Positions 1-39,998 of a stretch of DNA of 39,998 nucleotides are shown here, in pieces. Position 1 is the stretch's first letter; each line of letters begins with the position of its first letter. The notes under the pieces were generated by a model. That model was not told the origin of the DNA. It saw only the letters and a program-made list of their open reading frames with translations, and made no database searches. The position numbers and the translations under genes were made by a program. Source of the stretch: an uncultured Bacteroidales bacterium (GTDB lineage: Bacteria > Bacteroidota > Bacteroidia > Bacteroidales > JAEINX01); the NCBI GenBank assembly GCA_964494265.1, contig CAZBSL010000002.1:1-39998 (forward strand), written 5' to 3'.

Positions 1-345
1 TTTATTTATGTTTCGGTGCTACGCACCTTTGTTTTTTCGTGATCTTTCATTTTCTACAAATGTTGTCGGTGCTATGCACCTTGGTTTATTTTCATTATAT
101 TTGATTCTCTACAAATGTTTTGGTGCTACGCACCTTTGTTTTCCGTGATATTTCATTTTCTGCAAAGGTTGTCGGTGCTATGCACTTTGGTTTTTTTCAT
201 TATGTTTGATTTTCTACAAATGTTTTGGTGCTATGCATTTTATTAATTTTATATGTTTAGTGTTCAATAAAGATTTTGGTACTTTGAACTTTACTTATTC
301 TATATATTTTGCTTTCTGCAAATATTGTTGATGTGTTATGCTTTA
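1..345. repeat. Tandem array of a degenerate ~53-bp unit, each with a short GC-rich hairpin. The array runs off the 5' window edge and decays toward its 3' end.
   Basis: The hairpin GGTGC-TAC/TAT-GCACC recurs at about 15-27, 68-80 and 122-134. Degenerate copies lie at 174-186, 227-239 and 278-290, so the period is 51-54 bp. Each hairpin is preceded by TCTACAAATGTT or TCTGCAAAGGTT. Units 1 and 3 resemble each other, as do units 2 and 4, which gives a ~107-bp higher-order repeat. No credible ORF overlaps the array. Confidence 0.8.
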
Positions 346-404
346 ATAGATTCTTAAATTTGCACATTGAATTTTTATTATGGGTTTGTTTTACTATTTG
401 TTTC

Positions 405-495
405 GATATGCGGCAGAGCCGCAAAACATTTGTAGGATTTAGGATTTAGTTTGCGTTTTAAATTAAGGTGCAGAGCACCGGAATATCTGTTTTTT
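405..495. repeat. Two copies of the same hairpin unit in inverted orientation
   Basis: CGGC-AGA-GCCG (411-421) is followed by CAAAACATTTGTAGG, the reverse complement of the CTACAAATGTTTTG + hairpin unit. GGTGC-AGA-GCACC (467-479) is followed by GGAATATCTGT. The stem sequence differs between copies but pairing is retained (compensatory changes). Confidence 0.6.
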
Positions 496-658
496 AAATT
501 TATCATTGATTATCTTATTATATTTCCTCATTATTAAATACGATATCAACCATCATTTTTGGAGATTTTTATTAAAATATTTTTTTCAATCAAGAAATCT
601 TCCTTTTCAAATGACCTGTATAATCATTACAGGGCCAATTTCTTTTCTCATTTTAATC

Positions 659-1092
659 GTGTAAAAATTACACAGCCAACCTCTATGTTAAGTTTGATAG
701 AAAACATATTACACGGCCAAGCTGTACGGAACTTAGGCCTGTAAAATATTTACATTGTTAATTCCTCATTTCATATCAATTGTATCCTGATCACATTATC
801 AAATTGTTTAAACATTTTAGTTGCATAACCATTACACAATTAATATCTTTGTTATTATCGCTTGTGTAATAGTTACACGCTTAATCGTTTTGTCGGTGTT
901 CGCCATAACCAACTTACAGACCTACTGTGTTTGTTAAAGTTGGTCGTGTTGCTATTACACATTCAGGGTGTTTGTTGATTTTAATTGTGTAATAGTTACA
1001 CAGACAATCCCTTTGTCCCTTTTGACTGTAAACAATTTACACGCTAAAAATGATCTTTAATTTTTATTCTGTAAATAATTTACAGTTTTTTT
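659..1092. repeat. Cluster of GTGTAA-N3-TTACAC / CTGTAAA-N3-TTTACAG palindromes plus dispersed ATTACAC half sites
   Basis: Palindromes lie at about 659-673 (GTGTAAAAATTACAC), 740-754, 864-878 and 987-1001 (both GTGTAATAGTTACAC, 123 bp apart with extended flanking similarity), 1026-1042, and 1069-1085. The last is followed by a T7 run. Half sites occur near 706-716, 830-842 and 950-963. Confidence 0.7.
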
Positions 1093-1352
1093 ATTTCAAT
1101 TTTTTATCAAAAGATAAAAACTTTGCCTTAAAAGAGCATCATTGCTCCATCACTTTGCAAGGCGTTTTACGAATTGTGTCAGGTTTTTGAAAGAGAGAAA
1201 TCTCTCTAACTCTTTCATTTGATTAATGATAGAAGAATTAAAAATCTGACATTTTCCGTTTCTTGACTATTTTGTTAGTTTATTTTGATGTAAAATTAAA
1301 ACATAATAATTGAAAAACAAATTTTTTTAGATGTTTTTGAAAATATTTTATC

Positions 1353-1499
1353 CGGATACCGGATATTAGATTATGGATACTGGATTCTGGAGACTTAAGA
1401 CTGAAGACTGAAGATTGGAGACTGGAAACTGAAGACTGGAAACTGAAGACTGGAGACTGGAGACTGGAGACTGTAGACTGAAAACTGGATATTAGATGC
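1353..1499. repeat. Heptanucleotide microsatellite, about 21 tandem copies of TGGAGAC / TGAAGAC / TGGAAAC
   Basis: Read directly as cggatac cggatat tagatta tggatac tggattc tggagac ttaagac tgaagac ... tgtagac tgaaaac tggatat. Both ends carry GGATATTAGAT. No ORF of 60 aa or more lies here. Confidence 0.9.
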
Positions 1500-1717
1500 C
1501 ATATAAAGGATTGGTGATACTGTAAAGTCTAAATTTCAAAAAATACTTCAATATCTTATATCAGGATTTTTATTATAAAAGCACGTATTAAAATCCAATA
1601 TGATCAGATTGTAGCCTTATAACAATATAGCAATTTAACAATGAAACAATTTTAATAAAAATATAAACCAACCTTCTTCGAAGGTGGTCATGTTTTTATA
1701 GCTTTGAACCAAAAACA

Positions 1718-2215
1718 AAAATAATATTTGTAACTGCATTTGATGAGTATGCTATTCGGGCATTTGAAGTAAATGCAATCGACTATTTGTTAAAACCGGT
1801 TAATCCCGATAGATTGACAAAAGCTCTTGACAGAATTGGAAAGCAAGAAAAGGATTCTTTCTCATCAAAAAAGAAACTTGGAATTGAGGATTCGGTTTTT
1901 TTAAAACTTGATAATAAATATCGTTTTTTAGAAGTAAAAACTATATTGAAGGTTGAATCTGCTGCTGATTATACTATGGTTTTTTTGCGTGATGGAACAA
2001 AAATGCTAACTCTTAAGACATTGAAAGAATGGGAATTTAGACTCCCGGAACAAATGTTTTGTAGGATTCATCGTTCAACAATTATTATTTTTCTATTCAT
2101 TAATAATATTGAACCATGGTTTAATCATTCATACATGGTTTATTTGAAAGATTGTGAAAAACCGGTAGCAATGAGTCGAAGATATTTTTCAACTATCAAA
2201 AAAAGGATGGGCTGA
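1718..2215 (+). pseudogene. 5'-truncated LytTR-family response regulator. It keeps only the last helix of the receiver domain plus the LytTR DNA-binding domain.
   Basis: The frame is open back to a TAA at 1664-1666. Upstream of the listed TTG start it reads KIIFVTAFDEYAIRAFEVNAIDYLLKP, colinear with EIIFTTAFDEFAIKAFDMNAVDYLLKP of the full-length regulator at 35590-36351. About 85 aa are missing, including the phospho-acceptor Asp. The C-terminal part has LytTR-like RIHRS...EPWFN...SRRY. Confidence 0.7.
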
Positions 2216-2485
2216 AAAAGTGCTTGTTATTAGTTTTCGTAAAAATAGCAGGGAATGTGACACTTCAAATTAATTCTTTGGGTTTTTCGCGATTTGTCTG
2301 CATACCTTGCATGGAATTTTTAGGTCTGTTTATCAGGCAGAATTACTAACTAAATAATTACAATAACTCATTGATTTTTATTACAAATTAAAATATTAAA
2401 ACTTAGATTTTTTTAGTTTTAAGTGACTTTATTATCGAAAATTAAATATTTTAAAAATGTGTGAAAAATTCCGTGATTAAATATT

Positions 2486-3544
2486 TTAATTGTTAATAAC
2501 TCCCCCGGAACTATCTTTAATTGCTCCCGTAACCGACTTCAAGCAATTTATTTCTCCACGTATTTTCAAAACACCGAGAAAAGCAAAGATCATGGCTTCT
2601 TTGAAATCAATGATTGTTTTCTCGGGAATGTGAATTTTATGATTAGAATGAGCTTTAATTCGGCTGATAAGAAAATCATTATAAGCTCCACCGCCACTTA
2701 TTAATAAACTCTTACTTTTTTTATTAGAAATTGATTTAGATATTTGCTTTGCAAAGTGCTCACAAAGTGTTCGTAATTTATCTGAAGGGGGAATTTTGAA
2801 TTTTTGTAAAATAGGTTCGAAATGTGCGATTACCCATTCTTTACTTAGAGATTTTGGATTTTTTTGTTTATAATAATTAAGATCATCTAATTTTAATAAA
2901 AGTTGTGGATTTAAATTTCCGCTTTTGGCAATTTTACCTTTATCATCGAAAGCAAGATCAAATTCAGCGGCAATTTTATTAAGAACAATATTTACGGGGC
3001 AAATATCAAAAGCAATTCTTTCATTAGCTTCATTATCAAATGAAATATTTGCAAAACCCCCAAGGTTTAAACAATAATCGTATTGAGAAAAAAGAAGTTT
3101 ATCGCCAATCGGAACCAATGGAGCACCCTGTCCTCCTAATTTTACATCAAGGCTTCTGAAATCGGAAACTACCGTAAGTTTTGTTTTGGCTGCTATAGTT
3201 GAACCTTCACCAATTTGAAAGGTAATCTTTTCTTCAGGTTGATGAAAAATCGTATGCCCGTGAGAAGCAATGAAATCCGGTTTTAAGTTATTGTTTTCGA
3301 GAAAAATATTTACGAGCTTGCCAAGATAATCTCCATATTCTGAATGAGTTTTTACAAAACCGTAAGCATTACTAAGATGAAGTGAACTTAATTTTTCCTT
3401 CCAAGTATTATCATAATCGAAAGTTTGGGCTTTAACAATTTCGAAATTCCATTTGTTAAGTTTTTTCTGAAAAACACAAAATGCAATATCAACGCCATCA
3501 AGCGAAGTGCCTGACATAATTCCTATTGCATTATATTGCTTCAT
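2486..3544 (-). CDS. anmK: Anhydro-N-acetylmuramic acid kinase
   Basis: The N-terminal IGIMSGTSLDGVDIAF matches the AnmK signature (GxMSGTSxDGxD). The length is 352 aa, and the gene sits next to murF. Confidence 0.85.
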   Translation of the reverse strand: MKQYNAIGIMSGTSLDGVDIAFCVFQKKLNKWNFEIVKAQTFDYDNTWKEKLSSLHLSNAYGFVKTHSEYGDYLGKLVNIFLENNNLKPDFIASHGHTIFHQPEEKITFQIGEGSTIAAKTKLTVVSDFRSLDVKLGGQGAPLVPIGDKLLFSQYDYCLNLGGFANISFDNEANERIAFDICPVNIVLNKIAAEFDLAFDDKGKIAKSGNLNPQLLLKLDDLNYYKQKNPKSLSKEWVIAHFEPILQKFKIPPSDKLRTLCEHFAKQISKSISNKKSKSLLISGGGAYNDFLISRIKAHSNHKIHIPEKTIIDFKEAMIFAFLGVLKIRGEINCLKSVTGAIKDSSGGVINN

Positions 3545-3566
3545 TTATTTCATTTTGTTTTTAAAA

Positions 3567-4868
3567 TTAAACCTTAAAAACTTTAATCAAAGGTTCAAGT
3601 TTTATTCCTCTTGAACCTTTAATGAAAATTGTTGCGTTTTCTAAGCGATTGGCTTCAAACCATTGCATTGCATCTTCTGTTTTTGGAAAAATTTTATGGC
3701 CGCTATTTTTGTTTGCTTCGTAAAATTCAGCACCTATTAAAAAGACATTATCAAATCCTAATTCCCTAATAAGTTTCAAGATTTTGCTATGTTCAGATAA
3801 GCTTTCGTTTCCGAGTTCAAGCATATCACCGATAATCAAAATTTTATTTTTGAAATTTAATTCAGCGAAATTTCGGATTGCCGCCTCCATGCTTGAAGGA
3901 TTGGCGTTATAAGCATCGAGGAAAATTTTATTTTTTTTTGTATTAATAAATTGTGAACGATTATTTTGGGGAATATATTCCTCGATAGCTTGAGCAATAT
4001 TTTCAATTTTAACATTAAAATAATCACCTACACAAATAGCCGCGAGAATATTTTCAAAGTTGTATTTCCCCACAAGATTTGATTTTATTGAAACATCTCC
4101 AAAGCCACTATTCCAAAGAATTTCAACAAACGGATCAGAAGAAATGATTTTTGCCCAGCAGTCTGAATTCTCACTTGTTCCATAAGTGACTTTTTGCAAG
4201 TATTTAGAAAGTTGTTTGAGTGTATTATTATCACTATTGACAAATACTAAACCTTCATTATTTGAAATAAATTTATATAATTCCGCTTTTGCTTTAATAA
4301 TTGCTTCGATACTTCCAAAGCCCACAAGATGAGCTTTTCCAATATTTGTGATGATTCCAAAACCGGGCTTTGAAATATTACATAAAGCTGAAATTTCACC
4401 AATATGATTTGCTCCCATTTCAATAATTGCAATTTCTGTATCATTCGAAATACCAAGTACAGTTAATGGAACTCCAATGTGATTATTAAAATTTCCTGAA
4501 GTTGCTACAACTTTGAATTTCTTCTTCAAAACAGCAGCTATCAATTCTTTTGTTGTCGTTTTTCCGTTTGTTCCGGTTATTCCAATTACCGGGAGATTGA
4601 TTTTTCCCCGATGATAAACCGCTAAATGTTGAAGTGTTTCGAGAACATTTTCGACAAGAATAAACCTATTGCTTTTATTGAAGTTTTCTTCATCAATTAC
4701 AGCGTATTCTGCTCCCTTTTTTAAGGCAGATTCAGCAAATTCATTTCCATTAAAATTCTCTCCTTTTAATGCAAAAAAAATGGAATCGGGTTTTATATTT
4801 CTTGAATCAGTACAAATTACAGGATGTTGACAAAATAGTTTATAAAGATTTTCTATTAAGGTAGGCAT
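3567..4868 (-). CDS. murF: UDP-N-acetylmuramoyl-tripeptide--D-alanyl-D-alanine ligase
   Basis: It has the Mur ligase P-loop GITGTNGKTTTKE, is 433 aa long, and has typical MurF N- and C-terminal architecture. Confidence 0.85.
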   Translation of the reverse strand: MPTLIENLYKLFCQHPVICTDSRNIKPDSIFFALKGENFNGNEFAESALKKGAEYAVIDEENFNKSNRFILVENVLETLQHLAVYHRGKINLPVIGITGTNGKTTTKELIAAVLKKKFKVVATSGNFNNHIGVPLTVLGISNDTEIAIIEMGANHIGEISALCNISKPGFGIITNIGKAHLVGFGSIEAIIKAKAELYKFISNNEGLVFVNSDNNTLKQLSKYLQKVTYGTSENSDCWAKIISSDPFVEILWNSGFGDVSIKSNLVGKYNFENILAAICVGDYFNVKIENIAQAIEEYIPQNNRSQFINTKKNKIFLDAYNANPSSMEAAIRNFAELNFKNKILIIGDMLELGNESLSEHSKILKLIRELGFDNVFLIGAEFYEANKNSGHKIFPKTEDAMQWFEANRLENATIFIKGSRGIKLEPLIKVFKV

Positions 4869-4994
4869 TTTTTTTAATTCAAAATTAGTAAAAAATTTTA
4901 TATTAAATTACTTAGCGAAAAATGCTGTTATAATCCGAAGCCGGCATCACGAATTTTTTTAACTGCTTCAAAATTCTATCTTTCGTTTTCCATT

Positions 4995-5034
4995 AAAAAA
5001 ACCCCGGATATTATATAATAACCGAGGTTTTTTA
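4995..5034 (-). terminator. Probable intrinsic terminator downstream of gldJ (potentially bidirectional)
   Basis: AAAAAACCCCGG ... CCGAGGTTTTTT forms a GC-containing stem (one mismatch). It is flanked by an A run on one side and a T run on the other, about 20 nt past the gldJ stop. Confidence 0.55.
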
Positions 5035-5054
5035 AATAAATTTCATTTTATCTT

Positions 5055-6545
5055 CTATTTCGATTTTTTCGAAGGTATGGGGGAACCAACTCTGCTCATT
5101 GCACAACGGAAACCAATATAATCAGTTGCATGATTTTGATCAAGAAATCTTCTTGCCCCGGGGCTTAGATAATATGCTCGGTCTTTCCAAGAACCTCCTT
5201 TATAAACCCTTGCTTCATCGTTTATCAAAGTTGTTTCTTCATATTCGTACATCAAATTCGTTGTGTTTTTTTCAGCATTTTCTAAAGGCCATTCTTCGCT
5301 ATTGATTACTGTTGAGTGGTCACCATCGCGATAGCTGATATTATTTGCTTTTCGATAGTTTCTTCTGTCAGCATTTTCTTCCGGAGTAACCTCAGTATAT
5401 CTCATATGTCCTATGCTATCCTTTTCCATTAGATTGCCTTCAAAATCAAGAGCTTTGTTTTTAAAAACATTTCCCCGGAAAGGGCTGTAATCACTCATGT
5501 CCTGAGTTGACATCGGACGATAAACGTCAAGCACCCATTCACTAACATTACCGGCCATATTATACAAGCCATAATCATTAGGCCAATAAGAGCCGACAGG
5601 TGCCGGAATATCTGCACCATCGTTTAAAGAACTTGCAACTCCCATATAATCTCCACGGCCTCTTTTGAAATTCGCCATAAACTGTCCATAGTATTTTTTC
5701 TCATCCGAACGTGTATAAGTTCCACTCCAAGGATAGGTTTTACGTTCGACAATACGTTCATAAAGTGTATTTCCAATCAAACCTAAAGCTGCATATTCCC
5801 ATTCGGCCTCAGTAGGGAGACGATATTTTGGAAGCATAATTCCATCCTCCATTTTTGCTCTTCTTTCGCCTGTACCTGATGGATCAAGGTCTGCTAAGGG
5901 TTTATTTACAAGCCCTTCGTATTGGCCGGACAAATATGCATCAGTATTAAAGTTATTTTCGTCTTTTTGATCGGGATCCATTTCAAGAATACCATGCTGG
6001 ATTAAAAGTATTTCGTTAACTCTGTCGGTACGCCATGAACAATAATCATTTGCCTGAACCCATGTAACTCCGACCACGGGATAATCGTGATAAGCCGGAT
6101 GACGTAAATATAATTCAACTAAAGGCTCGTTATAGGCCAATTCATCTCGCCATACATTTGTATCAGGTAAGGCATTACGATACACATCGGGATGATTGCC
6201 GCCGAAAACCCTGTTTAACCAATATAAATATTCAAGGTAATCAAGATTGCTAACTTCTGTTTCGTCAATGTAGAAAGTCGGAACCGTGACTCTGCGAGGA
6301 ACATTATTCCAGTCGAAAAGAAGGTCTTGAATAGTACTTCCCATTACGAAAGTTCCACCTTCAATAAGCACAAGTCCGGGGCCGGTTTTTTGATCAACGT
6401 TTTTTGTAACTTCAAAACCTCCATTTTTTGAGTTATTGTAATCCCATCCGGTGCTTCCTGATTTTTTTCCACCGCCGCATGATGTAAATAACACAACAGA
6501 AGTCACTAAAAATAGTGAAGTAGCGATTTTGTTGAATCTAAACAT
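5055..6545 (-). CDS. gldJ: Gliding motility lipoprotein GldJ (FGE-sulfatase/SUMF1-like fold)
   Basis: The start was moved to Met22 (MFRFNKIATSLFLVTSVVLFTSC, a lipoprotein signal plus Cys). The protein has SUMF1-like blocks (GGTFVMG, YRVxKGGSW-type RVYKGGSWKD, GFRCA). It shows synteny with porU/porV and murF, as I recall for Flavobacterium johnsoniae. Confidence 0.8.
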   Translation of the reverse strand: MFRFNKIATSLFLVTSVVLFTSCGGGKKSGSTGWDYNNSKNGGFEVTKNVDQKTGPGLVLIEGGTFVMGSTIQDLLFDWNNVPRRVTVPTFYIDETEVSNLDYLEYLYWLNRVFGGNHPDVYRNALPDTNVWRDELAYNEPLVELYLRHPAYHDYPVVGVTWVQANDYCSWRTDRVNEILLIQHGILEMDPDQKDENNFNTDAYLSGQYEGLVNKPLADLDPSGTGERRAKMEDGIMLPKYRLPTEAEWEYAALGLIGNTLYERIVERKTYPWSGTYTRSDEKKYYGQFMANFKRGRGDYMGVASSLNDGADIPAPVGSYWPNDYGLYNMAGNVSEWVLDVYRPMSTQDMSDYSPFRGNVFKNKALDFEGNLMEKDSIGHMRYTEVTPEENADRRNYRKANNISYRDGDHSTVINSEEWPLENAEKNTTNLMYEYEETTLINDEARVYKGGSWKDRAYYLSPGARRFLDQNHATDYIGFRCAMSRVGSPIPSKKSK

Positions 6546-6592
6546 GTTTGTTTTTTTTATTAATATACTATTTTGATATTTAAACCTATTAA

Positions 6593-7591
6593 CTAAAATG
6601 ATGGACATTTTATTGCTTCATATCTGTTAATTTTTTTGTTGCAATTAAAGTGCCATGTAAAAGATATTTCATGTGAACCACCCGAAACCTTATTTATCTG
6701 TGAAACAGCGTAGTCATAACTATACCCGAAATTAAACTTATTATATCGTAAACCTACTAATGCTGTAATAGAATTTGGGTTCTCAAAAGCATGTCTGTAC
6801 CATGTACCAAAAACAAAAGGATAAAGATTAAAATAAACACCAACGTTTAATTGCTGAAAATCACCCTGTTTTTGATATAATATATTTGGAGATACCGAAG
6901 TTTGCTTGTAATCGTCTTTACTTCTTTTGTAGTTTGATTGACTGAGATGTAATCTTGCACCTGCATGTGCTGTATATTTAATTTCTAATTTTGAATCTTC
7001 ATTTTTATAAAAACTAATATTTGGTTGAGTTAAATGGTGGGCTGCAAAACCTGCAAAAATATTATCATTTATCGCAAGCAAAATGCCTGTGGCAAAATCA
7101 GCAAAACCGAAACTCAAATTATCAGGAACCACTTCTGATGATCCAAAATTTGGATCTGAAGGATCAACCTCACTTCCAAAAATAAGTTTATCCCAATCTA
7201 ATTGTTTATTATAATAGCCTCCCTGCAATGCTGCATTTAAGAATAAATTTTCATTGACCTGAAGCTTGTATGAATAGGTTCCGCTTATGGTACTTGTCTT
7301 TAGAATCCCATCACCTGCGACGTCAAAATTCATAATTATCCCTAAACCTCCTGATAATTTATCAACAAATTGATCATAAGAAACACTATAAGTAACAAAC
7401 GAATTTGTAATGCCGGGCCATTGATTATTATAATTCAGCGATAAGCGTCCGCAATCACTTGAGCCTGCCATCGCAGGATTTAAATAAACCGGATTAGCAT
7501 AAAACTGTGAAAAACTCGGATCTTGAGAATAGGCTGAATTCATAATAAAAAATACAGAAATTATTACTAAAGTTAATAATTTCTTTTCCAT
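6593..7591 (-). CDS. PorP/SprF-family type IX secretion system membrane protein
   Basis: The start was moved to Met54 (MEKKLLTLVIISVFFIMNSAYSQDPSFSQFYANPVYLNPAMAG, a family-typical N-terminus). The C-terminal region has beta-barrel-like alternating composition. The start coordinate comes from ORF-track arithmetic and may be off by 1 nt. Confidence 0.75.
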   Translation of the reverse strand: MEKKLLTLVIISVFFIMNSAYSQDPSFSQFYANPVYLNPAMAGSSDCGRLSLNYNNQWPGITNSFVTYSVSYDQFVDKLSGGLGIIMNFDVAGDGILKTSTISGTYSYKLQVNENLFLNAALQGGYYNKQLDWDKLIFGSEVDPSDPNFGSSEVVPDNLSFGFADFATGILLAINDNIFAGFAAHHLTQPNISFYKNEDSKLEIKYTAHAGARLHLSQSNYKRSKDDYKQTSVSPNILYQKQGDFQQLNVGVYFNLYPFVFGTWYRHAFENPNSITALVGLRYNKFNFGYSYDYAVSQINKVSGGSHEISFTWHFNCNKKINRYEAIKCPSF

Positions 7592-7822
7592 GTTAATTAC
7601 TGCAATTATTTGCAAAAATTTTTTTGCCGACAATATTACAAATAATTTCATTATTGATAATAATTTCTCATTATTTCCATGATATATTAACAATATTAGC
7701 TTTTTCAGAGCGTTAAAAGAATGATTTATTATTAAGTAGGTTTCATTCAATATTCAGTGATGTTAAATTATGCTTGATTAATTACGTTAAAATTATTTGT
7801 TTTATTGTATAATGACACAAAC

Positions 7823-10800
7823 ATGAAGTGGAAAATTCCAATTATATATATATCAATAGCTATCTTACCTTTTTTTGCAATTTCTCAGGAAAAGAGTGAT
7901 CTAAAAAAAATCGAATGGACAGGTATTGAAAATAATTACTATTCGATAGAAGATTCTTATGAGCGAATTTCTTTTTCAGGTGCGGCTTACATTCCTGAAA
8001 CAAATATTTTGCCTTCTTATTTTAATAGAGTCTTATTGAATTCGGCAAATGATGAAATTAAGGTTTCTTTGAGAAATAAAATTTTTGAAGAAGCAAATGC
8101 CGATGAAGTAAAATTATTGCAGGAAGCCAATTTTAATGATAATGAAATTCAAATTTCAACATCATTATTAATGGAGCGAAAAATTCCTTATGCAGGTATT
8201 ACATTTATTCCAATAAGGAAAGATTCTTTAACCGGAAAATTCGAAAAACTTGTTTCCTTTAAATTTAATATCCGGATTATTGAAAATCTCAGCCCGGTAT
8301 TAAAATCAGGTTTAAGAGTATATCCTGATAATTCAGTACTTGCAAGTGGTGATTGGTATAAACTTGGAGTTGAATCATCAGGGATGTATAAAATTTCTTA
8401 TGAGGTTTTATCAAGCATGGGAATTAACCCAAGCTCAATTAATCCTAAAAATATAAAAATTTATGGTAATGGTGGCGGAATGCTACCTGAAAACAATAGT
8501 GTTTTCAGATATAATGATTTGCAGGAAAATTCTATCATTGTTGTTGGTGAAAATGATGGTAGTTTTGACCCAAGTGATTATATTTTATTTTATGCCGAAT
8601 CCTCAGATGAGTGGGTTTATGAAAATATTCAATTTAGGTTTGAACATGAAGTGAATCTTTATTCCGATTTGAATTATTATTTTCTTACGATTGCAAATGA
8701 AGCGGGAAATCGAATAGCAATGCAACAGCAATCCTCATTACCCTATACCCACCAAGCAGATGAGTTTTTGGATTATCAGTCGCATGAAGTCGAAGAATAC
8801 AATCTTATAAAATCAGGGAAAGATTGGTTTGGTGAAAAATTTGAGAACATTACTTCTTATGAGTTTCCTTTTACCTTTCCAAATATAATTAATAATGCTA
8901 AAGTTGATTTACTTTACCGTGTTGTAGCACGGTCTAAAAAAACAAGTTCTTTTAAAATATTTGCGAATGGAAATTTAGTTAAGAAAGAGGATATTAATCC
9001 CATTTCAGATGCACCATTTAGTACTTATGCTTTATACAAGACAGGTTCTGACACTTTTAATACATCCGGTTCCACAAACATTATTGAAATTTCTTATACG
9101 AAAACTGAACCTACATCAGTTGGCTGGCTTGATTATATTGAACTTAACGCAAAAAGAAATTTGATTTTTACAGGCGGCCAAATGAGTTTCAGTAATCCTT
9201 ATTCAATTGGAAACAATAAAGTTACTGAGTTTGAAATAAGAAATGCTACACAGTCGGTTAAAGTTCTCAATATAACCGATCCTCTTGAGCCGAAAATGAT
9301 AAATGCATCATCATCAGGGAATAATTTAATATTTAAGCTTGCTACCGACTCACTCCTACAGTTTATTGCTTATGATGGTAGTTCATATTTTTCAATTTCA
9401 AATTTTGAGAAAATCGCAAATCAAAATCTGCATGGACTTGGAAACATAGACATGCTAATTATTCATCCACAGGAATTTCTTTCTGAAGCCGAACGATTAG
9501 CTCAATTTCATAGAGATATTGATAATTACGAGGTTTATAACGTTACTCCACAGAAAATTTATAACGAATTTTCTTCGGGAAGACAAGATGTTACAGCTAT
9601 TAAAGATTTTATTAAAATGTTTTACGATAGGGCCGAGCAGGGTGATGAAATAAAATATGTAATATTTTTTGGTGATGCTTCTTATGATTACAAAGACCGA
9701 ATAATTGACAATACTAATTTAGTTCCAACCTGGGAAACCGTATCATCATTAAAACCTATCACTTCAATTGCATCTGACGATTATTTTGCATTTCTTGATG
9801 ATAATGAAGGAACCGGATCATCTGGTCTTCTTGATGTTTCTCTTGGCCGTTTTCCTGTTGATAATTTAGATGATATTAAAAAGCTTGTTGATAAAACGTT
9901 TCTATATGTTGAAAACAACCTTGATAATATGGGCGACTGGCGAAATGTTGCCTGTTTTGTTGCTGATGATGAGGAAAGTAACAGGCATTTTAATTCTTGT
10001 GAAAAAGTTTCGAAATATCTGACAAGCCTGACTAAAAATTTAAATATTGATAAAATATATTTGGATGCATATCCTGAGGTTTCTACTCCCGGTGGAGAAC
10101 GCTATCCGGAAGTTACTGAGGCGATTAATGACCGAATGGAAAAAGGTAATCTGATTATGAATTACATGGGGCATGGTGGAGAAGTTGGTTGGGCACATGA
10201 AAGAGTCTTAAATGTTTCAGATATTATAAATTGGAAAAATATTGATAAACTTTCTGTTTTTATTACAGCTACTTGTGAATTTAGTAGGTATGATGACCCT
10301 GAACGTATTTCAGCCGGTGAACTTGTTTTTATTAATCCAAATGGTGGAGCCGTTTCTATGTTTACAACGGCCCGGCCTACAATTATTAGCGGAAACATAA
10401 TTATTAATATGGCAATATACAAATATGTATTTGATACTCAGGGCAACACATATAAAAATTTCGGAGACATAATGCGCCATTCAAAAAATCAAGATGGTAT
10501 TAGTAATACTGATATGATGTATATTTTATTTGGTGATCCCGCAATAGGATTTGCTTTACCGAAATATTCAATTAAAACTGCAAAGATCAACAATGGTTCA
10601 ATTACAGATATTCCCGATACCTTAAAAGCATTATCCAAAATGTCAGTCGAAGGAAGCCTTTTTGATAATAATGGTAATAAATTGAATAATTATTCAGGTA
10701 TTCTTTTTCCGATTGTTTATGACAAACCAACTGAAATTATCACACTTGGACAGGGCAGCCAGCAAGAGTCTTTTTATCTGCAGAATAGTATTCTTTACAA

Positions 10801-11641
10801 AGGCAAAGCGGAAGTTGAAAACGGAGATTTTAGTTTCTCTTTTGTAGTTCCCAAAGACATTGCTTATAATTATGGTTTTGGAAGAATAAGTTATTATGCT
10901 AATAGTGATGATGGTAGCGATGCATGCGGATATTATGATAGTATAGTTGTCGGTGGAAATTCCACTAAAATTATACCTGATTCTAAAGGCCCTAAAATCG
11001 AGCTTTTTATGAATGACGAAAATTTTGTTTTCGGGGGATTAACCAATCAGGATCCTAAGCTGCTTGCTTTTGTTACCGACTCTACCGGGATTAATACGGT
11101 TGGTAACGGTATTGGCCATGATATTGTAGCAATTCTCGATAATAATACCGAAAATCAAATTGTTTTGAACGAATATTATGAGTCGGATATTAACAGTTAT
11201 CAGAAAGGAAGTATTGTCTATCCGTTTAGAAATCTAAGTAATGGGCATCATACTTTAAATTTAAAAGTTTGGGATGTTAATAATAATTCATCAAAAGCAT
11301 ATACCGAATTTATAGTAGCTGAATCTGAGGCTATGGTTCTTGAAAACCTTTTGAATTATCCTAATCCGTTCAAAGACAAAACTTCATTTGTTTTTGAACA
11401 TAATCAAGCAAATAGTGATTTGAAGGTTGAAATTCAAATATTTTCACTATCAGGGAAATTGGTTAAAACAATAACTACTAATTTGAATACTACCGGATTC
11501 AAGTCGAAACCAATTGAATGGCATGGCAACTCTGATAATGGTGCCCCTATTGCCAAAGGATTGTATGTTTATAAAATAAAAGTTTCAGATTTTAATGGAA
11601 AAAGTTCTGAAAAAGTTGAAAAACTAATAATCTTGAAATAA
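7823..11641 (+). CDS. porU: Type IX secretion system sortase PorU (C25-like peptidase), copy 1
   Basis: The ATG at 7823 gives MKWKIPIIYISIAILPFFAISQ as the signal peptide. The protein has C25-type His and Cys blocks (NYMGHGGEVGW, FITATCEFSRYD), FGDASYDYKDR, and a retained CTD-like tail (LLNYPNPFKDKTSF...). porV lies downstream in the same operon-like run. Confidence 0.8.
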   Translation: MKWKIPIIYISIAILPFFAISQEKSDLKKIEWTGIENNYYSIEDSYERISFSGAAYIPETNILPSYFNRVLLNSANDEIKVSLRNKIFEEANADEVKLLQEANFNDNEIQISTSLLMERKIPYAGITFIPIRKDSLTGKFEKLVSFKFNIRIIENLSPVLKSGLRVYPDNSVLASGDWYKLGVESSGMYKISYEVLSSMGINPSSINPKNIKIYGNGGGMLPENNSVFRYNDLQENSIIVVGENDGSFDPSDYILFYAESSDEWVYENIQFRFEHEVNLYSDLNYYFLTIANEAGNRIAMQQQSSLPYTHQADEFLDYQSHEVEEYNLIKSGKDWFGEKFENITSYEFPFTFPNIINNAKVDLLYRVVARSKKTSSFKIFANGNLVKKEDINPISDAPFSTYALYKTGSDTFNTSGSTNIIEISYTKTEPTSVGWLDYIELNAKRNLIFTGGQMSFSNPYSIGNNKVTEFEIRNATQSVKVLNITDPLEPKMINASSSGNNLIFKLATDSLLQFIAYDGSSYFSISNFEKIANQNLHGLGNIDMLIIHPQEFLSEAERLAQFHRDIDNYEVYNVTPQKIYNEFSSGRQDVTAIKDFIKMFYDRAEQGDEIKYVIFFGDASYDYKDRIIDNTNLVPTWETVSSLKPITSIASDDYFAFLDDNEGTGSSGLLDVSLGRFPVDNLDDIKKLVDKTFLYVENNLDNMGDWRNVACFVADDEESNRHFNSCEKVSKYLTSLTKNLNIDKIYLDAYPEVSTPGGERYPEVTEAINDRMEKGNLIMNYMGHGGEVGWAHERVLNVSDIINWKNIDKLSVFITATCEFSRYDDPERISAGELVFINPNGGAVSMFTTARPTIISGNIIINMAIYKYVFDTQGNTYKNFGDIMRHSKNQDGISNTDMMYILFGDPAIGFALPKYSIKTAKINNGSITDIPDTLKALSKMSVEGSLFDNNGNKLNNYSGILFPIVYDKPTEIITLGQGSQQESFYLQNSILYKGKAEVENGDFSFSFVVPKDIAYNYGFGRISYYANSDDGSDACGYYDSIVVGGNSTKIIPDSKGPKIELFMNDENFVFGGLTNQDPKLLAFVTDSTGINTVGNGIGHDIVAILDNNTENQIVLNEYYESDINSYQKGSIVYPFRNLSNGHHTLNLKVWDVNNNSSKAYTEFIVAESEAMVLENLLNYPNPFKDKTSFVFEHNQANSDLKVEIQIFSLSGKLVKTITTNLNTTGFKSKPIEWHGNSDNGAPIAKGLYVYKIKVSDFNGKSSEKVEKLIILK

Positions 11642-11642
11642 A

Positions 11643-14600
11643 ATGCCAAAATTATATCAAATAATCCTATCACTTTTCTTTTTGCCTGTTTTGGTTTTTT
11701 CGCAGAATCTTAATAGAAATATAAAATGGGAAAATCCGGAAAAATTAATAATTTCAGAAGATCAATTTATTGAAGTATTGGTTTTTGAAAATGCAATTTT
11801 TAAAGACGATGCAGGTTTCTTACCATTTTATTTTGAAAGATTCAAGCTTGATTCAAAAGATACTGAAATTAAATTTGAGTTGAATAATATTGTTTTTGAT
11901 GAACTTACGGAAATAGATATTTTAAAAAGCGAAGATATTGGAAATATTTCTAATGAAATTATAATTAATTCGGATATCTCGGTTGGCAGGGGAATGCATT
12001 TTGCCTGTCTTTCATTTTGTCCGATACGTAAAAACCCCGTTTCGAGAAAATTTGAAAAAGTTATTTCTTTTGAAATTCAAAAAAAAATAATCCAAAAACA
12101 AAGCTGTAAAAACCCTCAAAAAAGCAGAACTTATACTGATCATTCTGTACTAAGCACAGGTAACTGGTATAAAATTAGAGCTAAAAATTATGGTATTCAT
12201 AAAATCTCATACGATGATCTGATTTCAATGGGAATGGATGTTGCTTCTATAAATCCACGTGATTTAAGAATTTATGGAAATGGAACGGGCATGTTACCCG
12301 AAGCAAACAGCGAGTTCAGAATTGATGATTTACTTGAAAATACTATTAAAGTTATAGGCGAAGAAGACGGATCATTTGATGAAGATGATTATATTTTATT
12401 TTATGCCGAATCTCAGATAAAATGGAATTACGAAGAAATGCAAAAAAGATTTGAACATTCTAAAAATCTTTATTCCGATTATACACATTATTTTATTACG
12501 GCAGACTTAGGACCCGGAAAACGGATTCAAATAATAGAATCAATTATTGCCCAACCTACAGATTATGTTACTACTTTTAGTGATTACGCTTATCATGAGG
12601 AAGACTTTGAAAATGTTATCAATTCAGGGAAGAAGTGGCTTGGTGAAAGATTTGAAAGCCAACTTTCTTATGAATTTCCTTTTAATTTCCCGAATATCTG
12701 TACCGATGTTGAAGTACAAGTGAAAATGCTTATGGTCGCTCACTCATTCGAGTATAGCTATTTTAACTTCTTTTTAAATGGAGAAGAAAAATATGAAATG
12801 AGAATCAATTCACTTGCAAATACAAGTAATACTTATGGTTTTTCAGTAGAAAAGAAATTTTCATATTTTCCCGATGATTCATTAAATGTTTTTACTGTAA
12901 CCTATGATCACCCAGCTTCATCTTCAATTGGTTGGATGGATTATATGTATATTAATTTGCGGCGTCATCTTAAGTTTTGCGGAAGCCAATTAAGGTTTCG
13001 AGATATTAATTCATTTGGTAATGGAAAAATTGCAAGGTTTAGATTGACGGATGCCTCGGATGTTGTAAGTATTTGGGATGTAAGTCGTATTGATAGTGTT
13101 ATGGAAATTAATGCCGATTTAAATAATGATTCCCTCGTTTTTACTCTGTCAACTGATTCATTACGCCAGTTTGTTGCTTTCGATGGGAGTTTTTATTATT
13201 CGCCAGAATTTGTTGAAAAACTTGATAACCAGGATTTACACGCAACTTCTAATGTTGATTATATTATTGTGTCTCATCCCGATTTCCTTGATCAAGCAAA
13301 TTGGATAGGCGATTTTCATCTTGAAAATGATGATTTATCATATATAGTTGCCACCCCGAATCAAATTTATAATGAATTTTCGTCGGGATCACAGGATATT
13401 TCTGCAATTCGCGACTTCGTTAAAATGATTTATGATAGAGCTCCGGAAGATCAAAAACCCAAATATCTTCTTTTGTTTGGTGATGGTTCCTATGATTATA
13501 AAAACAGAATTGATATTTTTTCAAATTTCGTCCCAACTTTTCAAGCATTGGAATCTTTAAGAGAAGTACAATCTTATGTTTGTGATGATTTTTTTGGAAT
13601 CCTCGACGATAATGAAGGACAAAATGCGAACGGTACCTTAGATATTGGTGTTGGCAGGATGCCGGTTAACACAACTGAAGAGGCTAATAATGTAATTAGC
13701 AAAATCCAAATCTATACATCTGAAACTCAGGATGTTATGGGTGATTGGCGAAACCGAATTTGTTTTGTTGCTGATGATGAAGGTAAAAATGCTTATTTCA
13801 ATCATGCTGAAGAGTTAAATGATATCATTCAAGCGGAACAAGATGTATTGAATGTAAATAAAATTTACTTAGATGCCTTTAAGCAAATTAAAGGAAATTA
13901 TGGTGAAAGATATCCTGAAGTCAATAAAGCAATAAATGAGCAAGTTGAAGAAGGTGCTTTTATTATTGATTATATCGGCCATGGTAGCGAAGTGGGTTGG
14001 TCGGATGAACATGTTCTGGAAATTTCAGACATTGTTAATTGGAATAATATTAACAAGCTTCCAATGTTTATGACGGCTACATGCGAATTTAGCCGGTATG
14101 ATAATCCGGGCATGAAATCGGCAGGTGAAATTATGTTTTTAAGCCCAAGTGGAGGTGCAATAGCTTTAATAACAACAACTCGACTGGCTTTCTCAACTTT
14201 TAATCAACATTTGAATAAAAGGTTTATTAGTTATGTTTATAAACAAAACAATGGTGAGTATTATACAATTGGCGATATCTATAGATTATCTAAAACTCCT
14301 CAAATTAGTAATGCAAGAAATATTACATTGTTTGGGGATCCTGCCTTGAAATTGGCTTATCCGAAATATAAAATTTCTACAAGCTTTATTAATAACGTTC
14401 CTATTTCTGAATTTGATGACACTTTAAAAGCTTTCTCAAAAGTTACTATCAAAGGAATTATTGAAAATGATGGACAAAAAGTCAGCAATTTCAATGGAAA
14501 CATTTTTCCGATAGTTTATGATAAACCTACTATTAATAAGACGCTTGGGAATAATTCGGACAGCTATCCGAGAGAGTTTTTGTTAAGGAATAAAATTTTG

Positions 14601-15437
14601 TATAAAGGACAATGCATAGTAACAAATGGCGAATTTTCATTTACTTTTGTTGTACCCGACTATCTTACACCTCAATATGGCTTTGGGTTAATCAGCTATT
14701 ATGCTCATAATGATTTTATTGATGCAAGTGGCTCAGAGCAGGAAATAATAATGGGAGGAGTCGATCATTCTGCACCTGTCGATGTTTTCGGACCCGATAT
14801 TTCAATGTATCTCGAAAAAGATGATTTTGTTTCAGGTGATGTTACAAGTGATAATCCAATTATGTATGTTTCTGTTTTTGATGAAAACGGTATAAATCTA
14901 TCCGGCGATGGTTTTGGAAGAGATATTGTTGCCGTTTTGGATGATGATTACAGACAACAAATAATTTTAAATGAATACTTTTTTCCTAATCCCGATTCCT
15001 ATCAGTCAGGAAAAATTGTTTATCCTTTTACAAATTTGTCCTACGGTGAACATAAAATAAATTTCAAAGTATGGGATGTTTGCGGAAATTCTTCAGAAAT
15101 GAAAATAGATTTCTTTGTTGATGAAAATGCAAAACTGGTTTTAAATCACGTGATTAATCAGCCTAATCCTTTTAAAAGTTCAACAGAATTTATTTTTTAT
15201 CATAATAAAACTTTAGCAGATTATGATGTTTGCATTAAAATATTTTCGATTCGAGGACAACTTGTTAAAACTATTAATAGAAATGTTAAATCTTCCAATT
15301 TTGAAATAGAGCCTATTAAATGGGATGGAAGAAACGATACTGGCGAAAAATTGAAAAATGGAATATATATTTATAAAATCTTTGTTCAAAAAGATAATTT
15401 TATAGCTGAACAAACCCAAAAGTTGGTAATTATATAA
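11643..15437 (+). CDS. porU: Type IX secretion system sortase PorU paralogue, copy 2
   Basis: It starts 1 nt after the copy 1 stop. It is colinear with copy 1 over its whole length (for example YILFYAES, FGDGSYDYKNR, DYIGHGSEVGW, FMTATCEFSRYD, INQPNPFKSSTEF). porV follows directly. Confidence 0.8.
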   Translation: MPKLYQIILSLFFLPVLVFSQNLNRNIKWENPEKLIISEDQFIEVLVFENAIFKDDAGFLPFYFERFKLDSKDTEIKFELNNIVFDELTEIDILKSEDIGNISNEIIINSDISVGRGMHFACLSFCPIRKNPVSRKFEKVISFEIQKKIIQKQSCKNPQKSRTYTDHSVLSTGNWYKIRAKNYGIHKISYDDLISMGMDVASINPRDLRIYGNGTGMLPEANSEFRIDDLLENTIKVIGEEDGSFDEDDYILFYAESQIKWNYEEMQKRFEHSKNLYSDYTHYFITADLGPGKRIQIIESIIAQPTDYVTTFSDYAYHEEDFENVINSGKKWLGERFESQLSYEFPFNFPNICTDVEVQVKMLMVAHSFEYSYFNFFLNGEEKYEMRINSLANTSNTYGFSVEKKFSYFPDDSLNVFTVTYDHPASSSIGWMDYMYINLRRHLKFCGSQLRFRDINSFGNGKIARFRLTDASDVVSIWDVSRIDSVMEINADLNNDSLVFTLSTDSLRQFVAFDGSFYYSPEFVEKLDNQDLHATSNVDYIIVSHPDFLDQANWIGDFHLENDDLSYIVATPNQIYNEFSSGSQDISAIRDFVKMIYDRAPEDQKPKYLLLFGDGSYDYKNRIDIFSNFVPTFQALESLREVQSYVCDDFFGILDDNEGQNANGTLDIGVGRMPVNTTEEANNVISKIQIYTSETQDVMGDWRNRICFVADDEGKNAYFNHAEELNDIIQAEQDVLNVNKIYLDAFKQIKGNYGERYPEVNKAINEQVEEGAFIIDYIGHGSEVGWSDEHVLEISDIVNWNNINKLPMFMTATCEFSRYDNPGMKSAGEIMFLSPSGGAIALITTTRLAFSTFNQHLNKRFISYVYKQNNGEYYTIGDIYRLSKTPQISNARNITLFGDPALKLAYPKYKISTSFINNVPISEFDDTLKAFSKVTIKGIIENDGQKVSNFNGNIFPIVYDKPTINKTLGNNSDSYPREFLLRNKILYKGQCIVTNGEFSFTFVVPDYLTPQYGFGLISYYAHNDFIDASGSEQEIIMGGVDHSAPVDVFGPDISMYLEKDDFVSGDVTSDNPIMYVSVFDENGINLSGDGFGRDIVAVLDDDYRQQIILNEYFFPNPDSYQSGKIVYPFTNLSYGEHKINFKVWDVCGNSSEMKIDFFVDENAKLVLNHVINQPNPFKSSTEFIFYHNKTLADYDVCIKIFSIRGQLVKTINRNVKSSNFEIEPIKWDGRNDTGEKLKNGIYIYKIFVQKDNFIAEQTQKLVII

Positions 15438-15557
15438 AAAATTATTCCAAAATTTAAATGCAATATTTAAAAATTATCTTCGTTATTTTGCTATCCAAAA
15501 AAATAGAGATATTTATCAATAAAATACATAAGAAAATCAAATCTTAATCTTACAAAA

Positions 15558-16763
15558 ATGAATAAAAGAAATTTTAAAATGAATTATAAAATCTTAGTTG
15601 TAATCGCTCTAATTTTTGCAATGTTCACAGGCCGTGCTCAAAATAGTGATTACGTTGGCCGTGATTTGAATACAATTACTACAGCTGTTCCTTTCTTGTT
15701 AATTGCCCCCGATGCCCGAGCAGGAGCTATGGGAGATGCAGGAGTAGCTTCAACACCTGATGCAAACTCAATGCATTGGAATCCCGCTAAATATGCTTTT
15801 ATTGATAATAAAATGGGATTCTCGGTGTCTTATAGTCCATGGCTAAGGGCTTTAGTGAACGATATCAACCTTGCTTATGTTTCGGGTTACTATCGAATTG
15901 ACGATAGACAAGTGATTGGAGCTTCATTACTATATTTTTCTCTCGGTGATATTACTTTTACAAATGTAGAGGGAGGACGAATAGGTGATTACAAACCAAG
16001 TGAGTTTTCAATTGATGCTACATATTCCAGAAAATTATCTGAAAAATTATCAGGTGCAATTTCAGCCCGTTACATTAATTCAAACCTAACACAAGGACAG
16101 TATGTTGGAGGAGTTGCAACTCATCCCGGAAACTCTATTGCTGCTGATGTTGCAGTTTATTGGCAGGATGATATTGTTCTTGGAAATATGGATGGTAAAT
16201 TTGCCTGGGGTGTCAATATTTCAAATATCGGATCAAAAATTTCTTATTCCGATAATGAAATAAAAGAATTTATTCCTACAAATCTTCGTATTGGGCCATC
16301 TTTAACCCTTGAATTAGATGATTATAATACATTATCTTTTATGCTTGATATAAACAAACTCTTGGTTCCGACACCTCCGATTTACGATATTGATTCTACA
16401 ACCGGATTACCTGTTTACAAAAATGGCAAACCGGTTATACTTGAAGGTAAAGACCCTGATGTTTCCGTAATTTCAGGTATGATACAATCATTTTATGATG
16501 CTCCCGGAGGATTTAGCGAAGAAATGCGTGAATTTAGCTTTTCACTTGGCGCCGAATATTGGTACGATAAACAATTTGCTTTAAGAGGTGGTTTCTTTTA
16601 TGAAGATAAATCAAAAGGAAATCGTAAATATTTTACACTCGGTGCAGGTTTAAGGTATAATGTGTTTGGATTGGATTTTGCTTATTTGATTCCTCTCGAA
16701 CAACATAATCCATTGGAGAACACGCTTCGTTTTTCTTTGCTGTTTAATTTTGATGCCTTCTAA
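15558..16763 (+). CDS. porV: Type IX secretion system outer-membrane shuttle/channel protein PorV (LptO)
   Basis: It has the signal peptide plus the family-typical ITTAVPFLLIAPDARAGAMGDAGVA block, a beta-barrel-like sequence, and sits immediately downstream of porU. The start could instead be Met8 at 15579. Confidence 0.85.
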   Translation: MNKRNFKMNYKILVVIALIFAMFTGRAQNSDYVGRDLNTITTAVPFLLIAPDARAGAMGDAGVASTPDANSMHWNPAKYAFIDNKMGFSVSYSPWLRALVNDINLAYVSGYYRIDDRQVIGASLLYFSLGDITFTNVEGGRIGDYKPSEFSIDATYSRKLSEKLSGAISARYINSNLTQGQYVGGVATHPGNSIAADVAVYWQDDIVLGNMDGKFAWGVNISNIGSKISYSDNEIKEFIPTNLRIGPSLTLELDDYNTLSFMLDINKLLVPTPPIYDIDSTTGLPVYKNGKPVILEGKDPDVSVISGMIQSFYDAPGGFSEEMREFSFSLGAEYWYDKQFALRGGFFYEDKSKGNRKYFTLGAGLRYNVFGLDFAYLIPLEQHNPLENTLRFSLLFNFDAF

Positions 16764-16765
16764 TA

Positions 16766-17242
16766 ATGAGTTTCAGGATTGGCCAGGGTTATGATGTTCA
16801 TCGTTTAGCCGAAGGACATGACTTATGGCTCGGCGGAATAATAATACCACATTCTAAAGGTGCTGTCGGACATTCCGATGCCGATGTTTTAATTCATGCA
16901 ATTTGTGATGCATTGCTCGGTGCCGCAAACCTCAGAGATATCGGATACCATTTTTCCGATAAGTCTCCTGAATTTGAAAACATCGACAGCAAAATCCTTC
17001 TAAAAAAAGTTGTCGAATTAATTTCCAAAAATGAGTATAAAATAATAAATATTGACTCAACAATTTGTCTTGAAAAGCCAAAACTCTCCCAATATATTCC
17101 TTTAATGAAAAAAACGCTTGCCGAAGTTATTTCAGTTCCCGAGGATAGTGTTTCAATTAAAGCAACTACTACCGAAAAATTAAGCTTCGTTGGTAAAGAA
17201 AAAGGAATTTCGGCTTATGCAATTGCTTTAATTGGAAAATAA
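16766..17242 (+). CDS. ispF: 2-C-methyl-D-erythritol 2,4-cyclodiphosphate synthase
   Basis: RIGQGYDVHRL ... GHSDADVLIHAICDALLGA are canonical IspF motifs. The length is 158 aa. Confidence 0.9.
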   Translation: MSFRIGQGYDVHRLAEGHDLWLGGIIIPHSKGAVGHSDADVLIHAICDALLGAANLRDIGYHFSDKSPEFENIDSKILLKKVVELISKNEYKIINIDSTICLEKPKLSQYIPLMKKTLAEVISVPEDSVSIKATTTEKLSFVGKEKGISAYAIALIGK

Positions 17243-17564
17243 GATGTCGGATACTTTGCAAATCGTTTCCTATGTTATTATTTTATTTTGAAAAGGTTTA
17301 ATATCCGAGCTCAGTATTTTATACGATACTATTTATAATCAATCGCATTCATAGTTTAAAAACTTTAACCCAAAATTGAGTATCCATCCGGATTTCCTTC
17401 GGTCGTTGGAGTGTTTGAATAATGGGAAGGTGTCATAATATCTGGTAATTACATTTACAATATTCCACTACTCCTCTCGATGGCCATCTGGACCAAATAT
17501 ACCTTTTAGATATATCATTTGGCATATGATTTTATCAAATTATCATTGTTACTGATTTCTGTGA

Positions 17565-20500
17565 CTATTTTATCGTGATTTTTTTAGTAAAATTATTGTT
17601 TTCAGTTTCAATAATAATAAGATAAATTCCTGTTTTAAATTCAGGAATTTTTAATTTTACAATATTGTTGTTGAATTGATTATCATAAATGTTTTGCCCA
17701 AAAAAGTTAATAATCCTTATCGATTCTATTTTGCTTTCTGAAAATATATTTATTTCTTCAGTAGCAGGATTAGGATAAATTCTCAAATCTCCAGTAATAT
17801 TTTCATTCCCAAAAGAGGCCTCTTTTGTTACATTTAAAACACTATAAACACCATCCTCACTCGGGAAATCGGGTTTTGTATATGCTTCCGAAAATTCGGT
17901 AAGAAAGCTAAAGTGTACAGAAACTTCAGTTTGTATTTTAGAATCCCAAACTCTAAGCGAAATCAAATTATTGGTTTCATAACCCATTTCGTTAGTAAGT
18001 GTACTAAATACGGGAATTGAATTTTCGAGGGGGTTTTCAGAGGTTATAACACTTGCTCCCACCATTTTATCACCATCGAAAACCGCAACTTCATCACCAA
18101 TTTCCAAACCGTGAATATAAATTGAATACACAGGATCGGCTGCATTTCCACCTTGAAAATCAAAATAATATAATTGCTTTTGAGGATTTTGGTTTAAAGA
18201 AATATTTTTAGAAATATTATAAACCAATTCATCATTCGCAAACATTTTAACCAAATAGCCTTCACCCGGTTTTAAATTTCCAAGGCCATTCACCCAGTTA
18301 GGGCCGATTTTTCGTAAGGTTTCTCCACTTGAGTTTCTAATAAAATTTAAATTATCGTTCAGAATATTTGCAAAAGCATCAAGGGCATTCAATTGTATTT
18401 CCGGAAGATAACTTATGAATTGATAACCTGTTGATAATTCAATAGTACTTTGAGCAGATAGAGTTACACCCTCAAAGTTAAGTTCATAATTATCGTTCAT
18501 TTTAAATAGATAACCTTCAACACTTATCCAGTTTCCAATTCCGTTTATCCAATTCGGGCCAATTTTTCGCAAAGTTTCTCCATTTGAGTTGCGGACGAAA
18601 TCAAGTTTATCGCTTAAAACATCTTGTAAAACAGTAATCATATCAGGATATTCAAATTCAAGCCTAGTGGAAACAAATTGATAACCTTGTGATAATTCGA
18701 TTGTTTGAGTTGAATTCCCTGAATTTATAACATCAAAAAACTCAAGATATTTTTCCATCAATTCATTTTTAGTGGATTCAGTATCATCAAGGCCGGCAAA
18801 TTCAAACGAAACGCCAATAGTTCTGTAAGTTTCTGCATCGAATGCTACGCCGCAACCATAATTGGGTGATTGATTTTCAAGAATTAAGATTGCAGGCGAA
18901 TTTGCGGAAATTTGATCAATATAAGAATTTTCGCCGGAATAATTATAACTTAAACCTTCAGTAAATGAACCGAAAACACCATTAATGGTTCCGAGATCAC
19001 CTAAGCCGTCATTTAGCGGAATTATATTAAACATTGGGTGTACATCTGTTTGACTGTCATAAAACCATGTATCTCCTCCTTCCATATATAAATTTCCACC
19101 ATTATTCAAATAATTTGCCAATTCTTCACCATTATCAGAACTTAATACATCATTATTATTATAAACACCAAGACAAACAAAAATTGCCGAATATGTTTCT
19201 ATACCGGTTTCAGGAAAAGTTGTGAAATAAGAAGCATCCAAACCAAAAGCTGAAAGGCTTTCAACTATTGCTGGGCCTGAGCTTGTATTCAAATCTAAAT
19301 CAATAACTAAAAAATCTTTTTGGCCTATATAAATTTGAAAATCTTTTTGTGTTGAATATCCTGCCTGATCGTTTGCGTAAAAAGAAAAGTCAGCACAATA
19401 TCCAAGTGGAGTTTCCGGATTAACCGAAATATTAAATGATTGCGTTTCTGAGCTTTCGGCTTCAATAATTCCATAGTTATTTGAAGGATTATTGATTGAA
19501 ATGTTTGAATCTTCGCAAATTAATTCGCCAATAACTTCAATTGAGTTTGAGGTACCTGTATTTTTGACTGTGATAAGTAAATCGGCAGTTTCGCCAGGCT
19601 CTAATTTTGAATTATTGTTTCCACCGGGAAGCGGATCGTAAATTTCAAAATTTTCATATTCCAGAAACGGAGCATGGCATTCAATAGAAAAATAACTCAC
19701 CCAGCTTGTATTTTCTCCTGATGCTTCCAACAAAAAGTTTACTATATGATTGTCAGGGATAATATTTTCAACATCGAATGAAAAAGCATTTAGCAAATTT
19801 ACAATTTGGTTTCCTTCAATATTGCCAACCGATTCATAATTATCAGTAATAGAAACATAATCATCATCTGTAAATATTTCAATTTCTACATTTTCGGCTG
19901 TTTCATTACCAATATTTTTTATTTCCACGTTTAAAAATATCTCTTCACCATAATCAACCAGAGCATTGTTGTTACCGGATGAATCATTAATTACATGGGA
20001 TTTATAAGCTACAAAGGGCTCGTTTGATTGAATTACGGGTAATTTTTCATTATACCTGAAGCAATTTTGTTTAGTAATTACTAAATCAATAATTGATGAA
20101 GTATTTTGAGGAATTATCATAATATCAGTTGCTTGTCCGGTTCCATCTCCTGTACCGATTATTTCTCCATCAACCGAAAGTGCAATAAATGAGTCTTCAT
20201 CTGCTGTAATTGTAAAATAATTTAACTCGCTAATAATTGCTTCATCATGAGCTACACTAATTTGCTGAGGCATTTCAGTATGTATTACCGAAAATGCATC
20301 CCCATGATGATGAAACAAATAATAAGTAATTTCTTTTTCATAAGTATTATAAGGCCAACTTGAGGATTCAAGAAAATACTTCCCGTAAGTATTTGCAAAT
20401 GCGGGCAAGGCATATTTAGGTTTAAATTGCGGATTATAATCCGGCATAAATTCCGGCCATAAATAATCATAAACACCCCATTGATAAGTTTCATTTACAA

Positions 20501-22157
20501 GCTTATAAGCAAGAGCAGTTGAGGCGGTAATACCTAATGCTCCATGTTCCATTCGGTGAAAGGCTTCGGCAAAACATTGTGGTTCAAAGTCGAACTTTCC
20601 GGTTGAGCATCCCAATGAAAAGACATAAGTTGGAAATTCATTGCTCAAAGAACTCATATTATTTAATGAGTAACTTGGACAGCCCCAACTTTCAATATTT
20701 CCATGATCATCGTATTGAGTTATAAAAGCGCCGCTATTAATTGCATTAGTAATATCAGTTGAAATTCCTCCCGTCCATGTCAAGCCTGAAGGATCAGTCG
20801 GGATGTATCCCAATCCGTTAGGGCCAAAATAGTTTACCAAAACATCAGTACCCGGAACAGTTGCCCAATATCCGCCATTTGGATTTCCGCTATGAACCTG
20901 ATTAATTCTTACAACATCTTTACCTAATTCATTATGCAAAAAACCGACTATTGCTTCTGTACAAATTTGGAACCAACTATAGTCTTCCCACCCTGAAATA
21001 GCGATAGGATTATTATAAAAATCAGGATTTTCCGGAGGATTTCTTTCATAATCTAAAAATTTATTTATCATTATTGAAAGTTCATTTTCGTTTCTTGCAG
21101 TTATTCGGGCAATAGTGATATCGGGAAGTGCGTCGCCATCAACATCCGCATAAAGATTATCGGCAAGGCAATCTTCTGAATCAGGATGTTCAACTAATGG
21201 TGCAATAATTGTATTTCCGGAAGTTCCATGATCTCCAAGCAATAATACTGCTGCCGGAGGAATATCCCAATTGTAATAGGCATTATCAATGTATGTTTCA
21301 ATTGAATTTACCGTATTTCCTCCCAATTCTGAAATAGTAACAACCTTAGTTCTTATTCCCTGCAAGGTTCTAAAAGTTTTAATTGAATCAGCCCAATTTT
21401 TAAAACGTTCACCATCGGGACAAATAATTAAATATTCACATCCGGTTTCATCAGTTTTTCTTTTATTAAAATCAATAATAGGTAGTGAGGCCGAATTAAG
21501 AATTAAATTTTTCAACATTGAATCCCACCATTTGCTTCTGAGACGATTATCCCCGAAATCACCACTTCCATCAATAAAATCAATTTTAATTTTTGCCTCT
21601 TTTATTACTTTCAATTCTTTTGTTACAGGGTTATATTGAAAAGGGCTTATTCCAAGTTTCACAACATCTACACCTCTGATTTTTGAAGCTTCCGATAATT
21701 TAATAGCATTTTTAGGAAAGAATTCGTTTTTTAAGTATAACTTGTTGTTTTTCTTAAATTCCATTGGCGCTTTATCAGTTTGAAATGGAATTTTTGGGGC
21801 AGGAGCAATATCAATATTATAAAAACTTTCCTCTTCAATTTCAATAATTTCAAGCTGAACATGAGCAAATTGAGGAATTGCAATAAAATTACTGCTTCCG
21901 GGTAGATTTGGGGCACCTTCCTCGTTTGGCAAAAATACTCCCGAAAGAACTATATTTTGCATAATTTCTCCATTAATATTAATGCTTTCAAGAGAAAATT
22001 CGCTTATTTTATATGTCAGCTCAACACCTGTTTTACTTAACTTGGTTAAATGTAATCCGCCTTCGTTTTTACTTAGATCAGATTTAAAATTTTCGGAAAA
22101 AACACTACAATTAATTATTAAAAAGAAAAGAGATAAAAAAGTAAATATTGATTTCAT
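17565..22157 (-). CDS. Large secreted C25 (gingipain-family) cysteine peptidase with CARDB-like domains, a two-module repeat cassette and a T9SS C-terminal sorting domain
   Basis: It has a signal peptide (MKSIFTFLSLFFLIINCSVFS) and C25-like blocks (AVLLLGDHG, YDDHGN, SLGCSTGKF). Repeated CARDB-like segments include EIFLNVEIKNIGNETAENVEI and ETADLLITVKNTGTSNS. Two ~75-aa modules contain LDFVRNSNGETLRKIGPNWINGIG and LNFIRNSSGETLRKIGPNWVNGLG. The C-terminus LRIYPNPATEEINIF...KKITIK is a type A CTD (Por_Secre_tail-like). Confidence 0.8.
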   Translation of the reverse strand: MKSIFTFLSLFFLIINCSVFSENFKSDLSKNEGGLHLTKLSKTGVELTYKISEFSLESININGEIMQNIVLSGVFLPNEEGAPNLPGSSNFIAIPQFAHVQLEIIEIEEESFYNIDIAPAPKIPFQTDKAPMEFKKNNKLYLKNEFFPKNAIKLSEASKIRGVDVVKLGISPFQYNPVTKELKVIKEAKIKIDFIDGSGDFGDNRLRSKWWDSMLKNLILNSASLPIIDFNKRKTDETGCEYLIICPDGERFKNWADSIKTFRTLQGIRTKVVTISELGGNTVNSIETYIDNAYYNWDIPPAAVLLLGDHGTSGNTIIAPLVEHPDSEDCLADNLYADVDGDALPDITIARITARNENELSIMINKFLDYERNPPENPDFYNNPIAISGWEDYSWFQICTEAIVGFLHNELGKDVVRINQVHSGNPNGGYWATVPGTDVLVNYFGPNGLGYIPTDPSGLTWTGGISTDITNAINSGAFITQYDDHGNIESWGCPSYSLNNMSSLSNEFPTYVFSLGCSTGKFDFEPQCFAEAFHRMEHGALGITASTALAYKLVNETYQWGVYDYLWPEFMPDYNPQFKPKYALPAFANTYGKYFLESSSWPYNTYEKEITYYLFHHHGDAFSVIHTEMPQQISVAHDEAIISELNYFTITADEDSFIALSVDGEIIGTGDGTGQATDIMIIPQNTSSIIDLVITKQNCFRYNEKLPVIQSNEPFVAYKSHVINDSSGNNNALVDYGEEIFLNVEIKNIGNETAENVEIEIFTDDDYVSITDNYESVGNIEGNQIVNLLNAFSFDVENIIPDNHIVNFLLEASGENTSWVSYFSIECHAPFLEYENFEIYDPLPGGNNNSKLEPGETADLLITVKNTGTSNSIEVIGELICEDSNISINNPSNNYGIIEAESSETQSFNISVNPETPLGYCADFSFYANDQAGYSTQKDFQIYIGQKDFLVIDLDLNTSSGPAIVESLSAFGLDASYFTTFPETGIETYSAIFVCLGVYNNNDVLSSDNGEELANYLNNGGNLYMEGGDTWFYDSQTDVHPMFNIIPLNDGLGDLGTINGVFGSFTEGLSYNYSGENSYIDQISANSPAILILENQSPNYGCGVAFDAETYRTIGVSFEFAGLDDTESTKNELMEKYLEFFDVINSGNSTQTIELSQGYQFVSTRLEFEYPDMITVLQDVLSDKLDFVRNSNGETLRKIGPNWINGIGNWISVEGYLFKMNDNYELNFEGVTLSAQSTIELSTGYQFISYLPEIQLNALDAFANILNDNLNFIRNSSGETLRKIGPNWVNGLGNLKPGEGYLVKMFANDELVYNISKNISLNQNPQKQLYYFDFQGGNAADPVYSIYIHGLEIGDEVAVFDGDKMVGASVITSENPLENSIPVFSTLTNEMGYETNNLISLRVWDSKIQTEVSVHFSFLTEFSEAYTKPDFPSEDGVYSVLNVTKEASFGNENITGDLRIYPNPATEEINIFSESKIESIRIINFFGQNIYDNQFNNNIVKLKIPEFKTGIYLIIIETENNNFTKKITIK

Positions 22158-22164
22158 AATAAAA

Positions 22165-22343
22165 AAGATTTTTATTTTTTTTTGCTTTTATAAAAAACAC
22201 ACACTTAAACTTCTAACAAGAGATTATTTATAAAAAAATTAATAAAATGTTTTAAAAACAAATTATTACAATATAAATAAAGAACATTGTTATATTAGAC
22301 AAGAATTATTATGAATAGGTTGTTTAAGTTCCTTATTAATTTT
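22165..22343. repeat. Direct repeat copy 1 (~175 bp), abutting the start codon of the C25 gene
   Basis: It matches 26590-26766. The core AAAAACAAATTATTACAATATAAATAAAGA(A/G)CATTGTTATATT (about 22254-22296 versus 26678-26720) differs at 1 of 43 nt. The flanks ...TTTTATAAAAAACAC... and ...GAATAGGTTGTTTA(A)GTTCCTTATTAATTTT are also shared. Confidence 0.8.
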
Positions 22344-22688
22344 GGTTCTACTGCGAATTTATTGGAAAATAAATAATGCTATGTATAAAATGAGATTGAC
22401 TTCGGTCTATTCCTATACCTTACCCACTAAAATGGTAGTAGAACCTAACAAAAAACAAATTATACCGGATGGCAATCTTTAGATAGATATTTCAAATGAT
22501 AAAGTGAGTCCATATTTTATGAAAAAATCTGTAGTACCCGAATAATAGATAACATATGCTCTAAACTCACAATATCAATTGATTAAAAAATATTGTTTGC
22601 AAGTTGGGTTAACTTTTTCCTTCATACATTTTTTTTTAGCCTTTTTCATCACAGGTTTATATAAAGGTAAAAAAAATACACCTATTTA

Positions 22689-25600
22689 TTATTTGCTGAA
22701 ATATTTCTCAATAATTTTAAATAATGACTTCTTGCTTATAGGTTTTGCTATATAATCATCGCAACCGGCCTGGATAGCTTTTTCTTTGTCGCCTTCAAGG
22801 GCATATGCAGTTTGGGCAATTATTTTTACATTATTATTAAAACTACGTATTAGACGGCTTGCTTCGTATCCTCCCATAATCGGCATTTTAATATCCATTA
22901 ATATAAGGTCGATATCTGGATTGTTTTTACAAATCTCAACAGCTTGTTTCCCGTTTTCACAATGTAAAATTTCCCGGCTTATTTGCTTTAAAAGAATGCT
23001 TAAATGAAGGCTGGAAAATTCTTCATCTTCGGCTATAAGTATTTTTAAATTCTTAATATCTTGTTTGGGCTTAATTATCTTGGATTCGTCCAAAATTTCT
23101 GTCTCTTCAAGAATAACAGGCATGTATGGAATAGTAAAATAAAATTGTGAACCTATGCCTTCTTGCGATTCTACCCAAATTTTTCCATTAAGCATTTCAA
23201 CATAAGCCTTGCAGATAGAAAGCCCGAGTCCGGCACCTTCCATAGCATTTCTATCATCTATATCGGCTTGTACAAAACGGTCGAAAATTGCCTTCTGTCT
23301 ATTTATCGGAATACCAATACCGTTGTCTTTTACAAAAAATTGTATAACATTATCTTGTTCGGCTTTGTTGCTAATAATATTATATCCGAATTCAATACTT
23401 CCTTTATTTGAATATTTTATTGCATTTTTAATAAGGTTGGATAAAATGGCATAAACTTTCTCTTTATCAGAATAAATTAATGTCTCATCAACTGTGTGCT
23501 TAATGATTGAGAAGTTCAATCCTTTTCTTTCAGCTTCGGGTTCAAAAAACGTATACAAATATTTGATAAGTTCATTAATATTAATTTCAGAGATATTAAT
23601 TTCCATTTGACCTGCTTCAACTTTTGATATATCTATCAGGTCATTAATAATGTTTAGCATACGTTTGCCGCTATTTTCAATAATTGAAATATAATTATTT
23701 TTTTCTTGCCCGCTTAGTTCAGTTTCTTTTAATAAGTCAGCAAAACCGAGAATTCCATTCATTGGAGTACGAATCTCGTGGCTCATATTTGCAAGGAAAG
23801 CTGATTTCAGTCGGTCTGATTCTTCGGCTCTTTCTTTAGCAATTTTTAAATCAATATTTTGATTTTTAAGTTGGTGTTCGACAGTTTTTTTATCGGTAAC
23901 ATCAGTAAAAATAGCAACAATTTCACCCGATTGCAATTTGTAAATATAGTTTTCGCGCCAGCCTTCCCTTACATTATCTTTATAATAAAATGGGGGTAAG
24001 TATTTATCTTTACTTGTTTCGTTTACTTCTTGTAAGGCTTTATACAAAGGCGACTTTATCATATTAGGGAATTTTTCTAATAATGTATTCCCAATAATTT
24101 CATTTTTCTTTGAGTTTGTAATTATTTCAGCTTCTTTGTTAAGATCAATAAATTTGAAATCCTTCCCATTTTTAACAGGAATATAGATAGCAACTCCATT
24201 TGGCATATGCTCTATCAATTTTCTAAAGCGGTCTTCACTTAATCTTTGATTTTCTTCGGCTTTAATTCTTTTTGTGACGTCGCGTACAGCTGCTATTCTA
24301 AGATTTTGATTATTATGTCTAACATTTTTTGCTTCCAGTTCGGCTATAAAAGCCTTTCCGTTTTTATGTTTTGCTGTTATTAAATAAGGTTTGGTTTTTT
24401 GTTTTACAATATTCATCAATATTTTAGCTTTATCCTTTGCATATGGAATATAATCAAGTAAATTCTTTCCTATTGCTTCTCCTTTGCTATATCCGGTCAT
24501 TTTCAGGAATGATTCGTTTGCATCGACAATGATTCCTTTTTTATGAACAACAATTCCCTCAAAAGTTGCTGCCGATAAAAATTTAAATTTTTCTTCACTT
24601 CTCATTAGTGCATCCTGCGCCATCTTACGTATTGTAATATCCTGTTGTACACCCCAAATATGAATCAAATGATTGTTATGAATTTTGCCATGATAGTTTT
24701 CCAATAAATAAAGAATGTTTCCATTTTTATCAATATCTTCTGTTTCATTTCCAATCACTTGATGTGATTTATTCTGAATGACTAATGACGCTCTCTCGCC
24801 ATAATTTGGAGCAAATTCTGTTGCTTTTCTCCCAACCATTTCTTCCTGTGTTAAGCCATACATTTCAGAAAGAGCTTTATTGGCTTCACCAATAACGGCA
24901 CAACTATTTATCTTCTTTATAAGTTTTTTTTGAGGGAGAGTAGTATCAACCGAAGGTTCCATATCAATACGATATATGCCCTCATTGCTATGTGTGATGA
25001 AATTTTTATAACGATCTTCACTTTTACGTAAAGCTGTTTCCGCTTTCATACGGTCGTCTATATTTCTGCCAACAACAAGTATTCTTTCGTTACCGGCAAT
25101 ATTAATTTTTTGCATGTTGTTTTCAAACCATACTAAGTCTCCATTTTTTGTTTTTGCGAGCCATTCGAATGTTTGGGGGCCTTCGATTGTGGCTTTTTTA
25201 ATCCATTCCAAAGCTTCTTTATGAGAATATGGGGTTTCATTTAAACTAAGATTGCTAATGCCTAACTTTTTAATTTCTTCTTTTGAATACCCGAAAGTAT
25301 CTAATGTTGATTGATTTACATCTATAATTTCTCCCGTTAAAAAATCGTGCAAGAAGATAGAATCAGGAGAAGCATCAAATATGGTTTCGTAGTTTTTTTG
25401 TGAAAATTCTAATTGTTTCTGAACCTCTTTTCTTTCATTAATATCACTTACAATACCGAAAATTTGTTTTACCCTGCCATCAGGAAGCCGAATAAAAACG
25501 GTTTCTTTTGAATGTAACCATACCCAATTACCATTCTTATGCTTCATCCTATACTCGTGTTCGATTAATTCATTTTCTTTTGTATTTTCATAATGTGGAA

Positions 25601-26420
25601 CAATTTCTTTTAAATAGGTTTGAAAATCATCGGGGTGCATTAATTTGGAAATAATTTCATTGCCCATTTCAAGAATTTCATCAATTGTATAACCAAGTAT
25701 ATTATTTATACTATCATTGGAATAAATATTTTTTTGTTCAACTATATCATAAATGTAAATTATATCAGGTGTAGTGTTTAACAATATTTCATTGAAATTT
25801 TTGCTTTCTTTCAATGATTGTTCATGTAATTTTCGTTCAGTAATATCTTGATCGGTACCTGTTGCTGAAATAGCATTACCATTATTATCTCTTTCAATAT
25901 GATATCTTGATTGTATGTATCGAGCTTTTCTATCTTTCGTAAGTATTCTGTATGTCTCAATAAATTCTGATTCTCCAGATTTCAAATTCACGTTGAAATT
26001 TTTCAGATGTCTGAATCTGTCCTTGGGATGTACGCTATCGAGATGTAGTTTGAATGATGGTTTTATGTCAGGCGAAAGTCCGTGAAGTTGAAAAACACCC
26101 TGAGACCAGTATTGAACATCTTTTTTTAAATTTAAAATCCAACTTCCTGACTGTCCTAATGCTTCTGCGGCTTGGAATAGATTATACGCCTTTTGTAATT
26201 CTTCTTCCGTTTGTTTTTGTTTTGCAATTTTTTTATTGGTAGTTTCCAATTTTTGTTTATAATGATTTATCTCTTTATTAGCATCTATGAGTTGGTTGTT
26301 TGCTGTTTTTAATTTCTTTTCTAAGATAAGTTGTTTTTCTTCAGCTTTCTCCAGTTCAGAATTTCTATTTTTTAGTTTTTCAATTTTTGAAAGGAGTTCT
26401 TTGTTTTTCTGGTCAGTCAT
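22689..26420 (-). CDS. Hybrid sensor histidine kinase with no obvious TM segment: coiled coil, multiple PAS/PAC, HisKA, HATPase_c and a C-terminal receiver
   Basis: It has the H-box SAFLANMSHEIRTPMNGILGF, N/G boxes (NLIKNAIKYS, DNGIGIP, GAGLGLSI), and a receiver (KILIAEDEE ... DLILMDIKMPIMGG). Repeated PAS-like segments carry the hallmark DITERK/DINERK/DITIRK/DVTKRI/DVTDKK junctions. No hydrophobic TM segment is evident. Confidence 0.85.
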   Translation of the reverse strand: MTDQKNKELLSKIEKLKNRNSELEKAEEKQLILEKKLKTANNQLIDANKEINHYKQKLETTNKKIAKQKQTEEELQKAYNLFQAAEALGQSGSWILNLKKDVQYWSQGVFQLHGLSPDIKPSFKLHLDSVHPKDRFRHLKNFNVNLKSGESEFIETYRILTKDRKARYIQSRYHIERDNNGNAISATGTDQDITERKLHEQSLKESKNFNEILLNTTPDIIYIYDIVEQKNIYSNDSINNILGYTIDEILEMGNEIISKLMHPDDFQTYLKEIVPHYENTKENELIEHEYRMKHKNGNWVWLHSKETVFIRLPDGRVKQIFGIVSDINERKEVQKQLEFSQKNYETIFDASPDSIFLHDFLTGEIIDVNQSTLDTFGYSKEEIKKLGISNLSLNETPYSHKEALEWIKKATIEGPQTFEWLAKTKNGDLVWFENNMQKINIAGNERILVVGRNIDDRMKAETALRKSEDRYKNFITHSNEGIYRIDMEPSVDTTLPQKKLIKKINSCAVIGEANKALSEMYGLTQEEMVGRKATEFAPNYGERASLVIQNKSHQVIGNETEDIDKNGNILYLLENYHGKIHNNHLIHIWGVQQDITIRKMAQDALMRSEEKFKFLSAATFEGIVVHKKGIIVDANESFLKMTGYSKGEAIGKNLLDYIPYAKDKAKILMNIVKQKTKPYLITAKHKNGKAFIAELEAKNVRHNNQNLRIAAVRDVTKRIKAEENQRLSEDRFRKLIEHMPNGVAIYIPVKNGKDFKFIDLNKEAEIITNSKKNEIIGNTLLEKFPNMIKSPLYKALQEVNETSKDKYLPPFYYKDNVREGWRENYIYKLQSGEIVAIFTDVTDKKTVEHQLKNQNIDLKIAKERAEESDRLKSAFLANMSHEIRTPMNGILGFADLLKETELSGQEKNNYISIIENSGKRMLNIINDLIDISKVEAGQMEINISEININELIKYLYTFFEPEAERKGLNFSIIKHTVDETLIYSDKEKVYAILSNLIKNAIKYSNKGSIEFGYNIISNKAEQDNVIQFFVKDNGIGIPINRQKAIFDRFVQADIDDRNAMEGAGLGLSICKAYVEMLNGKIWVESQEGIGSQFYFTIPYMPVILEETEILDESKIIKPKQDIKNLKILIAEDEEFSSLHLSILLKQISREILHCENGKQAVEICKNNPDIDLILMDIKMPIMGGYEASRLIRSFNNNVKIIAQTAYALEGDKEKAIQAGCDDYIAKPISKKSLFKIIEKYFSK

Positions 26421-26589
26421 TTTATTAAAAAATTATTATCATTAGAAATAGTTTTTCTTCAATAAAGTTTCGCACCAAATTTAAGCAAATAATCCTTATG
26501 AGTTTACAATGCTCCTAAATGTTTTAATTAGTTGTAAGGCAGGTTTTAGCATCTGTCAATTTTTATTATTCAGTGATTTAAGATGGATT

Positions 26590-26766
26590 TATCATGTTTT
26601 TATTTTTTATGTTTTTATAAAAAAACACTTAATCTTAGACTAAGAGATCATCAAGAAAAATAATAATAATTTGTCTGAAAAACAAATTATTACAATATAA
26701 ATAAAGAGCATTGTTATATTTGATAAAAATTATTTTGAATAGGTTGTTTAGTTTCCTTATTAATTT
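26590..26766. repeat. Direct repeat copy 2 (~175 bp), between the hybrid kinase and mrdA
   Basis: See 22165-22343. Copy 2 also retains a degenerate version of the C25 start codon and first codons: plus-strand ...AAGATGGATTTATCAT at about 26580-26595 versus ...AAATATTGATTTCAT at 22143-22157. Confidence 0.8.
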
Positions 26767-26892
26767 TTAATAAAATCAATTTTAAGGCTTTCTTATTAGT
26801 ATTTTTGTTTTCAATTTTGAATTAAATTAAAAATAAATATATATATTTTATTAATATTTGATTATTAAGTATTAATACTCTTTTTAATAATA

Positions 26893-28707
26893 ATGAAAGA
26901 CTCCTTTAAAGCCCGAAAGTTTGTAATAATTTCAATTATAGTGCTTATTGGATCAATTTTCATTATTCGTTTGTTTTTCCTTCAAATAATAGATAACGAA
27001 TATAAACTCTCAGCCGAAAACAATGTGTTAAGATATGTTGTTCAGTATCCGGCTCGTGGTTTAATTTATGACAGGAATGATAATTTGCTTGTTTACAATG
27101 AAGCAGCCTATGATTTACTCGTAATTCCTAAGCAATTAAAGAGTTTTGACACAACTGAATTTTGTCAACTTCTAAATATTAGTAAAGAAGAATTAATTGC
27201 AAATATTATAAAAACACGTAAGTATTCTTATTATAAACCTTCAGTATTTTTAGAGCAAATAACTAAAGAAAATTATGGGCGATTACAAGAAAAACTATAT
27301 AAGTTTAATGGATTCTACGTTCAAAAACGAACTTTGCGAAAATATCCATACAAAAATGCTGCTCACACTTTGGGTTATGTCGGTGAAGTAAATCAAAGTG
27401 ATATCAAACGAGATAGATACTATAAACAAGGTGATTACATTGGGAAAAGCGGAATAGAAAAATCATATGAAAAAGAATTACGCGGGAAAAAAGGATTGAA
27501 AATTCGTTTGGTTGATGTTTTTAACCGCATAAAAGGAAGTTATAAAGATGGACGTTTTGATACTTTAACAAAGGCAGGAAAAAATCTTAGGATTTCATTG
27601 GACATCGCACTTCAGCAATATGGTGAAATGCTTTTGAAAAACAAAAAAGGTAGCATTGTTGCAATTGAGCCTTCAACAGGAGAGATTCTTGCCCTTGTAA
27701 GTGCTCCTTTATACGATCCGAATTTACTAATTGGCCGCATTAGAACTGAGAATTATAAAAAATTAAGTATAGACACTTTACAACCTCTTTTCAACCGTGC
27801 TACGATGGCGCAATATCCTCCTGGCTCTACTTTTAAACCCATTAATGCTTTGATTGGTTTAGAAGAAAATGTGTTGACGAGAAATACAAAATATTCATGT
27901 AACGGATTAAATACTAAGCCTATAAGGTGTAGCCATGATCATTATTCGCCATTAAGCTTAATTTCTGCTATCGAACTTTCGTGCAATCCATATTTTTGGC
28001 AAGTTTTCAAATCAATAATCGAAAATCCAAAATACGCTAATACAAACGAGGCATACGATAATTGGAGAAAATATGTAAAAAGTTTCAATGTTGGTGAAAA
28101 ATTTAATACAGATATTTCAAACCAAACAAAAGGATTTATTCCATTAGATAAATATTATAATAAATATTATGGCGAAAACCACTGGAAAGCATTAACTATC
28201 AGGTCGCTTGCTATTGGACAAGGCGAAATTTTAATTAGCCCGCTTCAAATGGCAAATATAGCTGCGGCAATAGCAAATCGAGGATTTTATTACCCACCTC
28301 ATTTTTATAAAAATATTGATGATGATAATTTTATCAAACCTGAATTTTTGAAAAAAAATACTTTTCCTTTTAAGAAAAAACATTTTGAAACAATAATTGA
28401 AGGAATGTTTCAGGTTTATGAAGGTGAGCATGGTACTGCTCGTTGGTATAAAAACGACAGTATTCAAATTTGTGGGAAAACAGGAACTTCGCAAAATCCT
28501 CATGGAGAAAACCATTCGGTTTTTATTGCTTTTGCACCAAAAAATAATCCGCAGATTGCCATTTCTGTTGTTGTTGAAAATTCGGGAAGCGGAGCAAAAT
28601 GGGCTGCACCTATTGCTACGCTGATGATTGAAAAATATCTATTCGGGCATGTTGAACCAAATTGGTTTGAAGAAAATATTATTAACACAAATTTATTGGA
28701 AAATTGA
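26893..28707 (+). CDS. mrdA: Penicillin-binding protein 2 (elongasome transpeptidase)
   Basis: It has an N-terminal TM anchor, the SxxK motif (PPGSTFKP) and KTGT (GKTGTSQ). Its stop overlaps the start of rodA. Confidence 0.85.
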   Translation: MKDSFKARKFVIISIIVLIGSIFIIRLFFLQIIDNEYKLSAENNVLRYVVQYPARGLIYDRNDNLLVYNEAAYDLLVIPKQLKSFDTTEFCQLLNISKEELIANIIKTRKYSYYKPSVFLEQITKENYGRLQEKLYKFNGFYVQKRTLRKYPYKNAAHTLGYVGEVNQSDIKRDRYYKQGDYIGKSGIEKSYEKELRGKKGLKIRLVDVFNRIKGSYKDGRFDTLTKAGKNLRISLDIALQQYGEMLLKNKKGSIVAIEPSTGEILALVSAPLYDPNLLIGRIRTENYKKLSIDTLQPLFNRATMAQYPPGSTFKPINALIGLEENVLTRNTKYSCNGLNTKPIRCSHDHYSPLSLISAIELSCNPYFWQVFKSIIENPKYANTNEAYDNWRKYVKSFNVGEKFNTDISNQTKGFIPLDKYYNKYYGENHWKALTIRSLAIGQGEILISPLQMANIAAAIANRGFYYPPHFYKNIDDDNFIKPEFLKKNTFPFKKKHFETIIEGMFQVYEGEHGTARWYKNDSIQICGKTGTSQNPHGENHSVFIAFAPKNNPQIAISVVVENSGSGAKWAAPIATLMIEKYLFGHVEPNWFEENIINTNLLEN

Positions 28708-29963
28708 GAGAAAGAAAAGGAATCTTCTATAATATTGACCGGTTGACAGTATTTTTATATTTGTTGCTTGTTTTCATCGGATGGATAAATATTTATGCAG
28801 CAGTTTATAATGAAGAACATAAAAGTATATTCGATTTATCTCAGAACTACGGTAAACAATTAATGTGGATAATTAGTTCAGTAGTTTTAGCCTTGATAAT
28901 TTTAATGATAGATATTAAATTTTTCTCTTCCTTTTCATACATAATTTATTTTCTTAGTATGTTTTCGCTCCTGGCGGTTTTATTATTAGGTAAAGAAATT
29001 GCCGGATCAAAATCGTGGTTTCAAATAGGAAGTTTTGCCCTCCAACCGGCTGAATTTGCGAAATTTGCTACTTGTCTTGCCATTGCAAAATACCTTAGTG
29101 CAATCGATAGAAAAATGAAATCATTGAAAACAAAAGTATTTGCTTTTATAATTCTATTATTTCCGGCCGGATTAATTTTATTGCAAAACGATACAGGCTC
29201 TGCTTTGGTTTACTTTTCGTTTATTTTGGTTCTTTATCGGGAAGGCTTATCAGGTTCATTTTTAATATTTAGCGGAATTATTGCTGTTTTATTTTTGTTA
29301 ACACTTTGGTTAGGAATTTTATATGCAGGCGGAATAGTATTGGCTGTTTGCTTATTCTTATTACTTTTAATAAAAAGAAACCGAAATAATATTTTCACAT
29401 TAATTGCAGCGTTTATAATTTCCGGAGGTTTTGTTTTAAGCGTTGATTATGTTTTTGAAAACATACTTGAAAAACATCAGAAAACACGTATTAATGTTTT
29501 AATTGGGAAAGAAACCGATATTAGAGGAGCAGGATATAATGTTCACCAATCTAAAATTGCAATTGGCTCGGGTGGATTGACGGGCAAAGGTTTTTTAAAA
29601 GGAACACAAACAAAATATAACTTTGTACCTGAACAAAGTACCGACTTTATTTTCTGTACAATAGGCGAAGAATGGGGCTTTGCAGGTAGTTTAATGGTAG
29701 TGTTATTATTTTCAACTTTACTAATTAGGTTAATTATTATAGCCGAAAGACAAAAATCGAAATTTAGCAGGATTTACGGTTATGGCGTAAGCTCAATTTT
29801 GTTTTTCCATTTTATAATTAATATTGGAATGACAATAGGGATAGCACCGGTTATAGGTATTCCTCTTCCTTTTATAAGTTACGGAGGTTCTTCATTATGG
29901 GCATTTACTATTCTTCTATTTATTTTTATCAGGATGGATGCAAGCAGGAGCGAATTGCTTTAA
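28704..29963 (+). CDS. rodA: Rod shape-determining protein RodA (SEDS family peptidoglycan polymerase)
   Basis: It is polytopic and of the FtsW/RodA/SpoVE type (SKIAIGSGGLTGKGF, PEQSTDFIF, IPLPFISYGGSS). It overlaps mrdA by 4 nt and has a TTG start. Confidence 0.85.
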   Translation: MRERKGIFYNIDRLTVFLYLLLVFIGWINIYAAVYNEEHKSIFDLSQNYGKQLMWIISSVVLALIILMIDIKFFSSFSYIIYFLSMFSLLAVLLLGKEIAGSKSWFQIGSFALQPAEFAKFATCLAIAKYLSAIDRKMKSLKTKVFAFIILLFPAGLILLQNDTGSALVYFSFILVLYREGLSGSFLIFSGIIAVLFLLTLWLGILYAGGIVLAVCLFLLLLIKRNRNNIFTLIAAFIISGGFVLSVDYVFENILEKHQKTRINVLIGKETDIRGAGYNVHQSKIAIGSGGLTGKGFLKGTQTKYNFVPEQSTDFIFCTIGEEWGFAGSLMVVLLFSTLLIRLIIIAERQKSKFSRIYGYGVSSILFFHFIINIGMTIGIAPVIGIPLPFISYGGSSLWAFTILLFIFIRMDASRSELL

Positions 29964-30034
29964 GAAAACCTATTTTTTATCAAATTAAAGATTAAAATCA
30001 TGCAACTTCTTTATTTTCAATATTTTTTTTATCT

Positions 30035-30059
30035 CCTAAAATAGTCAACCTATTTTAGG
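30035..30059. other. Perfect 10-bp stem, 5-nt loop hairpin between convergent genes
   Basis: CCTAAAATAG-TCAAC-CTATTTTAGG. The T run lies on the 5' side only, so this is not a canonical intrinsic terminator for either strand. Confidence 0.35.
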
Positions 30060-30155
30060 GAAGGACACATTATTCATTTTTCCTTGTTCAGTATTCGAAA
30101 TTCAAATTGGGATTTTATTCCTTACTCAACCTATGGGTTTTCAATCTATAGTAGT

Positions 30156-31304
30156 TTAGTTCATATTCGAATAGATTGCATTAAAAATATCGGGAAACAT
30201 ATATGTAGGTGTAGTACCCTCTATCTGGCAATTATACCAGAGAATAATGCTACAATTTTTTTCCGGTGAATAAACCATCAATGAGGTACATCCAAATATA
30301 CTACCGGCATGCCCGTAAAACCCTTTGTCTTCCCAAATTCCCATTCCATATTTCCACGATCCCAGATTAGATTCATGACAAATCAATCGCTTCTGCTGGA
30401 GCTCAGTAGAGAGAAAAGAGCCATCTACAAGTGCCTTGACATAAGTATTAAGTTCATAGATAGTTGAAATCATAGATCCTGCCGCTCCGGCCCAAGAGAC
30501 ATCAAAATATTCTAAACTTGCAGGAAGTTCGGGTGCATATTCACCTATATAATATCCATTAGAGTGATATCCGGGAACCTGTGTGCCTCCAACGAGGTAA
30601 ACAGTATTGATTAATTTAAGAGGATCCATAATTCTTGTCCTGATATTGTATTCAAGTGATAATCCGGTTAGCATCTCAATAATCCGGCCTGCGAAGATAG
30701 TATTTGTATTGGAATATTGGAAATCTGTTCCCGGGTCAAAATCATAGGGATATTCTGCAACAATGGCGATTATTTCATCAGATGTCCATGTGTGCGTAGG
30801 ATTTGTTATAAGAATATTATAGAAATCTTCAGAATTAGTATAACTATAAATACCACTACGCATGTTAGCCAACATCTCAATGCTAACCTCATCAGCCCTG
30901 GGAAAATCTGGGAAGTAGGTCGATAATTTGTCATCCAATGTAAGAAGCTCCTCATCTACCAATTGGAGTAAAACCGTTATGACAAAAGTTTTAGTGTTGC
31001 TTCCAATCCGAAAGATCATATCCGGCGAAAGGGGAGCTTTCGTTTCCAGGTCAGATACACCGGCAGTATAGACAAAGTCAACACCTTCGTTTGGGGCCCA
31101 AATACCGGCAACCAAACCCGGCACATGAGTATTTGCAATAACCGAATCCAATACAGCTTTTAATTTATTGTCGATAACCTTTGAAGGAATGGGCTGAATA
31201 TCTGGCGATTTGTCTTTCTTGCACCCTGAAAACGATAAGGCAGACAACATGATTACACTTGCAATTAATACTACTAATGGGAATTTGTTAAATTGTTTTT
31301 TCAT
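30156..31304 (-). CDS. Serine hydrolase of the beta-lactamase / DD-peptidase (SxxK) family, predicted lipoprotein
   Basis: It has a lipoprotein signal (LSALSFSGCKKDK) and the SxxK motif in FRIGSNTKTF, at the position typical of class C beta-lactamase-related proteins. The region is higher in GC than its surroundings. Confidence 0.7.
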   Translation of the reverse strand: MKKQFNKFPLVVLIASVIMLSALSFSGCKKDKSPDIQPIPSKVIDNKLKAVLDSVIANTHVPGLVAGIWAPNEGVDFVYTAGVSDLETKAPLSPDMIFRIGSNTKTFVITVLLQLVDEELLTLDDKLSTYFPDFPRADEVSIEMLANMRSGIYSYTNSEDFYNILITNPTHTWTSDEIIAIVAEYPYDFDPGTDFQYSNTNTIFAGRIIEMLTGLSLEYNIRTRIMDPLKLINTVYLVGGTQVPGYHSNGYYIGEYAPELPASLEYFDVSWAGAAGSMISTIYELNTYVKALVDGSFLSTELQQKRLICHESNLGSWKYGMGIWEDKGFYGHAGSIFGCTSLMVYSPEKNCSIILWYNCQIEGTTPTYMFPDIFNAIYSNMN

Positions 31305-31445
31305 GGTTTAATAATTAAAATTTTCAATAGTTTGATGCTTGTCTGTCTTTAGGTTACTTATAATTTTTTGATTTAATGTATTGTCCTATTTTGCAATAAT
31401 TATTCTTTGTTTAATATGTTTAAAATCAATCATGAATGTTTCATA

Positions 31446-32771
31446 TTATTTATTCTCTAAAAACGGAATCGCAATCGTTTCGTATTGCGGAGCATCATTG
31501 AAAGTACCAAGCCATAAATCCAGTCGGTTTTCGGAAAAGGAATAGGCCATACTCTGAATTGTACCGAGATTATAGATGTCACCGGGGTCCATACCTCCGG
31601 ATCCCGATTTGTGATAGCTCATGATTGTCCTGATCCGGTCAATATCCACTGTATTCCCTTCCTGGATCAGCATGGTTTCAAAGCTGGCCCAGCGATTGGT
31701 ATTCCATACCTGCTCTGTAAAGTTGTCAAAATTGCCCTTGAGCACGAAAGCATTAACACAGGCAATAGCGTCTGAGATTCCCCATGTAATACCGGGATTT
31801 AGCTCTGAGTCAAAAACGCGTAATGCCCGGTTTCTTTCAAAGTCATTTTCCAATACCTTGGTCGTGTTTTTATCGGCAATAAACATATTGTTATGATAGG
31901 CGTAGATCCTGGATGGATCCCCCAGAAATGCGCCCACTTCATCCACCGTGGAGAATGTTTCTAGCGCATCCCGTATATCCAGCATTACGGATTTCTTGCC
32001 CACGGCAGAGTATGGGCCTCCTATATCGCTATACAGGTTGGCTACAAATATTCCATTGCTGTTAATACCCACAGAGGTACCTATCGATCCCAGGGTTGCG
32101 AACATTAACATCTGTTTCTCTCCGTTTTTTAAATAGATCAGTGCGTTTGTATTCGTGTAATTGGTATTGTTGTTTGCAGATTTCGTTGGTGGCCCAGAAG
32201 CCCAATCGGTATTTCTACCTACTATGGTTTGTCCTGTGGCAGATCTGCTTCCGAAAACAGCAGTCGCCGAACAGCCAACCGCAGTACAGACATCAGGGGT
32301 AAAATTTAAGATAATGTACTCATCACGGGATAATTTCCCGTCACCCAATACATTGATTGTTCCTCCGCTGAGATCCGAGGCAAAACCTTCTATTTCATCC
32401 TTATACAGCGGTTGGATGTTCTTGAAGATTTCAATCGCCCTTTCAATCAGGACTTCATATGTTATTCCCGGATCGGCCTGATGTAAAGCGTAAACACTAT
32501 AGGCCAGGAATGCATCAGCTCCTTCTTCGTAGTCAGGAACCAAAGAAAGGACCATGGTCCCATATTCCTTACCGATGTTGTACCGGGATCCTGAGGAATA
32601 ATCGATGTTTACTTCCCAGTACATTGTCTTTTGCGTTATGGTGACATAATTGTCGGGGTCGGGTGAATCGTTGGATTTGTCTTTTTTACATCCTCCGAGT
32701 GAAAGGGCAGACAATAGAATTACACCTGCAATAAAAACAATAAAAGGAAAATTTCTTGATTTTTTTTTCAT
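31446..32771 (-). CDS. Ntn-hydrolase superfamily protein, most like C45 (acyl-CoA:6-APA acyltransferase-type) peptidases; predicted lipoprotein
   Basis: The start was moved to Met9 (MKKKSRNFPFIVFIAGVILLSALSLGGCKKDK). The internal block TAVGCSATAVFGSRSATGQTIVGRNTDW resembles the Gly-Cys autoprocessing site plus the GRNxDW block of C45/choloylglycine-type Ntn hydrolases. The family assignment was made by eye only. Confidence 0.5.
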   Translation of the reverse strand: MKKKSRNFPFIVFIAGVILLSALSLGGCKKDKSNDSPDPDNYVTITQKTMYWEVNIDYSSGSRYNIGKEYGTMVLSLVPDYEEGADAFLAYSVYALHQADPGITYEVLIERAIEIFKNIQPLYKDEIEGFASDLSGGTINVLGDGKLSRDEYIILNFTPDVCTAVGCSATAVFGSRSATGQTIVGRNTDWASGPPTKSANNNTNYTNTNALIYLKNGEKQMLMFATLGSIGTSVGINSNGIFVANLYSDIGGPYSAVGKKSVMLDIRDALETFSTVDEVGAFLGDPSRIYAYHNNMFIADKNTTKVLENDFERNRALRVFDSELNPGITWGISDAIACVNAFVLKGNFDNFTEQVWNTNRWASFETMLIQEGNTVDIDRIRTIMSYHKSGSGGMDPGDIYNLGTIQSMAYSFSENRLDLWLGTFNDAPQYETIAIPFLENK

Positions 32772-33016
32772 GATTCTCAAATTTAAGTTATTCATTGATC
32801 TTTTATTTATTTTTGATGTTTTTTATAATAAATTCCATTTTTTACTCCAATTTAAAACTATTCTTAATATATTTTAATTGTTGTACGAAGCAAAATTATA
32901 TAAAATATTTTATATAGAAAAATAAAATATTAAAATAAATAAGTATGAATATTGCTTTTAATTACATAAACACAAAAGAGGTATAAGTATCAAAATCAAA
33001 TTCTCAAAATCATAAC

Positions 33017-34798
33017 TCATTTTTCCAAAGGCAATTTCATCTTTTTGTTAATCCTAGCCACAGGGTATCTGTTGTGTTTTTCGTCTGCCCATTCCGTATT
33101 ATAATAAATATATGCAAGTTGAGCGCGGTGATTTGAAGCGAACTCTTTGTCTTCTTTTTTCTTTTTCTCAAATTCGGCTTTAAATTCTGGGTGTTCGTCT
33201 AAGTATTTCAAGGCATTTTCCTCGAAACCATAAGATGAAAAATACTCACGGCTCTCCAAACAGGGATCAAAAAAGTTCCACCTGAAAAATGAGTCATGGC
33301 CTTCGGGTTCAAGTAACTCAACAATGTATTTGTTGCTTTCCTGGTTTAATGGAATAACATAATCACCTTCAAAATACTGTACTTTTTGCATCTCGGGATG
33401 CAGCTTGATATTTCTATGTGAATGATGTCCGTTATATGCTCTCACAGAATTCTCATGATTATCGATATAATAAACCTCAACTTCCAAAATAGTATCCTTT
33501 CTTAAGGGATACATTTCTATATTATTGATTTTTAATCTATCTATAACTTCCGACCATGCTTGCGGAACAATATACATTTCGGGCTTTTTAATGATTTTTG
33601 TAGGATAATAATATTGATAAAACGGAATTTCTGTTTCGAAAGCTTTGTTTTTATTAAAACCGAATCTTTCTACGCCGGAAACGGGACTAAGCCCCATTTC
33701 GGCTTCATAACCTTTGAAAGTAATCGTATCAAATCTGTTTGTGTCAACTTCATAATCAAGAGCAAATTCAGTTTGAGTTAACATCTCCTGATTAGCGAGT
33801 TTGCGTTTTTTTGAAATTTCTTCTCCATTTTCGGAAGTAAATTCCACAAAAGCTTTTATAAAATTATAAGCTGACTTTACTCTGTCGGGGAAATCTTTAT
33901 AAATATGATTTTCTGTCATAAAACCGAGAGTATTAAAAAGCGAAACATAGCCTGTTGAAAACATGGGAGTTTGAACATCAAGATAAATTCCCTTTTTAAC
34001 CGATCTGTTGCGATAGGAAACATAAGGTATCATTTCATAATCACCTTCTGCCATTTTTTTGTAAAGTGCCGGAACCATTTTATTTCTAAAAAAATCACTG
34101 AGGACTTTTGGGTAGTAATCGGGTTGGACCGGAATTAAAGTTATGGTGTATTTATGCTCTGAGCCGTTTGTTGTATGTGTATCAAGAAAAACATCCGGTT
34201 TCCATTTTCGGAAGATTGTTGCAAAAGCCTTGGCATTTTCGGTATCCATTTTCACAAAATCACGATTCAGGTCAAGGTTTTTAGCATTTCCCCGGTAACC
34301 GCATTCCTTGGGCGAAGTTTGTCCTGTACGATGCCATGCGCTTTGGCTCAGGCATCCACCAACATTATAAACCGGAATTATACAAACTACAGTATTTTTA
34401 AGATATTTTGCCATTTGGTTTTTGTTTCGTAAAATATCATCGGCAAATTGCAAACTTGCATCAATTCCGCAAGGTTCGCCCGGGTGGATTCCATTGTTTA
34501 TTAATACAATCCTTTTATTATTTTTTCTGATAGAAACCGGATCGAAATCTTTATCCGATGATATTACAAAGAGATGTAATGGTTTACCTGCATCTGTTTT
34601 ACCGTATTCAAGCAACTTTGCTTCGGGGTAGTGCTTTGCAAGTTTTTCATACATTTCAATTATTTCGTAATAACTTGGTGTAATATCTTCTTCATAAGAA
34701 AGCTGAATAATAGCTTCACCAATGTTTTTATTTTCCCTTGTGCATGAGGTGATAATTGAGAAAATAATAATCAAGAATAAAAATATTTTATTTTTCAT
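33017..34798 (-). CDS. M14-family zinc carboxypeptidase, predicted lipoprotein
   Basis: It has a signal peptide plus Cys (FLIIIFSIITSC). The zinc-binding HxxE lies in NNGIHPGEPCG, with a downstream DLNRDF block typical of M14. The length is 593 aa. Confidence 0.7.
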   Translation of the reverse strand: MKNKIFLFLIIIFSIITSCTRENKNIGEAIIQLSYEEDITPSYYEIIEMYEKLAKHYPEAKLLEYGKTDAGKPLHLFVISSDKDFDPVSIRKNNKRIVLINNGIHPGEPCGIDASLQFADDILRNKNQMAKYLKNTVVCIIPVYNVGGCLSQSAWHRTGQTSPKECGYRGNAKNLDLNRDFVKMDTENAKAFATIFRKWKPDVFLDTHTTNGSEHKYTITLIPVQPDYYPKVLSDFFRNKMVPALYKKMAEGDYEMIPYVSYRNRSVKKGIYLDVQTPMFSTGYVSLFNTLGFMTENHIYKDFPDRVKSAYNFIKAFVEFTSENGEEISKKRKLANQEMLTQTEFALDYEVDTNRFDTITFKGYEAEMGLSPVSGVERFGFNKNKAFETEIPFYQYYYPTKIIKKPEMYIVPQAWSEVIDRLKINNIEMYPLRKDTILEVEVYYIDNHENSVRAYNGHHSHRNIKLHPEMQKVQYFEGDYVIPLNQESNKYIVELLEPEGHDSFFRWNFFDPCLESREYFSSYGFEENALKYLDEHPEFKAEFEKKKKEDKEFASNHRAQLAYIYYNTEWADEKHNRYPVARINKKMKLPLEK

Positions 34799-34869
34799 AG
34801 TTTATAACGTTTTATAGTGATAGCATATGGCCGCTCACTACTCAAATTCATGGTTATGGTGCGTATTTC

Positions 34870-35169
34870 TTACATAAATGTTAGTCCAATTCTTTTTCCA
34901 AGTCCTGTTTCAAATATTCTGATCAAGGTTGAAAGTTGAATATTTCCTTTAGCATTCTCAAGTTTCGATATGTAACTTTTTTTTGTTCCTGCTTTTATTG
35001 CAAGTTGCTCTTGTGTTATTTTTGCTTCTTTTCTTGCTTCTTTTAACATTTCACTGATTATGTACATATGTGAACGTTCCTCAAAGTCATTTCGCTTTTC
35101 AGTTCCAATTTCTCCGTATTTCTTATTTAACAGTTCATCAAAGTCTTTAATCCCTTTGTAATTTTTCAT
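34870..35169 (-). CDS. XRE-family HTH antitoxin (HigA-like)
   Basis: It has the HTH_3 signature ITQEQLAIKAGTKKSYISKLENAKGNIQLSTL. It is 99 aa and starts 4 nt downstream of the RelE/ParE-type gene. Confidence 0.8.
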   Translation of the reverse strand: MKNYKGIKDFDELLNKKYGEIGTEKRNDFEERSHMYIISEMLKEARKEAKITQEQLAIKAGTKKSYISKLENAKGNIQLSTLIRIFETGLGKRIGLTFM

Positions 35170-35173
35170 TATG

Positions 35174-35509
35174 TTACTTTTTTTCGTTAAAATATTCCTT
35201 TTTCAATTTTTCTGCCAATTCTATGTCTTTCCTAAGAGTTTTTCTTGTCTTTTTTTGAAATCCATTCAATAAAACAACTAATCTCCCTTTATCAAAGAAA
35301 CATAAAATTCGATAAATATTAGATTGATACTCAACTCGAATTTCATAAAGACCGTCAGTTGAGGACAAGTGTTGAAAGAATTTCTTTGGTATTCTTTCAA
35401 CATGCCTTATCAATTTGAAAACGTATTCAATTTTTTCTTGAACTTGTACGTTCTGTTTTGAATAGAATTCAATAAAGTAGTCTTTATAAAAATCAATCTT
35501 TCTTATCAT
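35174..35509 (-). CDS. RelE/ParE-superfamily toxin (HigB / phage Gp49-like)
   Basis: It is 111 aa. YEIRVEYQSNIYRILCFFDKGRLVVLLNGFQKKTRK is typical of Gp49/HigB-type toxins. The toxin-first gene order matches higBA. Confidence 0.75.
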   Translation of the reverse strand: MIRKIDFYKDYFIEFYSKQNVQVQEKIEYVFKLIRHVERIPKKFFQHLSSTDGLYEIRVEYQSNIYRILCFFDKGRLVVLLNGFQKKTRKTLRKDIELAEKLKKEYFNEKK

Positions 35510-35560
35510 TTTGCAAAGTTATCATAAAAGATAACATTTGTCAAGATATTTTTTATTTAT
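35510..35560 (-). promoter_or_regulatory. Putative Bacteroidota-type promoter (-7 box TAACTTTG) overlapped by a palindromic operator
   Basis: The minus strand reads TTGACAAATGTTATCTTTTATGATAACTTTGCAAAATG. TAACTTTG fits TAnnTTTG and ends 4 nt before the ATG. The palindrome GTTATC-N6-GATAAC (35518-35535) overlaps it. Confidence 0.5.
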
Positions 35561-35589
35561 TATTTCTTTATTTTCCTAATTCTTCTTTA

Positions 35590-36351
35590 TTAAAAATCAA
35601 ATTCTTTTCGCAACTCTTTAATTCTGCTTTTACTAACTTTAAGTTGTAAATCATTTTTCAAAATTACGATATAATTTTCTTTTGAATAATGTTGAATTTG
35701 ATCTACTGCAGAAAGGCGGATAATATTTGATCGATGGATGCGTAGAAACTTTGAAGCCGGTAGATGTTCTTCAAAATATTTCATGGTTTGATGCTTTAGA
35801 TATTTGTTTTTTTCGGTATAGATCATAACATAATCATCTTCAGCTTCAATATTAAATATGTCTTCAATTGGAATAATATGAATTTTATGATTGGATTTAA
35901 CAATCACATTTTCAATTTCTTTTGTGTTATTTTGAACATGATTTAGAAGATTATCCAACTCTTCTTTTGATTTAGATTTGTTCTTAATTTTTAAAAATGC
36001 TTTCTCAAGTGCAGCTTTAAAACGATCACGCGAAAATGGTTTTAAAAGATAGTCAACAGCATTCATATCAAAAGCTTTAATAGCAAATTCATCAAAAGCA
36101 GTTGTGAAAATTATTTCGGGAGCTTCGTCGAGAAGCTCAAGCATTTCAAACCCACTTAGTTTTGGCATTTGAATGTCAAGAAAAATCAAATCGATTTTAT
36201 TTTCGTTAATTGCCTTAATGCCCGTGAAACCATTCTCACATTCACCCACAAGCTCAATATTGTCAAAATCGGCAAGATAAGCTTTCAATAAATCTCTTGC
36301 AGGTTCTTCATCTTCGATTATAAGGGCTGTAATTCTTTTGCTTGTTTTCAT
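35590..36351 (-). CDS. LytTR-family two-component response regulator (REC + LytTR), with no adjacent kinase
   Basis: The ATG at 36351 gives MKTSKRITALIIEDEEP. The phospho-acceptor context is DLIFLDIQMP. The LytTR C-terminal part has FLRIHRSNIIRL. The longer ORF-track start at 36375 is a TTG. Confidence 0.85.
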   Translation of the reverse strand: MKTSKRITALIIEDEEPARDLLKAYLADFDNIELVGECENGFTGIKAINENKIDLIFLDIQMPKLSGFEMLELLDEAPEIIFTTAFDEFAIKAFDMNAVDYLLKPFSRDRFKAALEKAFLKIKNKSKSKEELDNLLNHVQNNTKEIENVIVKSNHKIHIIPIEDIFNIEAEDDYVMIYTEKNKYLKHQTMKYFEEHLPASKFLRIHRSNIIRLSAVDQIQHYSKENYIVILKNDLQLKVSKSRIKELRKEFDF

Positions 36352-36382
36352 ATTTTCTTTTCTGTGTGAATTCAAATTATCG

Positions 36383-36465
36383 ACAGATTCACAGATTATA
36401 AAATTAATCTTTTTGTAATGGGTATTTCTGTTCTGAATATTTCATAAATTTATCTGTGAATCTGT
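36383..36465. repeat. Inverted repeat with 14-bp perfect arms (ACAGATTCACAGAT / ATCTGTGAATCTGT) and a ~55-nt loop
   Basis: The arms lie at about 36383-36396 and 36452-36465, between the C26 gene stop and the LytTR regulator start. Confidence 0.75.
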
Positions 36466-36492
36466 GGCTTTAATTTCTTTTCTCACCATAAA

Positions 36493-37302
36493 TCAATTAT
36501 TTCTAAATTTTTTTGCTTCCTGTAAAAACCGTTCTGCAATCGGATAAGACAGTTTATTATCAGGACTTAGTCGCTCAGGATGCCATTGAACTGCAATCAA
36601 AAAGGATTTTTCTTTAGGATATTTCCATTCAATGGCTTCTATTAAACTATCAGGGGTGAATGCTGAGGCAACAAAGCAATCAGCAAGCTTATTAACAGCT
36701 TGATGATGATTGCTGTTTGAAAAGTAATAACCGGTTTGACAGATTTTATTTAAAAGTGAATTATTAACAACCGTAATATCATGCTCACAATTATAAGAAT
36801 CTTCACAACGATGAATAATACTTGTATCGAAATCAGTCGGGATATCAATTATTAAACTTCCACCCATAGCGACGTTTAAAATCTGCTCGCCCCTGCAAAC
36901 ACCCAAAATAGGCATTTTCATTTCAAGAGCTCTTTCAATAAGGGCAAATTCTAAAGTGTCTCGCTTGAAATCAATTTCTCCACAGCGAGAGGTATCAAAA
37001 GCCTGATTATAACGCCCCGGGAAAACATCAGGCCCTCCTGTAAGCAATAATCCATCACAGTTTTCAAATATCATTAAAGCCGAATCTAAGCTGATATGAT
37101 ACATGTCAATGCATTCAATTGTTGAATCATTTGCTTTTAACCAATCTGAATATTGCCCGTAATATTCTGCGGGTTTTGCTTTAGAAATTGCAATTTTTAT
37201 CTGTTCTTCTTTTTTAACAGAATCACAGGATGGAAAAATATTGGTGAGCAGGAATCCGAAAAATATTAAAATTATCGGAAGGAAATGTTTGTTGTGTTTC
37301 AT
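36493..37302 (-). CDS. Class I glutamine amidotransferase-like / peptidase C26 (gamma-glutamyl-gamma-aminobutyrate hydrolase family), predicted lipoprotein
   Basis: The start was moved to Met41 (MKHNKHFLPIILIFFGFLLTNIFPSC). The nucleophile elbow is GVCRGEQILNVAMGG and the His-Glu pair lies in VQWHPE. Confidence 0.75.
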   Translation of the reverse strand: MKHNKHFLPIILIFFGFLLTNIFPSCDSVKKEEQIKIAISKAKPAEYYGQYSDWLKANDSTIECIDMYHISLDSALMIFENCDGLLLTGGPDVFPGRYNQAFDTSRCGEIDFKRDTLEFALIERALEMKMPILGVCRGEQILNVAMGGSLIIDIPTDFDTSIIHRCEDSYNCEHDITVVNNSLLNKICQTGYYFSNSNHHQAVNKLADCFVASAFTPDSLIEAIEWKYPKEKSFLIAVQWHPERLSPDNKLSYPIAERFLQEAKKFRNN

Positions 37303-37319
37303 GGGTTTATGTTTTGTTT

Positions 37320-37370
37320 CCCGCAGATTACGCTGATTTTCGCAGATAGTATTTTTGCGATTATCTGTGG
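37320..37370. repeat. CGCAGAT-type short repeats related to the 36383-36465 arms
   Basis: CCGCAGATTACGCTGATTTTCGCAGAT is followed by GCGATTATCTGTGG (an inverted copy), immediately upstream of the C26 gene start. Confidence 0.55.
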
Positions 37371-37569
37371 AAGATTTGTTTAATTTATAATCATTCTTTA
37401 TGTGTGTAACAAAATGGTTCACAAATTAAGGAAATAATTTAGAAATGAATAAAATTATTTTTTCAAAAAAACAATATTTGTTTATTGTATCCAAATATTT
37501 TCTATCTTTACACTAAGTTTTTCAGCTAATTTTAAAAGCATGATTTGTCAGGATTGTTTTATGGGGGAA

Positions 37570-37640
37570 GGGATGGCATCCCTCGGGAAGAATATAAAAA
37601 GTAACAATCATACATTGACCCTCATAAGGGATGCCATCCC
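37570..37640. repeat. Two copies of a GGGATG-N-CATCCC hairpin, 58 bp apart
   Basis: GGGATGGCATCCC lies at about 37570-37582 and GGGATGCCATCCC at about 37628-37640. The listed 60-aa ORF (37540-37722) spans both and looks spurious. Confidence 0.7.
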
Positions 37641-37751
37641 TGTCCTTCATTCACTTCGTCCTTTTAAAAGGCATGTTCGTAAAATATGTATAAAAGTGAA
37701 TCGAGAATATAAAAAAGTTTAATATCTTTAATTTTAAAAAAACACAATATT

Positions 37752-38993
37752 ATGAAATTCTATGTAATTACTTTTTTAATTTTATGCCTGATTATTTCAC
37801 AACAGGCTTTTCCACAAAAGGAAAATGCAAAAGACGCTTTAACAGGCGAACAGCAAATTGAACTTTCAGAAGGTTTTAGTTTTATTTCATCACGAATTAT
37901 TGCTGAAAATCCTGATATGTTAGTTGTTATGGCTTTCGTATTAAACGAAAATCTTGATTTTATAAGAAATTCATTAGGGCAGACATTACGAAAAATTGGA
38001 CCAAATTGGGTTAACGGTATTGGTGACTGGATAATTGATGAAGGTTACCTTGTTAAAATGTTTGCGGGTGACTCATTCATTATTGAGGGTGATATAGTTG
38101 ACCCGGTAACTCCGATTTCATTAGAAGCAGGATTTCAGTTTGTAAGTTATTTTCCTGAAAATCCTATGGATGCTCTGATTGCTTATGAAACTATCCTTGG
38201 AAACGATCTTGATTTTATAAGAAATTCACAAGGGCAGATATTGCGTAAAATCGGCCCGAATTGGATTAATGGTATTGGTGATTGTAATCCCGGTGAAGGT
38301 TATCTTATTAAGATGTTTGCCGATGATGTTTTAATTTATCCCTATTCATCATCATTTACCTGCGGCGACCCATTCACCGACCCTCGTGATGGACAAGTTT
38401 ACTCCACCGTACAAATTGGCACGCAATGCTGGATGGCAGAAAACCTAAACATAGGTGAAATGATAAACGGTAGTTCAAATATGATAAATAATAGTGTAAT
38501 TGAAAAATATTGTTACTATAATAATACTGCCAATTGCGATGAATATGGTGGTTTGTATCAATGGAACGAAATAATGGAATATAGCACAATACCCGGAGTG
38601 CAAGGCATTTGCCATGCCGGTTGGCATTTACCAACTGATGACGAATGGAAAATACTTGAAGGCACAGTTGACAGCCAATATCCTGTAGGCGACCCTGAAT
38701 GGGATGATACAGGATGGAGGGGTTATGATGCAGGTGAAAAACTTAAATCAACAATAGGCTGGTACTCAGGTGGAAATAAAACAAATGATTTTGGGTTTGA
38801 GGCCCTTCCCGGCGGTTGCTGTACTTCAAGTGGTTATTTCTACAATCTTACAAGCCAAGCCTACTTTTGGTCTTCTTGTGAGTATAGCAGTTCACGTGCC
38901 TGGTATCGTGACCTCTATTCAATCATCAATGGAGTAACTCGTGGCAACTACGATAAGGTACACGGTTTTTCAGTTCGTTGCTTGCAGGATTAA
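37752..38993 (+). CDS. Secreted protein: N-terminal two-module repeat cassette plus a C-terminal Fibrobacter succinogenes major paralogous (FISUMP) domain
   Basis: It has a signal peptide (MKFYVITFLILCLIISQQAFP). Two modules carry LDFIRNSLGQTLRKIGPNWVNGIGD and LDFIRNSQGQILRKIGPNWINGIGD. The C-terminal part has FTDPRDGQVYSTVQIGTQCWMAENLN, YGGLYQW, CHAGWHLPTDDEWKILE, FWSS and FSVRCLQD, typical of TIGR02145-like FISUMP domains. Confidence 0.8.
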   Translation: MKFYVITFLILCLIISQQAFPQKENAKDALTGEQQIELSEGFSFISSRIIAENPDMLVVMAFVLNENLDFIRNSLGQTLRKIGPNWVNGIGDWIIDEGYLVKMFAGDSFIIEGDIVDPVTPISLEAGFQFVSYFPENPMDALIAYETILGNDLDFIRNSQGQILRKIGPNWINGIGDCNPGEGYLIKMFADDVLIYPYSSSFTCGDPFTDPRDGQVYSTVQIGTQCWMAENLNIGEMINGSSNMINNSVIEKYCYYNNTANCDEYGGLYQWNEIMEYSTIPGVQGICHAGWHLPTDDEWKILEGTVDSQYPVGDPEWDDTGWRGYDAGEKLKSTIGWYSGGNKTNDFGFEALPGGCCTSSGYFYNLTSQAYFWSSCEYSSSRAWYRDLYSIINGVTRGNYDKVHGFSVRCLQD

Positions 38994-38995
38994 TT

Positions 38996-39765
38996 GTGCA
39001 CAGAAGATTAAGCAAGATACACAGCACAATGTATTACAAATTGTTTAATCGAACTATAAATGAGATGGTGGACTGTAAGTTTATATTAAAGAGTATTAAC
39101 AGAAAGGTAAAACTGTGGAGGTCGAGCGAACTGATTAACCGAGCTACCCGACAAAGAACTTTAATTATGGACAAAACAGATTTGACCCACCGACAGGGGC
39201 TATCAGAAGAATCTGTCAAACCGCCTTACGGTGCTTTTATCCAACGATAGAGGTGTTGAGCGGATAGGGAAAAGGGATGTTGAAAGAAACATTTCAGGTA
39301 TAAATACAAGAGTTGAACGAAAGTGAACTGACCGATGAGGTGTCGAAATGCATATAGACAGTGTAGTAAACCGGGGGAACTTAATCTGTCCTGGGATAAT
39401 TATAAGGGTAATCTGAAAACACCTCTTATAACAACACTCGGCATATAGGCAGCAAGACTTGTATTTGGGTTTATTTATGGAACTGTGGAAACCAACTGAT
39501 GATGAAAATCGAAACGACACAAGCGGACAAGCCGTGAGGTCAAAAGTAGAGAAGTGTCAGTTGGTGGCGGACTAACTCGTAGTAGTGATGAAATTTCTGT
39601 AATGGAAGTGGAGCGAAGGGGTTAGCTAATGGGAATTCACATTTTACCAACTCAAAAGAGGAAGAGTTTAATTGTAATTCATATTAGAAGAGCCGTATGA
39701 CGGGAGACTATCACGTACGGTTCTGTGAGAGGCTTGGGGTGAAATTCCCCTTGCCTACTCGGCGT
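38996..39765 (+). mobile_element. ORF-less group II intron-like ribozyme (~770 nt); the boundaries are approximate
   Basis: The 5' end is GTGCA (consensus GUGYG) 2 nt after the FISUMP stop. A GC-enriched, structure-rich body follows. An AACTCGTAGTAGTG block at about 39574-39587 resembles the J2/3-domain III junction as I remember it from Ll.LtrB. A short ~60-nt hairpin occupies the place of domain IV (inner stem AACTC/GAGTT with a purine-rich AAAAGAGGAA loop). Domain V is canonical at 39690-39723, and domain VI has a bulged A at about 39757. Only 61-105-aa ORFs without reverse-transcriptase motifs overlap the element. Confidence 0.75.
39690..39760 (+). ncRNA. Group II intron domains V and VI
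   Basis: Domain V is GAGCCGTATGACGGGAGACTATCACGTACGGTTC, 34 nt. It has a 9-bp lower helix (GAGCCGUAU/GUACGGUUC), the AGC triad, a 2-nt AC bulge, and an upper helix capped by a GAGA (GNRA) loop. It is nearly identical in its lower half to the ai5-gamma and Ll.LtrB domain V sequences. Domain VI is GAG-AGGC-uu-GGGG / CCCC-uu-GCCU-A-CUC, with the unpaired A 7-8 nt from the presumed 3' end. Confidence 0.9.
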
Positions 39766-39998
39766 GTGTGCAAAATTCGTTCAATTTAATAATGAAAATT
39801 TGTATTTGAAAATCGAATGAATATTTTTAAAAGTGATTTAGAATATTTGATTGTTTTTTAAAATCGAAAGATTAGTTTAATATTCAAGTAATAGTTATAT
39901 TAAAAGATTATTTTAGAATCTAATAACTATTTTGGAAGTGCGTTAATAACAAATTTAAGTTTTGCAGGCGAGCTTTTAGGGATTTTTTGCTGATTACG

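Follow-up and report, generated by a model that had tools for sequence, protein, structure and literature searches.

In the window (the whole stretch of 39,998 nucleotides analyzed here, from an uncultured Bacteroidales bacterium), two head-to-tail copies of the gene for the T9SS sortase PorU, termed porU-A and porU-B, precede a single porV. Judging from their phylogeny, these copies descend from one ancient tandem duplication and represent two orthologous lineages standing side by side. Since the pair was found throughout the genus and in the wider clade, tandem porU is ordinary inherited gene content for this organism, which is one more instance of it. The initial annotation had regarded the pair as a peculiarity; this view was overturned by the gene-neighbourhood survey that had been designated beforehand as its possible refutation, and which shows that the pair is the norm in the lineage. 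The source genome is a fragmented MAG of 3.2 Mb in 357 contigs and is 85% complete. The relevant features are as follows:

5055..6608, minus strand: GldJ-like lipoprotein (FGE-sulfatase fold), downstream of porP; PF03781, 145.5 bits
6593..7750, minus strand: PorP/SprF-family barrel, divergent from porU-A; PF11751, 216.7 bits
7823..11641, plus strand: porU-A, upstream copy of the pair, encoding 1272 aa when read from the ATG and 1278 aa from TTG 7805, where the ORF opens; predicted signal peptide, long-form N-terminal domain, C25 peptidase domain, Ig-like domains and type A C-terminal sorting domain (CTD)
10172..10174, plus strand: catalytic His codon of porU-A, H784 from the ATG (GHGGEVGW), aligning with GHGG of 6ZA2
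10274..10276, plus strand: catalytic Cys codon of porU-A, C818 from the ATG (ATCEFSRYD), aligning with TATCDF of 6ZA2
11357..11617, plus strand: type A CTD of PorU-A; TIGR04183, 29.6 bits (protein) and 34.1 bits (genome scan)
11643..15437, plus strand: porU-B, downstream copy of the pair, encoding 1264 aa with the domain layout of porU-A
13980..13982, plus strand: catalytic His codon of porU-B, H780 (GHGSEVGW), aligning with GHGG of 6ZA2
14082..14084, plus strand: catalytic Cys codon of porU-B, C814 (ATCEFSRYD), aligning with TATCDF of 6ZA2
15162..15395, plus strand: type A CTD of PorU-B; TIGR04183, 25.2 bits (protein) and 30.3 bits (genome scan)
15558..16763, plus strand: porV, outer-membrane shuttle barrel; NF033710, 521.9 bits (cut-off 250), and PF19572, 247 bits
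17565..22157, minus strand: gingipain-like peptidase of family C25, carrying a propeptide and a type A CTD, convergent with the putative operon

The stop codon of porU-A is separated from the ATG of porU-B by 1 nt on the same strand, and porV follows 120 nt downstream of porU-B. As the initial annotation had stated, this porV is single: a whole-genome scan yielded no other match at or above the NF033710 cut-off. ATG 7823 was chosen as the start of porU-A because a putative signal peptide of typical appearance begins there (MKWKIPIIYISIAILPFFAIS); by inspection only, each of the two proteins starts with a few basic residues, followed by a hydrophobic segment and then AIS-QE or VFS-QN. The Bacteroidetes promoter motif TANNTTTG is about as frequent in the window as expected by chance (66 occurrences versus 67) and is absent from the spacers 7751-7822 and 15438-15557, and is therefore uninformative on transcription units. 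The convergent gingipain-like peptidase (PF01364, 163 bits; PF08126, 79 bits; PF18962, 45.5 bits; TIGR04183, 43.8 bits) is probably a substrate of the PorU sortases.

Both proteins are clearly assigned to PorU. BLASTP aligned them colinearly from residue 10 through the final residue with 553/1272 identities (43%), 63% positives and 14 gap positions, which, together with the 1-nt gap, bears out the earlier description of a real tandem duplication. The PorU model NF033707 (cut-off 420 bits) scored 1322.7 bits for PorU-A and 1277.4 bits for PorU-B with model positions 1-1095 covered, in agreement with the whole-genome scan. Furthermore, both match the 'long form' N-terminal model NF052318 (52.8 and 65.1 bits, respectively; cut-off 40) and the Pfam family Peptidase_C25 (PF01364; 342 and 347 bits). 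Their TIGR04183 scores exceed the 23-bit cut-off for type A sorting tails, so the CTD that had been noted in both copies was recovered; with PF18962, PorU-A remained below the cut-off (24.6 versus 27 bits) and PorU-B gave no match. Assignment to PorU2 (NF052324) was rejected, as the scores of 162.8 and 183.9 bits fall far below its cut-off of 450. At the sequence level, both copies match the structure of P. gingivalis PorU (PDB ID: 6ZA2) over ~1100 residues (E-values of 3.3e-140 for PorU-A and 1.6e-124 for PorU-B). The same entry is the top PDB match of the AlphaFold models of PorU-A (pLDDT 90.1; E 1.9e-77, TM 0.53) and PorU-B (pLDDT 88.6; E 7.5e-79, TM 0.51-0.52), followed in both cases by the gingipains RgpB and Kgp. 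The moderate TM values, with an rmsd of ~20 Å over 1100 residues, are consistent with a differing relative placement of the domains in these predicted structures of a multidomain protein.

The catalytic residues of both copies align with the GHGG and TATCDF motifs of 6ZA2, which confirms the dyad proposed earlier. For the numbering, position 688 of the 6ZA2 chain was taken as Cys690, assuming an offset of two residues; the catalytic mutant described for P. gingivalis PorU is C690A (PMC5562754). The His column of PorU-A is invariant in alignment A2 (H613), and so is the complete dyad of PorU-B in alignment A1 (H612 and C646). In total, the His and Cys columns are kept in 169/169 PorU sequences, including all 48 upstream and all 48 downstream copies. 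Loss of the catalytic residues in one copy is thus rejected across the 48 pairs, and the earlier idea that one copy is purely regulatory is disfavoured.

Phylogenetic analysis places the two copies in separate lineages. In a FastTree phylogeny of 169 sequences, 40 upstream copies fall into one clade (43 rows, support 93) and 45 downstream copies into another (48 rows, support 99), and the two clades are joined with a support of 96. IQ-TREE under a site-heterogeneous model (62 rows) recovered the upstream clade with 97, the downstream clade with 99 and their sister relationship with 88, while the tree of the adjacent porV places 37 of the 42 tandem loci within one clade. That the upstream copies form one clade and the downstream copies its sister indicates one old duplication followed by vertical inheritance. 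Three lineages within the duplication clade seem to be back to one copy (G298, G261 and G034), suggesting that two copies are not indispensable. The copies share only short stretches: the longest run comprises nine consecutive 20-mers, from which a length of ~28 nt was inferred, no 50-aa window exceeds 66% identity, and no conversion tracts were found between porU-A and porU-B. Combined with the presence of the pair in both other species of the genus, this supports the earlier view of an old rather than a recent or assembly duplication.

Across the three species of the genus, dN/dS values of 0.15-0.16 for PorU-A and 0.12-0.13 for PorU-B indicate that both copies are under purifying selection. 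PorU-A is the more conserved copy in 98% of genome pairs (mean identity 0.463 versus 0.420), and the gap is widest at residues 916-1180. By this measure, PorU-A evolves more slowly than PorU-B, whose faster change is clearest in the domains that follow the catalytic one. Only one column strictly distinguishes the clades, an Asn located three residues before (L/F)LGDP, which is ancestral, kept in PorU-B and replaced by Lys in PorU-A (Met in this genus). In addition to this strict site, three sites are relaxed in PorU-B; at a 70% threshold, three sites only were obtained. A single strict diagnostic site seems too little to infer specificity, and the alignments provide no pointer to differing specificity yet.

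The pair is widespread. Two strong PorU matches were found in 100 of the 365 PorU-bearing Bacteroidales species genomes, which corresponds to about a quarter. When neighbourhoods were chosen without knowing the place of the second copy, 33/38 displayed the order porU-porU-porV, and this order recurs in 43 loci examined. The genus carries the pair in 3/3 genomes (this one and both other species), and the upstream and downstream clades span at least 19 GTDB families. The stop-to-stop ORF spacing ranges from -94 to +165 nt across 50/50 tandem pairs, including independent and out-of-order ones. The porP barrel occupies the same position and orientation at 31 of the 32 tandem loci with sufficient upstream flank, with gldJ-like orthologues (59-71% identity) beside 31/32; this porP-gldJ flank is just as present at single-porU loci (4/4). 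A cultured carrier of the pair was not found among the best 120 named PorU-B homologues, which are MAGs or unnamed environmental contigs, with 'Bacteroidales bacterium AH-315-N07' as the only named non-MAG label. Our literature search retrieved no description of a doubled, tandem or paralogous porU. To our knowledge, and in the T9SS literature consulted, every model organism has a single porU.

The attachment partners do not follow the duplication of the sortase. PorZ is single in 80/80 genomes, and 2 of 40 tandem genomes have an additional PorV above the cut-off, versus 3 of 40 single-porU genomes. The genome studied here contains PorV, PorZ and PorQ in one copy each, and a genome scan detected no PorU2. 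Taken together, these counts exclude a whole second attachment complex. Because PorZ is never co-duplicated and PorV only rarely, the two sortases likely share one attachment scaffold.

The cargo of this system is large. This genome encodes 117 type A tails, and each of 40/40 tandem genomes contains at least 62 confirmed ones, the cap applied in scoring. The median number of first-look type A candidates is 184 in tandem genomes (range 86-377) versus 109 in single-porU genomes (p = 0.0003). However, pair-bearing genomes are essentially one clade, so this correlation is confounded by descent, reflecting essentially one duplication event, and was not relied on; by first-look candidates, several single-porU relatives are equally cargo-rich (e.g., G025 with 315 and G236 with 295). 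Type B tails are few, with 2 in this genome and a median of 6 (range 1-14) in 40 pair-bearing genomes, versus 21 in the 13 nearest single-porU relatives.

As a tentative explanation, which we favour while granting it slightly less than an even chance, the ancient duplication may have yielded two active sortases that divide the type A cargo and are expressed from a porU-A/porU-B/porV operon, as the gene arrangement suggests. The three genes would form one operon, with 1 nt between the two porU copies, and both PorU-A and PorU-B would be exported via the T9SS, keep their own tails and dock on PorV, working alongside the single PorZ-PorQ pair. Each would cleave the type A tail of its cargo via a Cys-thioester intermediate and then either hand the cargo to anionic LPS or release it, in line with the known chemistry of PorU (PMC10202324, PMC5562754). 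In P. gingivalis, PorV is present in approximately three-fold excess over PorU (PMC10202324, PMC5562754). The paralogs would split the large cargo set, here 117 tails, either by a preference for cleavage site or linker, or by fate, i.e., anchored versus released. A more far-reaching version is possible but doubtful: an extensive branch of Bacteroidales, most of it uncultured, might operate a two-sortase T9SS, in which PorU-A and PorU-B share one PorV/PorZ/PorQ scaffold and determine what becomes of the cargo, by anchoring versus release or by distinct linker or cleavage motifs.

Another explanation, which we consider unlikely yet worth weighing, is that PorU-A and PorU-B form a heterodimer in which each partner, or mainly one, blocks the active site of the other until cargo arrives, so that the second gene mainly tunes regulation. 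According to its title, 6ZA2, the one PorU structure solved so far, represents a 'dimeric latent' form, and in P. gingivalis the homodimer inhibits itself through a beta-hairpin of the partner monomer (PMC10202324). The 1-nt gap would favour coupled, near-equimolar synthesis, and order and adjacency are conserved at 43 + 5 loci. However, a mainly regulatory subunit is expected to lose the dyad somewhere, whereas both partners keep it in 48/48 pairs, and some lineages seem to manage on one copy again. It also appears rather improbable that the copies are interchangeable sortases that only add capacity or robustness to cope with a type A secretome of unusual size. Every pair-bearing genome is indeed cargo-rich, as is this 3.2-Mb, 85%-complete genome with its 117 tails, but relatives with one porU are equally so, and copies kept for dosage only are usually homogenized or lost, while these lineages stand at ~43% identity with no conversion and asymmetric rates.

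A division by signal class, with one PorU for type A and the other for type B tails, is highly improbable. The initial annotation had raised different CTD classes, and a PorP/SprF barrel gene adjoins the pair; cognate PorP/SprF-like barrels have been suggested to handle type B substrates (PMC10202324), a link also made in the title and abstract of PMC9143113. Nevertheless, the scarcity of type B tails in pair-bearing genomes disfavours this division, and the porP-gldJ flank is found equally at single-porU loci (4/4). An artefact can hardly account for the pair, either as an assembly duplication, which might be suspected in a fragmented MAG, or as the decay of one copy into a dying pseudo-enzyme, as the somewhat faster evolution of the downstream copy might indicate. 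The genes show 43% identity and share at most ~28 nt, both frames are open for more than 1260 codons with dN/dS of 0.12-0.16, and dozens of independently assembled genomes carry the pair, some of them in a single contig (e.g., G306).

In comparison with P. gingivalis PorU (PG0026, structure 6ZA2), PorU-A and PorU-B have the C25 domain, the His/Cys dyad and the uncleaved-type sorting tail in common, it is the top match of both models (TM about 0.52), and they are likewise located directly upstream of porV. P. gingivalis has one porU, whereas two head-to-tail paralogs are present here, with 24-25% identity to 6ZA2 in Foldseek structural alignments and an extra ~165-residue 'long form' N-terminal domain outside the match. 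Flavobacterium johnsoniae has a single porU followed by porV with gldJ adjacent. A porU-porV-gldJ locus, likewise with one porU, is described for Chryseobacterium (bioRxiv 10.64898/2026.09.25.754504); both belong to the Flavobacteriales. The same families occur in the present locus, again with porU followed by porV and with gldJ nearby; however, the sortase gene is doubled here, and porP/sprF and gldJ lie divergently upstream. The PorU2/PorV2 module (NF052324, NF052325), a 'putative' second sorting system, also combines a C25-type PorU relative with a PorV-family barrel, whereas here two genuine PorU copies share a genuine PorV.

Gram-positive bacteria possess a housekeeping SrtA together with specialised SrtB and SrtC. 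Several Cys transpeptidases per cell, each with its own cargo subset or acceptor, would by analogy resemble the working model of two PorU enzymes dividing the type A cargo. The Gram-positive sortases have an unrelated fold and sorting signal and no homology to PorU, and their acceptor is peptidoglycan instead of LPS. In addition, specialisation has been demonstrated for them, while for PorU-A and PorU-B we only infer it.

What is understood mechanistically about cargo processing by the T9SS was learned entirely from organisms with one PorU, and a review states that it is unknown how PorU picks cargo for release versus attachment (PMC10202324). Judging by their genes, roughly one in four Bacteroidales species appear to have long kept two diverged, active-looking sortases; most of these species are uncultured, and each has more than 100 secreted tail-bearing proteins. 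The long retention of both sortases with a single PorV and PorZ suggests that selection sees a difference between the enzymes. This difference could reveal which parts of PorU set the choice of substrate or acceptor, and a two-sortase T9SS, if true, would provide a natural dissection of the choice between attachment and release. In MAG annotations, both genes are named plain 'PorU', a shared label by which copy number and A/B identity are lost in comparative T9SS surveys.

The tandem porU pair lies on the forward strand, with a spacer of 1 nt between the stop codon of the upstream paralog (porU-A) and the ATG of the downstream paralog (porU-B). The porU-A gene was annotated from the ATG at 7823 because a predicted, typical signal peptide begins there. 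The genes of the locus are as follows:

5055-6608, reverse strand: GldJ-like lipoprotein, upstream flank of porU-A, divergent
6593-7750, reverse strand: PorP/SprF barrel, upstream of porU-A, divergent
7823-11641 (open from 7805), forward strand: porU-A, 1272 aa from the ATG at 7823
11643-15437, forward strand: porU-B, 1264 aa
15558-16763: porV (NF033710, 521.9 bits), after porU-B and followed by ispF
17565-22157, reverse strand: gingipain-like C25 peptidase, 1530 aa, with propeptide, CARDB-like region and type A tail

The gingipain-like gene is convergent with the porU-porU-porV-ispF block, and its product is likely a substrate of the sortases.

The initial annotation described the two reading frames as a tandem duplication of PorU, and this is confirmed by BLASTP, in which they align colinearly from end to end (553/1272 identical, 43%; 14 gap positions). 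Both score far above the cut-off of 420 bits of the PorU equivalog model NF033707 (1322.7 bits for PorU-A and 1277.4 bits for PorU-B). The long-form N-terminal domain (NF052318; 52.8 and 65.1, cut-off 40), the Pfam Peptidase_C25 domain (342 and 347, cut-off 23) and the type A sorting tail, a C-terminal T9SS sorting domain (TIGR04183; 29.6 and 25.2, cut-off 23), were also detected in both. An identity as PorU2 was rejected, since NF052324 gave 162.8 and 183.9 bits against a cut-off of 450.

Both proteins align colinearly with the solved structure of P. gingivalis PorU, 6ZA2 (E 3.3e-140 for PorU-A and 1.6e-124 for PorU-B), whereby the GHG(G/S)EVGW His block and the ATCEFSRYD Cys block of each copy are placed on GHGG and TATCDF of the reference. 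The catalytic Cys of 6ZA2 is found at chain position 688 and was equated with Cys690 by assuming a two-residue numbering offset; the catalytic mutant of P. gingivalis PorU is C690A (PMC5562754). A MAFFT alignment showed His and Cys in the catalytic columns of 169/169 PorU sequences, with the dyad intact in 48/48 upstream and 48/48 downstream copies of tandem pairs. This retention suggests that both copies are catalytically intact, as had been proposed. AlphaFold2 models spanning about residue 170 to the C-terminal end (pLDDT 90.1 and 88.6, pTM 0.81 and 0.79 for PorU-A and PorU-B, respectively) possess a nearly identical order of secondary-structure elements, and 6ZA2 is the best structural match of both (E 1.9e-77 and 7.5e-79; TM 0.51-0.53), followed by the gingipains.

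At 43% identity and with a longest common nucleotide run of about 28 nt, the duplication is old and not assembly-derived, in line with the earlier view. No 50-aa window exceeds 66% identity between the copies, and neither these windows nor the shared runs point to recent conversion or to duplication during assembly. Among three species of the genus, dN/dS was 0.15-0.16 for porU-A, 0.12-0.13 for porU-B and 0.05-0.08 for porV.

The window belongs to a MAG of the Bacteroidales, 3.2 Mb in 357 contigs at 85% completeness, and the other two species of the genus also carry the pair. In a survey of 401 species genomes of the order (the window's own and 400 sampled), PorU was found in 365, of which 100 possess at least two matches at E <= 1e-100; about 10 of these 100 look like one gene split across contigs. 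Neighbourhoods were fetched for 38 two-hit genomes in which only one copy's coordinate was known beforehand, and 33 of them revealed porU-porU-porV, or porU-porU where the contig ends. Some genomes with the pair, namely G306 and G296 (a single contig each) and G059 (5 contigs), may derive from isolates. The architectures counted across every fetched locus were porU-porV (48), porU-porU-porV (43), porU-porU (5), three successive porU (1) and a porU pair between two porV (1). Of 32 tandem loci whose upstream sequence was long enough, 31 have the divergent gldJ-porP flank, as do 4/4 single loci; porP/sprF-gldJ divergent from the porU operon is thus a fixed T9SS island shared by many families of Bacteroidales. 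The pair had been regarded as a peculiarity of this DNA; given its frequency in the survey and its presence throughout the genus, it is instead ordinary inherited gene content for this organism. Among the matches listed, every named PorU-B homologue, most of them from MAGs, bears just the annotation PorU. Elsewhere in the class, outside the order, two PorU matches occur in 26 of 274 PorU-bearing genomes, several of these being fragments, and one family has two matches in 8/8 genomes.

In the FastTree phylogeny of the 169 PorU sequences, the window's upstream copy falls into a clade (support 93) whose 43 rows comprise 40 upstream copies, 2 singles and 1 unlinked copy, and its downstream copy into a clade of 48 rows, including 45 downstream copies (support 99). 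These A and B clades are joined, with support 96, in a clade of 94 rows that is embedded among single-copy sequences of Bacteroidales. IQ-TREE under a site-heterogeneous model, with one pair per family, near singles and an outgroup, repeated the split (upstream clade 97, downstream clade 99, sisters at 88). The 40 genomes with one copy in each of the respective clades represent 19 GTDB family codes. In the tree of the adjacent porV, used as a proxy for locus history, 37/42 tandem loci form one clade; it holds two or three single-porU members (genomes G298, G261 and G034), which are read as secondary losses. Within a genome, the median identity of A and B is 0.43, about the same as between A orthologues of different families, which agrees with a duplication close to the base of the clade. 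Where exactly that base lies is uncertain, because FastTree places the upstream copies of two sets of pairs, G272/G372 and G183/G296, outside the main A clade; the downstream copies of G183 and G296 lie within the B clade.

Separate, younger duplications, in each of which both copies are mutual sisters in FastTree, were found in tandem in G100 and as unlinked copies in G003 and G039. Outside the order, those of G575, G496, G446 and G429 are unlinked, and that of G451 is a tandem with a PorV-family gene on each side (locus L131, G451:C22:137500-149500). At another locus (L078, G123:C1:145500-159800, reverse strand), three tandem porU genes comprise one A-type and two B-type copies, the latter 52% identical to each other, followed by porV at G123:C1:142928-144010; in this triple the B paralog has been duplicated once more.

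A comparison of the two paralogs showed stronger conservation of A than of B in 98% of genome pairs (mean identity 0.463 vs 0.420), with the widest gap after the catalytic domain (residues 916-1180; 0.515 vs 0.428). B is relaxed at three sites that are otherwise conserved. Only one column was found that is conserved within the clades and differs between them, located three residues before (L/F)LGDP: it is Asn in 45/48 B sequences, in 59/78 other PorU and in 6ZA2, and Lys in 40/43 A sequences, with Met in the window's genus.

The window's genome encodes one PorQ, one PorZ and one PorV; the pair is indeed followed by a single porV, and a search of this genome for PorU2 returned none. PorZ (PF21544) is single in all 80 genomes compared (40/40 pair-bearing and 40/40 single-porU), and an additional PorV scoring above the cut-off is encoded by 2/40 vs 3/40, respectively; these counts rule out a second full attachment complex. 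The only PorZ of the window's genome (L141, G000:C16:16-3486, forward strand, about 1345-3470) consists of two overlapping reading frames, one of 268 aa with the N-terminal propeller and then one of 481 aa or more that closes with the tail; the other two species of the genus have PorZ as a single frame of about 780-790 aa. This split is either a frameshift or a MAG assembly error.

PorU is a Cys/His peptidase-transpeptidase that cuts the tail at T/E/D/N|G/A/S and links cargo to anionic LPS, which is supplied by PorZ, while its own tail is retained and seats it on PorV (PMC10202324, PMC5562754). The components of the P. gingivalis complex were found in a ratio of roughly 1:1:3:1, PorV being in surplus. 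The PorU dimer is self-inhibited, and how PorU selects release or attachment is unknown (PMC10202324, PMC5562754). The simplest meaning of diverged, long-retained, dyad-bearing paralogs beside one PorV and one PorZ would be a division of labour, in which two active sortases handle type A cargo in partly different ways; we consider this quite possible, if short of probable. That PorU-A and PorU-B form a heterodimeric latency pair appears unlikely, and plain dosage through two sortases slightly more so. Decay of one copy, or an artefact, is a minor alternative, against which stand the dyad in every upstream and downstream copy, the dN/dS of 0.12-0.16 for both genes and the short shared run.

A split of the paralogs between type A and type B tails, one form of the division by CTD class suggested by the initial annotation, is likewise minor and unlikely, as type B tails are few where the pair occurs: in the window's genome, 117 tails are of type A and 2 of type B, and pair-bearing genomes have a type B median of 6 (range 1-14). 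Single-porU genomes have a type B median of 9 when all those sampled are taken together and of 21 when only the 13 closest are; the latter often have 18-58. This scarcity in pair-bearing genomes may reflect descent. At least 62 scored type A tails were found in 40/40 pair-bearing genomes, while 19/40 single-porU genomes have fewer; first-look type A candidates had medians of 184 and 109, respectively (p = 0.0003), at the same genome size. Since the genomes with the pair in essence form a single clade, and some relatives with one porU match them in cargo richness, this is only a hint that the pair is linked with type A cargo load. Literature searches returned no paper on two, tandem or paralogous porU genes, and the tandem PorU pair is an undescribed variation on the known T9SS.

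The remaining genes of the window are housekeeping genes and regulators without relation to the porU locus. Among them, a small Gp49-like protein (DUF891, HigB-type; 35174-35509, reverse strand) adjoins a LytTR response regulator (35590-36375, reverse strand), and a truncated second LytTR reading frame is located at 1787-2215.

Follow-up and report, generated by a model that had tools for sequence, protein, structure and literature searches.

The window, that is, the whole stretch of 39,998 nt analysed here, derives from an uncultured Bacteroidales bacterium and carries near its right-hand end a gene for a FISUMP-domain protein with the C-terminus ..GFSVRCLQD*. The gene is followed directly by a 770-nt unit, a predicted group II ribozyme that is complete, with all six domains, but has no IEP ORF. 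A sequence-only reading of the same DNA had proposed an ORF-less group II intron-like ribozyme, and this is borne out by Rfam matches in domains I and V/VI and by the lack of an ORF with RT motifs. The features of the locus are as follows.

37752..38993, + strand: gene of the 413-aa FISUMP-domain protein, host and 5' exon (TIGR02145 Fib_succ_major, 152 bits; PF09603, 120 bits)
38988..38993, + strand: IBS1 GAUUAA (Asp codon and TAA stop), final 6 nt of the 5' exon, complementary to EBS1 UUAAUC
38994..39763, + strand: whole predicted ORF-less group II intron unit, 770 nt (5' junctions, 3' ends, tandem junctions, EBS1-IBS1 register)
38994..38998, + strand: 5' terminal pentamer UUGUG, position 1 being U; homologous to GUGUG/GUGCG in relatives (alignments)
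38999..39487, + strand: domain I (RNAalifold consensus of 14 copies)
39072..39186, + strand: subfamily-specific 5'-subterminal insertion of ~115 nt, variable in sequence (comparison with the sister subfamily)
39179..39299, + strand: domain I core segment (Rfam group-II-D1D4-2)
39371..39394, + strand: EBS1 hairpin, stem CCGGG/CCUGG and 14-nt loop GGAACUUAAUCUGU; the pair 39374-39391 is GC in 12 copies, AU in 1 and GU in 1
39381-39386, + strand: EBS1 UUAAUC, pairing with the GAUUAA exon end
39491..39566, + strand: domain II; many pairs of its consensus helix, 39493-39501 / 39555-39563, are compensatory
39572..39625, + strand: domain III; the basal helix reads CUAACUC/GGGGUUAG where copies lack the ORF and UGAAGUC/GGGCUUCA where they are full-length, differing by compensatory changes
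39626..39687, + strand: residual domain IV, hairpin of ~62 nt with a purine-rich, SD-like stretch (alignment with full-length copies)
39690..39723, + strand: domain V with AGC triad, AC bulge and GAGA loop (Rfam RF00029)
39727..39760, + strand: domain VI with bulged branch-site A39757 and 3-bp basal helix GAG/CUC (Rfam RF00029, 128 aligned copies)
39761..39763, + strand: 3' tail GGC, with G in place of the penultimate A of the family consensus (GAC or GAU)

The borders were set by 40 distinct 5' junctions, ~120 3' ends, tandem junctions and the EBS1-IBS1 register within a comparison set of ~170 related loci (171 loci in the segment check), to which labels such as L004, L047 and L130 refer. Tandem junctions between copies read CTCGGC followed immediately by TTGTGCAC. 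Border alignment moves the 5' end from 38996 (GUGCA), as first proposed, to 38994 (UUGUG) and the 3' end from 39765 to 39763 (..CUCGGC), and the intron abuts TAA (0 nt) instead of starting 2 nt past the FISUMP stop codon. With the start shifted, position 5 is the consensus G, the odd A reported there being an error of register, and the unusual base is therefore U at position 1. The observation that the 3' end is not AY was real (a GC end), and it accompanies U1. As to TGTGCA, noted at both borders, the copy at 39766-39771 exists but sits in the 3' flank, outside the unit. GC content (0.41 in the element) is markedly higher than in the whole window (0.325) and the 3' flank (0.23), as had been claimed for the surroundings in general, but lies only slightly above that of the FISUMP gene (0.378).

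Evidence for a folded ribozyme comes from covariance models and from compensatory change. Rfam Intron_gpII (RF00029) matches 39688-39763 with 61 bits (gathering score 40, E ~1e-9), covering domains V and VI, and group-II-D1D4-2 (RF01999) matches 39179-39299 with 62.6 bits (gathering score 36, E 2e-10) over the full model, 1-118. This domain I match answers an objection foreseen in the sequence-only reading, a lack of any covariance-model match upstream of domain V, which therefore does not arise. Domain V lies exactly where it had been placed; its 34-mer occurs once in the window and has 0 matches in 100 shuffles. The proposed domain VI helix with a single bulged A is likewise found, A39757 being conserved in 128 copies 6 nt from the 3' end, and so is the small domain IV hairpin with SD-like purines, now placed at 39626-39687. 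The consensus structure of the 14 copies comprises 198 pairs, 98% of them standard-paired against ~39% in slid controls, and 67 of the 198 are altered on both sides. The closing helix of domain I, for example, pairs 39002 with 39484 as AU in five copies and UA in nine. The ~115-nt insertion sits in the loop of helix GGUGG (39067-39071) / CCACC (39187-39191); it is missing in the sister subfamily, and FISUMP-type copies carry several versions of it that are unrelated in sequence.

Pairing of EBS1 with the 5' exon, a check suggested at the outset, was found over 6 nt (UUAAUC with GAUUAA), and EBS1 and IBS1 covary over six exon sequences (GAUUAA, GACUGA, GAUUAG, UUCAUA, CCAUAC and CAGGUA). No complement that could serve as EBS2 was seen when the sequence 5' of EBS1 was inspected in the alignments against exon positions -7 to -12. 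Two candidates complementary to exon CAGUUCG were set aside as chance: subfamilies that have other targets also conserve CGAACU (39050-39058), and CGAACUG, which lies in the domain I insertion, is missing from other FISUMP-type copies.

The window copy is not the best preserved of its kind. It keeps 190 of the 198 consensus pairs (96%), the joint lowest score of the 14 copies; four of its eight broken pairs fall in residual domain IV, the probable IEP-binding region, and domain V has one C.A mismatch (39701-39710) in the distal helix. The consensus termini 5' GUGYG / 3' AY are replaced by UUGUG...GC, where relatives have GUGUG/GUGCG...AC/AU. Together with the degenerate domain IV, the lost start codon and a location where host protein synthesis needs no splicing, these traits could describe a decaying relic, a copy that no longer splices or moves and persists as neutral DNA behind a stop codon. 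However, U1 and penultimate G are also borne, at many sites, by full-length copies whose IEPs are intact, the TTGTG form being found at 26 distinct after-stop sites. On this distribution, the U1/penultimate-G pair is a lineage trait and not a private lesion of the window copy. The same domain V mismatch is common to L158 and to the full-length, IEP-encoding copy of L130, and the overwhelming majority of consensus pairs are intact, so that a relic is considered unlikely. A contact between the first and penultimate nucleotides of group II introns was reportedly described by Chanfreau and Jacquier in 1993.

Comparison with full-length relatives indicates how the ORF was lost. The window element is, as far as alignment can tell, a clean deletion derivative (~1.23 kb missing) of a 2.0-kb intron encoding a 416-aa En-less RT/maturase. 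In residual domain IV, the Shine-Dalgarno sequence of the former IEP is still present as AAGAGG (39656-39661), followed by AAG (39662-39664) where the start codon used to be. ORF-less L004 retains the Shine-Dalgarno sequence and the first ~7 codons before a jump to ~12 nt before domain V, and the window copy is a decayed version of this arrangement. The 90-, 61- and 105-aa ORFs in the element have no Pfam match, in agreement with the earlier statement that none has RT motifs, and no IEP or RT gene was found in the 40-kb window. The suggested search for IEP-carrying full-length siblings yielded copies with intact 416-aa IEPs. Among the relatives, IEP ORFs are intact in 14/14 full-length copies (416-438 aa, YADD); the IEP of L047 matches TIGR04416 with 386 bits and contains only the domains RVT_1 and GIIM. 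Compensatory changes distinguish the domain III helix of ORF-less copies from that of full-length ones, which suggests selection on the ribozyme after ORF loss.

ORF-less and IEP-encoding copies are found side by side. L130 holds an ORF-less copy of the window type, with 95.9% identity over a 317-nt stretch that runs through the ORF-less domain IV, and in tandem behind it a full-length copy; in L149 a full-length copy precedes the start of a further copy, ORF-less or full-length. ORF-less copies lie behind at least three different FISUMP genes, also in tandem arrays. In L004, the window's own gene is followed by a copy of 776 nt, and a 100% identical copy follows another FISUMP gene, of 225 aa, in L131/L164, which points to recent spread. 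Tandem junctions and identical copies derive from short-read metagenome assemblies of a repeat. In the sister subfamily, at least eight distinct complete ORF-less copies of 632-652 nt were present among the fetched loci, and ORF-less copies are numerous in Bacteroidota.

The repeat character of the element raises the question of assembly. The window copy is composed as a mosaic: 38994-39350 resembles L004, 39390-39500 is unique and 39507-39763 resembles L158. The middle segment and the 3' junction of this copy were not seen in any other of the 171 loci, and part of the sequence could therefore be an assembly chimera. For the same gene, L004 shows another intron version and another 3' neighbour, and of the six contigs listed for the host gene, five end within the element after 100-122 nt, as is typical of assemblies at repeats. 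Accordingly, the ORF-less state, or only the exact sequence, might be ascribed to mis-assembly of a multi-copy repeat. Against this, the same domain IV junction recurs in independent assemblies and samples (L004, L131, L164, L158 and L169), and sister-subfamily ORF-less copies are present in a complete Maribacter chromosome and in the plasmid of a Tenacibaculum isolate. Doubt is therefore confined to the fine mosaic and does not extend to the ORF-less form, which is real; an artefact is very improbable as an account of the locus, while the exact sequence of the window copy may be a mosaic of assembly or recombination. The 3' flank GTGTGTGCA may or may not be the remnant of a further tandem copy, its similarity to intron copies extending over only a few bases.

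Insertion is tied to the end of the coding sequence. Of 40 distinct 5' junctions in the related loci, 35 lie exactly after a stop codon, the homing codons being Asp-stop (GAUUAA), and 33 of these 35 encode ..RC[LIV]xD*. A FISUMP-end target would carry ..TGCTTGCAGGATTAA, and splicing at the window locus would join ..GGATTAA to GTGTGTGCAAAA.. FISUMP proteins have been reported as DGR targets (PMC11661182); involvement of a DGR was rejected here, the window having neither a template repeat matching the gene 3' end nor an RT gene, and no repeat of the host-gene segment 38401-38993 occurs anywhere in the 40 kb. Since the element sits behind the stop codon, the host protein would be the same whether the RNA is spliced or unspliced, and the site would therefore be a safe harbour, repeated across the paralogous FISUMP family. 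The locus also illustrates how a group II intron uses the many members of one paralogous gene family as places to land without harm.

In appearance the lineage is IIC-like. Most IIC introns have a domain VI basal helix of 3 bp and a G at -3 (PMC4748821), and both marks are present (GAG/CUC, then G-(A/G)-C), together with a 6-nt EBS1. In pairwise matches, as distinct from a tree, the sibling IEPs, which are of 416-417 aa and have RVT_1 and GIIM as their only domains, are nearest to GsI-IIC RT among PDB entries (5e-48; the RTs of IIA, IIB and other IIC introns reach 3e-34 at best). Targeting differs within the lineage. In the sister subfamily, hairpins lie 6-10 nt upstream and the 5' exons have a mean folding z of -1.14 (n=26), whereas no hairpin target was found in FISUMP-subfamily 5' exons (mean z -0.02, n=37). 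Judged by these exons, the FISUMP subfamily recognises the end of a coding sequence by its sequence, unlike typical IIC introns, which target DNA hairpins (terminators or attC). Ectopic sites keep TGC-NTN-AAN upstream of IBS1, and some recognition beyond EBS1-IBS1 therefore exists. Targeting of attC sites or integrons, considered for the conserved flanks of the sister subfamily, is not supported, the introns being co-oriented with upstream genes in gene-intron arrays; the neighbouring recombinase in Tenacibaculum is of generic Xer type and scores below the integron-integrase cut-off. In viral contigs, the domain VI motif had 0 matches, and one short unrelated phage match was seen.

Collectively, the most probable explanation is that 38994-39763 holds a non-autonomous intron without an ORF, derived by deletion from a mobile IIC-like lineage that retrohomes immediately 3' of FISUMP stop codons, and that this intron is mobilised in trans. 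The FISUMP gene transcript would carry the element into RNA, and the 416-aa En-less RT/maturase of a full-length sibling elsewhere in the genome would bind the ORF-less RNA. The excised RNA would then reverse-splice into other FISUMP gene ends and be copied into DNA; reverse splicing into an already occupied end would generate tandem arrays. A potential source of a trans-acting IEP is seen on related contigs (L130), the window's own 40 kb being without an RT. Service in trans was one of the options of the sequence-only reading and is favoured over decay and domestication by full-length siblings with intact IEPs, by the tandem arrangement, by the identical copy at two genes and by the compensatory changes. 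Speaking against mobility of the window copy itself are its C.A mismatch in domain V, the four broken domain IV pairs and the loss of ATG.

The domesticated alternative deserves attention since HYERs, the hydrolytic endonucleolytic ribozymes described as programmable nucleases (Liu et al. 2024, as relayed in PMC11754743 and PMC12990946), are ORF-less group IIC introns, and the lineage is IIC-like; the link is therefore legitimate as a category. If the IIC assignment holds, the window element is a group IIC intron without a protein-coding region, with a 62-nt domain IV and no Pfam-supported ORF. It might act independently of an IEP as an EBS1-guided hydrolytic endonuclease on RNA or ssDNA, or in cis as a processor of FISUMP mRNA, and be kept for this activity and not for mobility. 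HYERs cut DNA and RNA via a 6-nt site, the length of EBS1 here, hydrolysis is the main in vitro reaction of IIC introns, and the ribozyme helices of the abundant ORF-less copies in Bacteroidota are conserved by compensatory change. However, reverse splicing needs structural conservation equally, no sign of a host benefit was found, and ORF-less copies share homing sites and tandem arrays with IEP-encoding siblings, a pattern of parasitic co-mobilisation. A function of this kind is quite improbable for the window element. By description, it resembles HYERs in being a bacterial ribozyme of IIC type that lacks an IEP ORF and has a single 6-nt exon- or target-binding sequence, and the sizes are of similar order (HYER1, 637 nt; sister-subfamily copies, 632-652 nt; window copy, 770 nt). 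It differs in its position at a retrohoming site beside IEP-encoding siblings and in its U1, penultimate G and ~115-nt domain I insertion.

The lineage is previously undescribed; it inserts exactly after the stop codons of a single family of surface-protein genes. It is tempting to go further, although with less than even confidence, and to propose a distinct IIC-like lineage that has exchanged hairpin targets for homing by sequence to the Asp-stop end of FISUMP paralogues and that is mobile with U1 and penultimate G as a natural co-variation of the first/penultimate contact. On this proposal, its numerous ORF-less derivatives could be natural HYER-like ribozymes guided by 6 nt, or could act in cis to process the 3' ends of FISUMP mRNAs. 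Interest in ORF-less group II introns rose once ORF-less IIC introns were shown to be programmable nucleases. One lineage here offers side by side IEP-encoding and ORF-less forms, copies evidently still mobile whose termini are canonical (G1...A) or non-canonical (U1...G), and a switch from hairpin (structure) to gene-family stop-codon (sequence) targeting. This natural comparison series therefore makes testable the target choice of IIC-type introns, the co-variation of first and penultimate nucleotides, and the standing of ORF-less derivatives as parasites or as ribozymes with activities of their own.

Mobilisation in trans has precedents. ORF-less bacterial group II introns have long been seen as rare (Zimmerly & Semper 2015, PMC4424553), and PMC4424553 also describes the general pattern of service in trans by the IEP of a sibling, the Trichodesmium dnaN introns being an example. 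The window element is similarly a deletion derivative that keeps its ribozyme alongside related IEP-encoding introns. Known cases interrupt coding sequence and must therefore splice, whereas host expression at the window locus is independent of splicing because the element lies behind a stop codon; the element is, moreover, multi-copy across a paralogous family and in tandem arrays. That an intron can persist in part is illustrated by L158, with a 5' intron fragment of 51 nt. With the IIC introns O.i.I1, B.h.I1, GsI-IIC and A.v.I2, the lineage shares the 3-bp domain VI helix, G at -3 and, in the sister subfamily, insertion after hairpins, and it appears to share an En-less IEP of ~416 aa (nearest solved structure, GsI-IIC RT) and a short EBS1-IBS1 pairing without detectable EBS2. 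It differs in FISUMP-subfamily 5' exons without a stem-loop (mean z ~0) and in a ribozyme larger than classic IIC cores. The IIB1 lineage of Avi.groEL and EcKTE56.groEL occupies housekeeping genes' start or stop codons (PMC12584367) and is likewise tied to the termination codon of a specific gene, with a variable 5'-subterminal insertion in domain I. Its IIB1 ribozyme, however, interrupts the stop codon itself, in housekeeping genes present as single copies, and has an insertion of 300-700 nt, whereas the window element is IIC-like, sits just after the stop of a multi-copy surface-protein family and has an insertion of ~115 nt.

The flagged region holds a genuine ORF-less group II intron, lying directly behind the stop codon of the host FISUMP gene (37752–38993, + strand). 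At curated thresholds, an Rfam scan of the whole window gives exactly two matches, both on the + strand and both within this region: group-II-D1D4-2, a domain I model matching upstream of domain V (62.6 bits, threshold 36), and Intron_gpII, covering domains V and VI (61 bits, threshold 40). The second match bears out the domain V that a sequence-only reading had proposed, with its AGC triad, AC bulge and GNRA-type GAGA loop, and the domain VI with a single bulged A. The domain V 34-mer has a single match in the window and none in 100 shuffles. Pfam finds no match for the three small ORFs overlapping the element, in line with their described lack of RT motifs, and no RT gene is present in the window. 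The G+C excess reported for the element (41%) holds against the window (32.5%) and the 3′ flank (23%), but is only slight against the FISUMP gene (37.8%).

Features of the intron and its 5′ exon
38988–38993, +, IBS1 GAUUAA (Asp codon plus TAA), end of the 5′ exon
38994–39763, +, ORF-less intron
39179–39299, +, group-II-D1D4-2 match
39371–39394, +, hairpin with EBS1 loop GGAACUUAAUCUGU
39381–39386, +, EBS1 UUAAUC, complement of the last six exon bases
39688–39763, +, Intron_gpII match
39690–39723, +, domain V
39757, +, single bulged A of domain VI

The junctions of relatives displace the borders first given (38996–39765, insertion 2 nt after the stop codon). On the 3′ side, ∼120 copies end in ..CUACUCGA(C/U), a canonical AY 6 nt past the bulged A; the window copy ends in ..CUCGGC, with 39763 as last base and G replacing the penultimate A, so that AY is indeed missing, as had been noticed. 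At the other end, 35 of 40 distinct 5′ junctions of the window's subfamily fall directly after a stop codon, the first bases behind it being GUGUG, GUGCG or UUGUG, and the window's TTGTGCAC aligns base for base with GTGTGCAC and GTGCGCAC of relatives. Tandem junctions read CTCGGC/TTGTGCAC. Therefore, the unit is 38994–39763 (770 nt), starting directly behind the TAA. With this start, position 5 is G and not A, the unusual base is U at position 1, and the second of the two TGTGCA motifs seen at the borders belongs to the flank.

The anticipated pairing of EBS1 with the 5′ exon is found, and both partners covary among copies, which fixes the 5′ junction independently of alignments.

IBS1 and EBS1 in other copies (fetched loci)
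IBS1 GACUGA, EBS1 UUAGUC: L133, L146
IBS1 GAUUAG, EBS1 CUAGUC: L137
IBS1 UUCAUA, EBS1 UAUGAA: sister subfamily (L031, L042, L111)
IBS1 CCAUAC, EBS1 GUAUG: L061
IBS1 CAGGUA, EBS1 UGCCUG: L018

The window has 21 GATTAA sites on each strand, of which only the one at the FISUMP gene end is occupied. Copies with U at position 1 (U1) in L154/L166 (full-length) and L165 lie at non-FISUMP sites, ..KCVND* and ..ACIKG*, both of which still match TGC-NTN-AAN-GRT-TAR. Target recognition must therefore include one or more elements beyond IBS1, and the ectopic pattern hints that it extends to about −15. Tandems are of several kinds: in L130, a full-length copy with an intact intron-encoded protein (IEP) follows directly on the last 317 nt of a window-type ORF-less copy (95.9% identity, extending through the ORF-less domain IV); in L149, a full-length copy precedes another copy; and L158 shows the order ORF-less, ORF-less, 51-nt fragment. 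The preceding intron's end in these tandems shows no match to IBS1; arrays must therefore lengthen as further copies home to the original FISUMP site, upstream of the resident one. The L158 fragment (reverse strand, 898–950), a window-type 5′ end with G1, starts GTGTGCACAGAAGATT and is followed by unrelated sequence. The window's 3′ flank starts GTGTGTGCA (39764–39772), possibly a shorter remnant of this kind.

At least 10 metagenomic contigs encode the FISUMP protein; five of the six shown end 100–122 nt inside the element, the kind of break that repeats cause in assemblies. A scan limited to a single genome for each species, with the domain VI sequence TTGGGGTGAAATTCCCCTTG, gives at least 118 stretches. 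Among the matches listed, most are from Bacteroidota, a complete Maribacter chromosome alone contributing many, and the loci are of two types: full-length loci, with domain III and domain V matches ∼1.3 kb apart, and ORF-less loci, aligning unbroken from domain II to domain VI over 632–652 nt. A metagenome scan with a 5′-proximal motif gives 46 loci of the window's own subfamily. The IEP-bearing siblings whose search had been suggested are ∼2.0 kb long, their domain IV comprising a Shine–Dalgarno (SD) sequence and a 416-aa ORF (MIEEL...), with YADD in the IEP of all 14 full-length copies. That of the full-length L047 is a group II RT/maturase (TIGR04416, 386 bits; RVT_1 and GIIM domains; no endonuclease domain), with GsI-IIC RT as its best relative of solved structure. 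ORF-less copies retain the SD and ∼7 codons and resume ∼12 nt 5′ of domain V, the junction in L004 being AAGAGG ATG ATT GAA ATG TTA AAT AC/TTGTCAAGAAGAGCCG; in the window copy, the former ATG is AAG. The purine-rich, SD-like loop pointed out in the domain IV hairpin is therefore what remains of the start site for IEP translation. For Ll.LtrB, this region is reportedly the maturase's primary binding site (work of Wank et al., 1999).

Mis-assembly, raised earlier as a source of the ORF-less state, does not account for it: the state is not an artefact, because it recurs in independent assemblies and, in the sister subfamily (related introns at other targets), in the closed Maribacter chromosome and an isolate's Tenacibaculum plasmid. 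Behind the window's own gene, L004 has a 776-nt ORF-less copy 100% identical to that in L131/L164, which follows a different FISUMP gene (225 aa). This identity and the tandems of L130, L149 and L158 speak for mobilisation in trans by a sibling's IEP. The window copy is a mosaic: 38994–39350 is L004-like, 39390–39500 is unique and 39507–39763 is identical to L158; neither the unique segment nor the copy's 3′ junction is seen in the other fetched loci. L158 is mosaic too (5′ half as full-length L130, 3′ half as the window copy), and the copies compared (window, L004, L158 and L156) share segments with different siblings. Mosaicism could reflect recombination or gene conversion between copies, or short-read assembly chimeras. 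The best explanation of the element is that it is a non-autonomous copy from an IIC-like lineage, newly recognised here, with FISUMP stop codons as homing sites and unusual U1...G termini.

Termini in 26 distinct complete copies
Position 1 G, penultimate A: 15 copies
Position 1 U, penultimate G: 9 copies
Position 1 G, penultimate G: 1 copy
Position 1 U, penultimate A: 1 copy

Since full-length introns with intact IEPs are among the U1 copies, and U1 copies fill 26 different after-stop sites, these termini appear to be a working lineage trait, not damage. The first and penultimate intron nucleotides are said to be in contact in yeast ai5gamma (Chanfreau and Jacquier, 1993), and the U1...G pattern looks like natural covariation of this contact; the association may stem from one evolutionary event only.

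Alignment of 14 copies, ORFs removed, yields an RNAalifold consensus of 198 pairs. Standard pairs fill 98% of cells, against ∼39% after shifting the 3′ partner by 1–3 columns, and 67 of the 198 pairs have changed on both sides. In the domain III basal helix, ORF-less copies have CUAACUC/GGGGUUAG where full-length copies have UGAAGUC/GGGCUUCA, a compensatory difference indicating that structure has been preserved since ORF loss. Of the 198 pairs, 190 are intact in the window copy, which shares the lowest score; four broken pairs are in the domain IV stump, and the one in domain V, C·A, also occurs in the IEP-encoding L130. The copy shows slight wear but is essentially intact.

Several features fit subgroup IIC. 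According to PMC4748821, a 3-bp basal helix in domain VI and G at position −3 are found in most introns of this subgroup; the element's family has a GAG/CUC basal helix followed by G-A-C. EBS1 is short, no EBS2 is detected, and the siblings' IEP lacks an En domain and is closest to GsI-IIC RT. In sister-subfamily 5′ exons, a terminal hairpin often lies 6–10 nt upstream of the point of insertion (mean z −1.14, n = 26), whereas 5′ exons of the FISUMP subfamily lack such a signal (mean z −0.02, n = 37). The FISUMP subfamily is thus IIC-like, but differs from IIC in type of target, a defining trait. It also has a variable ∼115-nt insertion (39072–39186) in a domain I hairpin loop, absent from the sister subfamily. 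The ORF-less IIC introns known as HYERs recognise a 6-nt site (PMC11754743, PMC12990946), and the element would fit this category on sequence grounds. Reliance of ORF-less bacterial introns on a sibling's IEP is known and used to be regarded as rare (PMC4424553). The FISUMP lineage runs parallel to a IIB1 lineage specialised for start/stop codons of housekeeping genes, with a 5′-subterminal domain I insertion (PMC12584367), but differs in ribozyme class and in its multi-copy target family. We found no paper connecting group II introns with FISUMP genes. FISUMP-domain proteins are reported as DGR targets (PMC11661182); the window contains no DGR template repeat or DGR RT for the gene at 37752–38993.

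Sister-subfamily introns (L008–L125, e.g. L113, L081, L061 and L019) occupy a conserved site: 73 of 124 3′ flanks carry (A)CGTT-R-N5-CA-W, starting 6–9 nt past the intron, and 5′ flanks ending in ..GTTGCTTAACCACGCAACTAACCATA are common to several genera. The site is attC-like in outline, but its identification as attC is not supported. In Maribacter sp. IgM3_T14_3 (L019, chromosome NZ_CP187138.1, 1–8000), one full-length and three ORF-less introns form a gene–intron–gene–intron array within 8 kb, each directly 3′ of a co-oriented 227–391-aa ORF. The related ORF-less copy on the Tenacibaculum finnmarkense plasmid CP116296.1 (L007, 3771–4321) has a partial domain I match (model positions 43–118) and is probably 5′-truncated, because the annotated end of a PD-(D/E)XK nuclease CDS overlaps the stretch where its 5′ portion would be expected; 300 nt downstream is a gene for a Xer-like tyrosine recombinase. 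The Maribacter sp. 4G9 contig (L010) also carries group II introns of other Rfam D1–D4 types, D1D4-3 and D1D4-1 (1557–1755 and 4799–5090, − strand), indicating that several intron lineages coexist in such genomes. Finally, a Gp49 (HigB-like) and HTH_3 gene pair, a probable toxin–antitoxin module, lies upstream of a LytTR response regulator and the FISUMP gene (window ∼34870–35509, − strand; L001 7119–7758).
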